Shown: positions 1 to 64,000 of the stretch, in pieces | How the letters are laid out: every line of letters begins with the position of its first letter | Numbering within the stretch: the stretch's first letter is position 1 | IMG/VR virus record: IMGVR_UViG_3300031555_004294 | Location: 96,001 to 160,000 of that record | DNA from: a virus | Taxonomy: Duplodnaviria; Caudoviricetes | Reading direction: 5' to 3' (one strand) | Length of the DNA stretch: 64,000 nt | The notes under the pieces: generated by a model | Database searches by the model: none | What the model was told of the DNA's origin: nothing | Seen by the model: only the letters and a program-made list of their open reading frames with translations | Made by a program: the position numbers and the translations under genes

Positions 1-2112
1 TGAAATAAATCTGTCATCCTCAATGAAAGGAATATAAAAATGTCCATCATCCATCTTTATTGGATGAACAACATTTTCATCATGAATTCCTAAGAAAGCT
101 CTCAAATCATCATCGTCGATATTAATGAAGGGGATTTCATTATATGCACCAGTTTCTGAATTTATATCTGGAGAATACTTTATAACTCTTTCAATTGAAT
201 CTTTAAACTCAAAACCATCAAATCCATATTTCTTAGCAACATCTTCTCGTATATATTTTTTATAGCCTTCATTGTATACTGGAGACATAAGTTTGCTGTT
301 ATTTTGGAAAGTATAGACTACAAATAGATGCTCAGCTAATTGTTGATCTTTAATAGAAACTTCCAATTTTTCAGCAATATCATTAGTTAGTCTAATATAC
401 TTAGCTACATCAAGTCCATTCGATTTTTTAACAAAGTCAAATGAAGTAATACTACTTTCAACATTGTCGGAAGGTCCAACATGTACACTACTATTATCAT
501 ATGTGTTATTAGCATTTTTTACGTATCTTAAGTAGTGATTCCTAAATCTAATATGACTAGGTATTTTAGTTTCTAAGTCTTTGTAAAGGATAAATTTCTT
601 CTTACCATCTTCAAATAACATATTTTCAAGATGGTTAGCTACATTACCTTGAACTTCCATAAAGACAAAACTGTCATTTCTAAAATACGTAGGAACACCT
701 TCGTAATACTTAAAGTTTCCATCATTTAGTGAAATTTCATCGTCAACTAATTGATACTTTCCATTTTTATAGACAACTAGACTACCACTAGGAATATAAA
801 ATTCCTCGTTGATATTAAAGTTGTCGCATTGTAAGTTAATTGTATTGGAAGGAATAACCAAACCAGTTTGATCTCGTAATAGAGCATAACCAACATAAGT
901 ACGCTTTAAGATATCATCTCTTTTTTTAATGAAAAGCATTTTACTTGCATTGATAATTTCATCGTTGACGATGTTATTAAAATAAGTGTTTAGGTCAAAC
1001 TCAGTAATAAGGTTTTCTCTATTTAAAAACTCATAAATCAAAGCTTGCTTTACTTCACTTCTAGTTGGCATATCAGTACCACCAGATGGATCATTAAGCT
1101 TGACAATAGTTTTATCTGTTACAAAACGATTTAGAGTTTCATTACTGAATGAATGCTGTAACTCATTGTTGTTATACTTAAAGTTACCAGCTGAACCTAG
1201 AGTAGTATAAATATTCAGATACAGTTTAGAATTGATAACAGGTTTAAAGTTACCAGCTAATCCAGAGAAAAAGATAGTTAAATCAGTATTAGAGAAATTG
1301 TAGAAGCAATAATAAGATTCATCTGGAGTAAAGGTATCATTAAAGTACGGTTTTAGATATTCGTCTACTGTCTGAGTTTTATATCTTACAGTAAAATTCG
1401 CTAAATTATTAGCAAATTCTTGTTCAAAATATAAATTGTCTGATAAGTCACTTGAAAAATTTTCAAATATTTTTTCAGTTTTAGTTACCTGATAAATAGT
1501 ATACTGGATTGTAATAACATCAGTATCGATTGTCGTTGTAGCTCTATTAACCCAAACTGGAATATATGGATTTGTAGAATTACTAAACATACCTTTATTG
1601 TCTTTAGTATTACTTCTGTCATACTGTGCTGTATAAGAATATGATCCATCTATCATTCTAGAAGCTTTTATAACGATATCGTTTTCAGCCATAAATGGAA
1701 TTGTACCACAGTAATATTTATCATTTGTGCTTAATGTAAATGAATATGCATAACTATTTCCATCTGGGATTTTTTTACCATACGTCATGATATCTTTTTG
1801 TGTAATTGTAAAAGTAATATCCATAGACGCTGGTTTTGCCATAGGAATTTCATAGTTATATGATTTTGCTTTGTTATAGATACTCTTAGTTAAAGAAGCA
1901 GTATTTAAGAAACTTTCATCATATAAGAAGTTACGGTGAGCTGTTGCATTACGTAAAGACGTAGCCATAACTTCATTGATGTAACCATATAAACCTATCT
2001 TAAGATGATTTAGATTGTTTACATCTAGGTATTTTGGAGCAATTCTTTCCAACCAATTCTTTTCAAGATCATATTTATCTATAGCAATTTCAGTTAAATT
2101 TTTATCAGCCAA
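1..2112 (-). CDS. Baseplate wedge protein, T4 gp6-like (3' end runs off the window)
   Basis: Not in the ORF track. TTG start at 2112 after GAGGTG RBS. Translation MADKNLTEIAIDKYDLE...YDESFLNTASLTKSIYNKAKSYNYEIPMAKPA matches the gp6-type E-x-FL-x-TA...A...Y...PA N-terminal motif. Confidence 0.75.
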   Translation of the reverse strand, partial: MADKNLTEIAIDKYDLEKNWLERIAPKYLDVNNLNHLKIGLYGYINEVMATSLRNATAHRNFLYDESFLNTASLTKSIYNKAKSYNYEIPMAKPASMDITFTITQKDIMTYGKKIPDGNSYAYSFTLSTNDKYYCGTIPFMAENDIVIKASRMIDGSYSYTAQYDRSNTKDNKGMFSNSTNPYIPVWVNRATTTIDTDVITIQYTIYQVTKTEKIFENFSSDLSDNLYFEQEFANNLANFTVRYKTQTVDEYLKPYFNDTFTPDESYYCFYNFSNTDLTIFFSGLAGNFKPVINSKLYLNIYTTLGSAGNFKYNNNELQHSFSNETLNRFVTDKTIVKLNDPSGGTDMPTRSEVKQALIYEFLNRENLITEFDLNTYFNNIVNDEIINASKMLFIKKRDDILKRTYVGYALLRDQTGLVIPSNTINLQCDNFNINEEFYIPSGSLVVYKNGKYQLVDDEISLNDGNFKYYEGVPTYFRNDSFVFMEVQGNVANHLENMLFEDGKKKFILYKDLETKIPSHIRFRNHYLRYVKNANNTYDNSSVHVGPSDNVESSITSFDFVKKSNGLDVAKYIRLTNDIAEKLEVSIKDQQLAEHLFVVYTFQNNSKLMSPVYNEGYKKYIREDVAKKYGFDGFEFKDSIERVIKYSPDINSETGAYNEIPFINIDDDDLRAFLGIHDENVVHPIKMDDGHFYIPFIEDDRFIS

Positions 2113-2129
2113 AATTACTCTCACCTCAC

Positions 2130-3965
2130 TTAATTATAAAATAGTAGCTTGTATTTTTCATCTTTTTTAAAGACACCCACATTTTTAAATGAACGTTTTT
2201 CAAGGTTACTGCCAGATTTCTGATAAATGTATGAACTTCTTGTATCGGACATTGTTCGTAATCCTATACTATGTTTAGAACCTGGGTCATAACTTGCACC
2301 ATTAGTCATATTGATAAGTTTACTTTGGAATTCATCCATATCATCTACAGATAAAATATCTCCCTTGTAATGTGCTTGAGCTGTCATAATATCAGAAGAG
2401 TTCATAAATGTATCATTAAAATCAATTAGTATAGCTGGATCTAAAAATTCCTTAAAATTGTACACATAAGAAACTTGCAATTGTATTAAGTTTCTGCTAG
2501 TTATATCACCAGAACTAAATGACGAATAAGGAACATTCTGAGGGAATATACCAGTGTATTTTGCCCAGAAATCAATAGTTTCTCCATCTGGTGCCATCAA
2601 GAAATAATACAGAGAACTAGTATAGTCGAGTTCTCTACGATTTATTGTATCCATAGAAGGAGTCATAGTATTAAACTTTACACCTTCCATGTATTCGAAC
2701 CATACTTTGTGCAGAAAAGTAACCAATGCAGGTCTAATCTCATCATATGTGATTGATAAACTTCCACCACTAAAAGATGCAGCAGCAGTAGTAGGTAATT
2801 TTTGATTGTATCCTCTAAATGTTTCACTATATGTTCCTTCAGCAAGGCTATGATCTTCTAATGTCATTCCTCTAAAGTAGTTAAACAGTAAAGGGATAAA
2901 ACTTTGCTTGTTTGAATCATTACAAGTAAGGCTATCAATAATGTCTGGATAATTTCTTGCTACATATTCGATAAACCCATTTTGTAAAGTATTGTATAAA
3001 GCAGAATTCCCATCTGAAGATATTTTAGAATTTCTTTCTGCAACTGTGTAATTTTCAGCTTTTAAGTTTTTAGTAAGGTTTAGATCAGGCTTTGTTATAA
3101 ACGCATAACAGATGCCAGTTTCTGCATAATCAACGCCTGTTTCCACCCCTGTTCTAGTTTTTTGGAAGGTAGATAATAGATCAATTCCACCAGCTTCTTC
3201 TTCATTTCCATAACCTTTACTAGCATAAGTCATGAAAGTTTTATTATCAACTGACTTTCTAATATGAGGCAGATTGTCAAATACCTCATCATTTAATCCT
3301 TCAATTTTAGGTTTTGTATTTGGTAGGTTATTTGTTTTATTTTCAACTCTCTTTTGTTCTAAAAGTTTATCACCTATATTTACTGAACCCTTAGTTAGAC
3401 TATTATTACCACCATTTATATTTTTAAGAATACCATTTCCAATTTCTGCAATAACATCAATTGCTCCATTAACAATTGTCTTACCAAGACTAAAAACAGC
3501 CTTTGCACCATTTGCTATTTTATTTAAAGCTTCTCTTGGTTTTTCTGTAACTTTATTAAATGCGTCAACTGCATAATTTTGTAAATCTTCTGCCTTTTTA
3601 GCAATGTTATTTGCAACATTTTGTACTTTCTTTACGTCATCTTCTATGGCATTACAAGTTCTTTCAATTGCATTTCTCGCTACATCAGAGATTTTTTCAT
3701 CTATAGAATCGGTAAAATTTTTAACATTTGAAATTGCCGAATTTATATTTTTAACTGTATTTTCAGCTTTTCCAATATCTGATAGAATATCATTTGCTTT
3801 ATTCTTAACTCCATCACTAATAAAACTAGGCAGATTAGGATCATCCGCCGCAGTTAAAACATCTTCAGTAACTTTTTTAGCAGTTTCTAGCACATTAGAA
3901 ACATTATTGTTTACAGTTTCAGAAATTTTATTAAGTTTATCTTTTAGCTTCTTACCTAGTGACAT
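2130..3965 (-). CDS. Virion structural protein with C-terminal tail-tube/hub-like domain
   Basis: FITKPDLNL...LSITYDE...W...DYTSSLYYF...KYTGIFPQNVP resembles jumbo-phage tube-fold proteins. Adjacent to the baseplate gene, late-type promoter upstream. Confidence 0.55.
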   Translation of the reverse strand: MSLGKKLKDKLNKISETVNNNVSNVLETAKKVTEDVLTAADDPNLPSFISDGVKNKANDILSDIGKAENTVKNINSAISNVKNFTDSIDEKISDVARNAIERTCNAIEDDVKKVQNVANNIAKKAEDLQNYAVDAFNKVTEKPREALNKIANGAKAVFSLGKTIVNGAIDVIAEIGNGILKNINGGNNSLTKGSVNIGDKLLEQKRVENKTNNLPNTKPKIEGLNDEVFDNLPHIRKSVDNKTFMTYASKGYGNEEEAGGIDLLSTFQKTRTGVETGVDYAETGICYAFITKPDLNLTKNLKAENYTVAERNSKISSDGNSALYNTLQNGFIEYVARNYPDIIDSLTCNDSNKQSFIPLLFNYFRGMTLEDHSLAEGTYSETFRGYNQKLPTTAAASFSGGSLSITYDEIRPALVTFLHKVWFEYMEGVKFNTMTPSMDTINRRELDYTSSLYYFLMAPDGETIDFWAKYTGIFPQNVPYSSFSSGDITSRNLIQLQVSYVYNFKEFLDPAILIDFNDTFMNSSDIMTAQAHYKGDILSVDDMDEFQSKLINMTNGASYDPGSKHSIGLRTMSDTRSSYIYQKSGSNLEKRSFKNVGVFKKDEKYKLLFYN

Positions 3966-4006
3966 AACTCTCGTATCTCCTTTCTGTAAGTTCTGTATTT
4001 TATTCT

Positions 4007-4018
4007 TATAAACTTGTT
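4007..4018 (-). promoter_or_regulatory. Late-type promoter AACA-N6-TA
   Basis: AACAagtttaTA upstream of the baseplate operon; motif recurs 18 times upstream of genes. Confidence 0.7.
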
Positions 4019-4044
4019 TTCAAACAATTTTTTAATGAAATTAT

Positions 4045-4057
4045 AAACATATATTCT
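4045..4057 (+). promoter_or_regulatory. Early-type promoter AAAYATATATTCT
   Basis: aaacatatattct; same motif precedes several small-gene clusters. Confidence 0.6.
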
Positions 4058-4192
4058 AAGAGTGATGGATAGTCATATATTCATTATGTGGTTTCCTTCT
4101 AAGTATAAACAGTTTAGTCCTCTGTGACCAAGCACATGCTAAACGAATGAATATATCAAATCCTCACTTCTTTATAAGATGGGAGGTTTGGT

Positions 4193-4543
4193 ATGGAAAA
4201 ACATGTTACAAAACAAAGTTTATCTAAAGATAAAAATCATTCAGAAAAATTAAATTCTGAGTGTAAAAAAGAAAAAGATAAAGAAGAAACAAATGACAAA
4301 ATTTACTGGGAGTACATTCAAGGATACCCCAATCCTTACGGTAAAGAATTTTATGATTATGTGAAACAACATAAAAACATAAAATTCAGCAAAAATCCTA
4401 AAACTGCACGTATTGAAATGAGGGAATTAGCTTATAAGATTCATGCATGTCCTACAGAAAAGGATTTACCTACAACCCTTTGCGAGAAATCTTTAGGACG
4501 ATTGCTTATTGAATTTTTACTTGATCTTCCAGATATACTTTAA
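4193..4543 (+). CDS. Hypothetical protein
   Basis: 116 aa ORF, GGGAGG RBS, followed by a hairpin and T-tract at 4563-4608. Confidence 0.7.
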   Translation: MEKHVTKQSLSKDKNHSEKLNSECKKEKDKEETNDKIYWEYIQGYPNPYGKEFYDYVKQHKNIKFSKNPKTARIEMRELAYKIHACPTEKDLPTTLCEKSLGRLLIEFLLDLPDIL

Positions 4544-4619
4544 AACTTAGAGGAAAACTACAAGGGCAAGGACAGAAAAATCTTCCTTGCCCTCTTGGTT
4601 CTTTTTTTGGCTATAGAGT

Positions 4620-4631
4620 AACAAATTATTA
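4620..4631 (+). promoter_or_regulatory. Late-type promoter AACA-N6-TA
   Basis: AACAaattatTA upstream of the 4683 gene. Confidence 0.7.
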
Positions 4632-4682
4632 TAAGTCTCAGGAAAATTTAATATCCTAGTGAAAGGAGTGCAAAAAATAAAA

Positions 4683-6368
4683 ATGTCAAATAAACTCACT
4701 GTATTTGATTCGATTATAGCTTTTGTAAAGTATTTAGGAGCTGAAAAATCATCTGCTTCTGCTGTTAAAAATATGGTCAAAGCATCTGCAATTTCTAATG
4801 CTTCATTAGCATCTAGAGCTAGATTGAATGTTTGTCAATTTCCTTTATTAACTTCTTCTACAGTTTCTGTAAGTACCTATCAAAAAACTGCAGAAATTTT
4901 AGAGCAACTTTACGCTCAGTATTTAAAGTTGGTAATTGTCAACCAATTAGAAGTTATTAACTTAGAAAAAGACAATAAGTTGTCTATAGTTGCTAAAGTA
5001 CATCAAAATGATAATGCAATGGCATCTAATACTGATATTGCTAGAGATAATGCATTAAGAGCAGACGTTGCAGGACGTTTTTCAGAAGATATGGAATTTC
5101 TAAATGAACTTAGAGAAGCTTTATCATTTTTAGAAGTAACCGATTTTCCAGAACATGCCCTTAAAGAAGCAAATAAGCAACTGTTAAAGGAATACTCTGA
5201 AAACTTCAATTATACAAATCTCAATACTTGTCAATTATCCGAGTCTACTAAAACTGTAGATGAAGAAATAAATTCCAAGTACAACCATCTAAAGAATTTA
5301 GAAGCGGAAGAAAGAAGTATACGTAGTCATATTAGATATTGGCAGAATAAGCTAGATGCTTCGTCTAGTGATAATGAAAAAGAACGTGCAAAGTTTGCTA
5401 TAAAAAATCTTGAAACTCGACTTGAAAGAGTAAAAGATGAAATGGCTTCTATTATGAGAATCATCAAGACCCTTTCTGATAAGAAAACTTTAGATGATAG
5501 AGAACGTGCATATGCTAAAGAAAAAGAAAAAGAGCATGAAGCACATGAAAGAGAGTTAGCTAAAGAAGAAAGAGAAAAGAGAAGATTTGAATTTGAAATG
5601 GAGAAAGCTCAAAATAAAGAAGCTAGAGACCAAGAAAAATTTGAACTTGAGAAACGTGAAAAAGAAAGAGAACAAAGAGAGAAAGAAGAAAAAGCAAAAT
5701 TTAGAAAAGCTTTTGGTTCTGTTACCGACTTTGACAATGCTCTTATTCGTAAAAATAATCAATTAGAGCCTAGTATTTTATCTTTCACTATGAAGTATCA
5801 TACTAAGAGTGGCAGCTTTGAAGATACTAAGGTTGCTTTAGCTGTTAAAACAATCACTCACTTAATACAGTCTGATGAACTAGCTTATTATATCAATGAA
5901 ACTTTAACAAAAGATAGAAAAGTATTCAGAGCAATTCAGCTATTAACTGGTGAAAGAGATTTCTCTTGGCGTTTCTTATTCCACTTAGATAAAGCTAAGA
6001 GAGATGCTAGAGCTGATAATTCTGCCGTTAAATGGTGGAGACATCTTAAAGACAGAAGAGCTGCTAGCTGGTTAAATGCCGCTAGAGGTAATGATCCTTT
6101 TGTTCCCAATGCAACAATTGTTATGTCTTACGAGGATTATGAATGTCTTAAGCTAATGTACAAGAAAGATATCGTTAAAGATACTAAGCTAGCTTGGAAA
6201 TTAACTGACCATCTTTTTTTAATGCATCTTGTTATCGTTAATGATGTTAACAATGAGCTTATGATTTTCAATAAGGACGATCGTAACTGGGAAACTTATA
6301 CTCTTGATAAGCTACAAACTGAGATCAATACTATAAACAAAATGTCCAATCAAAAGACATTAAGATAA
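4683..6368 (+). CDS. Putative virion (head) structural protein with central coiled coil
   Basis: Long ORF with late promoter, E/K/R-rich insert and several L-x-E sites. ATG 4683 preferred over GTG 4659 because the RBS lies between them. Confidence 0.5.
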   Translation: MSNKLTVFDSIIAFVKYLGAEKSSASAVKNMVKASAISNASLASRARLNVCQFPLLTSSTVSVSTYQKTAEILEQLYAQYLKLVIVNQLEVINLEKDNKLSIVAKVHQNDNAMASNTDIARDNALRADVAGRFSEDMEFLNELREALSFLEVTDFPEHALKEANKQLLKEYSENFNYTNLNTCQLSESTKTVDEEINSKYNHLKNLEAEERSIRSHIRYWQNKLDASSSDNEKERAKFAIKNLETRLERVKDEMASIMRIIKTLSDKKTLDDRERAYAKEKEKEHEAHERELAKEEREKRRFEFEMEKAQNKEARDQEKFELEKREKEREQREKEEKAKFRKAFGSVTDFDNALIRKNNQLEPSILSFTMKYHTKSGSFEDTKVALAVKTITHLIQSDELAYYINETLTKDRKVFRAIQLLTGERDFSWRFLFHLDKAKRDARADNSAVKWWRHLKDRRAASWLNAARGNDPFVPNATIVMSYEDYECLKLMYKKDIVKDTKLAWKLTDHLFLMHLVIVNDVNNELMIFNKDDRNWETYTLDKLQTEINTINKMSNQKTLR

Positions 6369-6389
6369 TGGAAAGGAGATAAGAATAAA

Positions 6390-7463
6390 ATGGCAAATGT
6401 TGAAACTTTACTGGAGTCTTATCTATTTCCAGACGGTAAGGCTTATCTCAATTATAAATCTTTAACTGAAGCTGAAAAAGTTTCCTTTACTAAGAACATG
6501 GTAACTAAACTTTTCAGTACTGTTAAAAATAAATCTCTAAAAGTCAATTACGCAGGTTTAGAAAAAACTAGAGGAGACATTACCAAGTATCCTAAGTATG
6601 ACGACATTGAAAATTCTATCAAGATCTTAGAAAACATGTATAAGTCTAATCCTGATGACGCTCCTATTGAAATTCTTAGTTGTGTCAGAGTTTTAGAAAT
6701 TCTAAAGAAAAATAAAGCTGGTTTTGTTAATGCCTACAATAAAGAAAATGATGCAGTTGAGTTACTTTATGTCAATACTGCTGCAGCTCTTGTTGTTGGT
6801 ACTAGTAAACTAATTGCAGTTACAATTGAATACATTAAGCAACCTACTGGTGGGTTTAAGGCAGTTTTCAAAGAAAATAGTAAAACTTTGATGAAGGATG
6901 ATACTTATTTTCTTAGTTTAAGCCGTTTCATTACTATGGATAAAAATGGACAATTAAAGCAGTTATTAGATATGCCTAGTAAGCTTAATGAAGAATATGA
7001 CTTTGTGATGAATGAAGGTTTTATAGAAGATTTAGCTAATCTTTATGATAAAGGTAAAGAAGTTGGAAAGAATCCTCTTGTCTTAGTTAAAGATATGTGG
7101 AATAAACCTATGGGTAAAGTTGCTATAATTGTAGGTGCTGTTGCTTTAGTTATTTGGGCTGTTTCTTTTTTACCTTATCAATTCTATCGTCTAAGAAAAT
7201 CTATCTCTGATCATTTACTTAATCTTTCTTATTTCTTAGAGGAACATGCTTATGAGCTTGATACTACTAAAGGTAATGGACAAAAAGTTCAAGATAGACA
7301 ATTACGTGTAGTTGAAAAATTAAAGGCACTTGGTAATATGCTTTCTTTGGATGATAAGCAAGCTAAGAAAACTGCTGAAAAAGATAAGAAAGAAGATGAA
7401 GAAGAATCTAGAAAAGAGAATAATCCTTCTAATCATTCTTCTGATGATGATATTTTACTATAA
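6390..7463 (+). CDS. Putative virion protein with one transmembrane segment
   Basis: GAAAGGAG RBS, hydrophobic VAIIVGAVALVIWAVSFL, LLES/LTEA/MNEG motifs. Confidence 0.5.
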   Translation: MANVETLLESYLFPDGKAYLNYKSLTEAEKVSFTKNMVTKLFSTVKNKSLKVNYAGLEKTRGDITKYPKYDDIENSIKILENMYKSNPDDAPIEILSCVRVLEILKKNKAGFVNAYNKENDAVELLYVNTAAALVVGTSKLIAVTIEYIKQPTGGFKAVFKENSKTLMKDDTYFLSLSRFITMDKNGQLKQLLDMPSKLNEEYDFVMNEGFIEDLANLYDKGKEVGKNPLVLVKDMWNKPMGKVAIIVGAVALVIWAVSFLPYQFYRLRKSISDHLLNLSYFLEEHAYELDTTKGNGQKVQDRQLRVVEKLKALGNMLSLDDKQAKKTAEKDKKEDEEESRKENNPSNHSSDDDILL

Positions 7464-7544
7464 AAGTAAAACAACAATTATATAAAAGAGACTTGTTATC
7501 TTTAAAAATAAAAAATGTAACTTTTGAAAGGAGTTAAGTGTAAT

Positions 7545-8780
7545 ATGTTTTTAACTGAAACTGTAAATAATAAAACAGTAAAGTATGATGAAGCTAAGAT
7601 TGAGCCTGGTTTCTTATATGAAGCTGTTTTAGAAGCTAATGAGCAATACCATGATATTTGCATGAAGATGATTAAATGCGAACATCACTGTATTGTCACT
7701 GAAGATGCTAAAATGTTATCTGAAGCTGAAGAAGAAGCTAAGAGATCTTTTAAGGAAGTCATTGTTAACTTACTGAAGAAGATTAAGGAAGCTTTAGTTA
7801 ACTTTAAGAATTTCATGGTAGCACAACTAGCTAAGCTTGGCAAGATGGTTGCAAGAGTTGTTAGTGCTCCTGTACGTGGCGTTATTGCTATTGTTGGTGG
7901 TATTCGTACTTTAAGACAGGCTAGAAAAGATATTGAGGCAATCATTAGTTGGAATGGTGATAATCCTGATGATTGGGTTATTGAGGGAGAATATTATGAA
8001 GAGGCAGAAGATGTAGCTGGTGAGGCAGTTGATGCTAAGCAGGCTGTTAATGAAGCTAAGGGTATTTTTGAAAAACTCAAGGTTGCTGTTTCTAAGTTAA
8101 ACTTCCTTAAATCTTCTGCAGAAAAAGCAGCTAACGAAGGTGATGAACATCAGGCTAAGGCAAAATTAGCTGCTATTTCTTCTAAGATTTCCAAGGCATT
8201 TGCTAAAGTTCGTAACGCCTTTAAGGTTGCTACTATGGCTGTTTGGAATGCTATGAAGACTGCTGGCAAGGCTGTTGCTGATACTTCTAAGAAGGCAGCT
8301 GGTGCTGTTAAGGCTAAGGTTGGTAAGAAGGCTCCTGAAGCAGTTGCTGAGTCTGTAGAAACTAATGAAGTTGAAGCTCCTGAGATTTTCTTAGAGGATA
8401 TGCTGTATTTCTTTTCTGCAAATGACTCTTTAACTGAGTCAACTAATGTAATGACCCCTGTTTACCTTCTTTACCAGAGCTACACTGGTCACTCTATGAG
8501 AAGATACGCTCAGTTAGAGGATTCCTTTAACAAGATGAAGAATGAGGGTGATCGTAGACGTCTTAAGGGTAGAATTAGACGTTCTATTGCTTCTGCAGAA
8601 AAGGCATTAGATACTTCTAACTTAGGACAGGTTGAAAAATTATTAAAGCCTACTGCAATACCTGGTGCTGGCATTGTAAAGGTTGTTGCTAAGAACCTAC
8701 CTGCTTGTAAGAGAAAGACTAACGAATACTTAGAAAAGTTACGTTCTCTCTTAAAGAAGGTTGAAGAAAAGAAATTTTGA
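7545..8780 (+). CDS. Putative internal head protein, proteolytically processed
   Basis: Late promoter 7473-7484, repeated (L/V/F)-x-E|A/S sites, Ala/Lys-rich, N-terminal block shared with the 9734 gene. Confidence 0.55.
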   Translation: MFLTETVNNKTVKYDEAKIEPGFLYEAVLEANEQYHDICMKMIKCEHHCIVTEDAKMLSEAEEEAKRSFKEVIVNLLKKIKEALVNFKNFMVAQLAKLGKMVARVVSAPVRGVIAIVGGIRTLRQARKDIEAIISWNGDNPDDWVIEGEYYEEAEDVAGEAVDAKQAVNEAKGIFEKLKVAVSKLNFLKSSAEKAANEGDEHQAKAKLAAISSKISKAFAKVRNAFKVATMAVWNAMKTAGKAVADTSKKAAGAVKAKVGKKAPEAVAESVETNEVEAPEIFLEDMLYFFSANDSLTESTNVMTPVYLLYQSYTGHSMRRYAQLEDSFNKMKNEGDRRRLKGRIRRSIASAEKALDTSNLGQVEKLLKPTAIPGAGIVKVVAKNLPACKRKTNEYLEKLRSLLKKVEEKKF

Positions 8781-8801
8781 TAAGTAATTTCTCATAAAAA
8801 A

Positions 8802-8832
8802 TAGGAAGTAAGGTTTTATAACCTTACTTCCT
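8802..8832 (+). terminator. Intrinsic terminator hairpin
   Basis: ggaagtaaggtt-ttat-aaccttacttcc inverted repeat between convergent genes. Confidence 0.65.
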
Positions 8833-8895
8833 GCTTAATTAAAAAAAAATAGATAGAGATATGGACAGTGTATGCTCCATATCTCACTTTAAAAT

Positions 8896-9567
8896 TTATT
8901 CTGTTACTTCCTCTTCATCACTGAAGCAGAACTTTATTATAACATCTTGTTCCTCACTATCAAATAATTCTACATTTTTCTTTAGTATTTCCAAAATACT
9001 ATTTTTCTCATTTTTCATTTTTTCATTTACTGCTTCTAAATGACTATTTCTAGCATCGTACTTTTTATTAGTAGTCTCTTGTTCTACTATTTTGGTCATT
9101 AACTTGTCATTTGTTTTTTGTAATTTAGAAATACTATTTTTTAGTTTTGATACTTTAGTTTCCAATTCTTCTACATTTTTAGCTTTTTGTTCATCATTTT
9201 TCTTTTTTAGAGTTTCTAAATCATCTGACATTACTTCATATATTTTGTCAGCAATATTTAAAGCAGACTCTAGTGTAGGTTCTTCATTAAGCGTGACAAC
9301 ATCGTTACCACTTTCAGTAGTTGTAAAAGGAATAACATTATTTGCATCATCAGGAATATCACTGTTTTCAGTAATAACTTCTTGTTCACTAGTCTCTATT
9401 GCTTTAGTGTCTTTCTTTTTCTTAGACCAGAAGAACTTAAATGGCTTATCCTCCTTTACTATAAAAACTACTTCCTCTGGTAATTGATATTTATTAGCTA
9501 CAACTATGAAGTCAATAATTTCTTCCATTTCTTTTGCACTACATTTTGCTTTGAATGATTTAATCAT
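8896..9567 (-). CDS. Hypothetical coiled-coil protein
   Basis: AGGAG RBS before ATG 9567, early-like motif near 9630, ends EEEVTE. Confidence 0.7.
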   Translation of the reverse strand: MIKSFKAKCSAKEMEEIIDFIVVANKYQLPEEVVFIVKEDKPFKFFWSKKKKDTKAIETSEQEVITENSDIPDDANNVIPFTTTESGNDVVTLNEEPTLESALNIADKIYEVMSDDLETLKKKNDEQKAKNVEELETKVSKLKNSISKLQKTNDKLMTKIVEQETTNKKYDARNSHLEAVNEKMKNEKNSILEILKKNVELFDSEEQDVIIKFCFSDEEEVTE

Positions 9568-9733
9568 AATTTTATTTCTCCTTTTTTTTTTATTATGTGG
9601 AGATGAAGATACCACTATGTATGCTATAAAGATATATAGATATAATGGGGTATTATACGTTTTTCATAAATAACCCCAAAAAACAATAAAATAATGAACC
9701 AATAGGAAATACGTTAGAAAGGAAATATAGATT

Positions 9734-11248
9734 ATGTTAGACACTTTAGTAATAGATTCGTATGAGAGTTTATTAGAATATCAGGCTCTTATTCATGATC
9801 TTGATATAAAGATGATAAAATGTGAGCATGCTGCTATAATGAATGAAGACAGTACTATGTTAGCATTAGCTGAAGAAGAATATAATTCCAAACTTAAAGA
9901 AATACTCAAAACTATTTGGAATAAGATTATAGAAAAAATTGAAGAATTTATAATTCTTATGAGAAAGTTGATAAATAAATTTAGAACTGCATTTTTATTG
10001 AGCAAAGAATTTAAAACTCAACTTGATAACATAGTCAATCATGATGGAGAAATTAAGAATCTCAATGACATAATTTTTAAAACTAACAAAGCAAAGACAT
10101 ATCACCATCCAATTGAGGGAGACGCAGTACATATCAAATCCTTAGAAAAGACAAATGTTGCCTTTCAAGATTCATATGAAATTTTAAGTGATCCTAAAGC
10201 ATTTGATGAAAAGTTAAGGTCATCATTTGATAAAGTAATTTTCATTAATAAATTTGATGAAAATATGGCTAAAGTTGTCTTAGAGAATTTTTCTAAATTT
10301 AGAAAAGATAGTGGAAATATAAAACATTCTATGCTTGAAAAGAATGACATTATAAATGCTTATCATGTCTTAGTTAAATTTGGACCAGAATGGATTAAAC
10401 TATTTGAAAATGCTCGTAGGAAGGCTAAAGAACAGTCTAGAATGGTATTTAGTCCTAATCCAGATAGACATGCTGCTTTACAGGCTAGTATCTTCCAGAG
10501 AATGATTAATAAAGGTATCATGTATATTCAGTCAGTTATGACGGCTTGTTTTAAAATTTGTTATGCTATTAAAAGGATAAATCTACCAAATAGTAACATC
10601 AATATTTCAGAAGAAAAAAAGAAAATTTTAATAGAAATTGAAAAATTGGAACGAAAACCAAATAAACAAAAGGCAATTAAACTTTTAAATTGGATTGAAA
10701 AATTGAAAAAGTTATTTGATAATAGAAAACTAAATGAGGGATTTTCTGATGAATTAACTCTAGAAAATTTGGCTGAAAGAGTTATAAAGACAATGTTAAT
10801 TAAACAGGTGCATATAAATAAATTACTTCAAATTTTAGACAATGATAATAACTTTGAACTTGATCTTAAAGTAATTGAGAGGTTGTATAAGAATAAAAAA
10901 CTTAAAGACCCTATAAGCAGAAAGTTTTGTTATTATACAGCTCTAATTTCATCGATGGTATTATTCAAAAATGGAATTAAACATAAAATTTCATTTGGTA
11001 GTTCAATTGATATTAAAAAGATTGCGGCTTCAAATACAATATACATCATACATGGTTGGGTTAAGGATTCAGACGGTAATATATATGAATCAAATATGAA
11101 TGAATATGCATTGGGAGAATTGATTGGTGATAGATATATTAGATTGCCAGCAATTTCTGTGACAATAGATGATTTTACTTTATCAAAAGATGAATATAAA
11201 AATTTGATAAGAAAAGAATTAATTGAAAAAGTACAAGAATTAATTTAA
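9734..11248 (+). CDS. Putative head protein with a possible C-terminal transglutaminase/papain-like domain
   Basis: N-terminus KMIKCEH...ED..ML..AEEE shared with the 7545 gene. C-terminal FCYYTA...HGWV...D. Late promoter 9682-9693. Confidence 0.5.
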   Translation: MLDTLVIDSYESLLEYQALIHDLDIKMIKCEHAAIMNEDSTMLALAEEEYNSKLKEILKTIWNKIIEKIEEFIILMRKLINKFRTAFLLSKEFKTQLDNIVNHDGEIKNLNDIIFKTNKAKTYHHPIEGDAVHIKSLEKTNVAFQDSYEILSDPKAFDEKLRSSFDKVIFINKFDENMAKVVLENFSKFRKDSGNIKHSMLEKNDIINAYHVLVKFGPEWIKLFENARRKAKEQSRMVFSPNPDRHAALQASIFQRMINKGIMYIQSVMTACFKICYAIKRINLPNSNINISEEKKKILIEIEKLERKPNKQKAIKLLNWIEKLKKLFDNRKLNEGFSDELTLENLAERVIKTMLIKQVHINKLLQILDNDNNFELDLKVIERLYKNKKLKDPISRKFCYYTALISSMVLFKNGIKHKISFGSSIDIKKIAASNTIYIIHGWVKDSDGNIYESNMNEYALGELIGDRYIRLPAISVTIDDFTLSKDEYKNLIRKELIEKVQELI

Positions 11249-11253
11249 TTTTT

Positions 11254-11284
11254 AGAGTATAACCTCATAAACGGTTATACTCTA
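11254..11284 (+). terminator. Intrinsic terminator hairpin
   Basis: agagtataacc...ggttatactct; the same stem recurs at 58212-58241. Confidence 0.65.
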
Positions 11285-11358
11285 ACTTTCTTAACCTTTA
11301 AAACACCCTTCCAACATTCCATTATAAAATAACAAAGGAAAGGAGGAAATAACATTTT

Positions 11359-11982
11359 ATGACTGTAAACAATAGTTACATCATAGATACTCAAACCACC
11401 AATAAATCATTCAAACGAATGTATAAGATACTCAAAACTATTGGAGTTAAGAATAATAAATTCTTCTTAAAACTTTATGATACTAGTTTGCAAGGAGTAA
11501 ATCCTAGAGATGAAGCCAATTTAACTAAAGAACAGAAGATGCGTATACTAGCAGAATGTAAACGTAATCCTTGGTATTTCTTTAGAGAAGTGGTCATTCT
11601 GAATGTTGCTGGTGGTAAAAAAAGATTTGAACTACATCGTGGTAACTTAGCTATTCTATGGTGTATGTTAAACAACTACAACTCAATTACTTTATTGCCT
11701 CGTCAGCATGGTAAAACGGTTTCTACAGTATGTGGTTTTGTTTGGTTATATACCTTTGGTACAGAAAACTCAAACATACTCTTTATGAATAAAGACTTTG
11801 GTGGTTCAAAGAACAACCTAAAGCTATTCAAAGATATCTATGACAATTTACCTTCCTATCTTAAAAATAGAAACAAAAATGACAAAGACAATGTAGAATT
11901 CATTGTCAATGCAACTACTGGTAACACTATTCGTGCAATTTCATCGGCTATTAGTGCAGCTGAAGCAGATAAGCGAGGACGT
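11359..11982 (+). CDS. terL: Terminase large subunit, exon 1
   Basis: NPWYFFRE motif, Walker A PRQHGKT, ends ADKRGR at a group I 5' splice site. Late promoter 11313-11324. Confidence 0.9.
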
Positions 11983-12669
11983 AAATTTAACTGCGTTTCA
12001 ATAGCATAAACTATTGTCAAAAATTTCTTAATTGCTGGGAACATACAAAAAATTTGTACTATCAGCAGTCATTTATAAAAAAAAAAAGAAAGCCTTATAG
12101 AGACTTTCTTTTTTGTATGGAAATACTTTATTCTGTAACTTCCTCAACAGTTGTTTCTTCTGTAAGAGTATCAGGTTTAATTTCTACCAACTCTTCTTCA
12201 GAAGTAACTTCCTCAGTTACAGTTCCTTCATCGTTATTTTCAGTTTCAGCATTTGCTACATCAGATTGGATTTCCTCCAAGATGTTAGCAACCTGTTCCT
12301 TGAGCTTTGCCTTCTTCTTCTTTCTGATGTGGCAAACAGTACCTACTGCTCCTGCAACCAAAGCAACAGCTCCTACTCCAATAGCGATTACACCAATAGT
12401 CTTTCCGTTCATTTTTTAGTTCTCCTTTTTAAATAAAAATTTTTGTTAGAATAATTTATGTATTTCCTTCTAACTCACAATAAGAATATATATTTGAAAA
12501 GTTGAACTTTACGATTTTTATAAATGATTCAACGACTATATATTACATTCAGAATTTGAATGGAAATTGAAATGATCCTTAACACTAGGATTTTGATATA
12601 GTCTCAACTTCTATGGAAACATAGAGAATATTTTACATGAACTAATGACTCATGTATCAAGATTTTTTG
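11983..12669 (+). mobile_element. Group I intron (IA-like) in terL
   Basis: P1: exon GGACGU pairs with intron GCGUUU, U.G at the splice site. P AAUUGCUGGGAA (~12030), Q UAUCAGCAG (12060), R UUCAACGACUA (12528), S GAUAUAGUC (12595), P7.1 hairpin, terminal G 12669. Splicing restores GR|GLTSPLIYYDEFAF in frame. Confidence 0.93.
12128..12412 (-). CDS. Small single-pass membrane protein encoded antisense inside the intron P6 loop
   Basis: AAAAGGAG RBS, N-terminal TM helix then RKKKK and an acidic tail. Own early-type promoter 12483-12495 and terminator ~12077-12112. Confidence 0.8.
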   Translation of the reverse strand: MNGKTIGVIAIGVGAVALVAGAVGTVCHIRKKKKAKLKEQVANILEEIQSDVANAETENNDEGTVTEEVTSEEELVEIKPDTLTEETTVEEVTE

Positions 12670-14109
12670 GGTTTAACCTCACCTCTTATCTACTACGATG
12701 AATTTGCTTTCTTAAAGTTTAACAAAATCCTTTGGCAAGCAGCTGCACCTGCACAGGGTCAGGCAAGAGAAGAAGCTCGTCGAAATAAATCATTCTACTC
12801 AGCAACTATAACTACTACACCAAACAATATAGATAACAATCCTGAATCAGAAGGAACTTGGTGTAAGTCAGAAATGGTTGATAAAGCATGTCGCTTTGAT
12901 GAAGCCATGTATGACTGGACTAGAGAAGAAGTTCTTGAATGTCTGGCTAAGAAATCTGATAACGACTTTTTATACATTGAGTTTTCTTACAAACAACTTG
13001 GTCGTGATGAAGTATGGTATAAAGAAAACTGTCGTGCATTAAATAACGACCTTCTTAAAATCAAACGTGAAATTCTTCTTGAATGGACAAAAGCATCTGA
13101 CGTATCAGTATTCTCTGAGGAACAGTTAGTTGCAATAGAAAAGCATTTGAAAGAACCAGTATCTAAATTAGTCATTGACAGATATTGGTCTATTGATCTT
13201 TATAGAACAGACTTTGATTATCTTAAACCTTGGGTAATTTCTTGTGACGTTGGTACTGGCCTTTCGCAAGACGCTTCTGCTATAACTATCTTCCATCCTA
13301 TAACATTTGAAATCATAGGTGAATTTAGAGAGAATAAAATAGATACAGAAGACTACAAGCATTTACTTGAGAAGTTGGTTGGCTTCTGGTTCCGTAATTC
13401 ATTGCTTACCATAGAGAACAACTCTATTGGTATAACGATCATACAGTACTTAATGCGAACAGTTGTAGCTAAGAACTTGTACTATGAATACAAGGATCGA
13501 AAAGGTACTAAGATAGAGAAATCTAAGACTGAGTTAACACATGTTAGTAAAAAAGAAAAGGTACAAGTTTATGGTATTTCAACTACAAGTAATTCCTCTG
13601 GTAGTGGTAGCCGTGACTTAATGTTAGAAATTTTGAACGATACTATAAACACACAACCTGAATTATTAGCAACACCCAACCTATTCTCGGATATTAAGGG
13701 ATTAGAGAGAGATAATAAAGGAAAGATCGGCCATGGTCTTGGTCTCCACGACGACTCTCTCTTTTCTTATTTAGTTGGACGTTACACTCTAGCTTATGGT
13801 ACTAACTTAGCTCGTTTCCAAATGCCAGTAGATGGTAAAGAACCTGCAGATAGAAAGGCTAGTATGGCACGTATGTCACATAATTTACAAGAAGCCAATA
13901 GACTATCAGTTAGACCTGGTGCTACTAAAGCATTCGGTTATAATGGATTAGCAAATCAAGAAATTGAACAAGCTAGCTACTTAGAATTAAGAAAACAAAT
14001 AGATGCTGGTGGTAGAATTGGTGTTTATACTAGTATAAGTCAAATTGAGGAATTAGATAAGAAAAGTAAATACCGACTATTAAGTTCTGACATTTGGGAT
14101 AACAAATAA
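12670..14109 (+). CDS. terL: Terminase large subunit, exon 2
   Basis: Walker B YYDEFAF, TTTP coupling motif, RNase H-like nuclease residues CDVGTG...D, IENN, HDD. Confidence 0.9.
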   Translation, partial: GLTSPLIYYDEFAFLKFNKILWQAAAPAQGQAREEARRNKSFYSATITTTPNNIDNNPESEGTWCKSEMVDKACRFDEAMYDWTREEVLECLAKKSDNDFLYIEFSYKQLGRDEVWYKENCRALNNDLLKIKREILLEWTKASDVSVFSEEQLVAIEKHLKEPVSKLVIDRYWSIDLYRTDFDYLKPWVISCDVGTGLSQDASAITIFHPITFEIIGEFRENKIDTEDYKHLLEKLVGFWFRNSLLTIENNSIGITIIQYLMRTVVAKNLYYEYKDRKGTKIEKSKTELTHVSKKEKVQVYGISTTSNSSGSGSRDLMLEILNDTINTQPELLATPNLFSDIKGLERDNKGKIGHGLGLHDDSLFSYLVGRYTLAYGTNLARFQMPVDGKEPADRKASMARMSHNLQEANRLSVRPGATKAFGYNGLANQEIEQASYLELRKQIDAGGRIGVYTSISQIEELDKKSKYRLLSSDIWDNK

Positions 14110-14116
14110 CAAACAT

Positions 14117-14161
14117 ACTTCTGGATTTAACCAAATCTTTTATAGGTTAAATCCAGAAGTT
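14117..14161. terminator. Long inverted-repeat terminator
   Basis: acttctggatttaacc...ggttaaatccagaagt. Confidence 0.6.
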
Positions 14162-14208
14162 TAATCTCAACAAAAAATTATAGAATACAAATTTCATACA
14201 AGATTGGA

Positions 14209-14940
14209 GTGTTTATATACGTTATGAGCAAAAAACATACTTTTGTAGATGAAAATGAATACCGTAAAAATCCACCTAAAACTTTAGATGAACATCTTTT
14301 TTATGGTTTGATGTTGGATGAAAGTCAGAAAAAGTTTAGAGATGCTATTTGGAACCCTGAAAAGCTTATAGTGTTTGCTAATTGCAAAGCTGGTACTGGT
14401 AAATCAACAATTGCAGTTGCAACTGCTAACTTGCTAGTCGAGTATGGTTTGTACAAGGGAATAGTCTACATAACAGCTCCAACGCAGGAACAAAAGTTAG
14501 GATATCTTCCTGGTAGTATTGAGGATAAAACTGAACCTTACTTTGAGCCTTTATATGAAGCTCTGGTAAAATTGAACTTAAATCCCTTCAATATTGTTAA
14601 CCAAACGTCTATAATGCTTCAAAAAACTGGAAATGGTTACATTGATGCATTAACGCATGTATATCTACGTGGTTGTAACCTTGAAAATAAGGTCATTATC
14701 TTGGATGAAGCACAGAACTTATACTTTGACGAAATGAAGAAAGTTTTAACTCGTATTCATGATAACTGTAAAGTCATAGTAATAGGACATTGTGGTCAGA
14801 TAGATTTGTATCATAATCCTGAACGTAGTGGTTTTGCTAAATATATTAATTGGTTTAAAGACGATCCTAGAACTGAAGTATGTGAACTTAATAAGAATTA
14901 TCGTGGTTGGATTAGTACTCATGCAGATGATCTAGAATGA
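14209..14940 (+). CDS. phoH: PhoH-family ATPase
   Basis: AGTGKS, LGYLPG, YLRG, ILDEAQN, LTRI, GQID motifs. True start may be ATG 14224. Confidence 0.92.
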   Translation: MFIYVMSKKHTFVDENEYRKNPPKTLDEHLFYGLMLDESQKKFRDAIWNPEKLIVFANCKAGTGKSTIAVATANLLVEYGLYKGIVYITAPTQEQKLGYLPGSIEDKTEPYFEPLYEALVKLNLNPFNIVNQTSIMLQKTGNGYIDALTHVYLRGCNLENKVIILDEAQNLYFDEMKKVLTRIHDNCKVIVIGHCGQIDLYHNPERSGFAKYINWFKDDPRTEVCELNKNYRGWISTHADDLE

Positions 14941-14986
14941 TGATAAAAAAAAAGAACTAAAGGAAGTAAATTTCCTTTAGTTCTTT

Positions 14987-15511
14987 TTATAACTCTGTTC
15001 TCTTAACTTCTACTACGTCATACTTGCATTTTATGCTATCAAGTATAGACTTTACATCTCTGCTCTCATTCTTAGTCTTAGCAAAGATTTCTAGTTTACC
15101 ACCTTTTTTCATCTTACTATAATAGACACTAGTATATGTGTAAGCTATGTTTCTCTTATCTAAGATATCAACAGTCTCATACAATACTTGAATGTCCTTT
15201 ATAGTTACTGAAATTTTCCATACTTTATCTTTCTTTAGAACATCTAATAACCAAAGTGCAAAATATACACCGATCAAGTTAGTAAAGAAAGTTACTAAAG
15301 CAGCAATCCAAGTATCACATTCAGTGATCTGTTTTATAATTACTGTGTTGATTGTATAGTTGATACAATTGATTAAAGTTGCTACATTTTTACTAGCTTT
15401 GACAGTCAGAACTGTCTTTAAAGTAGAAATAACGACATTTAGCAAACTTGAAAGGAAGAAAACTAAAACAGTTACAGAAAAAAGCTCTTTTACGATTGGT
15501 TCCAAATTCAT
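14987..15511 (-). CDS. Membrane protein, DUF2179/DUF5698-like
   Basis: Three N-terminal hydrophobic segments (NVVISTLKTVL, FFTNLIGVY) plus a soluble C-terminal domain. Confidence 0.6.
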   Translation of the reverse strand: MNLEPIVKELFSVTVLVFFLSSLLNVVISTLKTVLTVKASKNVATLINCINYTINTVIIKQITECDTWIAALVTFFTNLIGVYFALWLLDVLKKDKVWKISVTIKDIQVLYETVDILDKRNIAYTYTSVYYSKMKKGGKLEIFAKTKNESRDVKSILDSIKCKYDVVEVKRTEL

Positions 15512-15815
15512 ATGTTACTCCTTTCCTTTTAAATTTCATCGGAATGGGTTGTTCCTTAAATTTTGTCAGTAAAAAATTAAAAACCTTATCACTAACTAGA
15601 TTCCATTTTACAAATTCGTAATATGCCCTAAAGAAATCAATTTCTGCGTCACTCTCAAAATAATATTCTGGCATTACTGATAAGAGATCTATAAAATTGC
15701 AAAAACCTCGTTCGCTTAAAAGATCCTGCGAATTATAGAACAATTGAGCTGTCTTAGATTTTGGGTAATACTTAAATGCTAAGTCAAATATCTGTTTTTT
15801 AGTTGGTTGTGGCAT
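15393..15815 (-). CDS. Hypothetical protein with TKKQIFDL leader
   Basis: CAGGAG RBS before ATG 15815, MPQPTKKQIFDLAFKY. The 3' end overlaps the next gene by ~120 nt. Confidence 0.6.
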   Translation of the reverse strand: MPQPTKKQIFDLAFKYYPKSKTAQLFYNSQDLLSERGFCNFIDLLSVMPEYYFESDAEIDFFRAYYEFVKWNLVSDKVFNFLLTKFKEQPIPMKFKRKGVTYEFGTNRKRAFFCNCFSFLPFKFAKCRYFYFKDSSDCQS

Positions 15816-15875
15816 ATAATATACTCCTGTAAAATATCCCTTCTTAGAAATCATTCTAAGAAGGGATTAGTATCT

Positions 15876-16004
15876 TTAGTGTTTCTTAACACTTTCATTT
15901 AGCTTTTCTTTAGCTTCTTTTACTTTTTGTTTCTTAGTTTTTGGTAGGACTTTCTTAATCTTTTCTTTAAGACTTACTTTTTCAATTCGTTTAGGATTTA
16001 TCAT
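15876..16004 (-). CDS. Small basic protein (42 aa)
   Basis: GGAG RBS, MINPKRIEKVSLKEKIKK...; below the ORF-track length cutoff. Confidence 0.5.
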   Translation of the reverse strand: MINPKRIEKVSLKEKIKKVLPKTKKQKVKEAKEKLNESVKKH

Positions 16005-16008
16005 AACT

Positions 16009-16479
16009 TTACTCCATACTGTTTATTAGTGATGTTTTAATGTTATCAGAAATCTTTTGATTCCTAAATACATTGCTCCAATTTAGTTTCCATCTGTTTC
16101 TTAATAAAAAACTTCTAGACAAATCTTGATATTGAGATATCATTTCCCAATCTACTTCATCTTCATGTTTTTCTATAAAAGTCTCTTGTAATTCTTGTAC
16201 CATACAAATATCGTGCCAGTCTACTCTATCTTTAAACTTTTCTATTAGTGCCTCTGATAGATTTTGTGTAGATGACATTAATTGGAAATCTAGGTAAGGT
16301 GCAAATCTTACTATGAACTTCTCAGTTAACTTATGTCTGACTTGTATATCCTTCCAGTACTCTTTACGATTGTACCAGGTTTCATACTTATCTTGTATTG
16401 GACTATTATAGTTACTCTTCTTTAGCAATTGGATTTCCGTCTCCATCAAGTTCATCTTTATTCTCACTTTCTGACACAT
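16009..16479 (-). CDS. Tryptophan-repeat protein
   Basis: ~23-aa repeats Q-x-LSE-x-FI-xx-F-xxx-VDW. Confidence 0.75.
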   Translation of the reverse strand: MCQKVRIKMNLMETEIQLLKKSNYNSPIQDKYETWYNRKEYWKDIQVRHKLTEKFIVRFAPYLDFQLMSSTQNLSEALIEKFKDRVDWHDICMVQELQETFIEKHEDEVDWEMISQYQDLSRSFLLRNRWKLNWSNVFRNQKISDNIKTSLINSME

Positions 16480-17053
16480 TTTTAGTTGGTTTATAGGTTA
16501 GAACTTCTTCTAAATGGTCTTTTGTATAAAGGAACATCTTTGACAACACTATTGGATCCACATATGACTTCTTAAAATACACGTCGAAATCTATATAATC
16601 CTTCATCTTTAAGATAAAACCAATTGAGAAACGTTTATTTTTGCTTACCATTTGCCAATTAACTTCATCTTTGTATTTTTCAAGGAGTTTGTCATCATCA
16701 TAGAAATCTGATAATCGTGAAATATGTTTCCAATGTTTAGGTGTTAATCGACTATCATATTTCTCTAAAAATTTTTTTATTAACTGTCGTCCACTGTACT
16801 TTTCGTCATGACTCCAAAGTCCATTATTACAAACAAGTTTATCCCAATCTATAACATTTTCAAATTCTTCTACAAACTTATATTTCTTATCAATGTCACC
16901 TAGGATGTACATACGCTCTGTTATGACATCTATAGTTTCAAATGGTCTTCCTTTGTTAAGATCTTTATATTTTAGATGGTATTCTGCAAGTGGAAGATAC
17001 GTCATCAATAAATCAAATTTTTGTTTCTTTGTTAATTGTCTTCTATTTTTCAT
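16412..17053 (-). CDS. Tryptophan-repeat protein with LTKKQKFDL leader
   Basis: Degenerate Trp repeats (KYKDEVNW). Confidence 0.7.
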   Translation of the reverse strand: MKNRRQLTKKQKFDLLMTYLPLAEYHLKYKDLNKGRPFETIDVITERMYILGDIDKKYKFVEEFENVIDWDKLVCNNGLWSHDEKYSGRQLIKKFLEKYDSRLTPKHWKHISRLSDFYDDDKLLEKYKDEVNWQMVSKNKRFSIGFILKMKDYIDFDVYFKKSYVDPIVLSKMFLYTKDHLEEVLTYKPTKNVSESENKDELDGDGNPIAKEE

Positions 17054-17594
17054 CTGTAATTAAATCTCCATGTGACTTTAAAAAATCTTTTAATTGAATC
17101 ATAAAATCATGACGATAATAATTTTCATTTGCAAATGTAATTTCATTAACACTATCAATAAATTCTACAAATTCTTGTAGATTAAATTTTTTAGACTTGC
17201 TTATCAAATACCAATCAAGTTTATCTTTGTATTTTCTCAGAAACTTATTAAATTTCAGATATCTCTGATTTTCAGAAAAGTATTTCCAAATCTTTATTGT
17301 AAAATGTTCATGAAACAGACCTACAAATTCTATAAGTGTATCTTCATTCATCCATAAACAACATCCACCATCTAAAATTGTAGTATACCAGAGTATATTG
17401 TTCTCATATCCAGCTAAGAAATCTATTAAGCCGTCTTTGTCATTCTCAAAAATACGTCCTAATTTCAAACAAAACTGCCTTTTCAGAAAATAATCCATGT
17501 CACTGTTTATTGTAATTTCTGGATACATCTTCTGAAACATTGGTTTATAAACCATTTCCAAATCAAATATTTGTTGTTTGGTTAACTTTTTCAT
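17043..17594 (-). CDS. Tryptophan-repeat protein with LTKQQIFDL leader
   Basis: KYKDKLDW repeat, AGGAG RBS, early-type promoter 17633-17645. Confidence 0.7.
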   Translation of the reverse strand: MKKLTKQQIFDLEMVYKPMFQKMYPEITINSDMDYFLKRQFCLKLGRIFENDKDGLIDFLAGYENNILWYTTILDGGCCLWMNEDTLIEFVGLFHEHFTIKIWKYFSENQRYLKFNKFLRKYKDKLDWYLISKSKKFNLQEFVEFIDSVNEITFANENYYRHDFMIQLKDFLKSHGDLITDEK

Positions 17595-17694
17595 TTGTAT
17601 ATAATCTCTCCTTTTCTCTTTCTATTCAAACAAGAATATATATTTAAACAATAAATTAAGTATGTCTATATATGTATAATTTGAATGAAGAAAG

Positions 17695-19071
17695 GTGGTG
17701 ACTTATAGATATATGGCAAGATTAGTCGAACAAAAAATCATACATGAAAATATCTTAAGACACTTACAGAATTCTTATACCTATCAATCTAAGCGTTTAC
17801 AAGGAACACCTGTCTTTACCACATACTATAATCGTAACATTAGTGCTTCAGATCAAGATCAAATTCTTGAAACTGTTAAAGATTTATTAGGCACTGAAGG
17901 ACCAGTAAAGTATAATAAAGTAAACGATTTTCCATTGTATTTGGCTGGCGAGGTTAACCCAAATTTAGAGTTTGATGAATCTTTTGGTTTAAATACTGAG
18001 GGAACTGGTGAAGCAGTAATATTACCCAACACCATTAAACCTTTTGTAGATGATTTTTTCCATGTTGACTATATGGATGAAAATGTTATATTCCGTATCA
18101 CTAAAGTTGAGATGGATAAGATCAACGGACAAAAATTCTACAAAATTGAATATGAACTTTCTCATCATCTTGTAGAAGAAACTGAGGAAAAGGTAGAAAC
18201 AGAATATTCTGTAGAGTATGACAATATAGGAACTAAGAACAATCCTATTATAGAACAAACCAAATTTTTAACCATAGAAGCAATTAACGAGCTTTTAGTA
18301 AAGTTAAGAACTTTCTATGTCAATTCTTTCCTAAATCGTAAGTACAATGTATTTATATATCGTTACAACGATAAGAACATTTACAATGAGTTTCTAATTC
18401 GTTTTCTTATCGATAACAAAATTCTTGAAAATACTCAAAGAAAATTTTTAGGAAGTTACTACGTTCAAGATATTTTTGTAGATTCACCTACTTTCTATGA
18501 AGTTTACGAAAAGACTCTTTACAAAGCGTTGGAAGAAGATGATATAAGTTACTTTAAGTTTGAAGATATGGTAACAATGGAAATTGTCAAGAATGATAAA
18601 TCTAATCCATTTAGTTTAGACTATAATGAGTATTATAGAGTTTGTTATGTACCTTCATCTGTAAGTACTCAACATCAAACTGTAAGTAACCTTGATCGGA
18701 CTTACGAAAACTATAAAAATAATGTAACCATTTCATTATCATATGACGACGTTTTTGGTAGATTAGGAAATACAAATTATGGTTTCATTGAGAAAGCTGA
18801 TCCTGAACATTTAGTGAGACACAACTACATTATGCCAGAAAACTCTCAATTTGTTATCAACTGCAATAGTGGAATTTTATTCGATGATAACAGAGAATAT
18901 TTTCTTGAGAATTTACTGATAAAATATTTTAACAAAACATTAGTAATCGATAATGAATTGATAGAACAACTTAGTAAACATAATTTCTATCCAACGTTTA
19001 GAGAATTTCTTTTAGTACCATGTTTGATTTTTATCTTGAAAAAAGAAATAACTCTTTTAACAAATTCATAA
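17695..19071 (+). CDS. Putative virion structural protein (possibly neck/connector)
   Basis: Late promoter 17647-17658, 458 aa. Start may be ATG 17713. Confidence 0.45.
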   Translation: MVTYRYMARLVEQKIIHENILRHLQNSYTYQSKRLQGTPVFTTYYNRNISASDQDQILETVKDLLGTEGPVKYNKVNDFPLYLAGEVNPNLEFDESFGLNTEGTGEAVILPNTIKPFVDDFFHVDYMDENVIFRITKVEMDKINGQKFYKIEYELSHHLVEETEEKVETEYSVEYDNIGTKNNPIIEQTKFLTIEAINELLVKLRTFYVNSFLNRKYNVFIYRYNDKNIYNEFLIRFLIDNKILENTQRKFLGSYYVQDIFVDSPTFYEVYEKTLYKALEEDDISYFKFEDMVTMEIVKNDKSNPFSLDYNEYYRVCYVPSSVSTQHQTVSNLDRTYENYKNNVTISLSYDDVFGRLGNTNYGFIEKADPEHLVRHNYIMPENSQFVINCNSGILFDDNREYFLENLLIKYFNKTLVIDNELIEQLSKHNFYPTFREFLLVPCLIFILKKEITLLTNS

Positions 19072-19122
19072 AATTAACAGAAAAAAATTGAATTTTCTTT
19101 TGAAAGGAGGAACTTTGTTCCA

Positions 19123-20034
19123 ATGTTAGACAATATTTCTAAACAAATCAATACAGAACTTCAGAAAGAACAAGATCATAAAGATTTTTACGAGCTTATT
19201 CATGAAGATGTCGAGTTTGATAATTTTATTGATGATAAATTTTTAAATCTTAACGAGAATGGAGTGAGTAACAAAATGCTTAAAAATGAAATGCCCTTTT
19301 TATTCATTGAGGATACCGTAGTTGATGATGAACTAGTCACCAATCTCCAAAATGAAGTAGAGTATGAAGACAATTACGAGAAGAAGCCCATTACTGATAA
19401 TGACACTACCACTAAGCTGCAGGATCCTGCTGACTATAAGGATGAGTTTACTGCAAAGTATGCTAGTGACGTTGAAGTAAATACTAAGCTTGACAAGGAA
19501 GTCGAGTATAATGACACTCAGAAGACTCCTGTTAACATTGATGAGTTTAGTAACGAAGCTGCAGAGCTTTTATTTGAAATGGGTGACCTTTTAGGTGCTC
19601 TTGAACTACTAGAAGAAGCTGAGTGTGATATGACTGTCCCTAATCAGGTTAAGTGTCCCGATGAAGGTGAAACTATTCCTCAAGCAGATGAAGCTAAAGT
19701 AGGTGACACTGAAGATCCTGATATGCCCGAAGGTGTAGTCATGGAAGCTGAAGAGACTCAGGCTGCTGATGATGGTGCAGAAGATGTAGAGTCCGATACT
19801 GATGTAGAGGCTGCTGATGATGAAGCTTCTCTTGATGAAGATTTCTTTGCTTTATTTGAGTCTTCCGATGAAGATTGTGAAGATGAAGATAATGATGATG
19901 AAGACGAGGATGAAGAAGAAAAGGATTCTGATTCTGAAGGTAAAGAAGAAGATGAAGATAAGGATGATGAAGACGAGGATGAAGAAGATGGTAAGAAGTC
20001 TGAGTCCTTTAGCATTCTGGATTTATTTGCATAA
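19123..20034 (+). CDS. Highly acidic protein, scaffold/internal-head-like
   Basis: D/E-rich, multiple L-x-E sites, late promoter 19059-19070, AAGGAGG RBS. Confidence 0.5.
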   Translation: MLDNISKQINTELQKEQDHKDFYELIHEDVEFDNFIDDKFLNLNENGVSNKMLKNEMPFLFIEDTVVDDELVTNLQNEVEYEDNYEKKPITDNDTTTKLQDPADYKDEFTAKYASDVEVNTKLDKEVEYNDTQKTPVNIDEFSNEAAELLFEMGDLLGALELLEEAECDMTVPNQVKCPDEGETIPQADEAKVGDTEDPDMPEGVVMEAEETQAADDGAEDVESDTDVEAADDEASLDEDFFALFESSDEDCEDEDNDDEDEDEEEKDSDSEGKEEDEDKDDEDEDEEDGKKSESFSILDLFA

Positions 20035-20187
20035 TTTTTTATAAACTTTTACAAATTTTTAACATTGTATTAAAATTTTCTAAAACATAATTAGTAGACG
20101 AATTATATTTTTTGAAAAAGAAATATAAGTAAAAATTGCAATAAAAGTGAATATAAAATTTAGTAAGAAAGTGCAGGTGTAAAGAAC

Positions 20188-20688
20188 TTGTCTAGAGTTA
20201 AAGTAACTATTAACAAGAGAGGTAATATTCCTAGTCTTGGTCCTGGTCCTATCAGAAGACCTATTCTTATTACAGAGGAATTATATCAACACCTAGTAGC
20301 CTTAGGCTATCCAGTTACAGTTATAAATCCTCCAATTAAACCTGTTATTAAGAATGCTCCTGTTACTAAACATGACGATGAGGTTACAGAAACCGTTGCA
20401 GAAGTTCAAATAGAACCTGCTGTAGAAGCTGTTGCAGAAGCTGTAACTGAAGAAGTTGTGGAAGACACAGTAATGGAGGAAGAGGAAATTACCGAGTCTG
20501 AAGAAGTTGTTGAAATTGTAGAAAATGATCCAGATCTTAGTGCTGGTAGTTTTTATACTGAAGATTTTCTAACTTCTAAAGCATTATGTAAAAAAATTTT
20601 AGCTAGCCGTGAAGTTCAATACGACAGTAACGCATCTTGGGCATTACTAAAACAGTTAGTTTTAGATTCTAATCCTGTAGTTGAGTGA
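20188..20688 (+). CDS. Hypothetical late protein
   Basis: Late promoter 20061-20072, CAGGTG RBS, E/V-rich linker. Confidence 0.6.
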   Translation: MSRVKVTINKRGNIPSLGPGPIRRPILITEELYQHLVALGYPVTVINPPIKPVIKNAPVTKHDDEVTETVAEVQIEPAVEAVAEAVTEEVVEDTVMEEEEITESEEVVEIVENDPDLSAGSFYTEDFLTSKALCKKILASREVQYDSNASWALLKQLVLDSNPVVE

Positions 20689-20724
20689 TTTTTGTATTGA
20701 AAGCTAATAGTGTGAAGAAAAAAA

Positions 20725-20758
20725 AAGACTATATACCAAAAAGGTATATAGTCTTTTT
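20725..20758. terminator. Bidirectional terminator
   Basis: A-tract, gactatatacc-aaaaa-ggtatatagtc, T-tract, between convergent genes. Confidence 0.75.
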
Positions 20759-20764
20759 TCTTTT

Positions 20765-21391
20765 TTAATCCTTATCTCTAATAGTAAGGTCTGGTTCTAC
20801 ATTAAGTATATTGCACCAAGATTCAAAAGTCTTCCAGTTCATATTAGGTCTAGTAGATAGACCGTAGAATAAATTATACCCTGCATTATCATTTTCTACA
20901 GCATCATAAATGTCAGCCATAGTTAAGGAGATTGAATTGATTTTTTCCTTGATAATTCTTACCATTGGGTCATCATCTGTATAAATTGTAAAGTTTAGTA
21001 CTTCATCACGCTTAATGCGCTTGTTATTATCTAATTTTCTTTTTTCTTTAGTCGCAGGTTTCTTAACAGTTTCTTTTTTCTTTTCTTTACTAGGAACATC
21101 CATTTTTCGAATGTTGCTAAGTAAAGAAGACAATGAGTTATTTTCATTGTTCTTTACAATGTTATCTTTTGTTAATTCTGATTTTCCTACAGTTACAAAT
21201 GTTCCTTCTTCTTTTAAATATAAACCAGGTAATTTAGGTTGTTTAGTCTTTAGATACTTGCCACGATAAATGTAAATTTGGTCGTTAACCATATATGCAT
21301 CATTCTTAACTACCGAATACTCATCAAATTCGGTATGTAGTTTTATAAACTTATCATTGACCTTGATGTATTGAATTTGTTGCATAAACAA
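20765..21391 (-). CDS. Hypothetical protein, possible C-terminal HTH
   Basis: C-terminal helical region ...MNWKTFESWCNILNVE resembles XRE-type endings. Confidence 0.45.
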   Translation of the reverse strand: MFMQQIQYIKVNDKFIKLHTEFDEYSVVKNDAYMVNDQIYIYRGKYLKTKQPKLPGLYLKEEGTFVTVGKSELTKDNIVKNNENNSLSSLLSNIRKMDVPSKEKKKETVKKPATKEKRKLDNNKRIKRDEVLNFTIYTDDDPMVRIIKEKINSISLTMADIYDAVENDNAGYNLFYGLSTRPNMNWKTFESWCNILNVEPDLTIRDKD

Positions 21392-21412
21392 TTATACCCT
21401 TTCTTATAAATT

Positions 21413-22174
21413 TTATTCCTCGTCATTTTCTTCTTCATTGTTTCTGTTAATTCTCTTAAAATTTCTTTTTGGTTTGCTATTAAGTTTTCCACCACTACCA
21501 GTAGTGTATTCTGTGGGTAACATTTCTTGGTTTTCTAATTCTAAAGCATAAGCAATTTGTTGCATATATGCCATTTGCTTTAGATGTTGTGAAGATGACA
21601 GTAAGTTAAAATTATTCAAAAAGTAAGTTATACCTTGCAAGTTTTCGTCAGTTATAGTTGTATAAAAAGCTTCATCATTGAAAACTATGGTAACTGCTTT
21701 TTCATATTTATGACTTACTGCATCTTCATCATAATTGACATTATAAATCATCTTTATTGAATGGTTATTCACCAATCCATTGATATCTACAACAAAGGTT
21801 TCATATTCTGGTTTTAAAGTGATGATACCTTCTTCTTTGTCTTCATAAAAAGCTTCATCTAGATGTTCTAACATAGTGTTAAAACCATTTCTGATTTTCT
21901 GTATGTGTTGATAAGAACTATAGATTTCTACAGAACTATTATTCTCATCATTCTTACAGTTAAATACTAGAAAATCTGAACTTTCCATATAAAGGCTCCC
22001 AAGATACTTATAATTGTCATACTTGTTGCTTTTATAAACGTTTTCTTTAAAACAATCTATACGAAACCCATTCTTAGAATTTCTTCGTCCTAAAACAACT
22101 GTGTTTTTGATAATAAAATTTTTTGCTGGTCGTAAAATCAATTCTTCTATCTTCTCTAGATTACCGAAATTCAT
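21413..22174 (-). CDS. Hypothetical protein
   Basis: 253 aa ORF, AAGG RBS, in an operon with the helicase. Confidence 0.7.
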   Translation of the reverse strand: MNFGNLEKIEELILRPAKNFIIKNTVVLGRRNSKNGFRIDCFKENVYKSNKYDNYKYLGSLYMESSDFLVFNCKNDENNSSVEIYSSYQHIQKIRNGFNTMLEHLDEAFYEDKEEGIITLKPEYETFVVDINGLVNNHSIKMIYNVNYDEDAVSHKYEKAVTIVFNDEAFYTTITDENLQGITYFLNNFNLLSSSQHLKQMAYMQQIAYALELENQEMLPTEYTTGSGGKLNSKPKRNFKRINRNNEEENDEE

Positions 22175-22216
22175 AACTATTTCCTTTCTTTACATGCACT
22201 TTCGTAATACTTTGTT

Positions 22217-23734
22217 TTATTTTTTGTCGTTTAAAACAAAGCATTTTTTAGCAACTTTTTGCATAAATCTGTTACGTATTTTACTATGATTTCGGCATTG
22301 CTTGAAACCGTTATCTGTTAGCTGAATGAAGTACTTTTTAAGTCCTTCTTCATTTCTTAATCTACCAGATAATTGTTCCATGATAACTGTAGACGATGCA
22401 CTGACAGTGTTAATTACGATACACAAACCAACAACGTCTACACCTTTACCAAATCCTTTTAAAGTAGTTAGGATTAATTGATTGTCCAATTCTTTATCTC
22501 TAGTAGATTTTGGAACTAAACCACAGAATCTACCAACTTTTACTTTCTTAGCTTTCTTAGTTTCACTGTTTACAAATACTGATTTTGAAAAATCTTCATA
22601 CAATTTTTCTATCATGTTGTTACAGTTTACTACGATTGCTACTTTTTGTTCTGGATCTTTAGTCCATAGGTCATTTAGCAACGCTTTCAACATCTTGAAA
22701 TACTGACTGTATTTTGTCGGTGTTAATAGATAGTCGTTATAGGCATTGCTATCAAATCCATGAGCATTTGACATAGTAAGTTCTTGATATTCTGTTGGAT
22801 GAGAATTCCACAAATACTCAATATATCGAATGTATTTCTCATTTCTAGATTCTGTAAGTCCAAATGTAATTACACCATCGAATAAGTTACTGTAAACTTC
22901 TTGTTCAGCATAATTACTTCTAGCAGGTGTAGCGGTTAGGTAAATGGTATTCTTGACATCCGTGTTAATGTCAATGTAGAAAATATTTCTCCACTCTATA
23001 TGAGCTTCGTCAAATATTTTATCACCTATACCTAATTTTTGGAAAAGATCATTTAGTAGACTCCAATTTCCATTGCAATAAGCATCTAAAGTTCTATGAC
23101 TTGCTAAGTAAACTTTATAAGGATTGTTAGTCTGTTTCATTAACTTTCTGATAGTAGAGCTACCAGAGATTGTAAACATTTCTTCATCTTTGATATTGGT
23201 AAACTTCTTAAAAGAGTCCTTCCATTGTTGAAGGATTTTATCGTTATCAACTATAACAATTGGAATTCTACCTGACTTGGTGACATAATTGATCGCAGTA
23301 TAGGTTTTGCCATCACCTGGCTTTAAACATAAGAATCTTTGGGTTTCATTTTTTAACTCTTTAAAATTACCTTTACTGGTAAGATAGTCGATACTTTCTC
23401 GCTGGATATCACTTCTAGGATCCACTGTTAGTTCTAACTTCATATACTTACATGGTTTACCAGAAGTATCATACTCTAAAGTATGATTAGGAAAGTAATA
23501 CATTAACGTACTAAGCTTGATACCTTTATGGATGTAAAGAATTTCATTTTCTTCATCTTCTTCATAAGCAGACCAAGTAATATAGTTACCACCATTTTTA
23601 GTTTTTTGCCATACGGAAAGCTTATTTTTAAGTTTGACATGATTGCCATTCTTGTAGTTATGAATTGCTATACTAGATGTTAGTACTTTTATGACATCCA
23701 AAATTTTTCCCTCTCTTTCTGATAGATTTTTCAT
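22217..23734 (-). CDS. Superfamily 2 (DEAH) helicase, UvsW-like
   Basis: PGDGKT, IFDEAH, TAT, GKGVD, QLSGRLR motifs. Early-type promoter 23739-23751. Confidence 0.9.
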   Translation of the reverse strand: MKNLSEREGKILDVIKVLTSSIAIHNYKNGNHVKLKNKLSVWQKTKNGGNYITWSAYEEDEENEILYIHKGIKLSTLMYYFPNHTLEYDTSGKPCKYMKLELTVDPRSDIQRESIDYLTSKGNFKELKNETQRFLCLKPGDGKTYTAINYVTKSGRIPIVIVDNDKILQQWKDSFKKFTNIKDEEMFTISGSSTIRKLMKQTNNPYKVYLASHRTLDAYCNGNWSLLNDLFQKLGIGDKIFDEAHIEWRNIFYIDINTDVKNTIYLTATPARSNYAEQEVYSNLFDGVITFGLTESRNEKYIRYIEYLWNSHPTEYQELTMSNAHGFDSNAYNDYLLTPTKYSQYFKMLKALLNDLWTKDPEQKVAIVVNCNNMIEKLYEDFSKSVFVNSETKKAKKVKVGRFCGLVPKSTRDKELDNQLILTTLKGFGKGVDVVGLCIVINTVSASSTVIMEQLSGRLRNEEGLKKYFIQLTDNGFKQCRNHSKIRNRFMQKVAKKCFVLNDKK

Positions 23735-23771
23735 GTGTATAATATATATTTCAAGTTTTTTTTAATAAAAA

Positions 23772-24449
23772 AAAAGTTCGAGCCTATGGAAATAATATCC
23801 ATAGGCTCGTTAAGTTTTAATTACTTGTCGTACTTATATTTTCTATGAAAAATTTTTATTTTTAATAAAATTAGTCATCTTGTTTAAATTCTATTAAAAT
23901 TCTAGACCTATTATTAAAAAACTCTTCATCTTTAAAAATATCTTTTATAACTTCTGGTTTTATAAGTCCAAACATGTCGTCTGTTAAGTCATGGTCGCGG
24001 CCAAAAAAGATAAATTTCCCACAATCAGATATTTTATTGAATGTATCATATAATTTCTCATATAATTTCTGTTTATCATCATCAGTTCCATGAAAATAAG
24101 GAAATGTAACATATAATATTGAACCCACCCAAGTGTCATAATTTATATTGACTATTTTAAAACCAATTTTTCTTTTTGTCTTTTTATAAAATTCTCTGAA
24201 GTACGGAATAGATTCTCTACATGTAGTGATGTATGAAAATGGATTACTATGCATGGCTGTGACATTTTCATTTATAGTTTCCCCAAGGTAATATTCGGGA
24301 AAAATATTACATATTTTTTCAATTTTTTGGTCATCATTTAAAGTCGTATCTCTCAATATTTCTTTTAAATAAGTTTTCATTTCAATATTCCATCCTTTTA
24401 TAAAAGTTTGAGCCTATGGAAATAATATCCCATAGGCTCGTTAAGTTTT
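23772..24449. repeat. ~48-bp direct repeat (duplicated terminator hairpin) flanking one gene
   Basis: gagcctatggaaataatatcc(c)ataggctcgttaagtttta at ~23772-23819 and ~24402-24449. Confidence 0.85.
23871..24380 (-). CDS. Hypothetical protein
   Basis: 169 aa ORF between the duplicated hairpins. Confidence 0.65.
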   Translation of the reverse strand: MKTYLKEILRDTTLNDDQKIEKICNIFPEYYLGETINENVTAMHSNPFSYITTCRESIPYFREFYKKTKRKIGFKIVNINYDTWVGSILYVTFPYFHGTDDDKQKLYEKLYDTFNKISDCGKFIFFGRDHDLTDDMFGLIKPEVIKDIFKDEEFFNNRSRILIEFKQDD

Positions 24450-24789
24450 ATATCCATACTTTATGTTCTTTAAAGATTAGGGTTTTCCTATAATGGTCTG
24501 GTAGTAAACCATTACAAAGAGGACAATAGTATCTGTAACCCTGTTTTGTTTTGGTTTTATCAGGTTCAGTAGAAATAGAAAGTCCATATGTATTCCATGT
24601 TTCAAATTTTTCTTCTGCTTCACCTATGTAAAAGAATTTATAACAGCAACCACATTGATAGAGATTTTCTTTTACTTGTTTTCCTAGAAAATTACTCAAA
24701 TCATAGACTTTATTACGGATCTTGATTTTATCTTCAACAGATGCTTCGTCATATAATTTTTTAATTTCTTCAATTTTCTTACTTATCAT
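24448..24789 (-). CDS. Zn-ribbon protein
   Basis: CGCC...CPLC. Confidence 0.6.
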   Translation of the reverse strand: MISKKIEEIKKLYDEASVEDKIKIRNKVYDLSNFLGKQVKENLYQCGCCYKFFYIGEAEEKFETWNTYGLSISTEPDKTKTKQGYRYYCPLCNGLLPDHYRKTLIFKEHKVWI

Positions 24790-24959
24790 CAGTTAGCCTT
24801 TCTATTTGTCTTCTTTGGCTTAAACTTCTCACAAGCAGGTGTATCTTCATAGCATAAGAAACCAAAAGGATATCCATCATGTTCTTCCTTGCAACAAAGA
24901 TTCCAATCACCACAACCTATGAAATTTTCACAATCTTTACAAGTTTTCTGTTTATCCAT
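24789..24959 (-). CDS. Small Cys-rich protein (56 aa)
   Basis: MDKQKTCKDCENFIGCGDWNLCC...ACEKF; start and stop overlap both neighbours; below the track cutoff. Confidence 0.65.
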   Translation of the reverse strand: MDKQKTCKDCENFIGCGDWNLCCKEEHDGYPFGFLCYEDTPACEKFKPKKTNRKAN

Positions 24960-25309
24960 TATTTTCGTTCCCTCACTATGTAAATCTTTCCATCTCGATC
25001 TATGATTTCATAATGTTCTTGAAACTCATTAAAGTTTACTTCATCTGAAATTGTAACTTTATACTGTGTTTCATACTCTGAAGGATTTGGTGCTACCTCA
25101 TAGCCAAATAAAAATCCAAAGGCAATGCCAACTAAAATTGATATTCCAATGAAAACAAGTAAAAATGGACCATAATCAAATTGAACTACAGAACTCATAA
25201 TGGCGAATAATACGATAGATACGAGAATAGATGTTAACCAGAACATAAACCATGAAAAAGTATATTCACTTACTACTTCAAATTGTGATAAAATTTCTAC
25301 GCCTTCCAT
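24959..25309 (-). CDS. Two-TM membrane protein (paralogue of 26112)
   Basis: Two hydrophobic helices, C-terminal VTISDEVNFNEF...YEII. Confidence 0.7.
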   Translation of the reverse strand: MEGVEILSQFEVVSEYTFSWFMFWLTSILVSIVLFAIMSSVVQFDYGPFLLVFIGISILVGIAFGFLFGYEVAPNPSEYETQYKVTISDEVNFNEFQEHYEIIDRDGKIYIVRERK

Positions 25310-25314
25310 TATTT

Positions 25315-25716
25315 TTATCCTTTCTTAATACTTTCTAAGATTTCTACAGCTTTCTTTAAATCAGAACAATCAAGCATTCTCTTTGTCCATTTTTCAGTTG
25401 CTTCTGTCTTTGATCTAAAGAATTCAGTACCATAGTCATCAGCTTGATAAGTTATTGTAACATTAGTTTGTAGTAGCTTAATTCTTACTTGATAGTTGCC
25501 TATAAATGTTATTTTTCCTTCATAGACCTTATCAGTAAAAATAACGTATACGTTATCATTAACTGCTAAAGGTATTCTAATCCAACCATCTTCAAGAATT
25601 CTATTAGCTAAATGTTCTGCAGTAAGTCTAACTGTTAGTTCATAATCAGGTGTATATGTGTTACAACTCATGATTAAGTCAACTAATCTTTCTTTTTCTT
25701 TATGGTTCTTACTCAT
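25315..25716 (-). CDS. Hypothetical protein
   Basis: GAGG RBS, 133 aa. Confidence 0.65.
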   Translation of the reverse strand: MSKNHKEKERLVDLIMSCNTYTPDYELTVRLTAEHLANRILEDGWIRIPLAVNDNVYVIFTDKVYEGKITFIGNYQVRIKLLQTNVTITYQADDYGTEFFRSKTEATEKWTKRMLDCSDLKKAVEILESIKKG

Positions 25717-25731
25717 TTAAAATACCTCTGT

Positions 25732-25968
25732 TTAGCTAAAATAGTCTCTGGTGAATCTATGTACTGTAGGATCTAAAAGATCACGGAGTCTTTTTAAACG
25801 TTCTTCTTGTTCCTTCTTTTCTTTTTCAAGAAATGCGTTTCTCTCGTCTTCAGAAAGAGATGCAAGATACTCTTCACGTTCTTTTGCTTTTCTTTCTTGT
25901 TCTTCTCTATAAGCTTTTTCTTTTTCTCTTTTTCTGTACTGTTTTACTTGCTTTCCTAATGCTTTCAT
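25732..25968 (-). CDS. Hypothetical charged helical protein
   Basis: AGGAG RBS, 78 aa. Confidence 0.6.
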   Translation of the reverse strand: MKALGKQVKQYRKREKEKAYREEQERKAKEREEYLASLSEDERNAFLEKEKKEQEERLKRLRDLLDPTVHRFTRDYFS

Positions 25969-26119
25969 TATTAGTTTCTCCTAGTAATATTTTCATACAG
26001 TGGTCACAAATATAAGCGTCTAGTTGACACGAATAATAAACATCTACATGAGGTTTGTCACAATAATCACATGATTTATCATGTAAGACAACTTTCTTTA
26101 CAAAGCAAAGATTATTCAT
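25907..26119 (-). CDS. Small Zn-finger protein
   Basis: CDYC...CDHC. Confidence 0.55.
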   Translation of the reverse strand: MNNLCFVKKVVLHDKSCDYCDKPHVDVYYSCQLDAYICDHCMKILLGETNNESIRKASKTVQKKRKRKSL

Positions 26120-26483
26120 TTCGTTCTTTTACCTTAAAAAGTGATCCATCTTGCTCAATGATTTCATACTTTTCTATGAACTCATTAAAGTTAACAGTAT
26201 CATCTATAGTTACTTGATGGTACGTTGCTTTAATGTCGTTGTAATCTTGTCCAATTTTAAATTGTTCACATCCAACTGCAAATAGCATAACTGCTGCAAA
26301 TCCTATAATTAATCCAATTAAAGTTGATTCAAGAATATTTGGTGATGCCCAATTTTTACGATTAACGATTCCTATGATCAAACCAGCTAAAATACTTCCA
26401 AAGGGAAGTATATAACAGACAATGTCAGTCCATACCAAGTAACCATATTCATAGGTTGTATTAAGTATCGTTACGCCATCCAT
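26112..26483 (-). CDS. Two-TM membrane protein (paralogue of 24959)
   Basis: MDGVTIL...VTIDDTVNFNEF...YEII. Confidence 0.7.
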   Translation of the reverse strand: MDGVTILNTTYEYGYLVWTDIVCYILPFGSILAGLIIGIVNRKNWASPNILESTLIGLIIGFAAVMLFAVGCEQFKIGQDYNDIKATYHQVTIDDTVNFNEFIEKYEIIEQDGSLFKVKERNE

Positions 26484-26484
26484 A

Positions 26485-26886
26485 TTAGTTTACCTCGTTT
26501 TCTTTAGTTTTCATTTCAATTCCGCATTCTGAACAAAACTTACAATCATTCCAGTCCCAATGTCCACATTCTGAACAATTTGCATTTCCATCTTTTTCAG
26601 AACATTCTGCTAAAATCCAAGTTCCATATTTCTTATTACTATTTGTAGGTAAAGAAATATAGTCCTCATATCTCCATTTAAAATGAACATATGCTAAACC
26701 ACAAGATGCATAGTATGGACAATCTGTAAATTTCCCATTTTCAGGTAAGTTTTTACAAATAGGACACTTGCCATTGACTTTTAAATCATCAATGGCAAGG
26801 TTCATTATAGTTTTTGCTTTTTCAAGTTCATCTGTCAGTTTCTTAATCGTATCTTTACGATTTTCAACATCATTTATTTTTGTCAT
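26485..26886 (-). CDS. Zn-ribbon protein
   Basis: CPIC, CSECG...FCSECG. Confidence 0.65.
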   Translation of the reverse strand: MTKINDVENRKDTIKKLTDELEKAKTIMNLAIDDLKVNGKCPICKNLPENGKFTDCPYYASCGLAYVHFKWRYEDYISLPTNSNKKYGTWILAECSEKDGNANCSECGHWDWNDCKFCSECGIEMKTKENEVN

Positions 26887-26900
26887 AAGATTTCACCAAT

Positions 26901-27146
26901 TTACCACATATCATTGTCAGAGTAAGCGTTAAGATGAATAAATTCATCGTTCTCAGTAATATCTAAGAAGCTCTCATCATTGATGATTTCAATAGCTCTT
27001 TCTTTAGAAATCAGCTTCTTATTTGTCGTAGGATTACGAAAACTAAATCCATAAGTATAGCGTAGAGGTTTCTCTGTAGTTTCGATAACCTTTTTTGCCT
27101 TTTCTCTATCAAGTGTTCCATCATAAAATGACATCTTCAACAACAT
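26901..27146 (-). CDS. Hypothetical protein
   Basis: 81 aa in a tightly packed operon. Confidence 0.6.
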   Translation of the reverse strand: MLLKMSFYDGTLDREKAKKVIETTEKPLRYTYGFSFRNPTTNKKLISKERAIEIINDESFLDITENDEFIHLNAYSDNDMW

Positions 27147-27152
27147 TTTTTT

Positions 27153-27740
27153 TTACACTCCTTTACTAATTCCTTTTAAGGTTTTTCCAATATGATTAGC
27201 ATAACCCCAGTTCATTGTTTCTGTATGAGGGTTCTTAAAAACTTTGTATGCAAAGTGCATATACTCAGCTATCGCTTTTTTATTAACTTTGCCAGTACAT
27301 CCACCAAATGCAGGGATTACCAAGTTTTTAACTTTACAATTTTCTGCCATTTTCAAGCAAGATAACATACAGTCAAAAATAACACGATCATCAATAATAG
27401 ATTCAGGTGTTCTCATTGTAGGTGTATGTATGAGTCTATACTTTCCAAAGGGAATTGCAGCAGCAGTTCCTACTACTTGATATCCAGTAAAGTAGATGTC
27501 TAACATGTTCAAAACATGAGTTTGTGCATTCTCACCTAAATAGTCAATGATAGCTTTGTCATAACCACCATCCATCAAACCAAAACTATTTGCAGGTGAT
27601 ACAATTCCGTCAATTTCTGGATGAGTGTCCATGAAATGTTTAAAATCATCATGATAAATTTCTACATCAGGTTCAAATTGAAAGACTCTAACCCACGCAT
27701 TTATCATTTCTTCATTTCTGTCAAGCAAGTAAATGTTCAT
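27153..27740 (-). CDS. Macro-domain (ADP-ribose binding/hydrolase) protein
   Basis: IVSPANSFGLMDGGYDKAI, HTPTMR, IPAFGGCTG. Confidence 0.9.
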   Translation of the reverse strand: MNIYLLDRNEEMINAWVRVFQFEPDVEIYHDDFKHFMDTHPEIDGIVSPANSFGLMDGGYDKAIIDYLGENAQTHVLNMLDIYFTGYQVVGTAAAIPFGKYRLIHTPTMRTPESIIDDRVIFDCMLSCLKMAENCKVKNLVIPAFGGCTGKVNKKAIAEYMHFAYKVFKNPHTETMNWGYANHIGKTLKGISKGV

Positions 27741-28204
27741 TTTAAAGTTACTCCTTCAAATGTGACCATGATATAGCATTCATTACCAAACTGTGTAATT
27801 GCTACGATATTCAGTTTGTTCTCTCTTGCAAAAGTATTTATTTCAGTTTCAATTTCTTCAAAAGATTTATTCTTACTCTTGAAAAACTTAACCATGCTAG
27901 TTTTTGGATTAGTTCTTATTTCTTCTAATTTCCTTAAAAGATCAAAATAGTCTTCATAAACTTGAACACCACCTGGATAGGAAAGTTTGTCTTTTCCATT
28001 TCTTTTTCTCCACTCATTGATATACTTTTTTCTATAAGGATTGTTGTCTAGTAACTTATTACCATATATGAATGTATCAATTGTATTTTGCTGATCTTCT
28101 ATTCTGTCAATTGCGTCTTGAATGATATCAATGTGCATTTGTGACGATAAAAATGTTTTAAGGATTCTTAGTTCTTTTAATAGTTTAGCATTAGTATTGC
28201 TCAT
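27737..28204 (-). CDS. Hypothetical protein
   Basis: AAGGAG RBS, 155 aa. Confidence 0.65.
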   Translation of the reverse strand: MSNTNAKLLKELRILKTFLSSQMHIDIIQDAIDRIEDQQNTIDTFIYGNKLLDNNPYRKKYINEWRKRNGKDKLSYPGGVQVYEDYFDLLRKLEEIRTNPKTSMVKFFKSKNKSFEEIETEINTFARENKLNIVAITQFGNECYIMVTFEGVTLK

Positions 28205-28295
28205 GTTAGTTCTCCTTAGTTATTTTAATCCGTACCCATTTTCATAATTTTAAAAGGTGTATCCTCCATTTAAGAAGATACACCTTTCATATTTT

Positions 28296-29366
28296 TTATT
28301 GCTCTTCCTGAGCTTCTTCAGTAGTTATAGTAGCAGGAATACTAAAGCTCAACAAAGTGTTTATCTGTTCTCTATCAAGACTTTTGTTAACAAATGTGTT
28401 GAACGCCTTCTCATTCAATACACAACCAGCAGACTTAGGATGACCTCCGCCACCGTACATAGTAGCGATTTGAGCTAGGTTAGGACTATCAAAGATAGTT
28501 CTAAAGTTGACAGTCTTGTGAACCATATCAACAATTGCAATGAAAGAAAGATGCTTGTTTAAAATATTGAGTCGATTACCAATTTCAGAGAAATCCTTAT
28601 CAGCATAAGTGACACCAACATTCATTACTTCACCTTCAAAAGGAAACTGAATTACTTCAAGGTTCTTATTTCTGTCGTTAATTGTTCTACGAAGATTTCT
28701 TTTGACCAATCTGATATTTGAAACCTCCATATTGCTGAAAATGTTATCGAACTTACATGTGATGTAATTGTCAACTTTTTCAAAAGTTCTTTCAAAGCCA
28801 AATTCCTTAAAGTAAATGCTAAGATCTCTAGCACCTTCATTGACAATCTCATAAGTTTCAGGATCTTGGAACTTAAATGTATCCCATGAATCAATTAAAT
28901 CGACAATTTCTCTGTATCTTTCAAAGTCAATATCATTGGTTCTCGGTGCAAATTGATTCTCAGTAAAGTAGTTAAACATGAGTTTTGTTGCACTAAACTC
29001 GTCATTAACAACACTGAAGATTTTAGACTTCTTTAAAAATTCAATTTGTTCATCGGATTTATGGTGATGATCAAAATACACAACAGGATAGCCATTATTG
29101 GCAAGACTATTAAGCTTCTGAAGCTTTTTCAAATCTAGATTAACGTCTGCGACAATCAGACCATTGTAGTTTTTGTAATTTCCATTGTAGAAGGAATCAA
29201 GTACACTATTGACTGTACCATATGAATTATAAGTTGCTTCCTTTACATTGAAAAATGTTGATGCTACTTTTCCACATCCGTAGCCATCGAGATCGTTATG
29301 GAAAATTCCATAGATTTTTCCATGCTTCATTTGATTAAACATAGTTTTGATAGTTGATTGAGTCAT
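28296..29366 (-). CDS. DHH-family phosphoesterase
   Basis: HNDLDG, VAD, FDHH, GGGGHPKSAG. Confidence 0.9.
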   Translation of the reverse strand: MTQSTIKTMFNQMKHGKIYGIFHNDLDGYGCGKVASTFFNVKEATYNSYGTVNSVLDSFYNGNYKNYNGLIVADVNLDLKKLQKLNSLANNGYPVVYFDHHHKSDEQIEFLKKSKIFSVVNDEFSATKLMFNYFTENQFAPRTNDIDFERYREIVDLIDSWDTFKFQDPETYEIVNEGARDLSIYFKEFGFERTFEKVDNYITCKFDNIFSNMEVSNIRLVKRNLRRTINDRNKNLEVIQFPFEGEVMNVGVTYADKDFSEIGNRLNILNKHLSFIAIVDMVHKTVNFRTIFDSPNLAQIATMYGGGGHPKSAGCVLNEKAFNTFVNKSLDREQINTLLSFSIPATITTEEAQEEQ

Positions 29367-29465
29367 AAAATTTCTTCTCCTTAAAATAAAAATACTTTCT
29401 GTACAATGGTAATTAAATTTTGCAATACCATTGTACAGAAAAATTATATATAGACAAAAAACTCT

Positions 29466-30161
29466 TTAATTCACATTTAGCAATCTATTGAAAGCAGCTT
29501 TCTTAATTAGTGTTAGTAGTTTAGTACTGTTTATGTAGAAAGTACTATTGTAGTACAGGAAAATATCTGGTAGTAAATCTTTTGAGTTATCTAATGAAAA
29601 TGATGTACTATCACCTACAAAGTTTATATGAATTTCATCAAGGGCGATATCTTTGTTAAAAGTTGCTTTACATTCTTTTTTAGTCTCATTTGTTACGTAA
29701 ATTGAAACTAAATCTTCAAATTCTTGCTGGGTGAGTTCTCTGTCATATGTGTCTCTGTTATTAGAAAAGAAGAAAAACTTAAGCTGGTTTTCTAAAACAG
29801 ATATTTGTCTTTCCATAGTTTTATTAGTTGTAACAATACTATCATCTATGGTAACCCAATTGTTAGCATAAGTACCAATACTAGCAATACCATAATTGTA
29901 ATTGTTTGTGTCTACATTTAAGACATTGCTATTGATAGATGTAAGTGAGTCTGATGAAATGGAACTAATGGAAGTAGCTAATTCTGCTTCATCAATATTT
30001 ACATCATCAATGGTAGTATGGACGTTATCTACACTTTCTAAAACAGAACAAATAGAAAGGTCTGCACAAATATTAGATTCGGTTTCTATGGTTTTAGTTG
30101 CATCAACATCTGTAGCTGCATTTGAGTTCAACCAAGCACATATTACATTTTCGTTTGTCAT
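29466..30161 (-). CDS. Hypothetical protein
   Basis: Low-complexity N-terminus; C-terminal region resembles that of the 30179 gene. Confidence 0.6.
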   Translation of the reverse strand: MTNENVICAWLNSNAATDVDATKTIETESNICADLSICSVLESVDNVHTTIDDVNIDEAELATSISSISSDSLTSINSNVLNVDTNNYNYGIASIGTYANNWVTIDDSIVTTNKTMERQISVLENQLKFFFFSNNRDTYDRELTQQEFEDLVSIYVTNETKKECKATFNKDIALDEIHINFVGDSTSFSLDNSKDLLPDIFLYYNSTFYINSTKLLTLIKKAAFNRLLNVN

Positions 30162-30178
30162 ATTTACTTTCTCCTTCT

Positions 30179-30727
30179 TTAAATTTTGAGTTCTTCATTG
30201 AAAATGATTTTTCTTAGGAAATGGCAAAGTTCATTTGTGTTCACATGATATTCTTTGCACTGTATACTACTAATTTCGATAGAAGTTCTGATTAGAAGAT
30301 CCCTTACTTCAAAATTTGAAAAATTATAAGAACCCTTTATGTTATCTATATGGAATGTATAGTTATCAGAGCGTTCTTCTATATACTTTATGCGATAAGA
30401 CCAACCAGTATTATTGTTGATGTCATCAACCAAATCACCAAGTTCAACATAATGATTCTTGTAAGTTTCTTTGTGATCTAAGTAGTAAAAGTTTAGACTA
30501 TTTTGTCTTTGAGCTTCATTAATTTTAGTTTCCAATTCGCTAGCACACATTAAATCAGCCTTAGAATTTATACAGCTCCTAAGAGACTCTAAATCTGAAG
30601 AATAACCATACAGATTAAAATTTTGTAAATTGTCTATAGTACTAGCTTGAGAATATACGTTACTTTGAAGGTCATAAAGTTTATATTCTAGTTCTCTAAT
30701 TTTACTTAACAATTCTTCATTTTCCAT
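30179..30727 (-). CDS. Hypothetical protein with N-terminal coiled coil
   Basis: GAGG RBS, 182 aa. Confidence 0.6.
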   Translation of the reverse strand: MENEELLSKIRELEYKLYDLQSNVYSQASTIDNLQNFNLYGYSSDLESLRSCINSKADLMCASELETKINEAQRQNSLNFYYLDHKETYKNHYVELGDLVDDINNNTGWSYRIKYIEERSDNYTFHIDNIKGSYNFSNFEVRDLLIRTSIEISSIQCKEYHVNTNELCHFLRKIIFNEELKI

Positions 30728-30802
30728 TTTAGTTCCTCTTCTCTCAAAAAAAATTATCGTGTAACCACATACAGTTTAAGTATATGGTTACACGAATTTT
30801 TG

Positions 30803-32707
30803 TCAGTTAAAATACAAATCGTCTAAAATTGACTTTCCATCCTTGAAATACAATTCGGGAGACTGAATCTGCTTCTTTAAGTGTTCGAAGCTCAAAGAGA
30901 CTGCAGAAGAAGGAGAATTAAAGATACCATCAGATACTTTAAGAATTACATATCCTTCATCATCATCATATCTTTCAGGTTTCTTAGTTAAGTCATCTGC
31001 ATCTCTACAAAGTTCTCTTAAAATAAGTTCTGCATGAACTGCGTTCAAACCAATATCACCTTCATTAAGCAACTCAATGAATTTATTCGTCATGTCATCA
31101 ATATTTGTAACACCTAAATGGTCTGAACTTTCAATCAGGTCAATAATTGCTTGCAGAGAAGTTGAAAGCTCATTATTTTCAAGATTGAAAGTAAATACTG
31201 CATCGTTAATTGCACATAAAGATTTAACACCTAACACAATTTTGTTGTTACTATCACGAACTGGATTAGTCTGAATCAAGTCTGAAATTGTATTAGAAAA
31301 TACTAATTTCATGGGAGGTTCAATTTCAATTTCATGACCTAAACGTCCTTTAATGACGAACTTTGATATTGTAAGGTTGTTTTCATCGTCAGTCTCAATG
31401 TACTCATCATCAATGATGATATTTGCACCAGACTTTTCTTTTTCTGTGTCAATATAAATTGAACCCTTGTCTATGATGAAATACTCTAACATTTCTTTAG
31501 GCCAATCTATAACATCTGATGAAGTAGTCTGTAAGTGCTTAGCACTCAGAAGCTTCTGAGTTAACTGTTCGGTAAGTTCTAGTACTGCTAAAATACCAAT
31601 ATGGATGTTACTATTTACATGTGCTAGATCACCATAACAAGTTTTACAAACTTTACCATCATGACATTTACATTTAACTGGTGTTCTAAACTTAAGAGTT
31701 TGTCCAATCAAATTCTTGTGTATCTTATTGTCAAATCTCTCTAATGTTTCGTCTTCTTCATTCAAGAAATATCTAAGGTTAAATCTCTTAGCAGTATTTT
31801 CAGAGTCAATTAATACTTCGCTGTACTCGTCGGTACCACAATCATCTTCCTCAGATAAGAAAGTATCCATTAAGAGTAGTGACAATTTTCTTGTTAGGTA
31901 GCCCGATTCCTTGACCCTTTTATGGCTCGTTATGAGTGCCTTACGAGCTAGTATCGCTACTATGAAGAAGTCAGTAATATTCTTAAGTCCTTTTAGGTAA
32001 TTGGTTTGAATTACATATGGAATGATGTTTCCATCGAGGTCTGCCTTTAAAGCAATTGTAGAAATAATTTCTTTAAACTGCTTTCTGTTAATACCAGTCT
32101 TTGCATTAAAATAAGGTTTGAAACAAGTATCTTCAGTTTCAAGAATGTTCATAAGCTCATCAAATTCTTTATTAACAAACTCTTCAATCTCAGAAAAGTC
32201 TAATCCACTAGGTACTTCTTCATTTACAAGTTCTTTAAATCTATCATTCTCGCTATAAAGATTTACTAAGTCATGTAAAGATAAAGTACTACCAGAATAA
32301 ACATTAAACTTTCCAGAAAGGTCAGAAAGGTGGTTAATGGAATTCTTGATAGAAATATTTAGTTCATCTAAATATCCCTTTTTCTCAATTTCTAAATCGA
32401 CAAAATATTTGATTACATCATTGAAATAATTGATGACTGTATTTTTATTAAAGTTTTTGATCTTATCAAGTATGATAAACCTGTTTTCTGGTATAATTTT
32501 CTGATCTACAAATGGTATCAACAGTATCATCTGTGTGATTAGATTAGCCATTGTACCTTCATAAACTTCACCATTTAAAGAAAAAGTAATGTTTATTTTT
32601 CTTCTCTTGTAGTCATCTAATATTTTAGATTCATACAATTCTAGCTTCTTATAAAATTCCTGCTTATCTTCAATTAGACCATTTAAGTTTATAGTCTTCT
32701 TTGCCAT
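30803..32707 (-). CDS. rpoC: Phage multisubunit RNA polymerase beta' C-terminal subunit
   Basis: Bridge helix ARKAL...SGYLTRKL, DDCGT, RTPVKC...VCKTCYG Zn site, trigger-loop TQKLLSAKH. Early-type motif 32772-32784. Confidence 0.9.
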   Translation of the reverse strand: MAKKTINLNGLIEDKQEFYKKLELYESKILDDYKRRKINITFSLNGEVYEGTMANLITQMILLIPFVDQKIIPENRFIILDKIKNFNKNTVINYFNDVIKYFVDLEIEKKGYLDELNISIKNSINHLSDLSGKFNVYSGSTLSLHDLVNLYSENDRFKELVNEEVPSGLDFSEIEEFVNKEFDELMNILETEDTCFKPYFNAKTGINRKQFKEIISTIALKADLDGNIIPYVIQTNYLKGLKNITDFFIVAILARKALITSHKRVKESGYLTRKLSLLLMDTFLSEEDDCGTDEYSEVLIDSENTAKRFNLRYFLNEEDETLERFDNKIHKNLIGQTLKFRTPVKCKCHDGKVCKTCYGDLAHVNSNIHIGILAVLELTEQLTQKLLSAKHLQTTSSDVIDWPKEMLEYFIIDKGSIYIDTEKEKSGANIIIDDEYIETDDENNLTISKFVIKGRLGHEIEIEPPMKLVFSNTISDLIQTNPVRDSNNKIVLGVKSLCAINDAVFTFNLENNELSTSLQAIIDLIESSDHLGVTNIDDMTNKFIELLNEGDIGLNAVHAELILRELCRDADDLTKKPERYDDDEGYVILKVSDGIFNSPSSAVSLSFEHLKKQIQSPELYFKDGKSILDDLYFN

Positions 32708-32877
32708 AATGCAAAATTTCCTCCTCTTCCTCTATTATAATTTCCTACAAAAATGTATTTGTATCAAAGTCATAATATATAGATGAAACTTAAATAAAAA
32801 ATCATACTAACTGGTAAATAATCCAGTTAGTATGATTGTGTTTTTAGATTTATTTTTCTATAAAAATAGAAGAGTTA

Positions 32878-33375
32878 TTACTTCTTTTCAGAGTCCTTTA
32901 AAACCTTGGGCTTAAGAGCATTATCCTTAGTCTTGGTTCCAGATACACCCTCTTTAGGTGCCTTAACGATAGTCTGAGAAGTCTTCTTAGCAGCCTTAAG
33001 AGCAGCCTTAGCAGTTCTAGTAGCCTTGCTAGCATACTGCTTATTAATCTTAGCGATTAGCTTCTTACGGAGACGAGAAACCTTAACAAGCTTCTGATAG
33101 TCAGCACTCTTAGCAGCACGAGCAGCAGAAAGAGCAGCCATAGTCTTAGTTAAGTTAAAGTACTGATCTCTACTCATAACACGTTGTTTGTTAGTCATCT
33201 TATTAGTGGAGACAGTAGCTTCAGTGTATACGGAATATTCATCACCAAGATCAGCATAACCGCTTTCACGGAGCCATTCTACGATCATATCAAAATCTTC
33301 CTGTATAATCATTTCATTTTCAACCTCTTCAGGAGTTTGATTTTCATTTAGATTCTTGTATTCATCAAGTAACAT
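32878..33375 (-). CDS. Putative virion protein with acidic propeptide and basic mature region
   Basis: Late promoter 33425-33436. Acidic N-terminus ending YTE|A, then K/A-rich. Confidence 0.55.
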   Translation of the reverse strand: MLLDEYKNLNENQTPEEVENEMIIQEDFDMIVEWLRESGYADLGDEYSVYTEATVSTNKMTNKQRVMSRDQYFNLTKTMAALSAARAAKSADYQKLVKVSRLRKKLIAKINKQYASKATRTAKAALKAAKKTSQTIVKAPKEGVSGTKTKDNALKPKVLKDSEKK

Positions 33376-33497
33376 TTTATATCACCTTTCCTTTTTAGAT
33401 TTTTAAATTTAAATAGTTTTACTTTATTAGATTGTTGTTTCTAAAAATATTAAAAATTTTGTATGTTCCTGTTTACTTTTATCTCTAGAAACCTGAA

Positions 33498-33950
33498 TTA
33501 TTTGGAAATAGCTGTAAAGATATCCATGAATTCTTGTAAAGGCTGTTTTTCAGTAAGAATTGCTTTTTTATTCTTTTCTACTTTTTCCTTTTGTTCATCG
33601 CTAGTAGTATCTGGAATGATAGAAGCGTCATCATTTTCTTCATCAAGCATGTTAGCTGATGCATTTTGAACGCCAGCTGTATTAGCTTGTGTTTGTTTAG
33701 CAAATTTCTTTTCTCGACTTGCTAGTTTCATTCCATCTGCTTTTGCAGTAGCTACATCTTTCATACCGCCTGCTATTTCTTTAACGCCTTCTTTAACTTC
33801 TTTTCCGCCAGCTTTTACTCTAGCTTTGCCATTTTCTATTCTACCTTTTGCTGCTGCCATTGCGTCGTTATTAAGTTGTTTAGCGTTATCTATATTTTCT
33901 TGAGAATCTGCAACTTCTTCCTCATATAAGTAGATCCATTTTTTTGCCAC
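33498..33950 (-). CDS. Hypothetical late protein
   Basis: Late promoter 34009-34020, GAAAGGAG RBS. Confidence 0.6.
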   Translation of the reverse strand: MAKKWIYLYEEEVADSQENIDNAKQLNNDAMAAAKGRIENGKARVKAGGKEVKEGVKEIAGGMKDVATAKADGMKLASREKKFAKQTQANTAGVQNASANMLDEENDDASIIPDTTSDEQKEKVEKNKKAILTEKQPLQEFMDIFTAISK

Positions 33951-34061
33951 TTTACTGCACTCCTTTCCATTATAAATTTTTGTACAATTTTAATCACACC
34001 TTTATCTATATATAATTGTTTTGAAAATATTTTACTAACACAAGAAAGGAAGAAAGTAAAA

Positions 34062-34562
34062 ATGGAGAAAAAAGTTATTTGGTCTAATTGTGATTTAAAA
34101 CTTGATGATTGGATTGATTGTTTTAAAGAAACAAACCCTGATTTAACTGAAGAAGAGTACTTACAAATGATGTATGAAGCTAACGATGGTAACTTAGATT
34201 TTGTAAGAGATGATTTAGATAAGGTAGTAGCTGATAGTATTTTAGTTATTGCAGATATAGGTAGATGGAATGGTCGAGTTATGGGATACAAAGTTATAGA
34301 AAGTGGAAATCTTGCTGATTGTTTATATTCTGACTGTGATATGGCTGAATGGTATATTGATGAAGAAAATGAGTTTAAAGGACATTTTGTTCATCATGAT
34401 GGTCGTAATAATTGTTACTACAGAATCTGGAAAGATGACATAGAAGATGAAAACAAAGAAGAACTGTTAAATTTGATTTACAATGGTAAAGCAACTCAAG
34501 AAGATATAGACAATTTAACTGAAAAATTAGGTGACACAATTAGTAAAATTTATGGTTGGTGA
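34062..34562 (+). CDS. Hypothetical acidic protein
   Basis: First gene after the early-like motif at ~34004; DIGRWNGR and HHDG conserved-looking motifs. Confidence 0.7.
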   Translation: MEKKVIWSNCDLKLDDWIDCFKETNPDLTEEEYLQMMYEANDGNLDFVRDDLDKVVADSILVIADIGRWNGRVMGYKVIESGNLADCLYSDCDMAEWYIDEENEFKGHFVHHDGRNNCYYRIWKDDIEDENKEELLNLIYNGKATQEDIDNLTEKLGDTISKIYGW

Positions 34563-34569
34563 TTTGAAA

Positions 34570-34920
34570 ATGACAAATGATGAAATTGTAAAACACTTTA
34601 TATTTGATTTGGAAATGGAAAGATTTAATAGAACTACAAAAACAATCTTTCTATCATTTTCAAATGTACTTGGATTTAAACTTGTAAAAGAAAGAACTTA
34701 TAAAATTGATGTTGATTTAGTAAGGAAATTTCTAAAAGTTGTTTTAAAAGCTGGATTTACATTTCCTCTAAATGCTAAAACATATGTTTCTGATGATAGA
34801 GAAGAAATAATCTTGGATTTAGAACTCAAAAAAATTTATATTTTGAGAGAAGGAACTATTTGTTGTAAAAATTACATTCCAGAATATGTAGAGGAGTACA
34901 AATTAGAAAATGACGAATGA
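34570..34920 (+). CDS. MTNEE-array protein 1
   Basis: MTNDEIVKHFIFDL...IPEYVEEY. Confidence 0.8.
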   Translation: MTNDEIVKHFIFDLEMERFNRTTKTIFLSFSNVLGFKLVKERTYKIDVDLVRKFLKVVLKAGFTFPLNAKTYVSDDREEIILDLELKKIYILREGTICCKNYIPEYVEEYKLENDE

Positions 34921-35257
34921 AGAAATTAGAAAAAAATTTTTGTTTGATTTAACAATGGGAAGATTTGAAAGAATTATTACTGACCAAATTATATTTTATG
35001 GACCATATCTTGAAACTTTCCAATTGGCAATGGTGTTAATTGACCTTGGATTTGAAAATGCAGAGTATGAAGATAAACTTAAGCGAAATAATTTCATACT
35101 TCTGGATAGAACAGAAATTCGTATATTTACTGAAACTAAAAGTTTTCACACTTATTGGATACCTAGCAGTATTGGTAATAGCAATCCTATAAATCAACAA
35201 ATACCAGATTATGTAAAAAAATATAAAATAACGGATAGTAGAGTTCTAATTACCTAA
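34910..35257 (+). CDS. MTNEE-array protein 2
   Basis: MTNEEIRKKFLFDL...IPDYVKKY. Confidence 0.85.
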   Translation: MTNEEIRKKFLFDLTMGRFERIITDQIIFYGPYLETFQLAMVLIDLGFENAEYEDKLKRNNFILLDRTEIRIFTETKSFHTYWIPSSIGNSNPINQQIPDYVKKYKITDSRVLIT

Positions 35258-35276
35258 AGGAGTAAGAATTTAGAAA

Positions 35277-35600
35277 ATGACGAATGAAGAAATTAGAAAG
35301 AGATTTGAATTTGACTTAAAAATGGGAAGATTTAAAGTTTCTCCAGATTCAGTACATTTAGGTTTGTTAACATCTAAAAATCAAGATGCATGTAATAGGC
35401 TGTTTAAGTTATTGACTGATATAGGAAAAACACAAATTGGACCTGGTTTTGAAGAAGAATTTGATGGTGTTTATATCTTTTCCTCATTCAAAAATAGATT
35501 TCAGTTGTTAAAATATAATGAAAAGATATTAGCTGAAGGTAAAGCTATTTTTAATGAAATTCCAGATTATATCAAGGAGTACAAAATAAATGACGAATGA
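35277..35600 (+). CDS. MTNEE-array protein 3
   Basis: MTNEEIRKRFEFDL...IPDYIKEY. Confidence 0.85.
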   Translation: MTNEEIRKRFEFDLKMGRFKVSPDSVHLGLLTSKNQDACNRLFKLLTDIGKTQIGPGFEEEFDGVYIFSSFKNRFQLLKYNEKILAEGKAIFNEIPDYIKEYKINDE

Positions 35601-35910
35601 AGAAATTAGAAAAAGGTTTCAATTTGATTTGGAAGTAGGAGTCTTTAAGAAAATTGAATTTGAAACTTATTTTTTAATAAAACGAAAAGACCTATGTTTT
35701 ATCGATTTCTTAATTGATATAGGTTACTTTTTTACATTTTTACCAAGTGCAGATGCATTAATAAATCAATCTATTAGGGAAACAAATGAAGTTTGTATGG
35801 TGCTAAATGAAGCTACTAAAGAAATAAACCCAACACTATGGAGATTTAAAGAATACTTTAATGATGTACCAGATTATATCAAGGAGTACAAAATAAAAAA
35901 TGACGAATGA
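35590..35910 (+). CDS. MTNEE-array protein 4
   Basis: Same terminal motifs. Confidence 0.85.
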   Translation: MTNEEIRKRFQFDLEVGVFKKIEFETYFLIKRKDLCFIDFLIDIGYFFTFLPSADALINQSIRETNEVCMVLNEATKEINPTLWRFKEYFNDVPDYIKEYKIKNDE

Positions 35911-36229
35911 GAATGAAGAAAAAAGATTCCAATTTGATTTGGATCTGGAAATAAAGTACAAAACTAAGTATACTAAGAACCACAAAATAGTATATTTCGT
36001 TTTGGACGATTCTGATTCTTATCCTTTCTTAATAGAATTAAGAAATGTTTTAAAAAGGTTAGGATACAAAAAGAAAGGTGGCTATGTGAAAAATAGCAAC
36101 GCTTTAAAGTTATATCTTAAGACAAGAAGATATGAAGAAGTGTATTCTGCACCAGATTTTAAGTCCATAACTTCACCTAAGAATCGATTTCCAGATTTTA
36201 TTAAGGAGCGTGTTTTAAATGACGAATGA
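35900..36229 (+). CDS. MTNEE-array protein 5
   Basis: MTNENEEKRFQFDL...FPDFIKE. Confidence 0.85.
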   Translation: MTNENEEKRFQFDLDLEIKYKTKYTKNHKIVYFVLDDSDSYPFLIELRNVLKRLGYKKKGGYVKNSNALKLYLKTRRYEEVYSAPDFKSITSPKNRFPDFIKERVLNDE

Positions 36230-36533
36230 AGAAATTAGAAAAAGATTTGAATTCGATACAGAATTTTTATTTAAAAATAGCAACTTAGATGAAATGTACT
36301 TTGTTTGTCCTATAAATAAAATAGGAAAATTTTTATATTTTTTAGAACATGATCTTGGATATAAAAGGAAAAATGCCATTTTTCCAAGGGGTTACAGAAT
36401 GAATGTAATTTATTTGGCAGTTTGTACAAAGTCTAAGTGTCTTATTAGATTTGAAGATTACGTAGATGGCTCTATTAGACTAAATCCAGTACCAGAGTAT
36501 ATTAAGGAGTATGAAATAAACTATGACGAATGA
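36219..36533 (+). CDS. MTNEE-array protein 6
   Basis: Same terminal motifs. Confidence 0.85.
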   Translation: MTNEEIRKRFEFDTEFLFKNSNLDEMYFVCPINKIGKFLYFLEHDLGYKRKNAIFPRGYRMNVIYLAVCTKSKCLIRFEDYVDGSIRLNPVPEYIKEYEINYDE

Positions 36534-36852
36534 AGAAATCAGAAAAAGATTTAAATTTGACATTGAAATGGGTGTATTTGAAATAAACAAAAGTATACTT
36601 TGTTACACATTCAATGATAGCACGGAAAGTTGTCTTAAATTAAGAAAACTACTACTTGATATTGGAATGAAAGAATTGGAAAGATTTAGAAAACATAAAG
36701 ATGATGAAATTTGTACGGTACTGTTCTATGTTATAAATCCTGAAAGTTCTGATGATTCATGGAATAATACATTTGATACTTTTCAATATCGTGATGATGT
36801 CTATAGAAATAACAAAATTCCAGATTACGTCAAGGAGTATGTTATAGAATGA
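36523..36852 (+). CDS. MTNEE-array protein 7
   Basis: Same terminal motifs. Confidence 0.85.
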   Translation: MTNEEIRKRFKFDIEMGVFEINKSILCYTFNDSTESCLKLRKLLLDIGMKELERFRKHKDDEICTVLFYVINPESSDDSWNNTFDTFQYRDDVYRNNKIPDYVKEYVIE

Positions 36853-37163
36853 CAAATGAAGAAATTAGAAAGAGATTTAAATTTGACTTAGAAATAGGAA
36901 TGTTCAAAAAAGACTATCCATTTGAAAGTATTACATTTCATGGGTATTATAAAGAAACTGCAAAATTAATAAAATTGCTTATTGATAGTGGCTATGAAGG
37001 GATAATTGCTAATAACTTAGAAAATAAGCATAATGGAGAACTTTATAGAACACAAATAGATGTTTCTAATAAAAAAATTTTAGCAATATATTGGACGTTG
37101 ACAGAAAATTATAATCTTCTTCCAGATTATATCAAGGAGTATGAAATAAACTATGACGAATGA
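36849..37163 (+). CDS. MTNEE-array protein 8
   Basis: Same terminal motifs. Confidence 0.85.
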   Translation: MTNEEIRKRFKFDLEIGMFKKDYPFESITFHGYYKETAKLIKLLIDSGYEGIIANNLENKHNGELYRTQIDVSNKKILAIYWTLTENYNLLPDYIKEYEINYDE

Positions 37164-37467
37164 AGAAATCAGAAAAAGATTTGAATTTGATATGAACATT
37201 GGTCTATTTTTACTAGACTCCAGTAATTTTATTACTGAAAAAACTTTGTTTAAATGCAGTTGGAATAGAAAACTTGCAACAAAGTTCTTAGAAATGCTTA
37301 GTGATAGTGGTTATAGTTTATCTCGGTATTACAAAGATTCAATCATCACCCTCTATGATAATCCTGTTATCGCACTAGATCAGATTAGCAAAATACATTC
37401 AATTATTGAGGATTTTGATGGAACTATATTGAACGAAATACCAGACTATATCAAGGAGTACAAATAG
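37153..37467 (+). CDS. MTNEE-array protein 9
   Basis: Same terminal motifs. Confidence 0.85.
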   Translation: MTNEEIRKRFEFDMNIGLFLLDSSNFITEKTLFKCSWNRKLATKFLEMLSDSGYSLSRYYKDSIITLYDNPVIALDQISKIHSIIEDFDGTILNEIPDYIKEYK

Positions 37468-37758
37468 ATGACGAATGAAGAAATTAGAAAAAGATTTGAG
37501 TTTGATAGCAAATTTAGTTTTAAGACTTACCCAAATTTTGCTTTCTTTAAAATTGACACTAAAACACCTATTACTAATAGATTTCTTGCAGTTTTACATG
37601 ACAATGGTTATACAGGAAAAGGTACTGTCAATAATACACATTTGTACTTAGTAATTGATTTTAGAGACAAAAAATTCTTAGGTATTGTAAGTGTTGATAA
37701 TGAAAATGTACTTATATACAATCAGATTCCAGATTATATCAGGGAATATAAAATATGA
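37468..37758 (+). CDS. MTNEE-array protein 10
   Basis: Same terminal motifs. Confidence 0.85.
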   Translation: MTNEEIRKRFEFDSKFSFKTYPNFAFFKIDTKTPITNRFLAVLHDNGYTGKGTVNNTHLYLVIDFRDKKFLGIVSVDNENVLIYNQIPDYIREYKI

Positions 37759-38105
37759 CGAATGAAGAAATTGAAAGAAAATTTGAGTTTGAATTAAGTA
37801 TAGGTCTCTTTAAGCATTCTATTAGATATCCAGATGAAATTCTTTTCAAAAGGGGTAGTAGAACCTACAAACTTCTTAAGTTGCTTACTAACATAGGTTT
37901 TGTTAGTGATGAAGATTCACTTTTAACTTTATGTAAGGAATCATATATAAAGGAACTTCTTGAAAGTAGAAATGGAGTTTATCTAGAAATAAGCATGAAG
38001 GACAGAATTGTAGATATAGATACAAATTGGAATTACTTGAATCCGATAACTCAGACTACGGATTTTAACGAAATACCAAGGTATGTAAAGGATTATCAAA
38101 TATGA
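37755..38105 (+). CDS. MTNEE-array protein 11
   Basis: Same terminal motifs. Confidence 0.85.
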   Translation: MTNEEIERKFEFELSIGLFKHSIRYPDEILFKRGSRTYKLLKLLTNIGFVSDEDSLLTLCKESYIKELLESRNGVYLEISMKDRIVDIDTNWNYLNPITQTTDFNEIPRYVKDYQI

Positions 38106-38509
38106 CGAATGAAGAAATTAGAAAAAGATTTGAGTTTGACTTAAAGATGGGTTTATTTAAAAATAGGAGTCGTTTTGCTGGAGGAGAATTTAGATTCTGT
38201 GGCTACCTTGAAGATTCTATTAAATTTTTAAATTTACTTATCGATAGTGGTTATTTGTGCTCAATGTCAGAAGATACGTTTAAAAACATGATAAGAACAT
38301 ACAATTCCGCTGATACTGAAAAACTGTGTAAAATAGATATAGTCCCTTCAGATAAAATAGTTTTATCAGTCAATAGGAGTTTTGAAAAAGAAGATAATCC
38401 ATTTCCAGATTACATTAAGGAATACAAAGTATCGTTAAATAACTTACAAAGGAAAGTAATTAGATTTAAAAACCTGACAAAAGAGAAGAAATACAATTAT
38501 GACGAATGA
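38102..38509 (+). CDS. MTNEE-array protein 12
   Basis: Same terminal motifs plus a C-terminal extension. Confidence 0.85.
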   Translation: MTNEEIRKRFEFDLKMGLFKNRSRFAGGEFRFCGYLEDSIKFLNLLIDSGYLCSMSEDTFKNMIRTYNSADTEKLCKIDIVPSDKIVLSVNRSFEKEDNPFPDYIKEYKVSLNNLQRKVIRFKNLTKEKKYNYDE

Positions 38510-38894
38510 AGAAATTAAAAAAAGATTTGAATTTGACTTAAAGATAGGTTTATTCAGGGAAGATATACTAGGATACGGTAAAAATAATGTAGTTACGTTT
38601 TATGATTACTATCGTAATTCTACTAAACTTCTGAAATTACTTATTGACTGTGGGTTTCTTTTTAGTAAACCTCCCACTCAATTAAATTTACCAGATCCAG
38701 ATATAGTAGAATGTACAACTGCTAAAGATCTTCTGTTTAAAATTACTATAAAACCAACTGATAAGTTAATCCTTGATACTCACTGGATTCTTAGACAACC
38801 ATTTAGTAGTAATCCACTACCAGAGTTTGTAAAAGATTATGAAATTCCAAAAAATTTTAATTTTGAAACTCTAATTCAAAAAAGTTCAGACTAA
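38499..38894 (+). CDS. MTNEE-array protein 13
   Basis: MTNEEIKKRFEFDL...LPEFVKDY. Confidence 0.85.
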   Translation: MTNEEIKKRFEFDLKIGLFREDILGYGKNNVVTFYDYYRNSTKLLKLLIDCGFLFSKPPTQLNLPDPDIVECTTAKDLLFKITIKPTDKLILDTHWILRQPFSSNPLPEFVKDYEIPKNFNFETLIQKSSD

Positions 38895-38936
38895 AAATTT
38901 ATTACACATGGAAAAGAAAGGAGATTTTAAAGCCAA

Positions 38937-40871
38937 ATGTCAATAGATCTCAGTAAAAGTACTTTTGTCAAAAATTATAGAGATGACATGCTAAGTGCAT
39001 TGAAACTATTGAAACCAGATATGACTGATGATGAACTGTTAGCAGTCATAGATGATCAGATAGCAAACAATGCAAAGTTAAATGATGAAACATGTAATGT
39101 TGCTATTAGAAACAACTATACCAAGGAAGAAAGTAGTCATACTCTATTAGAAATTTTGGATTTTTATGAAAACAAAAATCCCATTATGACTGGCTATGGA
39201 GTTATGTTTAAGCAACATGACAAAGCTATCAATTTAAATGCGGATTTTGTTAGCTGGTTGATGAGCGAGAGAAAAGTAGCTAAGAAAGCACAATTTGCTG
39301 CATTAAATGAGGGAGACTATATTAAAGAGTCTTTCTATGAAATGCTGCAGAAGACTTTTAAATTGTTGAACAACTCTTATTATGGAGCTACTGGAGAAAA
39401 GAACAGTCAGTTCTATAATCCAGTTATACCACCAAGTGTAACTTTCATGGGGTATGCTATTATTACCACTTCAATTTTAGCATTTGAAGCATTTTTAAGT
39501 AACAACATTCACTATGACAACTTTAACGACTTGTGTGTCTATGTTAAAAATTGCTTAAAGAGTACTAGAAATGATTTGAAAATTCTCAAAGTTCTTGATT
39601 CTGAAAATGTAAAGAAGAAACAAGATTTGTTAGATAACTTAAAGAGTTTGATGACTGTTTCTTTGACTAAAGATGAGAAGTCTAAGCTAAAGACTCTGAT
39701 TAATGGACTTTCCAAAGAGCAAGTTAATCGAGTTTACTATAAGAACAACTTGTATGAGTTCTTGAATAATGCAACTCAGAAGAAGTATCTAGAAAATATC
39801 TTGCAGTATGATATCATCAATCCGAATGAAGTTAATGATGACATTAAGGAAAACTTAGATAAACTTTGGGAACTATTAGAAGAATTTGTAGTTTATGACT
39901 TCCAGTATTGGAATAGAGCTGATAGAGCATTCAATATGGAAAGAGAAACTATATTGGTGGTAGATACTGACTCAAATTTCTTGTCGTTGAATCCATATAT
40001 AAAATGGGTAGAAAAGTCTATACAGCTTCCAGAATCAGACAAATTGTTCTATTCAATTCCTAACTCAGCTATCTTATTCTTGTCCAAGTTTATTCAGAAA
40101 GAACTAAACAGATTGACTGAGAATTGTAATGTTTCTGAAGTTAAGCAACCTATTATCAATATGAAGAGCGAATTTTTGTATTCTAGAGTCATGCTTAGCC
40201 GAAACAAGAAACAGTACTGCGGATTATTAGAGTTGCAGGAGGGTAATATCAAAAGGAAGGTAGACATGAAGGGTATGTCAATTAAGAAGGCAAATGTCAA
40301 TAATCGTACCAGACAAGTGTTTACCAACATGATTGAAAATAAGATACTGAAATCTGATAACATCAACATTGCAGAAATTTTAGGTATCTTTAAAGCATTT
40401 GAAGATGAAATTTATAATTCACTTCATAATGGTGAGATAACTTTCTTAACACCAGGTAAGTGTAATGAACTTGATGCTTACAAGGATCCATATAAAGTAG
40501 CTTCTGCTAGAGGTACTATGATTTGGAATCTGCTTAATCCAGATAATACTATTCAGACACCAGCTAAGGTAAATATGCTAAAGCTGAACATCAATTCCAT
40601 TGAAGATCTTGAACCAATCTATGAAACTGAGATGTTTGAGAAAATTCAAAAGTTAATTTTTGATGATGAAAGATTGGCACATTATGGAATGGCTACAATA
40701 AGTTTGCCTAAATCTGTAAATAAGATACCTGATTGGTTAATTCCATTTATCAACTATGATGACATTATTGACGACAATATTCGTGTTGGTAATATCTTAC
40801 TTGAAAGTTTAGGGATAAAGCTAATGCAATTTAACAATAAGGAATTCTATAGTACTTTCATCAGTTTTTAA
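38937..40871 (+). CDS. Family B DNA polymerase, polymerase-domain subunit (phiKZ/AR9-type split enzyme)
   Basis: KLLNNSYYGA (motif B), VDTDS (motif C), KKQY. No recognisable exonuclease domain. Confidence 0.85.
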   Translation: MSIDLSKSTFVKNYRDDMLSALKLLKPDMTDDELLAVIDDQIANNAKLNDETCNVAIRNNYTKEESSHTLLEILDFYENKNPIMTGYGVMFKQHDKAINLNADFVSWLMSERKVAKKAQFAALNEGDYIKESFYEMLQKTFKLLNNSYYGATGEKNSQFYNPVIPPSVTFMGYAIITTSILAFEAFLSNNIHYDNFNDLCVYVKNCLKSTRNDLKILKVLDSENVKKKQDLLDNLKSLMTVSLTKDEKSKLKTLINGLSKEQVNRVYYKNNLYEFLNNATQKKYLENILQYDIINPNEVNDDIKENLDKLWELLEEFVVYDFQYWNRADRAFNMERETILVVDTDSNFLSLNPYIKWVEKSIQLPESDKLFYSIPNSAILFLSKFIQKELNRLTENCNVSEVKQPIINMKSEFLYSRVMLSRNKKQYCGLLELQEGNIKRKVDMKGMSIKKANVNNRTRQVFTNMIENKILKSDNINIAEILGIFKAFEDEIYNSLHNGEITFLTPGKCNELDAYKDPYKVASARGTMIWNLLNPDNTIQTPAKVNMLKLNINSIEDLEPIYETEMFEKIQKLIFDDERLAHYGMATISLPKSVNKIPDWLIPFINYDDIIDDNIRVGNILLESLGIKLMQFNNKEFYSTFISF

Positions 40872-40979
40872 AAAGTTAAAACAGTTTCTAAACATATATA
40901 ATTTCTTTAGAAACTGTTTATGACTTTTTCTACAGTAAAGTAACTAACAAAAACAAAATTTTTAAGGAGGCTAACTAAA

Positions 40980-41822
40980 ATGGCAGTTACTAACAGAAGT
41001 AACAATGATAACCAGAAAGAAAAAGTAACTTATAAGTGGGGTAACAGTGGTCCTAGCTTTTGGCAGAAGGATAACAACACTGTACTTCAGACTTCCCTAA
41101 GAAAATCTGACAAGAATAATTCGTATGAGCTTATTCTTAAGATCCAGACACTGGATAGTGATGGAAAGTTTGTTAAGTCTGAAGATGGTAATTATGACAA
41201 TGGTTACATCAATTTATCTGCAAATGAAATAGCTAAGATTGCTTACCAGCTTGAAGACATGTTCCCCACTGGCGATATGGATGCTGGTACTATCGGTGGC
41301 ATTATCATCAATCATATTTCTGCTCAGACCAATAATGGTTCTCAGCTTGAAATTGTTAGCGAGGAAGATGGTGTTTATGTCTACATTTCTTACGTACAGA
41401 ATGCTAGTGTAACAGCAGAATACAAGCATTTACTTAGCAACGATCAGACTTTGAAGTTCTATAATGCTGATGGTGAAGAAGCTGAAGAAGTTATCAACAT
41501 GGATATCGTAGCTTTCAAGAGACTCTTTAACAGTGCATATGCTGTGGTATCTGGCTTAGTTGATTCTACATTTGAATGCAATGGTTTTTCAATTAATGGT
41601 AGATCTGAATCTAAAACTGGCGGCAAAGTAGCAGGTGGTATGAATCGTAAAGTTCGTTCTACTCTTGGCTCTAAGAAGGCTGAAATGGTATCTGAAGACG
41701 ATGATGAAGAAGTAGATGAAGCACCTGCAGCTAAGAAGACTGTTGGTCGTAAGTCCTCTATTGCTAGATCTGCATCTAACATGAAGTCACTTTTAGAAGA
41801 TGACGATGAGGAGGATGACTGA
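40980..41822 (+). CDS. Probable single-stranded DNA-binding protein
   Basis: Follows the DNA polymerase gene, beta-rich core, flexible acidic tail, EDDEDIPF encoded in the +1 frame just past the stop. Confidence 0.55.
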   Translation: MAVTNRSNNDNQKEKVTYKWGNSGPSFWQKDNNTVLQTSLRKSDKNNSYELILKIQTLDSDGKFVKSEDGNYDNGYINLSANEIAKIAYQLEDMFPTGDMDAGTIGGIIINHISAQTNNGSQLEIVSEEDGVYVYISYVQNASVTAEYKHLLSNDQTLKFYNADGEEAEEVINMDIVAFKRLFNSAYAVVSGLVDSTFECNGFSINGRSESKTGGKVAGGMNRKVRSTLGSKKAEMVSEDDDEEVDEAPAAKKTVGRKSSIARSASNMKSLLEDDDEEDD

Positions 41823-41917
41823 GGACGACGAAGATATTCCTTTCTAAATCGTTAAGCACAGTTATCTAAAAATTTTTATGAGTCTGTATTTGTAACAGAA
41901 TACAGACTCAACTATTT

Positions 41918-42667
41918 TTGACGGAGATACAGAACATGATATTTAATGACAGAGAAGTAAAACCTTATAAAATAACTGAAGACAAAGATACATTACTGAA
42001 CACTAACAATACTGAAAAGAAAATTTTAGTTACAGATTTTGATGACACTTTAGCATTGACTGCAATTAAGCATTTTCATTTAGTACAGAATTCTAAGAAT
42101 GTAGAAACTTACAAGAAGTACATGAACATAAATCAGACATCACAAAGGTTCTTTTATAGTAGAACAGAATACTATACTAGCAAATGGTTGAAGAGACCTG
42201 AAGTAGATGAAATTCCTAAAGAAATAGCAAATGAAATTACGGACTTGTTTAATCTTCCAGACTTTTATGATGATGTTAAGCCTACTAAATTTGCTATCGC
42301 TTTAAAGGAATATCTTAAGCAACCTTATTGTGAAAAGATTTATGTAATTTCACATTGTCTATCAGATACAGCTGCTGACGCAAAAATAAAATGGTTGGTA
42401 GATTTTTATAAGGATTGCAATCCTGAGAAGATAGAATTTATCCCTACTACTGATACAAGAAAATCAATTCCAATTATGGAAAGAGGAATTAAATGGGACA
42501 TCTTTGCAGATGATCGACTTGAATGCATTTATGATATGGTTTTGTACGGTCAAGGCTTTGGTAACGAAATTTTAATTCCTGAGTTCGGTTATAATAAGCC
42601 GACAGAAAGATTTTCTAATCTAGTGGAGAAATTCAATCTACAGACATTTTATATGAACGTCCTGTAA
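41918..42667 (+). CDS. HAD-family 5'(3')-deoxyribonucleotidase-like protein
   Basis: LVTDFDDTL (motif I), K..WL, IFADDR (motif IV). Confidence 0.7.
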   Translation: MTEIQNMIFNDREVKPYKITEDKDTLLNTNNTEKKILVTDFDDTLALTAIKHFHLVQNSKNVETYKKYMNINQTSQRFFYSRTEYYTSKWLKRPEVDEIPKEIANEITDLFNLPDFYDDVKPTKFAIALKEYLKQPYCEKIYVISHCLSDTAADAKIKWLVDFYKDCNPEKIEFIPTTDTRKSIPIMERGIKWDIFADDRLECIYDMVLYGQGFGNEILIPEFGYNKPTERFSNLVEKFNLQTFYMNVL

Positions 42668-42782
42668 GAAGTAAATTGAAACAGATAGTTACTAAAACTA
42701 TCTGTTTCTTTTTTTTTATCTAGTTTTTATAGTCTGAAACAATCCATTATTAAAAGAAACGTACGAAAGGAGGAGTTTTCCT

Positions 42783-43953
42783 TTGAAAATAGATATTTGT
42801 AATCTGGACAAATTTATAAAGGTTAACAACATACAAGAAGTTACTAACCCTATACGTTTTGATGCAGATTGGTACCCAACTGATAATGGTCTTTTATCAT
42901 ATAGAATTTTTGGTCAAGTTGGTAGTTATGATAGACGTACTTTATTTGGTTACATCGACCTAAAAGGACACTTTTTACACCCATTATTTTATTTGAGACT
43001 CATAAAAATGAATCGTAATTTTGCTAGAGTCATTGATGGTAGTGGCTATTTTAGAATTAACGAAAAAGGTGAGTTAGTTGCTGATAATGAGAATGGAAAT
43101 ACTGGAATAGCTTGGCTTTATAAGAATTTCAAAAATCTTAAGTTTAAAAAATCGGGTTCAGGAGAGCGAGACAGGACTATAGACCTTCTAACTAAACTTG
43201 ATCTTGATGAAATCTTTGTCAGCAAGTGGCTTGTAATTCCTGCCTTTTATCGAGATTCTAATATACAAAAACTCGATCATGGAAGAGTTTCAGAAGATGA
43301 AATCAACCCTATGTATGCAAATTTGATTTCTCTGGCAAGTTCTAAATCAGATTTCGACTTTATGGGATATATTACGGAATCTAGAATTCAAAAACAGCTT
43401 TTAGAAATCTATGATTACTTGACTGGATATATCAAGGGTAAGACTGGACTTCTCAAGAATAGTTTGCTCGGCAAGACTGTGGACTATTCAACTCGCGGTG
43501 TTATCTCAGCAGGTAGAGTCAATTCTAATACATCAGATGAACAATTGGTAAAGTTTACTTATACTGGCATTCCTTTATCTCATTTGTGTAACTTATTCTA
43601 TCCTTTCTTCCAATACGAGATAGCTAGTTTTGCAGAAGAAACCTTTGCATCAGTTAATGAAATTAGGGGTTCTGATGGAAATTATTATCCATTGGTAAAT
43701 CCTATGAGTAAATTTACAACTGAAAAGATAAAAGGGATGATGAACTTATATATTAAGTCACCTGATAATAGACTTGATCCAATCATGGTTCCAATTAGGC
43801 TTAAGAATGGAAGTGTTAAAGAAGTTCCTTTAAATCTCTTCCAAGATGATTTAAAGAGACACTTTACTTTACTGGACTTGATATACATTGTTGCAACTAG
43901 AGTTTGTCTTGACAAACATGTGTATGTAACTCGATTTCCGATTGAAAACTATC
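42783..43953 (+). CDS. rpoC: Phage RNA polymerase beta' N-terminal/catalytic subunit, exon 1
   Basis: GLLSYRIFG, FGYIDL, KGKTGLLKNSLLGKTVDYSTRGVI, TRFP. Late promoter 42738-42749. Confidence 0.9.
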
Positions 43954-45503
43954 GTGTGTCACGTTGATCTATAACTTGAAAGAATCAAGGAAATGATCGA
44001 TATAAGTATACTTATGTTAACTGTAAGTTTGATTGGTGGAATGAAATACGGCAATCAGTATGAAACACCAACATTAATACTCCTACATGCATTAAAAAAT
44101 AGCTAGAATTATTTAATGTGTGAAGCTAGGTGAAGACGTATTCATAGTAATGCGGATGGTTCTATAATATGGTGAGGAACACGAATTTTCTAACGTCCAA
44201 TGTTTTGGGATTAGTAGTATGATAGTGGCGAAAATCCTATTGAATGATGCTTCAATTGAAAATATTGGGAACAGAAAACACCTAAGTTATAGAAATACTA
44301 GAATTTACGGAACGTGAGAAGTTTCTATAAAAAGAAAATAGCTGATACTTTTTATAGAAATGGCAGCAGCCTGTAGTAGCGATGAAGCTTTTGTAATGAA
44401 AGTGGAGTGAAGGGGCATAGTCAATTTTTTGATTGAACTTTTTCTAACGATCAAACAATTTATTAAATACTTTTACAAAGGAGATTAATAAAATGGGTAG
44501 AAAAAGTAAATCACATGAAGATTTTGTTAAAGATGTTATGAATATTTTAGGACCAGAATATCAAGTGCTGGGAAAATATATCAAATGTTCTGAAAAAATA
44601 AAAATGAAACATTTAAAATGTGGATTAGAATATGAAACTGAACCTAGAACTGTAATGCATGGATCAGGATGTCCAATATGCAATACCGATTTTCATATGT
44701 CACATGATGAATTCGTTTCAAAAGTAAATAAAGAGGGAGATAACGAATATGAAGTCCTAACTCCTTATATCAATACAAAAACAAAAGTAACGCTAAAACA
44801 TAAAGTGTGTAATGAAATTTATGAAGTTGCACCTAGAAATTTCTTTCAAGGTAAAAGATGTCCAAAATGTACTAAAGTAAAACGTGTGACAAATGAAGAA
44901 TTTGATCGACGTCTGTTAAACATTTATGGAAATGAATGGACTAGAGTTTCAGAGTTTATGGCAATAAATAAGGAAATTCTAGTTAAACACGAAAATTGTG
45001 GGAACATAATTAAGAATACTCCAAAAGTTATTTTAAGTCAAAGATTTGGATGTAAATATTGTAAGATGACTAGCGGAGAATTTAGAATTAAATCTGTTTT
45101 AGAAAACTTAGATATAAAATTTACCCCACAAAAGAAGTTTGATGATTGTAAAGATCTAGGTTACTTATTTTTTGACTTTTATTTTTGTATTGACAATAAA
45201 GAGTATATCATAGAATATGATGGACGACAACATTTTCTTCCTATTTTTGGTCATAATGATAAAGAACGACAAGAACGTTTAGAATTTACGCAAAAACATG
45301 ATGAGATGAAAAATTTATATTGCGAAAACCATAATATAAATTTGCTGCGTATATCATATGATACTCCCTATCAGAATATTCAATCAATAATTGAAAACTT
45401 CATAAAGAAAAATTGATGGAACGCTGTGTGAGGTGAAAGTCTCACGCACAGTGTGAAGTGGGGGAAAAAATAGAGATAACTTCAAAGTTTTACCTATCAC
45501 TAT
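43954..45503 (+). mobile_element. Group II intron in RNAP beta'
   Basis: 5' GUGUG, 3' ...CACUAU. Domain V aaCGCtgtgtgaggtGAAAgtctcacgcacagtgt at ~45419-45454. EBS1 GATAGT (44221-44226) is complementary to the exon end ACTATC. Splicing restores TRFPIENY-Q-SIYPSRIK. Confidence 0.92.
44493..45416 (+). CDS. Intron-encoded endonuclease: three Zn-ribbon repeats plus a Vsr/DUF559-like PD-(D/E)xK domain
   Basis: H..C...CPxC repeats, FDFY...IEYDGRQH...D..KN.YC....I.LLRI. No RT (YADD) motif. Stop lies directly before domain V. Confidence 0.85.
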   Translation: MGRKSKSHEDFVKDVMNILGPEYQVLGKYIKCSEKIKMKHLKCGLEYETEPRTVMHGSGCPICNTDFHMSHDEFVSKVNKEGDNEYEVLTPYINTKTKVTLKHKVCNEIYEVAPRNFFQGKRCPKCTKVKRVTNEEFDRRLLNIYGNEWTRVSEFMAINKEILVKHENCGNIIKNTPKVILSQRFGCKYCKMTSGEFRIKSVLENLDIKFTPQKKFDDCKDLGYLFFDFYFCIDNKEYIIEYDGRQHFLPIFGHNDKERQERLEFTQKHDEMKNLYCENHNINLLRISYDTPYQNIQSIIENFIKKN

Positions 45504-45865
45504 AATCAATCTATCCAAGCCGTATAAAAATAATGACTACTTACAAGACTCAAAAAATAACAATTGCTAACAAGTATTATGACAATTATCCTGTAGTTAC
45601 TACAGATTTTGATAGTCCTAGTTATGATGAAAACATGAACTATATCGATACCATAATTCCCCATAATACGATGTTGGAAGCCTTGGGTGCAGACTTTGAC
45701 GGAGACACGGTTTCTTTAAGATCTGTCTATTCACAAGAAGCAAACTTAGAATGTGAGAAACTAATAAACTCACCTAAGTATCTTTTAGATGTAACAGGAA
45801 AAACTACTAGAGTTTTGCGTAACGAAGGTATTCAAACTCTTTATACTTTAACAAGAGAAGGTTAA
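45504..45865 (+). CDS. rpoC: Phage RNA polymerase beta' catalytic subunit, exon 2
   Basis: GADFDGD active-site motif. Confidence 0.92.
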
Positions 45866-46184
45866 TTTTTTTACCGTATTATCGGAAGTTCTATCTATAT
45901 ATCTTGAACTAGATACTTAGGAGCTTTAAGTAAAACTAGTTTTTGACATAATGATGGATTGGACGGAATAGACAATGTTTTGTACAAAAGAAATGAACAT
46001 GGAATATTGTAAACAAAAATTACACTTTCAAATACAAAAAAAAAAAAAGAAAATCGTTTAAACTTTTTTAAGAGAAGAGGTAACCCCTCTTCTCTTATTT
46101 TCTTTCTTTTGTTTTGCAAAAATTAGAGACCAAACAATAAAATAATCATGGTTTACAATATTTGTAAAGGAGGAAATTACATTT

Positions 46185-46964
46185 ATGGATGAGAAAAATA
46201 AAGAAGTTCAAGAGAATTTATATTCCAAAGATCTTTTCGAAGAAGAAATGAAACAATTGGATTCTGAACTGAAAGAAATAGATGCACTTTATGGCGAGAT
46301 TAAAACGCACTATGACACTATAAAGAATGCTCAGTTTAAAGGAAGCTTAGTTTTTTTGAAAGATCAAACAAGTAACTTGATTTCTTTAAAAACTGCAAAG
46401 CTGAGTTATATAAAACAGAAGGCAGACCTAAAGAAAACTATCACTGACTATGCATTCAAAGAGAAAGCTTCTAACAAACAAGATACGGAAGTTGATACTC
46501 TTACAGAAGCTATCTATAAGAAAATTACCAGTGAATTTGGTTATGTCACAGATAAAGAAAGTGAACCTCATGTAAATGAAGTTGACAATATAGACACCCT
46601 ATTAGATGAAGAACTTGAAAATGAAGACATTGGAAATATCATTGGAAGTAGTGTGAGTATTGAAACTGTAGAAGTTGACTATGAAACTGGTGAGGTTACT
46701 GAAGACGAAAATGATGAAGAAAATAATATCGAGAATGTTGTCGATTCAGAGCCTGAAGTAGATGAAACTAATGCGAATACTGTAATTGCGGTAGACATGG
46801 ATACTAACACTTTTTATCAAATTGATGAAAAAACCTTTGAAATTGTTGAAGAATTAGGTACAATGGAAGATAAAATTGTTGATGAAGTAGAAATTGAGAA
46901 TGATCTATATGCAATTGGTGAAAGTGGGAATATGTATCTCGTTATAAGTTTCGATGAAGAATAA
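46185..46964 (+). CDS. Hypothetical late protein, coiled-coil N-terminus and acidic C-terminus
   Basis: Late promoter 46133-46144, AAGGAGG RBS. Confidence 0.65.
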   Translation: MDEKNKEVQENLYSKDLFEEEMKQLDSELKEIDALYGEIKTHYDTIKNAQFKGSLVFLKDQTSNLISLKTAKLSYIKQKADLKKTITDYAFKEKASNKQDTEVDTLTEAIYKKITSEFGYVTDKESEPHVNEVDNIDTLLDEELENEDIGNIIGSSVSIETVEVDYETGEVTEDENDEENNIENVVDSEPEVDETNANTVIAVDMDTNTFYQIDEKTFEIVEELGTMEDKIVDEVEIENDLYAIGESGNMYLVISFDEE

Positions 46965-47013
46965 AAATATTGAGGATTAAGACTAACAAGTCTTAATCCT
47001 CTTTCTTTTCTGT

Positions 47014-47493
47014 TCAAATTAGTTTCTCAGCTTTTAAAATTTCTAAAATTCTTTCTACATGGTTTTCTTTATATGTGATTCTGTAAAGTCTTATTTTATG
47101 TTTCTTACAGTAATCGTTCTTTATAGCATCATTGGTCAATGTATTTTGAAAGTTTTCTAATTTCTGTTCCTCACTTAATCCAAAACAAGGTTTATAATGT
47201 TGAACTCCATCATACTCAACTAGGAAAAATCCTTTCGTAGTATAGATACAGAAGTCAAATGGTAATTTTCTATGATTGTAGCATTCATTAAAAATTTTCT
47301 CTTGGTCGTATTTGATATGAAATGCATCTAGTATTGCAATGATGTCTTTCATAGGTTTTGATACTTTTGGATTGATACCTTTCTTTGCAAAGCTGTTGAT
47401 CAGAGTATTAGATATGGAAAATTCGCCATCTATTATCTTTGCAGTATCTAAGGTATTTCTTAAAAATCCACCAAGTTTATTAAAGAAACCCAT
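47014..47493 (-). CDS. Free-standing Vsr/DUF559-like endonuclease domain protein
   Basis: PFDFCI...VEYDGVQHY...ND..KNDYC...I.LYRI. Late promoter 47520-47531. Confidence 0.75.
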   Translation of the reverse strand: MGFFNKLGGFLRNTLDTAKIIDGEFSISNTLINSFAKKGINPKVSKPMKDIIAILDAFHIKYDQEKIFNECYNHRKLPFDFCIYTTKGFFLVEYDGVQHYKPCFGLSEEQKLENFQNTLTNDAIKNDYCKKHKIRLYRITYKENHVERILEILKAEKLI

Positions 47494-47631
47494 ATAAAAT
47501 CTCCGTTTTCTAAAATTTTTAAGTACTTGTTTTGTATGGATTTTAATAGAAAAAGGTGTATCAAAATGTATTTTAAATACATATTCTAATTGTAGATGAA
47601 ATCACATTAAATTTTAACTAGAAAGGAAATT

Positions 47632-47844
47632 TTGTCTATGTTTACTTATTCTTACAATGGTCCGATTTCTCATTTTGAAAGAGTAATCGCAACTAACTGG
47701 AAAGGTTATACTACGGCACCTACACCTAAAAAAGCACTTGCAAATCTAACATTTAAAGCTAAGAAAGAGTTTGGTTTTGAGAACTTTGTAAAACTGACTT
47801 TAGATGAAAAATTCTTAAAGATTGAGGAAAAGAAGAATGACTAA
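47632..47844 (+). CDS. Hypothetical early protein
   Basis: Early-type promoter 47575-47587, GAAAGG RBS. Confidence 0.65.
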   Translation: MSMFTYSYNGPISHFERVIATNWKGYTTAPTPKKALANLTFKAKKEFGFENFVKLTLDEKFLKIEEKKND

Positions 47845-49285
47845 TTTGGAATTTAATTTTTGGGGGAATAATTACAACTACTATGACACAGTAGAAGATC
47901 TTCGAGATCAAATTAATAGAAAGTCATTAAACACGCACAATCCATTTATTGACTATGACGAATTAAAAGGGTTATGTTGTTATTTAGATCCTGATGGAAA
48001 CCAAGTATGGATGGGTGATTTATCAGACATATGTAGGGAACATTATGTTAAATATGGTGATGAACTAAAATACATTAGTTACTTTACTTTAATCAACAAC
48101 TACGAAATCATAAATTTCCCATATCTGTTAACATCTAGACACTTCCAAGCAAATAGTTTTTTCATAAAGGTTTTTAGACTAATAGAATTTTACCCTAACA
48201 TTTTGTCCAGTATGATAAGATTTACTAATCATGCAGAACTTATTGAAGAATATAAAGATCACCCAAATCTAAATTGGGATATCATAGTGACAAACAATTT
48301 TCCAATTAGTTCAAGTAATATTCAAAAGTACTACGAATATATTCGAAAGTGTAAGTCATTCTTCTTTGATAAGCATCAGACATTTACTAAAGAAGATGTA
48401 CTCTTCATTATCAATGCAGATATAGAAAAAACTCAGTCTCTTAATAGTGTTCTAACGTCTCCCTATCAGAATATAGAGTATCTATTTAAGACGCATAAAT
48501 TTTCAGAAGAAGATTTGAGTTACATAGTTGAAAACATAAAGAGAATTAAGTTTGATGAAGAGAAAAAACAAACTCTTTCAAGTATGTATATTGCTCATAT
48601 TAGACATCTGATATTAGAAACTCAAAACTATACTGAAAATTTATTGCTTCAGCATAAAGGTTTCTTTAGACAATATTGGACTTCTGCATGTATTCATGGA
48701 AATCTTAGTGAAGATTTCATAAACAACAATCCTAAGTACATCGATTGGGCTTGTCTATCTCAAAACCAAAAATTGTTAAATGGCAAGTATAGTGATGATT
48801 TCTATTACAGTCATGCTCTTGAAATAAAATGGAAACTCTTTAACGCAGATGCTCTCAAAAATTTCTATAAGAATGACAAAGAGAAATTTAAGGATTTCTT
48901 TATCAAGTTCTATACGTATATAGAACCAGACAATAGTGGGATTCTTTCGATGGTTGGAACTACTTCTATTTGTAATGAAGGTCCATATACTGAAAGTGAG
49001 TTACCAATATATTTTGGAGAACTTATACGAGAGTTTAGTCCTAGCGAAAAATTCGTAATGAGAATGAATGAAAGTTTTGCAAGTTATTTTTTCAAAACAA
49101 AGTATGATAGTAGAACGTTTATTACATTTTTGGAAGATGGCGACTATACTTTACATTTTGTAAAGAACTTCAAAAAGAGAATTTTTGAAATTTTGCTATC
49201 TGAGGACACAACTAAGCTCAGTAAAAGAACTAAGGAAAAGCTTAACAAACTAATTGAAGAATTGAAAGAACAAGAAAGGAAATAA
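47837..49285 (+). CDS. Hypothetical protein with degenerate Trp repeats
   Basis: NLSEDFINNNPKYIDW..LSQN repeat unit. Confidence 0.6.
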   Translation: MTNLEFNFWGNNYNYYDTVEDLRDQINRKSLNTHNPFIDYDELKGLCCYLDPDGNQVWMGDLSDICREHYVKYGDELKYISYFTLINNYEIINFPYLLTSRHFQANSFFIKVFRLIEFYPNILSSMIRFTNHAELIEEYKDHPNLNWDIIVTNNFPISSSNIQKYYEYIRKCKSFFFDKHQTFTKEDVLFIINADIEKTQSLNSVLTSPYQNIEYLFKTHKFSEEDLSYIVENIKRIKFDEEKKQTLSSMYIAHIRHLILETQNYTENLLLQHKGFFRQYWTSACIHGNLSEDFINNNPKYIDWACLSQNQKLLNGKYSDDFYYSHALEIKWKLFNADALKNFYKNDKEKFKDFFIKFYTYIEPDNSGILSMVGTTSICNEGPYTESELPIYFGELIREFSPSEKFVMRMNESFASYFFKTKYDSRTFITFLEDGDYTLHFVKNFKKRIFEILLSEDTTKLSKRTKEKLNKLIEELKEQERK

Positions 49286-49289
49286 TGTT

Positions 49290-49919
49290 ATGGACAATAA
49301 CGAAGCAAAAAACAAGATCCAAGAAATTACAGATGAATTGGAGGAGCCTTTAAGAGAAGGACTTAATCCTATGAACGCAACTCCTAAAAATGGAGATACT
49401 GTTATCTTCTTGATTGAGAAAGATGACATAGTTCGTGTCGGAAAGATTGTATCGGACTATAATTGTATCATTGCTCAAGATGGAATTATATATGACGATG
49501 ACATTGTTTCTGATAGATGGATAGTTCCGATTAATAGGATTCAGGAAACAATCCACTATAACGGTACATTTATGAAAGCTTATGATAATTTGGTAAGCAT
49601 GAACACTGAAGAATTTAAAGCTCAACAGATAGAACATTATATCAACACTAGAGTAGTTGTAACTAAGGGAACTCTGTCTGATGACAAGCAATTCTTGGTA
49701 GAAACATTTACTAGAAATGTTAGAAAAGGTAGTATCGATTTTAAGAACTACAAATTCATGATGGAATTGTTATTTGACAATCCTGACAATGAATATGACA
49801 ACCAAATTGATCTTAGAAATCTTAAAACTATCTGTTACAATATCTTCTCGATCATGAATCGTATTTCTCAAGAAACTTACGATGAAATCTATGCAAAGTT
49901 AGCAGAGTATAATAGCTAA
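49290..49919 (+). CDS. Hypothetical protein
   Basis: 209 aa, followed by a bidirectional terminator at 49932-49961. Confidence 0.65.
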   Translation: MDNNEAKNKIQEITDELEEPLREGLNPMNATPKNGDTVIFLIEKDDIVRVGKIVSDYNCIIAQDGIIYDDDIVSDRWIVPINRIQETIHYNGTFMKAYDNLVSMNTEEFKAQQIEHYINTRVVVTKGTLSDDKQFLVETFTRNVRKGSIDFKNYKFMMELLFDNPDNEYDNQIDLRNLKTICYNIFSIMNRISQETYDEIYAKLAEYNS

Positions 49920-49970
49920 CTGAAATTAAAAAGAGATATAACCATCAAAGGTTATATCTCTTTTTTTTTG

Positions 49971-50735
49971 TTATTCTTTATATTTTAGATCCATCAAGTA
50001 GTTCATAAAGATACTGTAGTCTTTATCTACTACTTTGATGTACTCATACTGTGTTTGTTTTGCCATTACTACATCTTTGATTTTTTCCTTAGCTTTATCA
50101 ACTTGTTGAATCTTTTCATGACGATTAGGATTGGATCCTCCATCCTTAATCTCAACTATTAGATTAAGACTAGCGATGTAAAAGTCAGGTATATAAAAAT
50201 GATCTTTTCCTTCATAAGTGTAATGAAAGATTTGTGGAGCTGGAGCGAAGATGTCATTAGGGGACATTCTCATAACTAAGTCTAAGAATTCTAAGAATTC
50301 ATGTTCATAAGAACCAGTGTATTTAGTTTTAGACTTTCCATCCGACCAAGTATAAACTCCTGAAATCTTACGATTCCCTAGCATTTTGGACTGTTGATTT
50401 GGATCATCTAAAAGGTGTGTCTTACCATACTTGGATAACATTCTTTTTTTGAACTCTTCTCTATAATCTTCCTTACATTTGTCAGAACAAAATCGTTCAT
50501 ATCTCTCTGTAGACTCATTCCATTTAGTTTCTTTATGGCACATGACACAAGAACCTTTAGTTTTCTTGTATTTGTAATTAAAATAACTTTGAGCTGGAGA
50601 TAAACCTTTTAAATCTTCTTCATGTGTTAATTCCATATGAGAATACAAAGCTGATTTTGCTTTAGGTTGATCTTTCTTATCATTTGCTAAGTACTTGTTA
50701 GTACAGAACGGACACTTATAAAATGTTCTAGCCAT
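49971..50735 (-). CDS. Zn-finger plus TnsA/T4 gp4-like PD-(D/E)xK nuclease
   Basis: C2H2 CPFC...H...H, CVMC...FCSDKC, GSYE, YIPDFYI...VEIK. Confidence 0.7.
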   Translation of the reverse strand: MARTFYKCPFCTNKYLANDKKDQPKAKSALYSHMELTHEEDLKGLSPAQSYFNYKYKKTKGSCVMCHKETKWNESTERYERFCSDKCKEDYREEFKKRMLSKYGKTHLLDDPNQQSKMLGNRKISGVYTWSDGKSKTKYTGSYEHEFLEFLDLVMRMSPNDIFAPAPQIFHYTYEGKDHFYIPDFYIASLNLIVEIKDGGSNPNRHEKIQQVDKAKEKIKDVVMAKQTQYEYIKVVDKDYSIFMNYLMDLKYKE

Positions 50736-50741
50736 AAATCA

Positions 50742-51314
50742 TCACTCTCTACTTTCTAACTCAATCCAAATTTTCCTATTTGGATAGTAGCACAACTTAT
50801 AAATAAAATCTGAATTAGGAGATTCATAAATTTCAAACTGCTCTAAAGTTTTCATATTTCTTTGATGGAGTAATCTAAAATTACCAGCCATGCTTTTTAT
50901 AATTTTACGTCCATCATTTAAAACATCATCAAAATCCAGCTTACTATACTGCTCATATACACCATCCGCATAATTACAATCTGGGTCTAAAAGTGTAAAT
51001 GTAAATTTAATTCTGTCAGTATATTCTAGTTTGTCTCTATAATGACCAACAAACCATCTCATATATCTCAATTTTTCTTCATGTAACTTTGTTTCATTTG
51101 GCAAACTAACTGAGTATAAATCTTTGTAAAAAGGTGATACTTGCATCATTCTTTCTATTTTTTTAAAGATGGTAAATCTGAGGTCATTGTTTATTTTAGT
51201 TAACTCAGTTGAGTTAAATTGCTTAGTTAAATTTAAAATTGGAATTTTATTGTAAATGTCTTTTAAAAACATTGTTTTTTCCATAATTTTGAACTGGTTT
51301 TCGTTCAATTTCAT
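50742..51314 (-). CDS. Hypothetical late protein with LNENQ leader
   Basis: Late promoter 51370-51381; N-terminus shared with the 51426 gene. Confidence 0.6.
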   Translation of the reverse strand: MKLNENQFKIMEKTMFLKDIYNKIPILNLTKQFNSTELTKINNDLRFTIFKKIERMMQVSPFYKDLYSVSLPNETKLHEEKLRYMRWFVGHYRDKLEYTDRIKFTFTLLDPDCNYADGVYEQYSKLDFDDVLNDGRKIIKSMAGNFRLLHQRNMKTLEQFEIYESPNSDFIYKLCYYPNRKIWIELESRE

Positions 51315-51425
51315 TATTGATACTCACACCTCTACTTTCTATTAAATTTCTACAGTAACCTTTTATATCTAATAGATTGTTAAAATTGAGAAACTATCTT
51401 AAAAAAGATAGTTTCCCATTATAAT

Positions 51426-52076
51426 TTATTTTCTTTTCCTGTTTTTGTAATATCTAATGAATTTTGCCAAATGTGTATTAAAGAATACGGCTCCACTAGT
51501 ATTTAATGTAACAGTTCCAAGTGATCTTAAAACACGTTTTTCTAAAAATTCTCTTCTAGCAGCTCTATATGAAGATGTTAAATAACTAGTTCCTTTGATG
51601 CAAACAACATATTTCTCTAGTTCTACAGGTTCAAAGAAAGAGAATAACTGTATTCCTTCTAATATCAGCTTTCTATGTGTTGACTGTTGTTTTCTAATAC
51701 AAAAACTAACACAGTCTCTTACACTATTCTTTACATGAATTGTAGAATCAAAAGTTATACCACGATATTTTTGACCAGGACCAGTTAAAAACTCATATAC
51801 ATAAGGATTACGTTCTTTTAATTCTTCATCAGAATATTTTACATTTTCAATTAGATTGTCCATTTCAACAAAATCAATGTTTTCATTATTTTTTGAAAGT
51901 TGTCTTGTTAATGAACTCTTGCCAGAACCTGAAAAACCAAGAACAAAACAAACGTTTATTTCATTCTTAAACCATTTTTTCTTATTCCACCAAATATCTT
52001 TTTCTGTTTTTATAAAAGACTCAGTTAGAAACATACATTGATCGTACATTTTAAGCTGATTTTCATTTAGTACCAT
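51426..52076 (-). CDS. P-loop kinase-like protein with LNENQ leader
   Basis: GFSGSGKS Walker A, LILEG Walker B (NMP-kinase-like). Confidence 0.65.
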   Translation of the reverse strand: MVLNENQLKMYDQCMFLTESFIKTEKDIWWNKKKWFKNEINVCFVLGFSGSGKSSLTRQLSKNNENIDFVEMDNLIENVKYSDEELKERNPYVYEFLTGPGQKYRGITFDSTIHVKNSVRDCVSFCIRKQQSTHRKLILEGIQLFSFFEPVELEKYVVCIKGTSYLTSSYRAARREFLEKRVLRSLGTVTLNTSGAVFFNTHLAKFIRYYKNRKRK

Positions 52077-52109
52077 ATTGATATTTATCCCCCTACTTTC
52101 TATTAAATT

Positions 52110-52985
52110 TTAATACGTAATTTTGATGTTTGGTTTACTAACCAGCCACAAACTCAAGCTTCCATTTTTATTAGGAAAAATTGCGATTGAAAGATTACTA
52201 TTGGCTAACTTGGTTTCTTCTAAGTAATAACGAATATTTGCAGTAGCAGACCAAGAAGAAAGTTTAGGTTCTAAATAGTCAAAATCTTTATCTATGAAGC
52301 CATTATTTTGGTCTTGTAAGCAATAGCATATACCACTACCAGATTTAGCTCCATATTTAAAAATTTCAGAATTATAGGATCTATCAAATTTTAAAGTCTT
52401 TCCTAAGTAATGTTTTTTGATTGCAGTAATGATATTCTCTTTTTCTTCGTTAAACTCATGAATCATGTCTTTTGCAGGTAATTGAACTTTAGGATTTTTA
52501 TAATCCATGATATTCTTAAGACACTTTTTAAAATCTAAGTATGCATAGAATCTATAAGTATCTTGAGTATTTTGTACTCTGATAAACGTAAGACTCATAT
52601 CTTTATAAGCGTAGTTGATTTCATCAAACACACTGTTAAGTTCTTTGATGATAATATTTTGAGTCAGACCAGACTCTCTTTCCAATTCAAAAATAGAAAA
52701 TGGCTCGGAAAGATATTGTTGAATGGTCATTCTATAATCTTTTGCAGAAATGGCAAATACGTTAGGATATATCTTTTTTTCATCATAGATTTTTATTGGC
52801 TTACAAGTAGTTGTCTTTTCTAGAGCATCTTTTAAATGTTTTGTCATTTTCTGTAATTGCTCCAATGCAGACAAATATGAAATTTCTTGTAACGAAGCAC
52901 TAAATAATCCTTCTGACAGTAATTTTTCGTTTAAAAATTCCATCTTCTTACTTTTCCTTTCTTCTAAAAAATAGTTTTTTATCAT
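52110..52985 (-). CDS. Hypothetical late protein
   Basis: Late promoter 52987-52998, FLNE/LSEG N-terminal motifs. Confidence 0.6.
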   Translation of the reverse strand: MIKNYFLEERKSKKMEFLNEKLLSEGLFSASLQEISYLSALEQLQKMTKHLKDALEKTTTCKPIKIYDEKKIYPNVFAISAKDYRMTIQQYLSEPFSIFELERESGLTQNIIIKELNSVFDEINYAYKDMSLTFIRVQNTQDTYRFYAYLDFKKCLKNIMDYKNPKVQLPAKDMIHEFNEEKENIITAIKKHYLGKTLKFDRSYNSEIFKYGAKSGSGICYCLQDQNNGFIDKDFDYLEPKLSSWSATANIRYYLEETKLANSNLSIAIFPNKNGSLSLWLVSKPNIKITY

Positions 52986-52986
52986 T

Positions 52987-53011
52987 TATGTATTTGTTTA
53001 ACAACTAATTA
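52987..53011. promoter_or_regulatory. Back-to-back divergent late promoters
   Basis: TA-N6-TGTT-t-AACA-N6-TA. Confidence 0.7.
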
Positions 53012-53044
53012 CAAAGTTTTTGTTAAAAAGGAGGATAATGTATA

Positions 53045-53494
53045 ATGATTGAGTTATCACATTTAGAAGTTTATAGAGAACCTTTAAAGAAAGAATTTTT
53101 TTTAAACATTGATGACTTTGGTTCGGTATCTACATATGGTGAACTACCAGCATTAGCAAGGTTAGTTCAACGTTTAATAATTATGGAACCTAAAAGTTAT
53201 CCTGACGATCCTGATATGGGAGTTGGCATTTCTAATTACGAGTTTGAATTTTTAGATGCTATTACAATAAATGAGCTAACTTTAAAAATTTCAACTCAAA
53301 TTAACAAGTACATTCCAAATAATAATATAGATTCTGTAATAGTAGAAGCTATTGCTAATGATAAAACTGGGGTAAATAATACCATTGGCATTCTTATAAA
53401 TTTCGTTAAGGATATTGAAGGAAAATCAAATATGATTCTTACTTTTGATAAAGTTGGAAAAACTGGTAAAATTGATAGTAAGATCTACATCTAA
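53045..53494 (+). CDS. Baseplate wedge protein, gp25-like
   Basis: RLIIMEPKSYPDDPDMGVGI..YEFE...I..QI.KY.P pattern. Confidence 0.7.
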   Translation: MIELSHLEVYREPLKKEFFLNIDDFGSVSTYGELPALARLVQRLIIMEPKSYPDDPDMGVGISNYEFEFLDAITINELTLKISTQINKYIPNNNIDSVIVEAIANDKTGVNNTIGILINFVKDIEGKSNMILTFDKVGKTGKIDSKIYI

Positions 53495-53577
53495 TTTTTA
53501 TTCTTAAAAAATATGTACTAACATTAAAATAGTCTAAATTACCATAACGATTTAAATAAAGGAGGTAAACACTCGAA

Positions 53578-55224
53578 ATGGAAAATATTTTAAACAATGA
53601 AGATTTAAGAGAAAATGTAACTGTTTTAGATGATACTTTGAATGAAACTATGAATAATAAGCTGCAGACAACTACCGATAATACTGTTACTGCAGGTAAT
53701 GTGGTTAATGCCATGCTACAAGCTAAAATGATTAATGACAATACCCATCAATATGTAGAAACAACTACTACTCCTCATATTGAAATTCCCAATCAACAAC
53801 AGTATGTAACTAAAATTCCTGGTAATATTGAAGGTATGAATATAGTTACTCCTTTAGTTAAAGAAGGAATGGCTGCACCTAAAACTATTGACCTATCAGA
53901 CCTACCTATGGATGATGATGCTTCATATAGTTCTGTTTTAGGAAACTTAGATGATGAGCCTCTTACAACTTATGCAGATGACCTTTCAATGAGAGGAAAT
54001 AACAATACAAATGTACACTATCATACAGAGTTAGAAGGATTAAACAACGATCCTGTTCCTACAGTTAAGAACGAACTTGATTTTGGTGTAAACTTTAGTG
54101 CTGAAGAGATTGACTTTTCTAAGGATGCTAACACTACTGAATTTAGTGCAGAGGATGCATTAACTGAAGATGTCATTAAGCAGTCTAAAGATGAGGAAAA
54201 CTACATTTACCATTCATATGCAGACCAGAAGATTTCTCATAGAGGAAACAATTCTAAGCTGTCTTTCTTGGATAAAATCTCTGTAGATTTAAAGGATGTT
54301 ACGATTACAAAGAAGTCTCCAATCGAACAGGTTGAAGATATCAACGCTATGTTTAACAATAACATTGCAACATTTACAGTTACTTGCTGTCAATCTGGTT
54401 ACTGGGCTTCTATGTCTGGTTTAACTTTAGCAGAGAAGAATGCAATTAACAATTCTGATGGTGGTTCTATCTTCCAGTTCAGACAGAAATTGTATCATAC
54501 TGTTTATAACAAGATTCAGGCAATGTCTATTCCTAAGCCTAACTTCAATAACTGGCTGAAGATCACTTCTTTCAATGACTTGGCAACACTGTTATTCGGT
54601 ATCTATTGTCAGACATTCATTGACAATAACGATTTCGATATTACTTGTGGTAAGTGCGGTAAGACAACTTCTGTAACTGTTAACAATCAGTCTTTAGTAG
54701 AAGTTAGAGATCGTTCTGTATTTGAAAAGCGTGATGAAATTATTGGCACTATTGAGAATGGTGAACAGTTAGTAGCAAATTCCATTGTCCATAAGGATGA
54801 GCGTATCATGCTAAACGAAAGTAAGATCATTGTAGATGTAGCTACTCCTTCTTTACATGACCATCTAACTTTACTACAGTCTTCTAAGCAAGAGACTTTA
54901 CAGGAATACGCAGATACTTTCTCTGCAATGTTGTTTATCAGTCATCTTTATATGTTGAACATTAGAGAGACTTATAATACTGGTAAGCCTGCTTACTATG
55001 AAATTGATGATAAGGCTAGACTACTTAACATTCTTCTCAAGCTTTCTAACAATGATGGTGAACAGTTAGAAAATGCTATTCAGGAAAAACTTGGAAAGTA
55101 CCAGATTAATTACGAAATTCACAATGTAACTTGTTCTCATTGTAAGTCTCAGCTACCTGGTATTCCAGTTGATATGGAAAACATCCTTTTTACACGTCTA
55201 AACAGGACGAACACGGAGAGGTAA
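53578..55224 (+). CDS. Baseplate hub / tail assembly chaperone, gp26-like
   Basis: D...LLFGIY..TF...ITCGKCG and C-terminal TCSHC Zn sites; next to the gp25-like gene; late promoter 53520-53531. Confidence 0.6.
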   Translation: MENILNNEDLRENVTVLDDTLNETMNNKLQTTTDNTVTAGNVVNAMLQAKMINDNTHQYVETTTTPHIEIPNQQQYVTKIPGNIEGMNIVTPLVKEGMAAPKTIDLSDLPMDDDASYSSVLGNLDDEPLTTYADDLSMRGNNNTNVHYHTELEGLNNDPVPTVKNELDFGVNFSAEEIDFSKDANTTEFSAEDALTEDVIKQSKDEENYIYHSYADQKISHRGNNSKLSFLDKISVDLKDVTITKKSPIEQVEDINAMFNNNIATFTVTCCQSGYWASMSGLTLAEKNAINNSDGGSIFQFRQKLYHTVYNKIQAMSIPKPNFNNWLKITSFNDLATLLFGIYCQTFIDNNDFDITCGKCGKTTSVTVNNQSLVEVRDRSVFEKRDEIIGTIENGEQLVANSIVHKDERIMLNESKIIVDVATPSLHDHLTLLQSSKQETLQEYADTFSAMLFISHLYMLNIRETYNTGKPAYYEIDDKARLLNILLKLSNNDGEQLENAIQEKLGKYQINYEIHNVTCSHCKSQLPGIPVDMENILFTRLNRTNTER

Positions 55225-55460
55225 GTTATAAACTTTCAAGAGCTAGTGACTCTGATTTTATAGTTTCCGTACTTGACCTGTTTAGTGGACAGATGTCATT
55301 AACAGAAGTTCTAAATTCTGAAATAGCAGTTCTTAAAGAATTGTGTGAAGCAAGAACTAAGTTACTTGAAGAAAAAGAGAAAGCTAAAGCAAAGGCAATG
55401 TCAAAAATTGAAAATGACAGAGCTTATAACGACTTGAATAAAATTTACAACCAACGTTAA
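55173..55460 (+). CDS. Unannotated ORF in the -1 frame overlapping the chaperone 3' end
   Basis: 96 open codons ...FIVSVLDLFSGQMSLTEVLNSEIAVLKELCEARTK...; first ATG only at 55293. Confidence 0.55.
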   Translation, partial: YGKHPFYTSKQDEHGEVSYKLSRASDSDFIVSVLDLFSGQMSLTEVLNSEIAVLKELCEARTKLLEEKEKAKAKAMSKIENDRAYNDLNKIYNQR

Positions 55461-55541
55461 AATTTCATTTACTATTTTACACCTTTCTGTAAAAGTTTTA
55501 TTGATGATGAAAATGCTAATTACAGAAAGTCAGGTGATTGT

Positions 55542-55886
55542 GTGAATCCATACTTAAAAAAATTTAAGAGTCTAACAACTTGGATTACTGATGATAGAGT
55601 TGAGAACTTATTAGAGGGAACTTTATATCTAAAAGAAGCTTTCAAATTTATCGAGTTACTTTTAGTGCTTGATGAGAATAATTTTGAGTATGAGCTTGTT
55701 TCTGGATTTAAAGGAAAGACTCATTTTAAAGAAGAACAGAATATGTTCAAGGATATCGTTATAGAAGTGTCTGAACAAGAATTAAGAAATGTAGTTGAGT
55801 TTTTTAACAGTTCTGTAAAGTATAATGAAACTTTTAGCGTACAAGAATTATCAAACACAAATCTAAAGATTCAACTAAGGGACTGA
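55542..55886 (+). CDS. Hypothetical protein
   Basis: CAGGTG RBS, terminator hairpin 55873-55903. Confidence 0.65.
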   Translation: MNPYLKKFKSLTTWITDDRVENLLEGTLYLKEAFKFIELLLVLDENNFEYELVSGFKGKTHFKEEQNMFKDIVIEVSEQELRNVVEFFNSSVKYNETFSVQELSNTNLKIQLRD

Positions 55887-55959
55887 AATATGTCCCTTAG
55901 TTGATTTTCTATAAACAAGTGTAACGAATTTTAAACTAAATTTTAAATATATATTCTGA

Positions 55960-56420
55960 TTGTGTAAGAAGGAGAATATATGGTGGTGCACAAGAAGTGA
56001 CGATTATATTCTTTCTGTATGTTTGCAAGATACAGAGAAGACGAAGGCCAAGTCAACCATTGCAATTCTTACATATCATAGAGATAGGTTGGTCTTACCT
56101 TGGATCCAACCAAACAATCTTACCTAAAAAGCCCTAAAGAACTCGTAACGTGGAATTACTGAGATGTATGATAAAGGCGGCCAAGATGTACCACGAGAGT
56201 TGTTGCTCCAAATAATACAACCACATCAGGCTATGAGTTTGCTCTAGAGAGCAGTAGATTAGTTTATGCTAGACCATCCCATCCTCCTGCCCTAGCCAAC
56301 TAATCGAGAACGGTAAGCTCTTCTTTTCAAAAGAAGTTGAAGAAAACTCAAAATTCATAATGGTTAAAACGTTATGAGACATAAAAAAGAGAAGTGTGGG
56401 ATGGCACTTCTTTTTTTTTT
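55960..56420 (+). ncRNA. Candidate structured non-coding RNA or attenuator leader
   Basis: Early-type promoter 55945-55957, no credible ORF, raised GC, many inverted repeats, ends in the gaagtg...cacttc + T-tract terminator. Confidence 0.65.
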
Positions 56421-56463
56421 TACAAGATCACATAATTTCAATTCTAAGGAGACAAAAAAGAAA

Positions 56464-58203
56464 ATGGGACAGGCAAACATAGATCAACTTTTTTTGAACT
56501 CAAATATCATAGATGAAGCAGAAACAAAAGAAAAAATTAAGTCTACACTAGCTAAAATAGCGAGAGAAGTTAGTAAGTCTTTAGGTCCATACGGTTCAAC
56601 TACTATCATTGAAGATAGACTTGGTGACCATTATATGACCAAGGATGGGTATACAATCCTTAAGGCTATGAACTACAACTACGATATTTCTCGTACAGTT
56701 CTAGATATAGTTAAGAAGATTTCTAAAGCATTGGTTAGAACTGTCGGTGATGGTTCTACATCTTCTGTAGTCATTGCCAATGAATTATTTGATTCAATTA
56801 CTTCAATCTCAGATAACTTACAGTTAGCTCCTCAAGATATTCTTGAAATTTTCAATGTTTTAGCTGAGAACTTTGAAGCTATGATTTTGAATGAAGCAAC
56901 ACAAATTACAGATGAAAACTTTGATGAAACTATCACAAAGATTGCAACTATTTCTTGTAACAACAATCAAGAATCTGGTAAGCTATTTTGTGATATTTTC
57001 CGAACCATTGGTAAGTATGGTTTTATCAACTTAGAGAATGGTAAGTCTAGTAAGGACTATTTTGAGAAAGTACAGGGTATTGAAGTTCCTAGAGGATGGA
57101 TCAATGCTCGTATGGCAAACCAAAATGACAGAATTTCAACAGAATATGAAAATGCACTTGTGTTCATGATGAATGATATTATGTCTGATGACGAAATTGA
57201 TTTCATTGCAAGTGTTATGGACAATGTATGTATTAAGCAGAATGTTCCTCTTATCATAGTAGCAACTAACTATACTTCTTCTGTTAAATCGTTCTTTGAT
57301 GCAAATCTTCAGAAGAATAAGCATCTTCCTGTAGTTGCTATCGACATTGACGCATCTACTAAAAATGGTAAAGATAGATTTGAAGATTTAGCATTAGCTC
57401 TTGGTTGTCATTATTATGACAAGTACAATGGAATGGAAAATCTTAATGAATTCTCTATCAGAGATTTAGGAAAATGTAAGAGATTTAAGGGAGATGACTT
57501 ACGTTCCACTTTCATTGATGGTGAAGGTTATGTTTCTAACGCAGAAAGACTTCAGGAACACATAAAAAATCTTGAAACTGAATATGAAAGACTTCAGCAT
57601 ATGGATGAAATTCACGATAACCGTGAAAAGGATCTCTTCCAAATTAAGAAACGTATTGCTACTTTAACATCCTCTATGGCAACTCTTTATGTTGGTGGTG
57701 GTTCTGAAATGGAACGTACTACTAGAAAGTTCTTAATGGAAGACGCTGTTTATGCATGTCGTTCTTCTATAGAAAACGGATATGTAGTTGGAGGTAACTT
57801 AATTCTTCCTAAGATTTTGGTAAAACATGAAGATGTTATTGTTGAAAATACTGTAAGAGATGAACGCTTAAAGTATTTGACTAACATCTACGAGAATGAT
57901 GAAGATTTTATGTCAGCAATTATGTATATCGTTGAAAATATACTTTCGGCTTTCAAACAGTCATTTATGACCGTTTTAAGAAATGCACACATTAGTAATG
58001 AAAATGCTGCAAAGATCATCAAAACTTGTATTGATGAAGATAAGATTTACAATGTGAAATTGAGAAGATATGAGAACGATAATGAGACCAATGTAATTAA
58101 CTCGGCTGAAACTGACATAGAAATCATCAAGGCTAGTTTCTCTATCATTGGTTTATTGGCAACTAGCAATCAGTTTATTACTAGCAATCCTGTAAGCAGA
58201 TAA
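56464..58203 (+). CDS. groEL: Phage chaperonin, GroEL-like
   Basis: SLGPYG, TKDGYTI, VGDGSTS, VGG..E, EDAV.A, GYVVGG. ATG 56464 with AAGGAG RBS. Confidence 0.9.
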   Translation: MGQANIDQLFLNSNIIDEAETKEKIKSTLAKIAREVSKSLGPYGSTTIIEDRLGDHYMTKDGYTILKAMNYNYDISRTVLDIVKKISKALVRTVGDGSTSSVVIANELFDSITSISDNLQLAPQDILEIFNVLAENFEAMILNEATQITDENFDETITKIATISCNNNQESGKLFCDIFRTIGKYGFINLENGKSSKDYFEKVQGIEVPRGWINARMANQNDRISTEYENALVFMMNDIMSDDEIDFIASVMDNVCIKQNVPLIIVATNYTSSVKSFFDANLQKNKHLPVVAIDIDASTKNGKDRFEDLALALGCHYYDKYNGMENLNEFSIRDLGKCKRFKGDDLRSTFIDGEGYVSNAERLQEHIKNLETEYERLQHMDEIHDNREKDLFQIKKRIATLTSSMATLYVGGGSEMERTTRKFLMEDAVYACRSSIENGYVVGGNLILPKILVKHEDVIVENTVRDERLKYLTNIYENDEDFMSAIMYIVENILSAFKQSFMTVLRNAHISNENAAKIIKTCIDEDKIYNVKLRRYENDNETNVINSAETDIEIIKASFSIIGLLATSNQFITSNPVSR

Positions 58204-58321
58204 TTTTTTTTAGAGTATAACCTTTTACGAGGTTATACTCTAAAACTTGTAACAATTTTAGTTTTAAATATATATTCTTCCCTTAGAAAGAACTAACTTT
58301 AAAAAGGTAGGACAAAAAACA

Positions 58322-58939
58322 TTGAAAGAGCTTACTAAAAAACAACTATTTGATTTACAGATCAACTATACAAAATATATTATCGAATATGGCGATAAAT
58401 GGTGGGAAGAAAAAGAAAATTGGATAAGCATTATAACTTGGGATAACTTATCCGAAGATTTCATAAGGGAATTTCAAGATTATTTAGACTTTTGCGTCAT
58501 TCCTGCAACTCAAGTTTTATCCGAAGATTTCATAAGGGAATTTCAAGATAAACTTGATTGGAATTCAGTATCAATAAACCAAGATCTATCCGAAGATTTC
58601 ATAAGGGAATTTCAAGATAAAATTTATTGGATTGGAATATCTGGCCATAAAAGAGATTTATCAGAAGATTTTATAGAAGAATTCCAAGATAAAGTTAGCT
58701 GGAGTTTGATCTCAATATATCAGAAATTATCGTGTGATTTTATAAGAAAGTTTCAAGACAAAGTTTACTGGACTTCAATTTTTAATCATCAAGAAAATTT
58801 ATCTGATGATTTCATATTGGAATTCCAAGATAAAATAAGTTGGAATAACTTATGTTGGAACAATCCATCCAAATGTAATATTTTTAAAAAATGGAGGAAG
58901 TTAATAGATGATAGCACTAACCAAACAACAGGAGTTTGA
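58322..58939 (+). CDS. Tryptophan-repeat protein with LTKKQLFDL leader
   Basis: LSEDFIREFQDK.xW repeats, early-type promoter 58266-58278. Confidence 0.8.
   Translation: MKELTKKQLFDLQINYTKYIIEYGDKWWEEKENWISIITWDNLSEDFIREFQDYLDFCVIPATQVLSEDFIREFQDKLDWNSVSINQDLSEDFIREFQDKIYWIGISGHKRDLSEDFIEEFQDKVSWSLISIYQKLSCDFIRKFQDKVYWTSIFNHQENLSDDFILEFQDKISWNNLCWNNPSKCNIFKKWRKLIDDSTNQTTGV
58451..58620 (+). repeat. Intragenic 30-bp exact repeat, 69-bp period, three copies
   Basis: tccgaagatttcataagggaatttcaagat at 58451, 58520, 58589. Confidence 0.85.
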
Positions 58940-59591
58940 TCTCTTGTTCAAATATTCAAACTTAGGATTTACGAATGAAAATTTGCATAGCGAAAAGAAA
59001 TGGGCAGAACTCATTCATCATCCTTCCAGAATATATGTAACACACAATAAGGAATTCTTACTTGAGTTCAAAGATGTTCTAGATATTGAAAATTTATCTG
59101 GTGGTATTCCAAATTACTTTATGAATGACTTTGAATTTTTTGATGAAATTTCCAAGTATATTGATTTTGGTTGCTTTCCTATCCGAATTCAAGATTACAG
59201 TACTGACAATGTATCTGTAGCTGCTCTTAGACGTTATAAGGAGACACTTAATTGGAATCGAGTGTACATATCTACACCATCAGAAGCTTATACTTCAGTA
59301 GAATTTTTAGAAGAGTTCAAAGATGTTCTATGTTGGGACAATCTTGATTATTCTTACATCTCTGAAGAAACTATAGAGCTTTTCAAGAATAAAGTATCTT
59401 GGAAGAAAGTTTGTATGAAGACTGATTTATCAGAGGACTTTATTAGACGAAACAAAAGAAAAATAGCTTGGAAGACACTTTGTAAACAACGTGATAAAAC
59501 TTTGAATTTCTCTGTTGAATTTATGAAGGAATTTGACGATAAAATTCACTGGGAAGTTTATGTAAAAGGACGTAAAACTTTATTTACTTAA
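58908..59591 (+). CDS. Tryptophan-repeat protein with LTKQQEFDL leader
   Basis: EFKDVL.W and LSEDFI repeats. Confidence 0.75.
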   Translation: MIALTKQQEFDLLFKYSNLGFTNENLHSEKKWAELIHHPSRIYVTHNKEFLLEFKDVLDIENLSGGIPNYFMNDFEFFDEISKYIDFGCFPIRIQDYSTDNVSVAALRRYKETLNWNRVYISTPSEAYTSVEFLEEFKDVLCWDNLDYSYISEETIELFKNKVSWKKVCMKTDLSEDFIRRNKRKIAWKTLCKQRDKTLNFSVEFMKEFDDKIHWEVYVKGRKTLFT

Positions 59592-59608
59592 AAGGAGATA
59601 CAAAAATT

Positions 59609-60730
59609 ATGGGAAAAGCAGTACTTATTGTAGGTGGAACATTTGACAGATTTGGTGGTAAGAAGTCTGGTCTCATTGAAAAGATCTATCAGTCAATCGA
59701 TTACAAAAAGTTTGACTATGATATTGTAGCTTGTCGTAATGGCGGCAACGTCGAAGATCTTAATGAAGAACTTGAATTTACAAAGGAATTTGATATTGTA
59801 CTTTGGATGCCGAATGTATCAAATGATGAAGTAAAGATTAGAAATGTGAAGGAAGTGAATCCTAAGACAATTTTGATCTCTTCAAAAAGAAATGACAATA
59901 ACAAGTACAACTTTGCAGAACTTATTTCAAGAGCACTTGAACTCAAATCTAACCTTACAATCGAGTTTAGCAAAGTTGAGGAAAATAATTGTTTCAACAT
60001 GAGAGTTTTTGATCCGCTTGGAAACCAATTCTACAATGGAACTGATGTTGAAACGATGGTTAACAAACTCTTTAAGAGAGCTGGAGAATTAGCAGAATTC
60101 ACAAGAAAACCTACCATTCCAGTTAACAGTAACGATAGAATTCCTGAAGTACCAGATGAAGAAGAATTTTTTGCATTTGCAAGAAATTGTTCTGATATTT
60201 TCCACAATCTAATTAATCCTGCTGCAGGTACTACACGTTTCTTAGGAAATATGAGTTTCCGTTGTCAAAATGGATTTCCTTCTTTCCGTGGAGAAGATGG
60301 ACTTATCTTTGTAAGTCGTAGAAATGTAGATAAGAGACAGATTACAAAAGAATCATTTGTTCCTACTTATCTCGATGAAGATGAAAATGTTAGGTACTAT
60401 GGAGATGCAAAGCCTTCAGTTGATACACCAGTTCAACTCAGACTCTATAAGAAATTCCCTCAGATGAACTATATGATTCATGCTCATTGTTATGCTAATA
60501 CTATTTTACTAACAGAACATCCAGTTCCTTGTGGTGCAATTGAAGAGGTAGATGAAATTGAATCTGTGGTTAAAAATTCAATGGATGCTGAATTTATTGC
60601 AATCAATTTGATTGGTCATGGTTGTATTCTTATGACAAAAGATGTAAAATATTTTACAAGACTCATGAAATATAAAAAGTATAAGGATAATTGTTTTGTA
60701 AAGAGAAATATACCAGAAGTTTTCTTTTAA
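59609..60730 (+). CDS. Protein with C-terminal class II aldolase/adducin-like domain
   Basis: GNMSFR, KPSVDT, HAH, LIGHG metal-binding pattern. Confidence 0.7.
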   Translation: MGKAVLIVGGTFDRFGGKKSGLIEKIYQSIDYKKFDYDIVACRNGGNVEDLNEELEFTKEFDIVLWMPNVSNDEVKIRNVKEVNPKTILISSKRNDNNKYNFAELISRALELKSNLTIEFSKVEENNCFNMRVFDPLGNQFYNGTDVETMVNKLFKRAGELAEFTRKPTIPVNSNDRIPEVPDEEEFFAFARNCSDIFHNLINPAAGTTRFLGNMSFRCQNGFPSFRGEDGLIFVSRRNVDKRQITKESFVPTYLDEDENVRYYGDAKPSVDTPVQLRLYKKFPQMNYMIHAHCYANTILLTEHPVPCGAIEEVDEIESVVKNSMDAEFIAINLIGHGCILMTKDVKYFTRLMKYKKYKDNCFVKRNIPEVFF

Positions 60731-60739
60731 AAAGGAATT

Positions 60740-61231
60740 TTGAAAATGAAAAAGCTAACAAAGAAACAAATATTCGATCTTCAACTTAACTATACATGGA
60801 TAACAAAACTGTGTGGTGATGAGTGGTGGAATGATTGGCAGAAATGGAGAGCTGTATCCTATCTTAACTTATCTGATGATTTCATAAGAGAGTTCAAAGA
60901 TAACTTAAGTTGGTTTGAGCTTACAAGAAACCACCAATTTACTCTTGAAACAGTAAGAGAATTCCAAGATTATATACATTGGGATACTCTGTCAAGAATG
61001 AGAATATCGGAAGATATCATAAGAGAATTTCAAGATAAATTGAACTGGCAATTTATTTCTACCTACCAAGATTTATCAGAAAATTTCATAATGGAGTTCA
61101 AAGATAAAGTTCAATGGGATGAGATTTATGTCAATCAAAATTGTTCTAAAGAATTCTGGCAAAAGACAAGTGAATACTGGATGCCATATTTTGAACATCT
61201 TAAACACAGACGAAAGGACGAATTAAGATGA
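60740..61231 (+). CDS. Tryptophan-repeat protein with LTKKQIFDL leader
   Basis: LSDDFIREFKDNLSW repeats. Confidence 0.8.
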   Translation: MKMKKLTKKQIFDLQLNYTWITKLCGDEWWNDWQKWRAVSYLNLSDDFIREFKDNLSWFELTRNHQFTLETVREFQDYIHWDTLSRMRISEDIIREFQDKLNWQFISTYQDLSENFIMEFKDKVQWDEIYVNQNCSKEFWQKTSEYWMPYFEHLKHRRKDELR

Positions 61232-61755
61232 AGACTAAACTAACCAAACAACAGATATTTGATTTGCAGTTCAAATATGATATAAAGGCTACACCATCTA
61301 TAATGAAAAAGAAAAATTGGTGGAATCATATAGAATATTGGAGGTGGATATTTGATACTAAAAGTTCTTCTATTCCAGAAGAATTTTTTCGTATGTATAT
61401 TAATGTTATAGATGAATTAGGAGGTTATTATTGGGAGATTATATCACGACAAGCAATATTTTCTGAAGACTTTATAAGAGAATTCCAAGATAAAGTTTAT
61501 TGGGAGGGGGTTTCATCTATTCCAAATTTATCTGAAGACTTTATAAGAGAATTCCAAGATAAAGTTGATTGGTTTGAAATTTCTTCCACTCAAAATTTAT
61601 CTGAAGACTTTATAAGAGAATTCCAAGATAAAGTTTATTGGTGGAAAATTTTTGATTGTCAGACTTTATCAGATGAATTTATTGAAGAGTTTAAAGACAA
61701 ATATATTGACGAGGACGACGAATTTGATGATTTTTTAGAAGATGATGACTACTAA
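61228..61755 (+). CDS. Tryptophan-repeat protein with LTKQQIFDL leader
   Basis: Three exact DNA repeats at 61462, 61531, 61600 (69-bp period). Confidence 0.8.
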   Translation: MKTKLTKQQIFDLQFKYDIKATPSIMKKKNWWNHIEYWRWIFDTKSSSIPEEFFRMYINVIDELGGYYWEIISRQAIFSEDFIREFQDKVYWEGVSSIPNLSEDFIREFQDKVDWFEISSTQNLSEDFIREFQDKVYWWKIFDCQTLSDEFIEEFKDKYIDEDDEFDDFLEDDDY

Positions 61756-61768
61756 AAGAGGTTTATAG

Positions 61769-62266
61769 ATGAAGACTAAACTAACTAATCAACAGATATT
61801 TGATTTACTTTTCAAGTATAACATACAAGCTACACCAAATATCATGAACAAGAAAAATTGGTGGAATCATAAAGAATACTGGAGTTGGATTATTGATAAC
61901 AAAACAGAACATTTTCCAGATGATTTTGTAGATGAATTTAAAGATGTTCTACTTGAAGTTGCAGATAGTTGGAATAATTGGCCATACATTTCTCATAAAC
62001 GATTGTCTGTACATACTATCAGAGTGTTTAAGGAATATGTTGATTGGAATGTCATTTCTAGCAGTTGTATTTTATCTGAAAATTTTATAAGAGAATTCAA
62101 AGATAGAGTTAACTGGATTTACATTTCTAGATGGCAGAATCTATCAGATGAGTTCATTGAAGAATTTAAGGACAGAATTAACTTTAACGCACTTGAAATT
62201 AATCCGTACTATACAATTAGAACTTTGATTAAAACTAACAAAAAAGAGGAATTAGAATTATGTTGA
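61769..62266 (+). CDS. Tryptophan-repeat protein, close paralogue of 61228
   Basis: First ~40 aa closely similar to the 61228 gene. Confidence 0.8.
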   Translation: MKTKLTNQQIFDLLFKYNIQATPNIMNKKNWWNHKEYWSWIIDNKTEHFPDDFVDEFKDVLLEVADSWNNWPYISHKRLSVHTIRVFKEYVDWNVISSSCILSENFIREFKDRVNWIYISRWQNLSDEFIEEFKDRINFNALEINPYYTIRTLIKTNKKEELELC

Positions 62267-63048
62267 CAGAAGTAACTAACAGAAGCTTTGCAAATGGAGT
62301 TGTATATGCACTCAAAACAGAAGATGATTTTCCTATTGAAGTAACAGATACATTTCTTCCATTTTACACCAAAGATGCTATCGGAAAGCATCAAAATGAT
62401 CTCATGGACTACAATTTAGGCTCTCGTAAAGAACGATGGATGATTGGGGTATCCTGTATGTCAGGTTGTCCTGTTCGTTGTAAGTTCTGTGCTACAGGTC
62501 AGCTTAAGAGATATAGAAACCTTACAGCTGAAGAAATTGTAGAACAAGTTGAGTTCATCTTGAACAAGAATCCTGACTTTAATCCTGAAGACTCTCAGGA
62601 GTTTAAGATCAACTATACAAGAATGGGTGAACCCTTCTTGAATATTGAAGCTGTACGTAAAGCTATTGAGATCATCGATAGTAGATACAAGAATGTTCAT
62701 CACTACATTTCTACTATCGGTGTTGAAGACAGTGATTTCTCTTGGATAAAGGATAACATCACCCTTCAAGTTTCACTTCATTCTTTGGATGAAGATAAGA
62801 GAAATTGGTTGATTCCTTTTAAGAAGAAAATGACCATTGAACAACTCGGTAGAATACGTACAGAAAGTAATCTTAAGACAACTCTTAACATGACACTTGT
62901 TGATGAGAATGACTTTGACATTGATAGATTGAAGGCATATTTTGATAAGGACTGCTTCTTTATCAAACTTTCTCCTATCAATGAGAACGAAGTATCTAAT
63001 AGCAACAACATGGGTAAAGGTATTGTTGAAGGAGTAAACTTGATTTAA
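62260..63048 (+). CDS. Radical SAM protein, RlmN/Cfr-like
   Basis: SCMSGCPVRCKFCATG, MGEP, IST.G, LQVSLHS. Confidence 0.85.
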   Translation: MLTEVTNRSFANGVVYALKTEDDFPIEVTDTFLPFYTKDAIGKHQNDLMDYNLGSRKERWMIGVSCMSGCPVRCKFCATGQLKRYRNLTAEEIVEQVEFILNKNPDFNPEDSQEFKINYTRMGEPFLNIEAVRKAIEIIDSRYKNVHHYISTIGVEDSDFSWIKDNITLQVSLHSLDEDKRNWLIPFKKKMTIEQLGRIRTESNLKTTLNMTLVDENDFDIDRLKAYFDKDCFFIKLSPINENEVSNSNNMGKGIVEGVNLI

Positions 63049-63059
63049 GGAGGAACGGC

Positions 63060-63236
63060 GTGAAGCTTTTACCAATTGAAGAAAGAAGTAAACATAGTTG
63101 TTTCTTTTGTGGAACATCAAAAAGCGTTAAGTATATTGTTGAACTTCCAGAAAATAAACAAAGGGATATACATAGCGTTTATTGCTGTAATCTTTGTGCT
63201 CTTAAAAATGAAGGAGGAAATACAAATGAAAAATGA
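63060..63236 (+). CDS. Small Zn-finger protein (58 aa)
   Basis: AAGGAGG RBS, GTG start, CFFC...CNLC; below the track cutoff. Confidence 0.65.
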   Translation: MKLLPIEERSKHSCFFCGTSKSVKYIVELPENKQRDIHSVYCCNLCALKNEGGNTNEK

Positions 63237-63528
63237 AGATCAGATTATCTTTATCACGAAGATAGTTCAAAGCCAAAGAGCTAAAAATCCAAAAGCAAGT
63301 GAAGAAGTAATTTATGGAAAGGTTAGAACAATTTGCAATAATCTTATCCTTTCTGATGAACTTAGCAAAGATGTCGTTGAAAAGATGTTATCAATGCTCT
63401 TTGAAAGTGTAATCAAGAAAAATGAAACTAAACGAAGACAAGAAGAATCAAGAATAGTACGAACACGAAGTAGTGTATATGATACTGATCCTTGTGGTTA
63501 TTCTGGTGGTGGAAGGAGTCCTTGCTAA
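63226..63528 (+). CDS. Hypothetical protein
   Basis: AAGGAGG RBS before ATG 63226, so the track start of 63076 is probably too early. Confidence 0.6.
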   Translation: MKNEDQIIFITKIVQSQRAKNPKASEEVIYGKVRTICNNLILSDELSKDVVEKMLSMLFESVIKKNETKRRQEESRIVRTRSSVYDTDPCGYSGGGRSPC

Positions 63529-64000
63529 TGAAATATGAACTTTTTGGAAAAGAAATCAATATTAAGGACAACTATTGTTCACTTGATGGCTGTAAAGGTA
63601 GAAAAATTGATGAACCATATGTGAACATGTATGTCGTACTAACCAACACTTGTAATGCAAATTGTGCTTTCTGTTGTAACCCTACTAAAGTTGATAAAGC
63701 TCATTTTGATTTCTACAAGTTTTATTACATTCTTCATGAGATTAGACTTACATACGGTCTTAAGATTAATAAACTTTCCTTTACAGGAGGAGAGCCTACA
63801 CTTAGTGGAATGCTTGAACACTGTGTGAGAGCTGTTAAGAATCTTGATGAAGATATTTTTACAGTTGTCAATACTAATGGAAGTAAATTAGAAACCCTAA
63901 TTCCTATCAGTCAGTATTTTGACAGCATTGCTATTTCTCGTCACTATCATAATGATGATGCGAATCGTAGCATCTTTAACTGTCATAATCATATTGCTAC
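63528..64000 (+). CDS. Radical SAM protein (3' truncated by the window)
   Basis: TNTCNANCAFC, SFTGGEPT, NTNG. Confidence 0.85.
   Translation, partial: MKYELFGKEINIKDNYCSLDGCKGRKIDEPYVNMYVVLTNTCNANCAFCCNPTKVDKAHFDFYKFYYILHEIRLTYGLKINKLSFTGGEPTLSGMLEHCVRAVKNLDEDIFTVVNTNGSKLETLIPISQYFDSIAISRHYHNDDANRSIFNCHNHIA

Follow-up and report, generated by a model that had tools for sequence, protein, structure and literature searches.

Group I introns of phages are commonly viewed as selfish ribozymes, with homing endonucleases as their sole passengers. The ORFs in the introns of phage T4 possess promoters of their own (PMC2988022). In Bacillus phage AR9, experiments showed that an intron of the late gene g189 contains the early gene g190 along with an early promoter that belongs to g190 (PMC5312081). 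This gene encodes an HNH-AP2 homing endonuclease and is carried on the same strand as g189 (PMC5312081, supplementary tables), so the nearest published case follows the rule, stated in an earlier note on the DNA studied here, that ORFs in phage group I introns are normally sense-strand endonucleases. The early promoters of AR9, which serve its virion RNA polymerase, have the experimentally defined consensus AAATATATATTAT-(6N)-G, in which G is the start site, and the late-promoter consensus reads AACA-(6N)-TA/G (PMC5312081). AR9, PBS1, BpSp and phiR1-37 belong to a group of jumbo phages that each have two multisubunit RNA polymerases. A 2026 survey of jumbo phages from the gut counted 2513 group I introns. 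Antisense or non-endonuclease cargo in phage group I introns is described neither in that survey nor in a comparison of Staphylococcus jumbo phages, nor in reviews of bacterial group I introns, T4 mobile elements, nucleus-forming jumbo phages and jumbo-phage RNA polymerases, a statement whose scope does not extend to the AR9 and BpSp genome papers.

Here we describe ribozyme loops that hold ordinary accessory genes on the opposite strand, with their own predicted early promoter and terminator. The cargo ranges from one gene, in an intron of the terminase large subunit gene (terL), to twelve, in an intron of an RNA polymerase beta gene, and the same design is found in a cultured Bacillus phage. 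It is this recurring design, rather than any single element, that we consider the main point of interest.

The terL intron lies in a 299,070-bp virus record with a G+C content of 31%. The window, that is, the whole stretch of DNA that was analysed, comprises 64,000 nucleotides (bases 96001-160000 of the record), and the terL coordinates given below are counted from its first base. DNA near-identical to the phage is contained in several animal faecal metagenomes. Judged by its terminase and RNA polymerase genes, the phage is placed in the AR9/PBS1/BpSp/phiR1-37 jumbo group. The two halves of terL appear as separate ORFs (11359-12009 and 12652-14109) that match the terminase large subunit family PHROG 32359 (E = 7e-69). 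Exon 1 (11359-11982, plus strand), delimited by PHROG 32359 and tblastn, comprises 208 codons, encodes the Walker A motif and ends in ...GAC GT with U as its last base. Exon 2 (12670-14109, plus strand) comprises 479 codons and encodes the Walker B motif LIYYDEF and the nuclease domain, and the intron falls between the segments that encode Walker A and Walker B. A terminator precedes terL, and a candidate late promoter, AACA-TTCCAT-TA (11313-11324, plus strand), is a weak by-eye match about 35 nt upstream of its start. This terminator and the match to the AACA-N6-TA late consensus suggest that terL is a late gene.

The limits of the intron were obtained by searching exon 1 (208 codons, to 11982) and exon 2 (479 codons, from 12670) individually with tblastn. 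The exon 1 match ends and the exon 2 match starts at neighbouring bases in BpSp (145752|145753) and in Goe21 (103650|103651), and the junction is likewise contiguous in the Staphylococcus phages SA1, S6 and DC4 and in the IMG/VR relatives L012/L013. Excision of the 687-nt intron (11983-12669, plus strand, with G12669 as its last base) restores the host protein exactly, the end points being contiguous in at least six intronless homologues. Since the match ends are adjacent in these homologues, the boundaries 11982|12670 are right to the base, as the earlier note had drawn them. The site itself, 208|209 in codons, is used sporadically, which fits past homing. It carries no intron in L008 and L012/L013, whereas phiR1-37 and LPJP1 have introns with sense ORFs of ~2 kb at or near it; these ORFs, like that of a relative with 79% identity, are probably endonucleases. 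Relatives either lack the intron at the terL site (L012, L013, L008) or hold other cargo there.

Four DNA runs were used for a contig check of this arrangement. Contigs from other faecal runs span 11802-12213 and 11878-12624, covering both insert junctions with zero differences, and the arrangement and gene order are identical on 14 contigs from several samples. These independent contigs establish that the intron and its cassette are not an assembly artefact. A possible intronless relative, represented by a joint from 11945 to 12703 (skipping 757, side 26) on one low-depth contig in X2, was set aside as too weak.

Rfam detects the ribozyme incompletely. At relaxed thresholds, RF00028 matched only the 3' half (12530-12626; 30.3 bits, local E = 1.3e-5), short of the gathering score of 50 bits, and at gathering thresholds a search of the whole window returned a group II intron only. 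The score falls short because the model is interrupted by the 433-nt insert; in the same genome, six paralogous introns without such an interruption reach 44.7-57.1 bits, and four of these exceed the cut-off. Compact introns of the genome that score 55-57 bits share the 5' half (TTAATTGCTGG...ATCAGCAG) of the terL intron as well as its 3' half (TCAACGACTA...GATATAGTCT). The motifs common to the terL intron and its uninterrupted paralogues are TTAATTGCTGG at P3/P4, ATCAGCA at P4', TCAACGACTA at J6/7-P7 and GATATAGTCT at P7', and the DNA matches of the 3' core include annotated Intron_gpI features in Staphylococcus phages.

All helices of a group I core can be assigned on the plus strand. P1 (11977-11998) pairs the exon bases GGACGU (11977-11982) with the guide GCGUUU (11993-11998) over 6 bp, four of which are present in the minimum free energy (MFE) structure, and contains the splice-site U.G pair (U11982.G11993). 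P10 would join 11989-11992 to the exon 2 bases 12670-12673 over 4 bp. P1 with its U.G pair, the terminal G and P10 are readings of the sequence. P2 (11999-12004/12011-12016) and P5 (12044-12049/12053-12058), the latter enclosed by P4 (12033-12038/12062-12067), form all six of their pairs in the MFE structure, as does P4 itself, with a probability of 0.94 and conservation in all members of the family. For P3, the 5' strand (12022-12027) was assigned by eye to the partner GAAAUU at 12563-12568 (or GAAAU at 12569-12573); the homologous P3 pairs covary in the intron family, and P3 is missing from the MFE structure because its pseudoknot with P7 is beyond a nested fold. P7 (12534-12541/12596-12603), supported by the Rfam alignment and the MFE structure, belongs to the J6/7 and P7-P8 region (12528-12603). 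Between P7 and P3' stands a single hairpin, P7.1 (12546-12551/12557-12562), and P8 occupies 12574-12579/12587-12592, both indicated by the MFE structure and covariation. P9 (12609-12615/12620-12626), with a GAAA loop, is supported by Rfam, covariation and the MFE structure, and P9.1 (12634-12640/12650-12656) by the MFE structure.

Comparison within the family indeed argues for a maintained structure. In an RNAalifold analysis of a 13-member alignment of 3' halves, compensatory changes were observed for all 13 predicted pairs (P7.1 and P9), including the six pairs of P7.1, and one compensatory double change was seen in P7 (intron i28k). P8 is a distinct hairpin in 11 of the 13 members. The sequences of P6 and P8 diverge wholly from member to member with their complementarity kept. 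In the MFE structure of the 715-nt precursor, P2, P4, P5, P6 (13/13), P7, P7.1, P8, P9 and P9.1 are all formed, pair probabilities are 0.93-0.97 for the five helices checked (P4, P6, P7, P8 and P9), and not one pair connects the insert with the core. The intron therefore has a conserved P3-P9 core with a P3/P7 pseudoknot and covariation, and the intact core claimed in the earlier note is confirmed by the halves shared with paralogues, the covariation and the MFE helices, the Rfam score by itself lying below the gathering value. A P7.1 hairpin between P7 and P3' is a mark of the phage IA type. Judged by these signatures, the terL intron is a group I intron and IA-like, the subgroup call resting on P7.1.

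The feature that sets the terL intron apart from its compact paralogues is P6. Its 5' arm TCATTTATAAAAA (12069-12081, plus strand) and its 3' arm TTTTTATAAATGA (12515-12527, plus strand, 100% complementary) constitute a perfect 13-nt inverted repeat, with all 13 pairs in the MFE structure and a probability of 0.95. The stem thus measures 13 bp and closes a loop of 433 nt, in agreement with the ~430 nt estimated before. In every member of the family, P6 is located directly between ATCAGCA(G/T) and (T)TCAACGACTA; it is 5-10 bp long with a small loop in the six cargo-free introns, compared with 12-19 bp in the cargo introns.

The loop is filled by an early-type unit on the minus strand. Its promoter, AAATATATATTCT-TATTGT-G (12476-12495, minus strand), is an AR9-type motif with a predicted start at G12476. 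It matches the AR9 early consensus at 12 of 13 positions and at the start-site G, being one base off, and is an exact copy of a 13-mer motif of the phage itself. The genome contains 8 exact copies of the 13-mer, whereas 0.2 occurrences are expected from dinucleotide shuffles (a 40-fold enrichment). With one mismatch there are 25 genomic occurrences against 5.5 expected, 15 of which are followed by a Shine-Dalgarno sequence, a start codon and an ORF, and the 20-nt promoter pattern with at most one mismatch is found 6 times in the window against 0.16 expected. The motif is thus of the AR9 early-promoter type, over-represented and placed upstream of genes, and the early-type promoter noted previously stands. 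Downstream, a 7-bp hairpin (GTTAGAA/TTCTAAC; 12445-12474, minus strand) lies in the 5'-UTR, and promoter and leader together resemble those of another early-type gene at 278.56 kb. The Shine-Dalgarno sequence GGAG (12422-12425, minus strand), contained in AAAGGAG, is 9 nt ahead of the ATG at 12412, which bears out the claim of a strong ribosome-binding site.

The unit ends in an intrinsic terminator (12082-12114, minus strand), a 14-pair hairpin followed by 11 T, a run that reaches (to 12075) into the sequence complementary to the P6 5' arm. The terminator scan detected it on the minus strand only. The predicted stability is -13.6 kcal/mol with 11 U on the minus strand, compared with -10.5 kcal/mol on the plus strand, an argument for polarity that rests on bacterial-type rules, the phage RNA polymerases being non-canonical. 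The plus-strand version is weaker because a G.U pair is lost (its U run is also shorter), as had been pointed out from the sequence. Promoter, leader, Shine-Dalgarno sequence, ORF and terminator occupy the loop without spare sequence. Like a moron, the unit has its own promoter and terminator, and its gene is absent at this site in relatives.

The ORF (12128-12412, minus strand) encodes 94 amino acids followed by a stop codon. A codon model trained on 106 long phage ORFs gave 0.73 bits per codon (log-odds) in the frame of the ORF and at most 0.02 in the other five frames, so that the ORF scores above the training mean of 0.36 ± 0.12. Residues 6-24 form a predicted transmembrane helix rich in Gly, Ala and Val, with a mean hydropathy of 2.4, and are followed by RKKKKAKLK and a 54-residue tail containing 19 D/E and 1 K/R. 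Composition and coding signal agree with the previous description of the protein (transmembrane helix, RKKKK, acidic tail). By the positive-inside rule the tail is expected in the cytoplasm, and the most likely topology has a short N-terminus outside the cell. The sequence observations of the earlier note, on intron, P6, promoter, ribosome-binding site, ORF and terminator, were upheld throughout.

Searches of Pfam and PHROGs with the 94-aa ORF gave nothing significant (best PHROG E = 0.006-0.08). Among 5.8 billion sequences the protein matched itself only, and a search of 1.84 billion cluster representatives added a single marginal match, to an acidic repeat. The ESM Atlas model has a pLDDT of 0.43, and its structural neighbours are single helices. 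The protein, which is identical on all 14 contigs found, is by these searches an ORFan. No endonuclease domain (LAGLIDADG, GIY-YIG, HNH, His-Cys or PD-(D/E)XK) was detected by Pfam and PHROGs in the ORF or in the sense frames, which supports the view that the ORF is neither an endonuclease nor a recognisable remnant of one. No significant similarity to superinfection-exclusion, holin or spanin-type families was found either, and the proposal that the protein acts in superinfection exclusion or host membrane takeover is a guess about a protein with no relatives in the searched sequence sets.

The design recurs elsewhere. We counted six introns with antisense, non-endonuclease cargo, an early promoter and a long P6, two in the studied genome, three in a 320-kb relative (G001) and at least one in BpSp. 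The second intron of the studied genome was found by BLAST of the terL intron against its own genome. It interrupts the RNA polymerase beta gene (67803-73286 of the genome, 5484 nt, gene on the minus strand) and belongs to the same family as the terL intron. In SA1, S6, DC4, LPJP1 and phiR1-37, its flanks are apart by exactly one codon, a split Phe. Its 14-bp P6 (CTTATCTTAAAAAA/TTTTTTAAGATAAG) closes 5265 nt. Within this loop, 12 ORFs are tightly packed, all on the strand that does not encode the host gene; at the ends of the loop are an early-type promoter, next to the 3' arm, and a terminator, next to the 5' arm. The ten largest of these ORFs matched no Pfam or PHROG family. This intron and its orthologue in the relative have no recognisable P8.

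In G001, exon 1 of terL is 79% identical, site 208|209 is empty, and terL has two other introns. The first carries a 322-aa ORF on the sense strand. In the second, a perfect 15-bp P6 encloses an antisense unit with the promoter TTTATATATTAT, a Shine-Dalgarno sequence and a terminator; its 89-aa ORF encodes a transmembrane helix, KAKK and an acidic tail. The RNA polymerase beta gene of G001 contains two further cargo introns, and in each the promoter motif lies next to the 3' arm, on the loop side. In intron A, a 15-bp P6 closes a loop with a single antisense gene, for a 397-aa Myb-repeat protein (PF00249, 1e-18), and intron B, at the site shared with the 5.5-kb intron of the studied genome, has 5-6 antisense ORFs. 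A 35-nt terminator module is common, with one mismatch, to the beta intron of the studied genome and intron A. Introns of the same family also divide the RNA polymerase beta gene of BpSp, a cultured phage of Bacillus pumilus, and their loops contain the annotated opposite-strand genes gp249, gp247 and gp246. The gp249 unit has a readable early promoter (AGATATATATTAT), terminator and long P6, and the BpSp cargo proteins are soluble and unrelated to the 94-aa protein.

The idea of a shared cargo protein family was rejected, given that no sequence similarity was detected between the 89-aa and 94-aa proteins, that the 89-aa protein is itself an orphan and that the BpSp cargo is unrelated. What recurs is an intron with unrelated cargo and a P6 whose sequence differs and is always complementary. 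This recurrence with unrelated cargo, in other introns of the genome, in G001 and in BpSp, supports the landing-pad reading put forward in the earlier note. The antisense orientation is frequent and not obligatory: in an intron at 292.9 kb of the studied genome, whose imperfect P6 of 19 nt encloses 255 nt free of ORFs longer than 35 aa, the promoter-like motif and weak terminator of the loop are in sense orientation. A motif-pair scan of 80 terminase loci also flagged L038, but what it had detected there was a DNA polymerase gene with two compact introns and not a cargo intron.

Taken together, we judge it probable that the P6 loop of the terL intron has been colonised by a moron-like early unit on the opposite strand, for which the intron provides a silent site within an essential gene; the earlier note was probably right in reading the intron as the provider of a site for an accessory gene. 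Early in infection, a minus-strand RNA of ~400 nt would run from 12476 to ~12080, be translated and end within the intron. Late in infection, terL transcription would cross the cassette on the other strand, where the terminator is weak and the loop would be free of ribosomes. The 13-bp P6 clamp would then close the 433-nt loop, allowing the core to fold and splicing to join ...RGR|GLT..., the long P6 presumably holding both core halves together across the large loop. For an accessory gene the intron would be a phenotypically silent site, and the antisense orientation would insulate the two expression programmes: because the unit is on the opposite strand, late transcription would not be stopped, ribosomes would be kept off the ribozyme, and the early RNA would lack the exons and a functional core. 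The near-invariant flanks of P6 could provide short stretches of homology through which cargo is exchanged between introns.

A broader version of this reading, which we regard as doubtful, holds that P6 loops in AR9/PBS1-like phages are a general exchangeable platform for early genes, that the clamp frees splicing from the need for an intact loop and that the benefit of the cargo, not homing, retains the introns. Splicing with a broken loop might occur when RNase III cuts a sense-antisense duplex, or when interrupted transcription yields a two-piece ribozyme.

Other explanations of the locus have to be weighed against colonisation by an early unit. The minus-strand cassette might be a regulator, its early antisense RNA pairing with the P6 loop and delaying or modulating splicing or terminase expression. 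Its early-type promoter, which argues against a late gene, would suit such a role, and the 292.9 kb insert, with 255 nt and no ORF above 35 aa, implies that RNA-only cargo may exist. However, the cassette contains an ORF with a strong Shine-Dalgarno sequence and phage codon usage in one frame only, and the remaining cargo introns have ordinary protein genes in their loops, from 1 to 12 each. Moreover, the predicted transcript stops inside the loop, short of core and exons, and terL has a late-type promoter match of its own, so that its early transcription is not expected anyway. The last two points also weigh against the earlier suggestion that antisense RNA holds back the terminase, and we consider a regulatory cassette improbable. 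We give equally little credence to the view that nothing functional is expressed from the loop, its ORF and signals being a remnant in decay (of a replaced homing endonuclease gene, for instance) or a product of chance. That the 94-aa protein is an ORFan with a low-complexity tail would be in keeping with a remnant; frames of 121 and 107 aa are open on the sense strand as well, and in phiR1-37, LPJP1 and the relative with 79% identity, introns at or near the site have sense ORFs that are probable endonucleases. A remnant is nevertheless difficult to reconcile with a loop without spare sequence, a promoter that is an exact 13-mer expected 0.2 times per genome, and a codon score of 0.73 where the training ORFs have 0.36 ± 0.12. 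Endonuclease similarity is absent in any frame, and the design was found six times.

A further possibility is that splicing in one piece has been lost, leaving two terminase polypeptides (from the 216-aa and 485-aa ORFs) or a joining in trans through the long P6. The uninterrupted exon 1 frame does meet a stop 9 codons into the intron, an in-frame ATG occurs 6 codons ahead of exon 2, and the published annotation of phiR1-37 has two separate terminase genes. Long P6 clamps would also fit a two-piece ribozyme; in experiments with split T4 td constructs, such a ribozyme with a long P6 clamp has reportedly been obtained. On the other hand, all core helices are intact and covarying, the ATG at 12652 has no Shine-Dalgarno sequence, and a cut between Walker A and Walker B would break the ATPase fold. 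The loop contains no plus-strand promoter motif, and the plus-strand version of the terminator is weak. A split terminase is therefore very improbable in our view, and colonisation of the P6 loop by an early unit remains the reading that we prefer.

If the cargo is expressed, jumbo phages would be able to add or swap early genes within essential late genes through introns, free of cost. Gene callers and intron finders would then systematically mis-annotate such loci; the Rfam gathering threshold indeed misses the terL intron. Long P6 clamps would, moreover, represent a testable rule for the amount of foreign RNA that a group I core can tolerate. BpSp offers a laboratory system in which the design of intron-borne cargo can be tested.

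Individual elements of this design have counterparts in known systems. Some nuclear rDNA group I introns (Didymium, L2066) likewise have a protein gene on the opposite strand in a peripheral loop (PMC9548176, PMC3679873), but they are eukaryotic, their cargo is a homing endonuclease, and they use Pol II-type signals and spliceosomal introns. The giant ND5-717 intron of hexacoral and corallimorph mitochondria holds ordinary non-endonuclease genes in its loop (PMC6545197) and is a precedent for the 12-gene beta intron; it differs in being mitochondrial, in containing core mitochondrial genes in sense orientation, in back-splicing and in the absence of a separate antisense promoter and terminator. 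The IStron of Clostridioides difficile, a group I intron joined to IS605, also combines a splicing intron with foreign cargo (PMC3984707), although here the cargo, placed at the intron's 3' end, is a transposase that acts in the mobility of the element. Phage morons are similarly autonomous units of promoter, gene and terminator that leave their neighbours undisturbed, but they lie between genes and not inside a ribozyme loop. With the T4 td intron (group IA2, with I-TevI in P6a), the terL intron shares the phage IA type, the extra pairing between P7 and P3', an ORF with its own promoter in the P6 loop and an essential host gene; unlike the sense homing endonuclease of T4, its cargo is antisense, is not an endonuclease and has its own terminator and a 13-bp P6. 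The g189/g190 pair of AR9 belongs to the same lineage, has the same type of early promoter and likewise places an early unit in the intron of a late gene. In contrast to g190, the terL unit is antisense to its host gene and is not an endonuclease gene.

Another group I intron of the 299-kb AR9/PBS1-like genome that contains the window (G000) interrupts an RNA polymerase beta gene on the minus strand, outside the window (G000 67803-73286, equivalent to 5803-11286 of locus L001). This intron spans 5484 nt, and its exon junction was confirmed at the codon level. A P6 stem of 14 bp closes off a loop that contains 12 ORFs, all antisense to the host gene. The P8 hairpin was not recognisable in this intron or in its orthologue in the 320-kb relative G001. 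In another beta intron of G001 (intron A), the antisense cargo (2773-3966 of locus L095, plus strand) encodes a 397-aa protein with Myb-like DNA-binding repeats (PF00249, 1e-18), a domain that is unusual for a phage early gene.

A further group I intron lies on the minus strand at ~292443-292945 of G000 (4443-4945 of locus L004). Its P6 is 19 nt long and imperfect, and encloses 255 nt, within which we observed an early-promoter-like motif, AAATATATATTTT, on the sense strand together with a weak terminator. No ORF longer than 35 aa was found within this loop, which may specify either a small RNA or a peptide of 17 aa.

Within the terL intron of the window, we also noted a perfect 11-nt inverted repeat (window 12042-12052 and 12109-12119), of which one copy, CATACAAAAAA, lies in the 5' arm of P5 and the other, TTTTTTGTATG, immediately beyond the cassette terminator. 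This repeat could act as a competitor of P5, or could be a scar of the arrival of the cassette. The promoter and hairpin-bearing leader of the same cassette (window 12445-12495) are ~75% identical to G000 278561-278640, which belongs to another early-type gene; the sequences of the two hairpin stems are unlike, although their pairing is kept. Elsewhere in the window, Rfam recognised group II intron domains at 44016-45503 (RF02004, 91 bits; RF00029, 57 bits).

In or near the terL site that is occupied in the window, introns of G001 (6622-7837 of locus L008), phiR1-37 (g144) and LPJP1 contain ORFs on the sense strand, of 322, 526 and 262 aa, respectively. Pfam searches left these three proteins unrecognised, the sole match being a weak one to DUF559/zinc-ribbon in LPJP1, and they may be uncharacterised homing endonucleases. 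In the published record of Bacillus phage BpSp (KT895374.1, 188796-196313), gp249, gp247 and gp246 are listed as hypothetical proteins, encoded antisense to the pieces of the RNA polymerase beta gene. All three genes are contained in loops of group I introns; that of gp246 is not P6 but the segment between the P7 5' strand and P7'.

Follow-up and report, generated by a model that had tools for sequence, protein, structure and literature searches.

In poxviruses and African swine fever virus, multigene families or 'gene accordions' change copy number by unequal recombination and are generally linked to interaction with the host. At the internal-protein locus of phage T4, diverse injected proteins share a short N-terminal capsid-targeting sequence, a cleaved peptide of 10 residues carried by unrelated bodies, with one such protein, IPI*, blocking a restriction system. 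Among jumbo phages, Bacillus phage G contains some 35 zinc-ribbon copies, reflecting lineage-specific expansion of a small protein (Iyer et al., 2021, PMC7824862). In T4-type phages, PeSLs, i.e., intergenic units comprising a promoter and a stem-loop terminator, flank unrelated orphan genes, and both PeSL indels between close relatives and mini-circles have been shown experimentally (PMC2839356; PMC4122927).

The window considered here is a 64,000-nucleotide stretch of the 299-kb genome of a jumbo phage related to Bacillus phages AR9 and PBS1 and originating from animal faeces. Like the zinc ribbons of phage G, the locus described below comprises many small paralogues in one jumbo phage that are restricted to a lineage and whose function can at most be guessed. 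Unlike those proteins, the paralogues contain no recognised domain, are strictly tandem, are chained by stop/start overlaps and occupy a defined site upstream of polB as well as a second locus, with copy number varying oppositely at the two. PeSLs are the known system closest to the cassette shuffling that the initial annotation had proposed for the locus. As with PeSLs, whose genes are non-essential, short conserved sequences bracket small early genes and could act as recombination sites. Here, however, the repeat is made up of the coding ends of homologous genes together with a ribosome-binding site, and comparison between samples revealed no variants. Because the repeat is not an intergenic promoter and terminator, and no terminator-like sites were found in positions 33300-41200, the locus does not fit a PeSL-type cassette. 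Like the T4 internal proteins, the array proteins are small and diverged, have a constant N-terminus, are encoded at a variable locus and could plausibly serve in counter-defence. They differ in having homologous bodies, conservation at both ends and an N-terminus predicted to form a structural helix, although such a helix in the models neither proves nor excludes packaging into the virion. Finally, the locus resembles the poxvirus and African swine fever virus families as a tandem array of paralogues of varying copy number, yet differs from these in having a bacterial host, in genes that are probably chained translationally in one operon and in containing no recent near-identical duplicates.

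The family itself is previously undescribed. The observations considered below are best explained, with a probability of roughly 0.6, by the lineage-specific tandem expansion of a new family of soluble alpha/beta proteins of about 105 aa, encoded in an early operon, subject to slow birth and death and, as a guess, binding host or competitor targets.

The array and its flanks

Positions 34570-38894 (+ strand) contain 13 adjoining ORFs of 96-135 aa each (Table 1). All 13 frames are intact and all 13 products match a single profile (E values of 1e-22 to 8e-36), such that the locus represents a tandem expansion in the sense of at least three adjacent homologous genes. The description of these ORFs in the initial annotation as having fixed ends and variable middles was borne out. 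MTN(E/D)E is found at the N-terminus of every unit and P-x-[YF]-[IV]-x-x-[YR] close to the C-terminus of 12, in line with the shared start and (I/V)PDYIKEY-like ending originally noted. Amino acid identity among units is 68% over the first 20 aligned columns and 61% over the last 10, as compared to a mean of 17% (range 8-31%) over the middle 68 columns. The central motif L..LL.D.G(Y/F) was also seen, with G48 being invariant in the 13 units of the window and L44 conserved at 90% or more. Near-invariant positions are mostly hydrophobic (F10, F12, F19, F30 and L44), together with K8, D13, P92 and Y94. The units at the edges had been considered the most degenerate, which is true of unit 1; however, the internal unit 5 is equally among the most divergent. 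No two units have similar cores in any array examined, meaning that no recent duplication is visible.

The likening of the locus to a repeat-spacer array does not hold, as its middles all belong to one family of homologous domains and are predicted to share one fold. Indeed, a CRISPR-like array was rejected, given that the would-be spacers are the cores of homologous ORFs and that the array is flanked by polB and a gene for an RNA polymerase subunit. A diversity-generating retroelement was likewise rejected, since RVT_1 gave no match anywhere in the 299-kb genome, with controls being positive; the earlier remark that no reverse transcriptase lies beside the array thus applies to the whole genome.

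The early consensus recognised by the AR9 virion RNA polymerase is AAATATATATTAT-(6N)-G, and AR9 polB (g152) is preceded by an early promoter verified by primer extension (PMC5312081). In the window, the array was confirmed to lie between an AR9-type promoter-like site on its 5' side and polB on its 3' side. The promoter-like site differs at four of 13 positions from this genome's own early consensus, AAATATATATTCT. Its position is kept upstream of the arrays in the related loci L009 and L011 (AAATATATATAAT), and in the array-less relative L024, the same site is found directly upstream of polB. From these sequences, the site is presumed to be active as an early promoter in this phage. The 166-aa ORF found between this site and unit 1 gave no above-threshold match to Pfam, PHROG or PADLOC and has no homologue in the syntenic loci L009-L013. 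The polB of the window is 38% identical to that of PBS1/AR9. The other flank is a 634-aa ORF that matches the PHROG 'RNA polymerase beta subunit' family and is syntenic with AR9 g154, annotated as the non-virion RNA polymerase beta' subunit. In the preferred reading, the array would accordingly belong to an early operon running from the promoter to polB in this relative of AR9 and PBS1, in keeping with the lack of terminator-like sites across 33300-41200.

Table 1. Features of the array region; coordinates are counted from the first nucleotide of the window.
Feature	Coordinates	Strand	Remarks
Early-promoter-like site ATCTATATATAAT	34003..34015	+	G six bases downstream; likeness to AR9 early consensus
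166-aa ORF	34062..34562	+	First gene 3' of promoter-like site; not a member of the array family
Unit 1, 116 aa from ATG	34570..34920	+	Divergent; profile E 1e-22
Unit 2, 115 aa	34910..35257	+	ORF and profile match
Unit 3, 107 aa	35277..35600	+	ORF and profile match
Unit 4, 106 aa	35590..35910	+	ORF and profile match
Unit 5, 109 aa	35900..36229	+	Basic, pI 9.4; sole unit with clear orthologues elsewhere
Unit 6, 104 aa	36219..36533	+	ORF and profile match
Unit 7, 109 aa	36523..36852	+	ORF and profile match
Unit 8, 104 aa	36849..37163	+	Unit used for AlphaFold2 modelling
Unit 9, 104 aa	37153..37467	+	ORF and profile match
Unit 10, 96 aa	37468..37758	+	ORF and profile match
Unit 11, 116 aa	37755..38105	+	ORF and profile match
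Unit 12, 135 aa	38102..38509	+	C-terminal extension; ORF and profile match
Unit 13, 131 aa	38499..38894	+	ORF and profile match
Junction 6/7 (J7)	36483..36595	+	Repeat copy sharing 49-nt identical run with junction 8/9
Junction 8/9 (J9)	37113..37225	+	82% identical to junction 6/7 over 113 nt
Family-B DNA polymerase, catalytic part	38937..40871	+	PF20286 2e-45, phrog_2927 1e-103; last gene of presumed operon

Gene junctions and the conservation of the ends

Of the 12 junctions, seven have an intergenic spacing of -11, three of -4, one of 0 and one of +19, with stop and start overlapping at 10; when four arrays are pooled, overlaps of 4, 8 or 11 nt are seen at 28 of 42 junctions. An exact AAGGAG lies inside the K-E codons of the PDYIKEY tail at seven junctions and variants thereof at four others, with the AAGGAG of the remaining junction sitting in a 19-nt spacer. 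Apart from this one ribosome-binding site and the two junctions lacking an overlap, the arrangement is as initially described, and the units can indeed be considered translation-ready. The Glu at the E position of KEY is encoded by GAG in eight of 10 cases, as compared to 21% genome-wide. Moreover, the conserved start ATG-ACN-AAT-GA holds TGA in both other frames, so that the stop of the upstream gene usually falls inside the initial 11 nt of its downstream neighbour. The K-E codons would thus double as the ribosome-binding site of the following gene, the 13 genes are probably translated as a chain, and translation signals would form a second layer of constraint on the conserved ends. The junction hence offers a neat case of coding sequence and translation signals on the same bases, with the ribosome-binding site within a conserved motif and the stops provided by the start sequence.

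Conservation of the ends, including at synonymous positions, had been taken as a mark of recombination. Between array-bearing phages, dS for polB is 1.9-3.0, i.e., saturated, and the ends are nearly as strongly conserved between these phages as they are within the array. As the ends persist across such distances, their conservation is by itself no sign of recombination. The N-terminal codon identity of 0.75 within the window does exceed the 0.51-0.53 expected from codon usage; however, values of 0.66-0.67 are also found between arrays of the saturated phages. These comparisons suggest that the ends are kept mainly by constraint at the protein level, since they would belong to the protein itself, one as its first helix and the other as its C-terminal segment.

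Two observations seem to call for more than this. Thr2 is encoded by ACG in 11 of the 13 units, whereas the other arrays never use this codon among their 25 Thr codons at that position; its genome-wide usage is 4%. In addition, the 49-nt identity previously reported at 36504 and 37134 is real and longer than the longest run in any of 2000 column shuffles (mean 31, maximum 48). The cores flanking the two junctions are only 13% (units 6 and 8) and 15% (units 7 and 9) identical. Together, the ACG codon and the shared run point to exchange confined to junctions.

Copy number, distribution and stability

At the syntenic site, where the present phage has 13 copies, two relatives have 9 and 15, and no order of units is common to the three arrays. 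A second locus contains nine copies in one of these relatives and a single copy in the present phage. The array is absent from relatives in which polB is 38-51% identical. Differing copy number and absence from distant relatives are together what characterises a lineage-specific expansion. Flanking proteins at the array site are mostly 38-86% identical between phages, with the two fastest-evolving small ones being 27-53% identical; as some small flanking proteins are likewise no more than 27-50% identical, orthologues in the other arrays might be unrecognisable rather than absent. Unit 5 is 57% identical to unit 11 of L011 and 51-55% identical to P0099 and P0132. With a dN of 0.35 and a dS of 1.15 relative to the L011 unit (dN/dS of about 0.3), it is under purifying selection. 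A family search of 1.84 billion proteins yielded 178 matches (clusters at 50% identity), 150 representatives of which retain the conserved ends.

Contigs with the same array as the window were recovered from five further samples: four match it at 99.98-100% identity along all or most of its length, and a fifth, 1 kb long, includes units 8-10 only. One 15-kb contig spans the entire array with a single mismatch in 15,243 bases. Similarly, the arrays of both related phage types were unchanged in a second sample each. With near-identical contigs from different samples agreeing on the array, nothing here indicates that it is being actively shuffled. The search for junction variants that the initial annotation had proposed gave no reliable examples in the contigs of four faecal runs, with the joints seen having 21-nt sides and looking like assembly artefacts. 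The relatives compared for breakpoints at junctions fall into two groups: those at 99.98-100% identity, in which the array is the same, and those that are saturated (polB dS of 1.9-3.0).

These data bear on the proposal of an actively shuffled cassette library, whereby units would often be added, deleted and swapped by recombination at junction repeats built in for this purpose, so as to generate effector variation at the population level. No other 12-mers in the 299-kb genome are as frequent as those of the junctions, which such a library would explain, as it would the identical run between otherwise unrelated cores, the array-specific Thr2 codon and the variation in copy number and order between phage species. 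Still, the stability of all three array types across samples, the lack of similar cores, the artefact-like nature of the only joints seen and the finding that protein constraint, ribosome-binding site and codon bias explain most of the end conservation make this reading unlikely. Differences in copy number, content and order are hence seen between phage species but not between near-identical contigs, and swapping at junctions retains in its favour the ACG codon and the 49-nt run. Overall, the array looks like an ordinary fast-evolving gene family and not a programmed cassette-shuffling device. In the preferred reading of tandem expansion, the array would evolve slowly via gene birth and death, with copy number varying between phage species at two loci, presumably via unequal homologous recombination between junctions, and with occasional short gene-conversion tracts homogenising the latter.

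Predicted fold and possible functions

The array proteins are hydrophilic, with pI values of 4.8-9.4, and are acidic or near neutral in 10 of the 13 units. Two AlphaFold2 models of unit 8 (pLDDT 88.7 and 89.5) present the order helix-strand-strand-helix-strand-strand-helix according to DSSP, with the first helix being the most confident part (pLDDT 96-98). The family had not been recognised initially, and the searches agree: the units of the window have no Pfam match at E values up to 0.1, the array proteins match no PHROG, and no PDB sequence match was obtained across 150 members even at an E value of 10. Foldseek returned nothing at E ≤ 0.001, and no solved fold among 48,161 chains was close, the best match being the uncharacterised protein 2q22 (Z of 3.6-3.9). 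Neither a match to a known anti-defence or defence family nor a PADLOC hit was found for the array proteins.

According to the preferred reading, a common scaffold would display 13 diverged surfaces, so that different targets in the host or in competitors could be bound early in infection, for host takeover or counter-defence; that these are diversified early host-interaction proteins is a guess. Jumbo phages contain hundreds of unexplained early genes, among which this family, with 178 clusters, no recognised domain, 9-15 copies and a fixed site, represents a well-defined candidate host-interaction module of gut phages and a tractable target for structure determination and defence screens.

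Alternatively, the N-terminal helix could be a docking or targeting tag common to other early multigene families, with the array proteins serving as cargo or adaptors for one partner, for example an enzyme, a phage compartment or the virion. A similar K-x-x-[FLI]-x-F-D-L motif is found at the start of at least three further families of small proteins in this genome, and a profile-profile match to the KKLEFDLEM family is limited to those 11 columns (pairwise E value of 0.0016). As the codons of the motif differ between families, the likeness is at the peptide level. The motif is, however, short and of common composition, the helix is confidently modelled as part of the fold and not as a free tail, and the conserved C-terminal motif is not common to the other families, such that a tag of this sort seems improbable.

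A slightly less probable suggestion is that the units are degenerate, non-catalytic LAGLIDADG/WhiA-like domains, namely, small DNA-binding proteins with differing beta-sheet surfaces that serve as early regulators or block DNA sites. The predicted order of helices and strands within about 100 aa is as expected of such domains, as are a Gly and a hydrophobic residue after helix 1 and G-[YF] after helix 2. Moreover, LAGLIDADG/WhiA proteins account for seven to eight of the top 50 chains in the fold comparison (residues 1-75, Z of 2.1-3.3, rmsd of 3.5-5.0 over 58-72 residues). Yet every Z is below 4, 2q22 scores higher, the PDB sequence search was negative, and LAGLIDADG is absent among the 25 listed of 60 Pfam families that match at least one of the 150 members at E values up to 10. 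In addition, G17 follows M, I, L or V and not an acidic residue, E15 occurs in roughly half of the members only, and the pI is acidic or near neutral in most units. Equally doubtful is a combined view of the array as a library of natural binders, built on a scaffold that is either new or derived from LAGLIDADG. Here, the ends would at once be fold termini, provide translation coupling and serve as recombination sites for gain, loss and exchange of modules between the two loci and co-infecting phages, with the N-terminal helix, common to some 40 other early proteins, docking all to one partner.

Two further possibilities, an artefact of assembly or a repeat that has lost function and is decaying, can be dismissed for practical purposes, since, despite short-read assemblies breaking exactly at the junction repeats, an independent contig spans the array, every frame is intact, unit 5 is under purifying selection and the family is kept in other phages. 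The same breakage implies that such arrays are under-represented in databases.

A single gene family with conserved ends and diverged cores

The 299,070-bp source record (G+C ~30%), bases 96001-160000 of which form the window, contains 13 consecutive ORFs of 96-135 aa each, all on the + strand, between window positions 34570 and 38894. These ORFs can be aligned as one family, and a profile generated from the 13 units recovered all 13 (E 1e-22 to 8e-36), with no further ORF in the window matching at E up to 0.01. A deeper profile revealed one additional divergent member elsewhere in the genome. Aligned columns are 68% identical over the first 20 and 61% over the last 10 positions, vs. 17% (range 8-31%) over the middle 68. 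As such, the initial annotation correctly described an array of 13 genes with fixed ends and variable middles; the middles, in which an L..LL.D.G[YF] helix motif is kept, are nonetheless the diverged homologous cores of one family rather than unrelated inserts. A CRISPR-like repeat-spacer reading and a diversity-generating retroelement were both rejected.

Other small-protein multigene families starting with a K-x-x-F-D-L-like helix were confirmed to exist in the genome, including the TKQQIFDL (a BLAST cluster of 21 ORFs), KKLEFDLEM (6 ORFs), LKQVLFE (9), and LKQLIFYL (5) families, the N-termini of which resemble the RKRFEFDL start of the array family. When profiles were compared, only an 11-residue N-terminal motif aligned with these four families, a likeness seen at the peptide and not the DNA level, given that the codons differ. 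Whole-domain homology was thus rejected; this motif could conceivably serve as a shared docking tag.

Coordinates of the array and of other features (window numbering, unless the whole genome is specified)
Feature	Position	Strand	Remark
634-aa ORF, match to PHROG 'RNA polymerase beta subunit' family	30803-32707	-	array neighbour
Early-promoter-like site, ATCTATATATAAT-(6N)-G	34003-34015		5' of array; likeness to AR9 early consensus
166-aa acidic ORF	34062-34562	+	between promoter-like site and unit 1
Unit 5	35900-36229		unit with orthologues
Unit 8	36849-37163		unit modelled
Divergent family-B DNA polymerase (polB)	38937-40871	+	array neighbour
GroEL-type chaperonin	56374-58203	+	phrog_5725, E 6e-114
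Other small-gene families, in window	16009-17594	-
Other small-gene families, in window	58908-62266	+
Other small-gene families, whole genome	35116-43323; 174705-179159; 181550-188253; 283393-284158		beyond window
Lone 14th family member, whole genome	173234-173575	-	77234-77575 in window numbering, beyond window

No unit was matched in Pfam, PHROGs, or PADLOC, and profile searching of PDB at E up to 10 yielded only chance-level matches, the best of which (E 0.07) were to designed proteins. AlphaFold2 models of unit 8 (pLDDT 88.7 with 13 sequences and 89.5 with 150) predict a helix, two strands, a helix, two strands, and a short helix, in that order, with the conserved ends being the most confident parts. 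Foldseek comparison of the model with PDB and BFVD, together with two ESM Atlas searches, provided no convincing match, while two runs of an exhaustive structural search gave a best Z of 3.6-3.9, to an uncharacterised cyanobacterial protein, a value lower than the best score that chance usually produces in searches of this kind. In these searches, 7-8 LAGLIDADG or WhiA chains recurred at Z 2.1-3.3, and the predicted order of elements fits that fold. The acidic residue of the motif is, however, missing from the units and no sequence profile agrees, making a link between the unit fold and LAGLIDADG/WhiA an improbable lead. Homodimer prediction for unit 8 gave a score of 0.20, as compared to a mark of 0.42, a result given no weight for or against a dimer. 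The units are hydrophilic (pI 4.8-9.4), and their nearly invariant positions are mostly hydrophobic, apart from K8, D13, P92, and Y94; nothing among these positions suggests an enzyme.

Junction anatomy and the origin of the conserved ends

A typical junction between units reads CCAGATTATATCAAGGAGTAYAAAATAAA-ATGACGAATGAAGAAATT. The AAGGAG sequence lies within the K-E codons of PDYIKEY, 12-14 nt 5' of the next ATG, and is exact in seven of the 12 junctions and varied in four, with the other presenting AAGGAG in a 19-nt spacer. The glutamate of KEY is encoded by GAG in 8/10 instances, although GAG accounts for only 21% of the glutamate codons in the long genes of the window, an excess that points to selection for a ribosome-binding site. 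Both alternative frames of the start ATG-ACG-AAT-GA contain one TGA each, and the upstream gene ends at the second TGA in seven cases (11-nt overlap) and at the first in three (4-nt overlap); of the remaining upstream genes, one abuts the next gene and one stops 19 nt before it. Across the four arrays studied, overlaps of 4, 8, or 11 nt were found at 28 of 42 junctions. The ribosome-binding site inside conserved tail codons and the overlapping stop and start codons (10/12 junctions) noted earlier were hence both verified, and this layout, typical of translationally coupled operons, suggests such coupling here. Six family proteins from other phages (P0029, P0049, P0074, P0076, P0102, and P0105) present a tail resembling WLMKKLKRD[SF]YL[IT], which matches the second-frame reading of the following gene's conserved start. 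Loss of the embedded TGA, with the upstream gene then continuing to the TAG in the D-L-E codons, would be expected to produce such a tail.

The initial annotation had noted synonymous conservation and inferred recombination at the junctions. Whether the constant ends are a mark of recombination was addressed by a codon test, namely, the share of positions with the same amino acid in two units at which the same codon is also used.

Same-codon share by stretch
Stretch	Within window's array	Between arrays	Codon-usage expectation
N-terminal	0.75	0.67	0.51-0.53
Core	0.49	0.55	0.45-0.46
C-terminal	0.67	0.60	0.53

Because codon likeness at the ends persists between phages in which polB dS is saturated (1.9-3.0), most of the excess reflects standing constraint rather than recombination, a constraint that combines the ribosome-binding site, the overlapping frames, and a preference for AT-rich codons where genes start. 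When the Thr2 column was omitted, the N-terminal share was 0.75 for pairs within the window's array, as compared to 0.71 for pairs of its units with those of other arrays.

Two observations extend beyond such constraint. Thr2 is encoded by ACG, which accounts for 4% of threonine codons in the genome, in 11 of the 13 units but in none of the 25 threonine codons at the same position in other arrays, where ACT, ACA, or ACC, equally able to supply the stop codons, are used; unit 5 also employs ACG, even though its lineage is older than the split from the L011 phage, one of the relatives described below. Moreover, the reported 49-bp identity between two junctions (6/7 and 8/9) was confirmed, spans a rare ATC as well as tail codons under weak constraint, and exceeds the longest run in any of 2000 column shuffles, whereas core identity is only 13% for units 6 and 8 and 15% for units 7 and 9. 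Left unexplained by constraint, these observations fit short gene-conversion tracts confined to junctions. Adjacent units 1 and 2 of L013, a second array in a related phage, present the same pattern, with the first 15 codons being identical in proteins sharing 38% identity. Swapping of whole cassettes was not demonstrated, signs of exchange being limited to the junctions.

Array content and order in related phages

Profile scans and polB-anchored scans of IMG/VR identified two other phage types (L009/L010 and L011/L012), with flanking proteins mostly 38-86% identical to those of the window; the two fastest-evolving small flanking proteins are 27-53% identical between the window and these types. 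The same site holds nine units in L009/L010 and 15 in L011/L012. The L009 phage contains a second array of nine units (L013; compared stretch 8575-13135), which is syntenic with the locus of the lone 14th member found here, beside another small-gene family. With nine copies there and one here, expansion at the two loci has gone opposite ways in these two phages. The array is absent from relatives with polB at 51, 45, and 38% identity.

Best pairs between arrays are not collinear, and clear orthologues (51-57% identity) were found for unit 5 only, with dN/dS of ~0.3 relative to L011 unit 11. The exact unit 8 protein was present in contigs of five other samples, four of which are 99.98-100% identical to the window across all or most of the array, with the fifth, a 1-kb contig, covering units 8-10. 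The L009/L010 and L011/L012 arrays are likewise unchanged between samples. The makeup and gene order of the array thus vary from one phage species to another, yet are fixed within each.

When 1.84 billion representative proteins were searched exhaustively with a profile, 178 hits were obtained, all of ~79-173 aa and all sharing the MTNEEI.KRF.FDLEMG.F start and the N.IPDYI.EY end. A set of 50,697 phage records provided no match to the 7-kb region by megablast or to unit 8 by tblastn, and a metagenome scan by family pattern revealed no relatives, while a scan with polB as query revealed only two, both array-less. The sequencing runs listed as containing this DNA included no RNA run. Contigs from four animal-faeces DNA runs matched the window exactly, ending at junctions; the one junction-to-junction joint observed (35892 to 38520, with a 21-nt side) is most likely a repeat artefact. 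In faecal metagenomes, the ends of public short-read contigs coincide exactly with the junction repeats (window 36221, 36523, 37153, 37476, and 38110), and the contigs bearing two other family members measure just 590-1,845 bp, such that these arrays are probably under-counted in databases.

Placement before polB and interpretation

By polB, the closest cultured relatives are Bacillus phages PBS1 and AR9 (38% identity). AR9 has the same neighbourhood, namely, g154, annotated as the C-terminal part of the non-virion RNAP beta', on one strand, followed by an early promoter and then polB (g152). Primer extension has verified that promoter, and AR9 early promoters have the consensus AAATATATATTAT-(6N)-G (PMC5312081). 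In line with the early-like placement proposed in the initial annotation, the site 5' of the array resembles this consensus; AAATATATATAAT is found in the equivalent position in the syntenic array-bearing phages, and ATATATATTAT immediately 5' of polB in a relative lacking the array. The site is a weaker variant of AAATATATATTCT, the over-represented early-type motif of the genome and likely the counterpart in this phage of the AR9 virion-RNAP early promoter. Exact intergenic copies of AAATATATATTCT occur at window 12495 (-), 17645 (-), 55945 (+), and 58266 (+), with ~8 more genome-wide; the copies come after a T-run and have a G or A 4-6 nt further on. A sigma-70 promoter scan performed no better than shuffles (49 vs. 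44). Given that the promoter-like site is conserved in relatives and that no terminator-like site was found between 33300 and 41200, homology argues that the array was most likely inserted between polB and an early promoter and is co-transcribed with polB.

In the best-supported reading, an early operon houses a tandem multigene family specific to this lineage, the genes of which would be chained translationally and would evolve through slow birth and death of genes, with conversion limited to the junctions. Jumbo phages are known for lineage-specific expansions, as with the ~35 zinc-ribbon genes of phage G (PMC7824862). PeSL-mediated shuffling in T4-type phages (PMC2839356) is the system closest to the mechanism initially proposed but involves an intergenic promoter-terminator repeat and unrelated cargo, neither of which was encountered in the array. 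Breakpoints in close relatives and circles are further hallmarks of PeSL shuffling. As a working guess drawn solely from early position, diversification, flux in copy number, and the absence of enzymatic signatures, this multigene family may provide a scaffold on which diverged surfaces face different targets, of host or rival origin, at an early stage of infection.

The 166-aa ORF preceding unit 1 matches no family and has no equivalent at the syntenic loci in related phages, and so looks like a separate insertion. Further along the window, a phage GroEL-type chaperonin is encoded.

Follow-up and report, generated by a model that had tools for sequence, protein, structure and literature searches.

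Merk, Jones, and Eddy (NAR 2025; PMC12350094) describe 20 group II introns in phages, four of which carry homing endonucleases (HEGs) instead of reverse transcriptases (RTs). Three of these four sit in genes for the N-terminal part of the virion RNA polymerase (RNAP) beta' subunit, in phages AR9, PBS1, and MarsHill, and the introns are group IIB with HEGs that combine CapR/DUF4379/DUF723-like modules with an EDxHD/Vsr-like domain (PMC12350094). HEG-mediated homing at the level of DNA is the mechanism proposed for these phage introns, and trans-acting RTs are raised for ORF-less ones, such as that of LPJP1 (PMC12350094). In Table S1 of that study the AR9 and PBS1 introns are given as 1551 nt, with the D1D4-5 model, a CGC triad, and an AT end, and MarsHill is listed too.

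Here we describe an intron of this kind in an uncultured AR9-like jumbo phage of ~299 kb from animal faeces. The virus record is 299,070 bp long and 100% complete by CheckV, and the window, the whole 64,000-nt stretch of DNA that was analysed, corresponds to its bases 96001 to 160000. The phage is absent from the 20 of Merk et al., but its record is from IMG/VR, which was also searched in that study and summarised in aggregate (9,229 genomes), and it may be counted there. By blastn, AR9 and PBS1 contain the intron (47% of the query covered, at 71% identity), annotated as 'DNA-directed RNA polymerase beta' subunit | homing endonuclease'; GenBank gives AR9 g145 as a three-piece join and g147 as 'group I intron VSR'. 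The studied phage, AR9, Internexus (in which the intron is ORF-less), MarsHill, and the metagenomic Logan contig L016 all have the intron at one and the same insertion point, in the same codon phase, and on this comparison the intron is an orthologue of those in AR9, PBS1, and Internexus, which are Bacillus phages, and in MarsHill, a Staphylococcus phage.

The architecture and the proposed mechanism were already published in 2025 for the AR9, PBS1, and MarsHill orthologues, so that the statement in the original prediction that group II introns are rarely described in phages is outdated, and the intron reported here does not change the picture drawn then. What is new is a naturally occurring intron-less allele, on a faecal-metagenome contig, whose exons meet at the very position predicted for splicing and which is found beside the intron-plus form, together with a domain IV (D4) stem that covaries and holds the stop codon of the intron ORF. 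We put the probability of the reading as a whole, a group IIB intron with an HEG and no maturase of its own that would self-splice and home through DNA breaks, at roughly 0.85.

Host gene, boundaries, and ribozyme

Table 1. Features of the intron and its host gene, in window coordinates
Feature	Position	Strand	Basis
Exon 1, virion-RNAP beta' N-terminal subunit gene	42783..43953	+	ORF list; PHROG 2986; AR9 g145 alignment
Group II intron, 1550 nt, GUGUG...AU	43954..45503	+	Rfam; shared site in relatives; intron-less DNA allele joined at 43953
Ribozyme domains I-III	43954..44420	+	RF02004; RNAalifold on 5 related introns
Candidate EBS2, TTTTC	44186..44190	+	5-bp pairing with exon GAAAA at -10..-6; weak
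EBS1, GATAGT	44221..44226	+	Loop of hairpin GGGAT...ATCCT; Watson-Crick pairing with all of exon -6..-1 (6 bp)
D4 basal stem, 5' strand, TCAATTTTT	44421..44429	+	Pairs with 45408-45416
Intron ORF, 307 aa, in D4 loop between stem strands	44493..45416	+	Pfam, PHROG, alignment, fold
D4 basal stem, 3' strand, AAAAATTGA	45408..45416	+	Sequence and five-intron alignment
Domains V and VI	45419..45503	+	RF00029 alignment, 56.6 bits
Exon 2	45504..45865	+	PHROG 2986, weak Pfam RNA_pol_Rpb1_2 match, colinear alignment

The host gene is divided within a glutamine codon. Exon 1 supplies 390 complete codons and the initial C of this one and ends in ..VTRFPIENY, with its last 6 nt (ACTATC) forming IBS1; exon 2 contributes the remaining AA, 118 further codons, and the stop, and carries the catalytic ADFDGD motif (as ALGADFDGD). 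Without splicing, the ORF that starts at 42783 (+) reaches a stop at 43967, and ALGADFDGD lies in a 110-aa ORF (45533-45865, +) whose ATG is 29 nt into exon 2. Removal of the intron yields ..ACT CGA TTT CCG ATT GAA AAC TAT C|AA TCA ATC TAT CCA.., and the joined exons form an open frame of 510 aa reading ..VTRFPIENY-Q-SIYPSRIKIM.. through the junction. The insertion site is within a conserved R(F/Y)P..(S)IYP block, between TRFPIENY and QSIYPS and upstream of DFDGD.

The 539-position profile of PHROG 2986 ('RNA polymerase beta subunit') matches exon 1 over positions 8-421 (E 4.7e-84) and exon 2 over positions 423-535 (E 4.4e-23), and the positions on either side, 421 and 423, indicate that the exons abut exactly. 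The spliced 510-aa protein is colinear over the junction with two uninterrupted 539-aa IMG/VR homologues (L006 and L007), as are the spliced AR9 and L016 proteins, and the motif restored at the junction, RFPIENYQSIYP, is continuous in the intron-less homologues and in the intron-less allele described below. Exon 1 is 44.6% identical to spliced AR9 g145, and an exon-1 search of IMG/VR returned only two homologues, both uninterrupted and distant (about 30%). The RNAP gene is flanked by hairpins resembling terminators, at 42678-42708 and 46069-46097, and the gene order is as in AR9, with the DNA polymerase upstream.

Two Rfam models match the ribozyme above their gathering scores. RF02004 (group-II-D1D4-5) matches 44016-44166 (+) at 91.2 bits (E 2.9e-18; gathering score 34.5), and RF00029 (Intron_gpII) matches D5/D6 on the plus strand over the full model, 1-77 (E 1.9e-8; gathering score 40), the single such match in the whole phage record. 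The intron begins with GTGTG at 43954 and ends in ..CACTAT at 45503, the terminal AT being 45502-45503, which agrees with the 5' GUGYG and 3' AY ends of group II introns. By homology to the AR9 intron, it is predicted to belong to class IIB.

We aligned the intron with those of AR9 (L001:3782-5333), Internexus (ORF-less), and MarsHill, and with the ORF-less LPJP1 terminase intron. The D1, D3, D5, and D6 blocks are conserved among the five and the ORF is a discrete insert. In the consensus fold of D1-D3 from five related introns (RNAalifold) there are 71 base pairs, and at 37 of these both partners have changed in a compensatory way; the D1 basal stem is TCACGTT/AACGTGA and the conserved D3 region is CAGCAGCCTGTAGTAGCGATGAAG. 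EBS1, which is in the loop of a conserved hairpin, and IBS1 pair as GATAGT/ACTATC in the studied intron and L016, as GGTACT/AGTATC in AR9 and Internexus, and as AGCGGT/ACCGTT in the LPJP1 terminase intron, which is in a different gene. The changes in EBS1 are thus matched by changes in the exon, which indicates covariation with the target. The pairing search did not find a 6-bp EBS1-IBS1 in the MarsHill intron, and for EBS2-IBS2 it returned 5-bp candidates only, with several alternatives and without covariation support.

The basal stem of D4 is kept by compensatory changes in AR9 (TCAGTTTAA/TTAAATTGA), Internexus, MarsHill, and LPJP1. Its 3' strand includes the last codon and the TGA stop of the intron ORF, and the end of the reading frame is therefore embedded in the ribozyme. 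In the RF00029 alignment the bulged A of D6 is A45496, which is the predicted branch point and lies 8 nt short of the intron's 3' end, and the D5 catalytic triad is CGC rather than the canonical AGC. CGC is also listed for the AR9, PBS1, MarsHill, and two LPJP1 introns (Table S1, PMC12350094); it is thus a known variant and does not disqualify the ribozyme. The original prediction had named a GUGUG start, EBS1/IBS1 pairing, a domain V with a CGC triad, and an AY end, and had placed the interruption of RNAP beta' between the TRFP and DFDGD motifs; Rfam, the sequence, the pairing search, and the open joined frame bear out all of these. A sigma-70-like promoter match at 44141-44168 overlaps conserved ribozyme sequence (CTATAATATGG) and was rejected as an internal promoter.

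The intron-encoded protein and the search for a maturase

The single ORF inside the intron is preceded by a Shine-Dalgarno sequence (AAAGGAG, 44478-44484) at a spacing of 8 nt. The product has three H/C-x2-C...C-x2-C zinc-ribbon modules at about residues 20-63, 83-126, and 150-190, followed by a Vsr/EDxHD-like nuclease domain at residues 192-307. Among Pfam families, the DUF4379 treble-clef zinc finger matches above its cut-off (E 1.3e-6, 29 bits), and DUF5889, DUF2726, and DUF559 give weak, sub-threshold matches only; among PHROGs, phrog_559, 9084, and 7140 (endonuclease, homing endonuclease, intron-encoded nuclease) match with E values from 2e-72 to 4e-17.

A search of 5.8 billion proteins yielded 66 relatives, and the homologues carry PF14311, PF05265, and PF21817. 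An alignment of 31 of these 66 shows three H/C-x2-C...C-P-x-C repeats and then SxGE...FDF...IEYDGxQH...D..IK...LLRI.Y, in which C60, C123, C126, C187, C190, and E241 are invariant, conservation is 90% or higher at D228, H247, D270, and K273, and it is lower at D243. The AlphaFold2 model built from this alignment has a mean pLDDT of 91.5. With VIA-align, residues 192-307 of the predicted model superpose on E. coli Vsr (1cw0_A; Z 12.6, rmsd 2.1 Å over 108 residues), the catalytic domain of I-Bth0305I (3r3p_A; Z 11.9, 93/97 residues, 22% identity), and the DUF559-type protein 3hrl (Z 10.4). A search of the HEG profile against PDB sequences with HMMER gave nothing meaningful (best E 0.16), and Foldseek with the whole model gave only matches at E ≥ 1e-3, such that the domain match is clear solely with VIA-align.

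We therefore describe the protein as a predicted Zn-ribbon Vsr/EDxHD-type homing endonuclease. The original prediction had called the domain IV ORF a zinc-ribbon protein with a DUF559/Vsr-type nuclease; the zinc-ribbon part and the Vsr-like fold stand, and for DUF559 there are a sub-threshold Pfam match and the fold match to 3hrl.

Related nucleases are found both at the same site in other phages and elsewhere in this genome. Paralogues that are 25-31% identical by tblastn are at genome positions 29076-29993, 23265-24221, and 246489-247715, and a nuclease-only ORF is at window positions 47014-47493. The HEGs at the orthologous site are closer (AR9 g147, 40%; L016, 49%; and a further relative, P0003, 52%, in which the HEG is followed by a 109-aa ORF), indicating that the HEG has travelled with the intron and its site with no recent swap. 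In an IMG/VR search with the HEG only, 20 loci were recovered at 28-42% identity, and 0 of the 20 have an Rfam intron match at the gathering threshold; these look free-standing, or in introns missed by Rfam. We also note at least six group I intron matches in the phage genome, two of which (23086-23271 and 28634-28833) adjoin HEG paralogues.

The original prediction also held that the intron lacks an RT or maturase of its own and left room for one acting in trans. In the intron ORF, Pfam reports no RT or GIIM match, and searches of the complete 299,070-bp phage record with RVT_1 (PF00078) and GIIM (PF08388) return nothing at E ≤ 1, which upholds the first point and finds no trans-acting RT in the phage. 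It is virtually certain that the element is a true group II intron, that its D4 carries a Vsr/EDxHD-type HEG, and that it lacks an RT. With neither an intron- nor a phage-encoded maturase, splicing would be either autonomous or aided by an unrecognised factor, and a host-encoded RT or maturase may act in trans on the phage intron. The chances that splicing proceeds independently of any protein helper seem evenly balanced.

Proposed splicing and mobility, and a natural intron-less allele

We propose that the ribozyme would excise itself from the mRNA, recognising its exons through EBS1-IBS1 and using A45496 as the branch point, and would join ..ENY-Q-SIY.. to restore one 510-aa subunit. Splicing in vivo is very probable, given that the gene is essential, that compensatory changes have preserved the ribozyme, and that the AR9 orthologue comes from a viable phage; the in-frame junction and the intron-less allele lend it indirect support. 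When phages with and without the intron infect one cell, the endonuclease would break the intron-less DNA close to the insertion point, and repair off the intron-plus genome would copy the intron in, as in the homing of group I introns. Endonuclease-initiated homing of this type is likely, if less so than splicing; bearing on it indirectly are the intact nuclease domain with its conserved motif, occupation of the same codon in phages whose host proteins are 45-60% identical, the ORF-less copy in Internexus, and the presence of intron-less and intron-plus alleles in one metagenome.

The alleles come from faecal metagenomes, in which the stretch is found in eight DNA runs and in zero RNA runs; contigs of four runs were placed on 42700-46200. 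An intron-less contig from run X5 (369 nt, depth 2.9) is identical to 43781-43953 over all 173 nt and resumes at 45512-45696. Where the studied phage has AATCAATC (45504-45511) this contig has AGTCATTA, and further on it carries 35 differences and two compensating indels. Rebuilt from these differences, the allele reads ..TRFPIENYQSLYPSRIKIMTTYKTQKIEIANRYYDEYPVITKEENSPVIDENINYIDTIIP, with an open frame and 12 of 70 residues changed; the frame is open across the junction (..TRFPIENYQSLYPSRIKIM..), and the predicted intron-less target around the insertion site is ..GAAAACTATC|AGTCATTATATCC... The same run also has intron-plus contigs over 44970-45982. The intron-less contig thus fixes the 5' boundary, 43953|43954, independently, and the 3' boundary at the codon level, and this one 369-nt contig of depth 2.9 shows that co-resident phages are polymorphic for the presence of the intron. 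D5/D6 is also shared by further contigs that go on into unrelated exons (loose ends at 45505), which implies that relatives of the intron occupy other sites in these communities.

Downstream of the junction, the intron-less allele has changes at +2, +6, and +8, then 48 identical bases, and about 23% divergence from +57 onward. This asymmetry in flank identity, in one low-depth contig, is suggestive of recombination at the insertion site, although the allele could belong to a diverged co-resident phage with no recent gain or loss. It is a tentative idea, and on balance a doubtful one, that the metagenome catches DNA-level homing under way, with the flanks recording either the one-sided trace of co-conversion or recombination, or a variant of the target that resists cleavage. 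If homing is confirmed, this would be the first population-level evidence of an RT-less phage group II intron moving like a group I intron, and the likely target and resistance positions of the endonuclease would be given. The intron-plus and intron-minus pair from one sample is in any event material for cleavage and homing tests of a very abundant endonuclease family.

Other accounts of the locus are much less probable. Retrohoming could be driven in trans, leaving the nuclease ORF as an unrelated passenger in D4, and the EBS1-IBS1 pairing is intact, but that pairing is required for splicing regardless. Group II RTs usually bind D4 of their own intron, and here that place is taken up by the HEG, which is moreover intact at the site across hosts with 45-60% protein identity. 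Together with a phage record that lacks any RT or maturase, this makes retrohoming improbable, even though other group II introns with similar D5/D6 are present in the metagenomes and an RT acting in trans is an option considered by Merk et al. for phage introns that lack an ORF (PMC12350094).

It is similarly unlikely that the intron is an immobile relic, fixed and vertically inherited, which only needs to splice and whose endonuclease is in decay or has taken on another task, for instance in helping splicing or excluding competing phages. The identities of ribozyme, HEG, and host gene do fall together (host protein 60% and HEG 49% for L016, 45% and 40% for AR9), which fits a long co-divergence, and Internexus has lost the ORF and kept the ribozyme; however, the ORF is full-length, the zinc ligands and the nuclease motif are conserved in all orthologues, and the co-occurring alleles with their 173-nt identical upstream flank suggest recent gain or loss. 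It is scarcely credible that the ribozyme is dead and the gene is simply read as two polypeptides, one of 394 aa with ..ENYRVSR at its end and one of 110 aa that starts from the ATG at 45533. Jumbo-phage RNAP genes are naturally split (PMC7598289) and an ATG is on hand early in exon 2, but compensatory changes conserve the ribozyme in five lineages, joining the exons restores a motif that is continuous in the intron-less homologues and allele, and no Shine-Dalgarno sequence is evident ahead of 45533.

Comparison with known systems

Taken as a self-splicing intron that would home by DNA breaks, the element adds this uncultured gut jumbo phage, and contig L016, to the few phages with an RT-less, endonuclease-bearing group II intron in a virion RNAP gene, at an insertion site conserved across Bacillus, Staphylococcus, and further phages. 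Contig L016 has both Rfam matches, and its HEG and host protein are 49% and 60% identical to those of the studied phage.

The closest described introns are those of AR9 and PBS1, which share the gene and, at ..R(F/Y)PIE(N/Q)Y|Q.., the codon and its phase, and have nearly the same length (1550 nt here and 1551 nt in PMC12350094). The D1D4-5 model of Rfam, the CGC triad, and the AT end are common to them, as are the HEG in D4, the TGA stop in the D4 stem, and the combination of zinc modules with a Vsr-like domain. The AR9 intron differs in sequence: its ribozyme is about 71% identical within the 47% that can be aligned, and identity is 40% for the HEG and 45% for the host protein; its 5' end is GTATG, in contrast to GTGTG here, and AR9 has a second intron, of group I, in the DFDGD codons that is absent in the studied phage. 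Internexus has the ribozyme at the same site without an ORF (595 nt by the boundaries used here, 594 nt in the published Table S1), and the ORF thus stands out as a separate insert in the D4 loop. MarsHill shares the insertion site and the presence of a HEG, but its intron starts with GTGCG and has a weaker EBS1-IBS1 pairing and a shorter D1.

More distant parallels are found for the ribozyme and the nuclease separately. The group II introns with LAGLIDADG or GIY-YIG endonucleases, as described for fungal and algal organelles and Thiomargarita (PMC3498182, PMC13190283), are likewise RT-less ribozymes with a homing endonuclease acting at the DNA level; going by these descriptions and general background, they differ in their nuclease superfamily, often in the domain of insertion, and in having rRNA or organellar targets instead of a phage protein gene. 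I-Bth0305I (3r3p) and E. coli Vsr (1cw0) resemble the C-terminal 115 residues of the HEG in fold and in an E..D/H..D-type motif, although the similarity in sequence is below HMMER detection and the N-terminal part of the HEG is a triple zinc-ribbon array, and I-Bth0305I, unlike the protein described here, is located in a group I intron.

Group I introns and nuclease genes of this phage

The intron load of this phage is heavy, yet its whole 299-kb record (C1) holds a single group II intron. At least six matches to group I introns are present in the phage's own genome with scores of 44.7 to 57.1 bits, four of which exceed the group I gathering score of 50 bits, and zinc-ribbon/Vsr homing endonuclease gene (HEG) paralogues adjoin two of the matches.

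Coordinates of group I intron matches and nuclease-like open reading frames
Feature	Sequence	Position	Strand	Match
Group I intron	C1	23086-23271	-	
Group I intron	C1	24574-24781	-	
Group I intron	C1	28634-28833	+	
Group I intron	C1	180037-180250	+	
Group I intron	C1	180603-180849	+	
Group I intron	C1	292162-292359	-	
Group I intron, weak	window	12530-12626	+	30 bits
Nuclease-only ORF, 159 aa	window	47014-47493	-	PHROG 9084 'homing endonuclease', E 3e-22
DUF7487 ORF, 254 aa	window	49971-50735	-	Pfam DUF7487, E 1e-6

We note that the 159-aa ORF is free-standing, 1.1 kb 3' of the RNAP gene. It is essentially a Vsr/EDxHD-like nuclease domain by itself, without the zinc modules, and is 36% identical to residues 199 to 289 of the intron HEG product. 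The 254-aa ORF has treble-clef-like zinc motifs and may be another free-standing homing-endonuclease-like gene.

Relatives of the intron and of its HEG

Twenty more distant HEG relatives (28 to 42% identity) are present in other viral contigs of IMG/VR, and no Rfam intron match lies within 2.5 kb of the relative in any of these loci. Members of the nuclease family close to the intron HEG appear to be mostly free-standing.

Loose contig ends are seen in faecal-metagenome runs at window position 45505 (X5 and X7) and at 44392/44425 (X3, X5, and X6). The contigs agree with conserved parts of the intron (D3 and D5/D6) before passing into unrelated sequence, and therefore the same faecal samples contain related group II introns that are inserted elsewhere or belong to different genomes.

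Comparison with L016 and Bacillus phage AR9

In the orthologous intron of metagenomic contig L016, the D5/D6 Rfam match starts at 2640 and the HEG frame ends at 2677, an overlap of ∼37 nt; this frame reaches further into the ribozyme than that of the present phage, whose overlap is with the D4 stem only. The AR9 beta' gene has a second intron, a group I intron carrying a 'Hef-like' HEG, which splits the D(F/Y)DGD codons (L001:5334-5550, compared with window 45504-45865), whereas this site is uninterrupted in both the present phage and L016.

What the first reader, a model, noticed from the sequence alone, without database searches (positions are those of the whole stretch)
55960..56420. Unrecognised ~460-nt structured RNA with a C-rich loop complementary to its own terminator
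Seen: an early-type promoter is followed by hairpins (gagaatata/tatattctt, tctgtat/atacaga, ggttgg/ccaacc, aactc..cgtgg/ccacg..gagtt, tgctct/agagca). The stem gattagtt..gctag/ctagc.aactaatc presents the loop accatcccatcctcctgcc. CCATCCCAT (56274-56282) can pair with GTGGGATGG (56396-56404), the loop and inner stem of the terminator. The same loop contains the anti-SD CCTCCT. The downstream chaperonin gene has no AACA-N6-TA promoter. Inference: either an attenuator or thermosensor controlling read-through into groEL, or a trans-acting sRNA that blocks AGGAGG ribosome-binding sites. It does not resemble tRNA, tmRNA, RNase P or a T-box.
Basis: partly seen in the sequence, partly recalled or inferred. 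Interest (0 to 1): 0.75.

Follow-up and report, generated by a model that had tools for sequence, protein, structure and literature searches.

The report
Orphan non-coding cassette before phage chaperonin
An uncultured AR9-like giant phage from animal gut carries a 0.5-kb insert just upstream of its chaperonin gene, with its own early promoter and terminator but no gene; it probably makes a ~457-nt RNA of unknown role, it matches nothing known, and all related phages examined lack it.

Summary
The sequence features are real. A perfect AR9-type early promoter at 55945-57 predicts a start at G55964. About 457 nt without an ORF follow, ending in a strong terminator at 56383-56421. A 19-nt C-rich hairpin loop holds CCATCCCA, the exact complement of the whole terminator loop TGGGATGG.

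- **No known relative.** There was no match in Rfam, Pfam, PHROGs, a 1.8-billion-protein library, phage, plasmid or viral-contig DNA, or 401 Bacilli genomes.
- **Weak evidence for structure.** Without the terminator the fold z-score is -1.2, equal to the genome background (-1.2 ± 1.5).
- **What does stand out.** GC content is in the top 1% of 250-nt windows. The loop is one of the four most C-rich 18-mers in 299 kb. The loop-terminator match occurs in 0.55% of shuffles.
- **Not a conserved groEL regulator.** At least 12 related lineages, AR9 included, join the upstream gene to groEL with a 40-90 nt gap. One relative has an unrelated cassette at the same site.
- **No covariation test possible.** Every copy found is identical.
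- **Expression.** One gut metatranscriptome contig covers 56094-56314, which is a weak hint only.

My best reading is a lineage-specific early non-coding RNA gene, possibly acting through its C-rich loop. A groEL leader or a functionless relic remain open. The scan noted this same stretch once before in an overlapping window, not on other DNA.

The parts
55871..55904 (+). Terminator hairpin of the upstream 114-aa gene. It is the ancestral one: the ATTCAACTAA...TTAGTTGA stem is shared with relative L027.
55915..55919 (+). ACAAG, repeated at 56422-56426. This 5-nt direct repeat brackets the ~507-nt insert. It could be microhomology or chance.
   Evidence: read from the sequence; the insert is delimited by comparison with relatives
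55941..55957 (+). Early (virion RNA polymerase type) promoter TTTTAAATATATATTCT. The core AAATATATATTCT lies at 55945-57, followed by 6 nt and then G55964 as the predicted +1.
   Evidence: AR9 consensus from PMC5312081
55964..56421 (+). Predicted ~457-nt non-coding transcript, from the predicted start to the terminator U-tract.
   Evidence: an RNA-library contig covers 56094-56314
55969..56000 (+). AAGGAG (55969-74) followed by a 6-codon mini-ORF ATG..TGA (55980-56000, MVVHKK). Both are mostly buried in hairpin 1 (unpaired probability ~0.3). Possibly a 5' stabiliser, a leader peptide or chance.
55972..56036 (+). 5' hairpins: GAGAATATA/TATATTCTT and TCTGTAT/ATACAGA.
56087..56111 (+). Hairpin GGTTGG...CCAACC. 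It contains the first of two TCTTACCT copies (56093-100 and 56118-125).
56119..56317 (+). Central GC-rich domain closed by CTTACC (56119-24) and GGTAAG (56312-17). It encloses three hairpins, including the C-rich-loop hairpin.
56257..56305 (+). Hairpin presenting the 19-nt C-rich loop ACCATCCCATCCTCCTGCC (56273-91). It holds the UCCC and CCUCC motifs. Unpaired probability is 0.8.
56383..56421 (+). Intrinsic terminator with arms 56383-96 and 56405-18 and a T-run to 56421. Its 8-nt loop TGGGATGG (56397-404) is fully complementary to CCATCCCA (56274-81).
56464..58203 (+). GroEL-like chaperonin gene. The true start is ATG 56464, behind AAGGAG. The 609-aa call from ATG 56374 reads through the terminator and is an over-extension.

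Best explanation
The element is a lineage-specific, self-contained non-coding transcription unit. It was inserted between the gp228-like gene and groEL of an uncultured AR9/PBS1-like jumbo phage.

Inferred chain of events, none of it measured:

1. The injected virion RNA polymerase starts at G55964 from a consensus early promoter.
2. It stops at the strong terminator near 56420.
3. This gives a ~457-nt RNA early in infection.

My preferred mechanism is a trans-acting regulatory RNA. Its exposed, unusually C-rich loop (UCCC and CCUCC motifs) would pair with G-rich ribosome-binding regions of host or phage mRNAs. The fully complementary terminator loop would serve as an intramolecular kissing partner that masks the loop or positions it. 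The 5'-proximal AAGGAG and mini-ORF may protect the 5' end.

Shown here:

- The promoter and terminator anatomy.
- The absence of coding signal.
- The insert status.
- The complementarity.

Inferred only: that the RNA accumulates, and every step of how it acts.
For: - **Promoter.** It is a perfect consensus early promoter. The other 6 perfect copies drive genes or tRNAs. The motif equals the AR9 early consensus with its +1 G (PMC5312081). The closest paralogue of the extended promoter is the one in the tRNA cluster, 89% identical over 37 nt.
- **Terminator.** It is strong, and AR9 polymerases terminate efficiently at predicted terminators (PMC5312081).
- **No coding signal.** There are stops in all six frames, the longest open frame being 65 aa. 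Codon scores are non-coding. There are no Pfam, PHROGs or phmmer hits.
- **Composition.** GC is in the top 1% of windows. The only other GC-rich non-coding tract in the genome is the 8-tRNA cluster.
- **Loop.** It is among the 4 most C-rich 18-mers in 299 kb and is predicted to be unpaired.
- **Complementarity.** The loop-terminator match is found in only 0.55% of shuffles.
- **Real arrangement.** The same arrangement is assembled independently in 4 other samples, and run contigs cross both junctions.
- **RNA library.** A gut metatranscriptome holds a 221-nt contig of the core and nothing of the flanks.
- **Other cassettes.** ORF-free early cassettes also exist in relative L005 at the same site and elsewhere in this genome.
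Against: - No homologue exists anywhere, so there is no covariation or conservation evidence.
- All copies are identical.
- The core folds no better than random windows of this genome.
- The loop finds no better targets in the phage genome than shuffled loops do.
- The RNA-library contig is biased by ascertainment, because the run was found with this very stretch. DNA carry-over cannot be excluded.
- The 8-bp complementarity is a post-hoc observation. Other partial partners for the same G-rich stretch exist, for example 56057-70.
Confidence: 0.4

Rival explanations
1. The element is a cis-acting leader. The inserted early promoter gives the chaperonin gene, which is late in AR9, an early transcript. 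The 457-nt leader would control read-through of its terminator. The C-rich loop would capture the 5' half and loop of the terminator (56390-404) as a pseudoknot antiterminator, possibly responding to temperature or to a factor that binds the loop.
For: - groEL starts 43 nt after the terminator on the same strand, and there is no late-type promoter between them.
- The loop:terminator-5'-half duplex (-17.9 kcal/mol) rivals the terminator hairpin (-16.0).
- A 15-nt complementarity at 80% covers the 5' arm as well as the loop.
- AR9 has 5' UTRs of up to 491 nt, and its GroEL is a late gene (PMC5312081), so an early promoter here would change its timing.
- Relative L005 also has a promoter-plus-terminator cassette at this exact site.
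Against: - At least 12 related lineages, AR9 included, express groEL without any such element.
- The terminator is strong, with a 14-bp stem and 11 U, and AR9-type polymerases terminate efficiently.
- No ligand or sensor motif was found, and there is no Rfam riboswitch or leader hit.
- The L005 cassette shares no sequence or architecture with this one beyond the promoter.
- No covariation test is possible.
Confidence: 0.2
2. The element is a functionless relic. A promoter-terminator cassette, of the kind that shuffles small accessory genes between phage genomes, landed here. It either lost its ORF or carried foreign non-coding DNA. The transcript, if made, would have no role, and the loop-terminator complementarity would be coincidence.
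For: - The element occurs in one lineage only.
- There is a variable insert at the same site in L005.
- A stem-loop followed by an early promoter at the left border resembles the PeSL cassette junctions of T4-like phages (PMC2839356).
- A 5-nt ACAAG repeat lies at both borders.
- The fold energy is not above background.
- An SD plus ATG sits at the usual distance from the promoter, but the ORF has only 6 codons. This could be a truncated gene start.
Against: - No frame retains any protein similarity or coding bias.
- GC of 0.43 is far above the 0.31 genome mean, whereas decaying DNA in this genome should drift towards AT-richness.
- Both the promoter and the terminator are perfect.
- Phage genomes tolerate little dead DNA. 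This is one of about 20 gaps of 250 nt or more in 299 kb.
Confidence: 0.25
3. The element is a small-protein gene. It would encode the 6-codon ORF (55980-56000) and/or the overlapping 46-codon GTG ORF (55997-56137, GTGA overlap).
For: AAGGAG lies 5 nt before the ATG, at the usual distance from an early promoter. The stop overlaps a GTG start.
Against: - The 46-aa frame has a codon score of -0.18, against a 5th percentile of 0.15 for real genes.
- It has no homologue among 1.8 billion representative proteins.
- The gene callers behind the 15-billion-protein collection did not call it.
- The SD and ATG are mostly paired.
- It would explain only 140 of the 457 nt.
Confidence: 0.05

Closest known systems
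C-rich-loop regulatory RNAs of Bacillota: S. aureus RNAIII and the Rsa family with the UCCC motif (PMC2790875, PMC2837412), and B. subtilis RoxS (PMC8216469)
   Same: - It is a multi-hairpin RNA. RNAIII is ~514 nt and this one ~457 nt.
- Its unpaired C-rich loop holds UCCC and CCUCC, suited to pairing with G-rich Shine-Dalgarno regions.
- It ends in a terminator hairpin.
- RNAIII also carries a small ORF.
   Different: - There is no sequence or Rfam similarity.
- It is phage-encoded and driven by a virion-RNA-polymerase promoter.
- No target has been identified.
- Here the terminator loop is G-rich and complementary to the C-rich loop, rather than being a second C-rich seed.
PeSL (promoter-early stem-loop) mobile regulatory cassettes of T4-like phages (PMC2839356, PMC4122927)
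   Same: - A terminator stem-loop followed by an early promoter bounds a lineage-specific insert in an otherwise syntenic region.
- Different inserts occupy the same site in related phages.
   Different: - PeSL cassettes normally carry small ORFs, whereas this insert has none.
- The phage family and polymerase are different.
- No recombination intermediates or repeated PeSL on the right border were shown.
Transcription attenuators and antiterminator leaders such as the T-box and other terminator/antiterminator switches
   Same: - A long leader ends in an intrinsic terminator just before a gene.
- An upstream segment can pair with the 5' half of the terminator with comparable energy.
   Different: - There is no T-box or other leader match in Rfam.
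- The element is not conserved with the gene it would regulate.
- The competing pairing would be a loop pseudoknot, not a nested antiterminator.
Non-coding and long-UTR early transcripts of jumbo phages: AR9 (PMC5312081) and phiKZ (PMC8244752; review PMC13282480)
   Same: - It has the same promoter class as AR9 early genes.
- Jumbo phages are reported to express ncRNAs of unknown function.
   Different: AR9 has no counterpart at this locus. Its gp228-to-GroEL gap is 41 nt. No described jumbo-phage ncRNA resembles this sequence.

Membership tests
Any Rfam 15 family (tRNA, tmRNA, RNase P, 6S, SRP, T-box, riboswitches, group I/II introns, GOLLD/ROOL/HEARO/OLE etc.) | Covariance-model score at or above the family's gathering threshold | tested here: not met
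   There is no hit at gathering score. The best sub-threshold hits are Qrr at 20.6 bits against a threshold of 50, and L20 leader at 15 against 58.7. ARAGORN finds nothing.
AR9-type early (virion RNA polymerase) transcription unit | Consensus AAATATATATTAT-(6N)-G(+1) upstream of the transcript | tested here: met
   AAATATATATTCT gattgt G lies at 55945-55964. It matches this genome's own 13-mer consensus perfectly (consensus from PMC5312081). Activity was not measured.
Intrinsic (factor-independent) terminator | GC-containing stem-loop followed directly by a U-tract | tested here: met
   A 14-bp stem, an 8-nt loop and 11 T, at -16.0 kcal/mol.
C-rich-seed sRNAs (RNAIII/Rsa/RoxS type) | Unpaired C-rich (UCCC) motif in a hairpin loop | tested here: met
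   The loop at 56273-91 holds UCCC and CCUCC. Unpaired probability is 0.8, and it is among the 4 most C-rich 18-mers of the genome. This is in silico only.
C-rich-seed sRNAs (RNAIII/Rsa/RoxS type) | Sequence or structure homology to a described member | tested here: not met
   No Rfam hit, and no DNA similarity in 401 Bacilli genomes.
C-rich-seed sRNAs (RNAIII/Rsa/RoxS type) | Specific pairing with the ribosome-binding regions of target mRNAs | tested here: inconclusive
   In the phage-genome scan the best duplex was -23.3 kcal/mol, against -21.6 to -25.1 for shuffled loops. The host genome is unknown.
Transcription attenuator or thermosensor of groEL | Mutually exclusive terminator and antiterminator pairings | tested here: inconclusive
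   The loop:terminator-5'-half duplex is -17.9 against -16.0 for the hairpin. The pairing is a pseudoknot that cannot be scored here, and there are no variants for a covariation test.
Transcription attenuator or thermosensor of groEL | Association of the leader with the regulated gene across relatives | tested here: not met
   It is absent upstream of groEL in at least 12 related lineages, AR9 included.
PeSL-like mobile promoter/terminator cassette | Stem-loop followed by an early promoter at the borders of a lineage-specific insert | tested here: inconclusive
   The left border has a stem-loop (55871-904) and a promoter (55941-57). The right border has a terminator but no promoter before groEL. 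A further perfect promoter lies after groEL at 58262. Recombination was not testable.
Protein-coding gene or pseudogene | An open frame with coding bias or protein homology | tested here: not met

The most novel reading that the evidence does not exclude
The cassette could be a portable RNA switch. A C-rich loop and a fully complementary terminator loop in one 457-nt early phage RNA would form a kissing or pseudoknot contact. That contact would either mask an anti-Shine-Dalgarno seed until it is needed, or act as an antiterminator that puts a normally late chaperonin gene under early, conditional control. This would be regulatory rewiring achieved by a single insertion.
Probability: 0.12. Interest if true: 0.6.

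Novelty: new member of a known kind. Interest (0 to 1): 0.3.

Why it matters
If the RNA is made and functional, it would be one of very few candidate regulatory RNAs in the AR9/PBS1 group of giant phages. These phages bring their own RNA polymerases. It would also show how a single promoter-to-terminator cassette can add an RNA regulator, or change the timing of a neighbouring gene, in one lineage.

As it stands, the element is an orphan. It has no homologues, no covariation and no measured transcript. It is a reasonable candidate for a Northern blot, not a discovery.

Tried and rejected
- **Known RNA families.** Rfam at gathering score and at E<10 gave nothing. ARAGORN found no tRNA or tmRNA.
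- **DNA homologues.**
  - blastn against 50,697 phage records and 72,556 plasmids found no match.
  - Related phage genomes G001-G005 matched only at the promoter.
  - The exact loop 18- and 19-mers gave only chance hits in unrelated coding DNA, both in IMG/VR and in 185,579 species genomes.
  - 401 sampled Bacilli genomes gave only 35-42 nt low-complexity matches.
  - The scan's own index held nothing on other DNA.
- **Further relatives of groEL.** The metagenome-contig scan returned only one distant GroEL.
- **Covariation.** This is impossible. Four other sample contigs and the DNA run contigs are identical to the window across the element.
- **Coding remnants.** All negative: PHROGs and Pfam on the open frames, phmmer of the 65-aa frame against 1.8 billion proteins, exact look-up of seven ORFs, and the codon log-odds test.
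- **Homology with the L005 cassette at the same site.** Local alignment is no better than shuffles beyond the promoter. The shared 9-mer GTGGGATGG is rare, occurring once per genome. However, one shared 9-mer between two such stretches is roughly what chance predicts, so I do not build on it.
- **Trans targets in the phage genome.** They are no better than those of shuffled loops.
- **Expression from the RNA run.** A single contig covers 56094-56314, from a run that was selected with this very stretch. This is a hint only. The uncovered flanks in that run prove nothing.
- **Fold z-score as evidence of structure.** Rejected after the genome-background control.
- **Covariance-model search.** Not run. 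The RNA exceeds the 400-column limit, and a single-sequence model adds little to blastn.

Full report
**Where this is.** The window is bases 96,001-160,000 of a 299,070-bp IMG/VR virus record rated complete.

- Its GroEL-like protein is 44% identical to that of Bacillus phage AR9/PBS1.
- The local gene order matches AR9: baseplate-wedge-like gene, a ~500-aa gene, a small gene, a ~110-aa gene, then GroEL.
- An earlier follow-up in this scan reached the same family assignment from the group II intron in the virion RNA polymerase gene.
- Sequencing runs holding the stretch are animal faeces and gut metagenomes.

**Anatomy.**

- The 114-aa gene ends at 55886 and has its own terminator at 55871-55904. 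groEL starts at ATG 56464 behind AAGGAG. The 609-aa call from ATG 56374 runs through a terminator and does not fit the N-termini of relatives.
- The 578 nt between the two genes are closed in all six frames. The longest stop-to-stop frame is 65 aa.
- TTTTAAATATATATTCT at 55941-57 is a perfect copy of a motif found 42 times in the genome with up to 3 mismatches. Nearly all copies lie 25-65 nt before a ribosome-binding site and start codon, or before tRNAs.
- The motif is the AR9 early promoter AAATATATATTAT-(6N)-G+1 (PMC5312081), which places the start at G55964.
- A 14-bp stem, an 8-nt loop and 11 T at 56383-56421 form a strong terminator of -16.0 kcal/mol. AR9 polymerases terminate well at such sites (PMC5312081).
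- The predicted product is therefore a ~457-nt RNA.

- All the listed hairpins, the 19-nt loop ACCATCCCATCCTCCTGCC (56273-91), CCTCCT, and the CCATCCCAT/GTGGGATGG complementarity are at the stated places.
- The terminator loop TGGGATGG is complementary over its whole length to CCATCCCA. GTGGGATGG occurs only once in the genome.
- A perfect complement of the 8-nt loop appears in the upstream 419 nt in 111 of 20,000 dinucleotide shuffles. Only 1 of 78 other terminators in the genome has such a complement.
- The loop is one of four windows in 299 kb with at least 11 C in 18 nt, and it is predicted to be unpaired.
- GC reaches 0.43, in the top 1% of 250-nt windows. The only other GC-rich non-coding tract is an 8-tRNA cluster.
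- The 'structured RNA' label is not supported by thermodynamics. The full-length z-score of -2.56 drops to -1.2 on both strands once the terminator is removed. Forty-four random 380-nt windows of this genome gave -1.2 ± 1.5.

**It is not coding and not a known RNA.**

- Rfam gives nothing at gathering score and only noise at E<10. ARAGORN finds nothing.
- Codon log-odds of every frame are -0.29 to 0.07. Neighbouring real genes score 0.27-0.45, and the 5th percentile of real 46-codon chunks is 0.15.
- PHROGs, Pfam and a phmmer search of the longest frame against 1.8 billion representatives are empty.
- None of the small ORFs was ever called as a gene in the 15-billion-protein collection.

**Comparative evidence.** This is the most informative result.

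- Five IMG/VR relatives have GroEL 84-85% identical. Further contigs have GroEL 53-85% identical. AR9 itself was also examined. All were checked upstream of groEL.
- In L006-L009, in the contigs of P0001, P0003 and P0005, in L025-L027, in L053-L058 and in AR9, the ~110-aa gene is followed by groEL after only 40-90 nt.
- The element is therefore a ~507-nt insert in one lineage. It lies just after the ancestral terminator and is bracketed by a 5-nt ACAAG repeat.
- One relative, L005, has a different ~250-nt cassette at the same site. It too has an early-type promoter, two long hairpins and a terminator (fold z -5.66). It shows no alignable similarity beyond the promoter.
- No homologue of the window's element was found in any of the following:
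  - the related phage genomes;
  - 50,697 phage records;
  - plasmids;
  - IMG/VR or species genomes, searched with the loop word;
  - 401 Bacilli genomes.
- The same phage occurs in at least four other samples and three further runs, with an element identical to the base. This shows the arrangement is real, but it leaves no variation for a covariation test.

**Expression.** One gut metatranscriptome run holds a 221-nt contig covering 56094-56314 with one mismatch, and holds nothing of the flanking genes. The run was found by searching with this stretch, and DNA carry-over cannot be excluded. I count this as a weak hint only.

**How it might work.** Two pairings involve the C-rich loop.

- As a loop-loop contact it would tie the central domain to the terminator hairpin.
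- As a 15-nt, 80% complementary duplex with the terminator's 5' arm and loop it would compete with the terminator. The energies are -17.9 for the duplex and -16.0 kcal/mol for the hairpin.
- The same G-rich stretch has other partial partners, for example 56057-70. Alternative pairings are easy to find in this RNA.
- A scan of the whole phage genome for loop targets gave nothing better than shuffled loops do. Any C-rich loop containing CCUCC will touch ribosome-binding sites.
- The AAGGAG and 6-codon ORF at the 5' end are mostly paired. They may be a 5' stabiliser of the kind known from Bacillus transcripts (my own knowledge, not tested here), a truncated gene start, or chance.

**Verdict.** I rank the readings as follows.

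| Reading | Confidence |
|---|---|
| Lineage-specific early non-coding RNA gene, probably acting through its C-rich loop as RNAIII/Rsa/RoxS-type RNAs do (PMC2790875, PMC2837412, PMC8216469) | 0.4 |
| Functionless relic of a promoter-terminator cassette of the PeSL kind (PMC2839356) | 0.25 |
| Leader that gives groEL early, terminator-controlled expression | 0.2 |
| Small-protein gene | 0.05 |

A local cis effect is not excluded.

The finding is a sound candidate for a simple RNA blot.

Noticed in passing
L005:2690-2985 (IMGVR_UViG_3300031555_004271): A related phage carries an unrelated ~250-nt ORF-free cassette at the same site upstream of groEL. It has an early-type promoter TTTATAGTTATATATTTT, two long hairpins and a terminator, with fold z -5.66. 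It contains GTGGGATGG, the same 9-mer as the window's terminator loop. That word occurs once per genome in both phages.
   Followed up: partly
G000:C1 ~292,590-292,830, minus strand (L032:795-1016 minus; outside the window): A second ORF-free early cassette lies in the same genome. The promoter AAATATATATTTT-(6N)-G is followed by ~220 nt and a terminator. The stretch holds GGGGATGG and a 17-codon hydrophobic mini-ORF (MVRLVKGMVLLVLSFLQ). There is no homologue in the related phages, and the fold z is -1.36.
   Followed up: partly
G000:C1:79,747-80,766 (L030:748-1766; outside the window): A cluster of 8 tRNA genes (Ser, Thr, Pro, Asn, Gly, Leu, Met, Lys) has two early-type promoters inside it. 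The second promoter is the closest paralogue of the element's promoter, at 89% over 37 nt. About 140 nt of GC-rich, ORF-free sequence precede tRNA-Ser (L030:600-747).
   Followed up: partly
window 56374-56463: Gene callers start the chaperonin at ATG 56374, giving 609 aa. That frame runs straight through the terminator hairpin and U-tract. The start that fits the ribosome-binding site and all relatives is ATG 56464, giving 579 aa.
   Followed up: yes
window 56093-56100 and 56118-56125: TCTTACCT occurs twice, 25 nt apart. Either copy can pair with GGTAAG at 56312-17, giving two alternative closing helices for the central domain. The RNA-library contig (56094-56314) starts at the first copy.
   Followed up: no
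window 58262-58278: Another perfect TTTTAAATATATATTCT early promoter lies just after the groEL stop and ahead of the 205-aa gene at 58322. groEL is therefore flanked by early promoters on both sides in this phage. In AR9, GroEL is a late gene.
   Followed up: no
window 53000-53011 and 53520-53531: Late-type AACA-N6-TA motifs sit just upstream of the 149-aa and 548-aa genes. They are the likely late promoters of the operon that runs towards groEL. Two further matches (55806, 55854) lie inside the end of the 114-aa gene and may be chance.
   Followed up: no
G000:C1:30,327 and 30,666 (outside the window): ATGGGATGG, the exact complement of the loop's CCATCCCAT, forms the start codon region of a gene behind AAGGAG at 30,327. 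It recurs in frame 113 codons later. The duplex energy of -20.8 is within the range seen for shuffled loops.
   Followed up: partly
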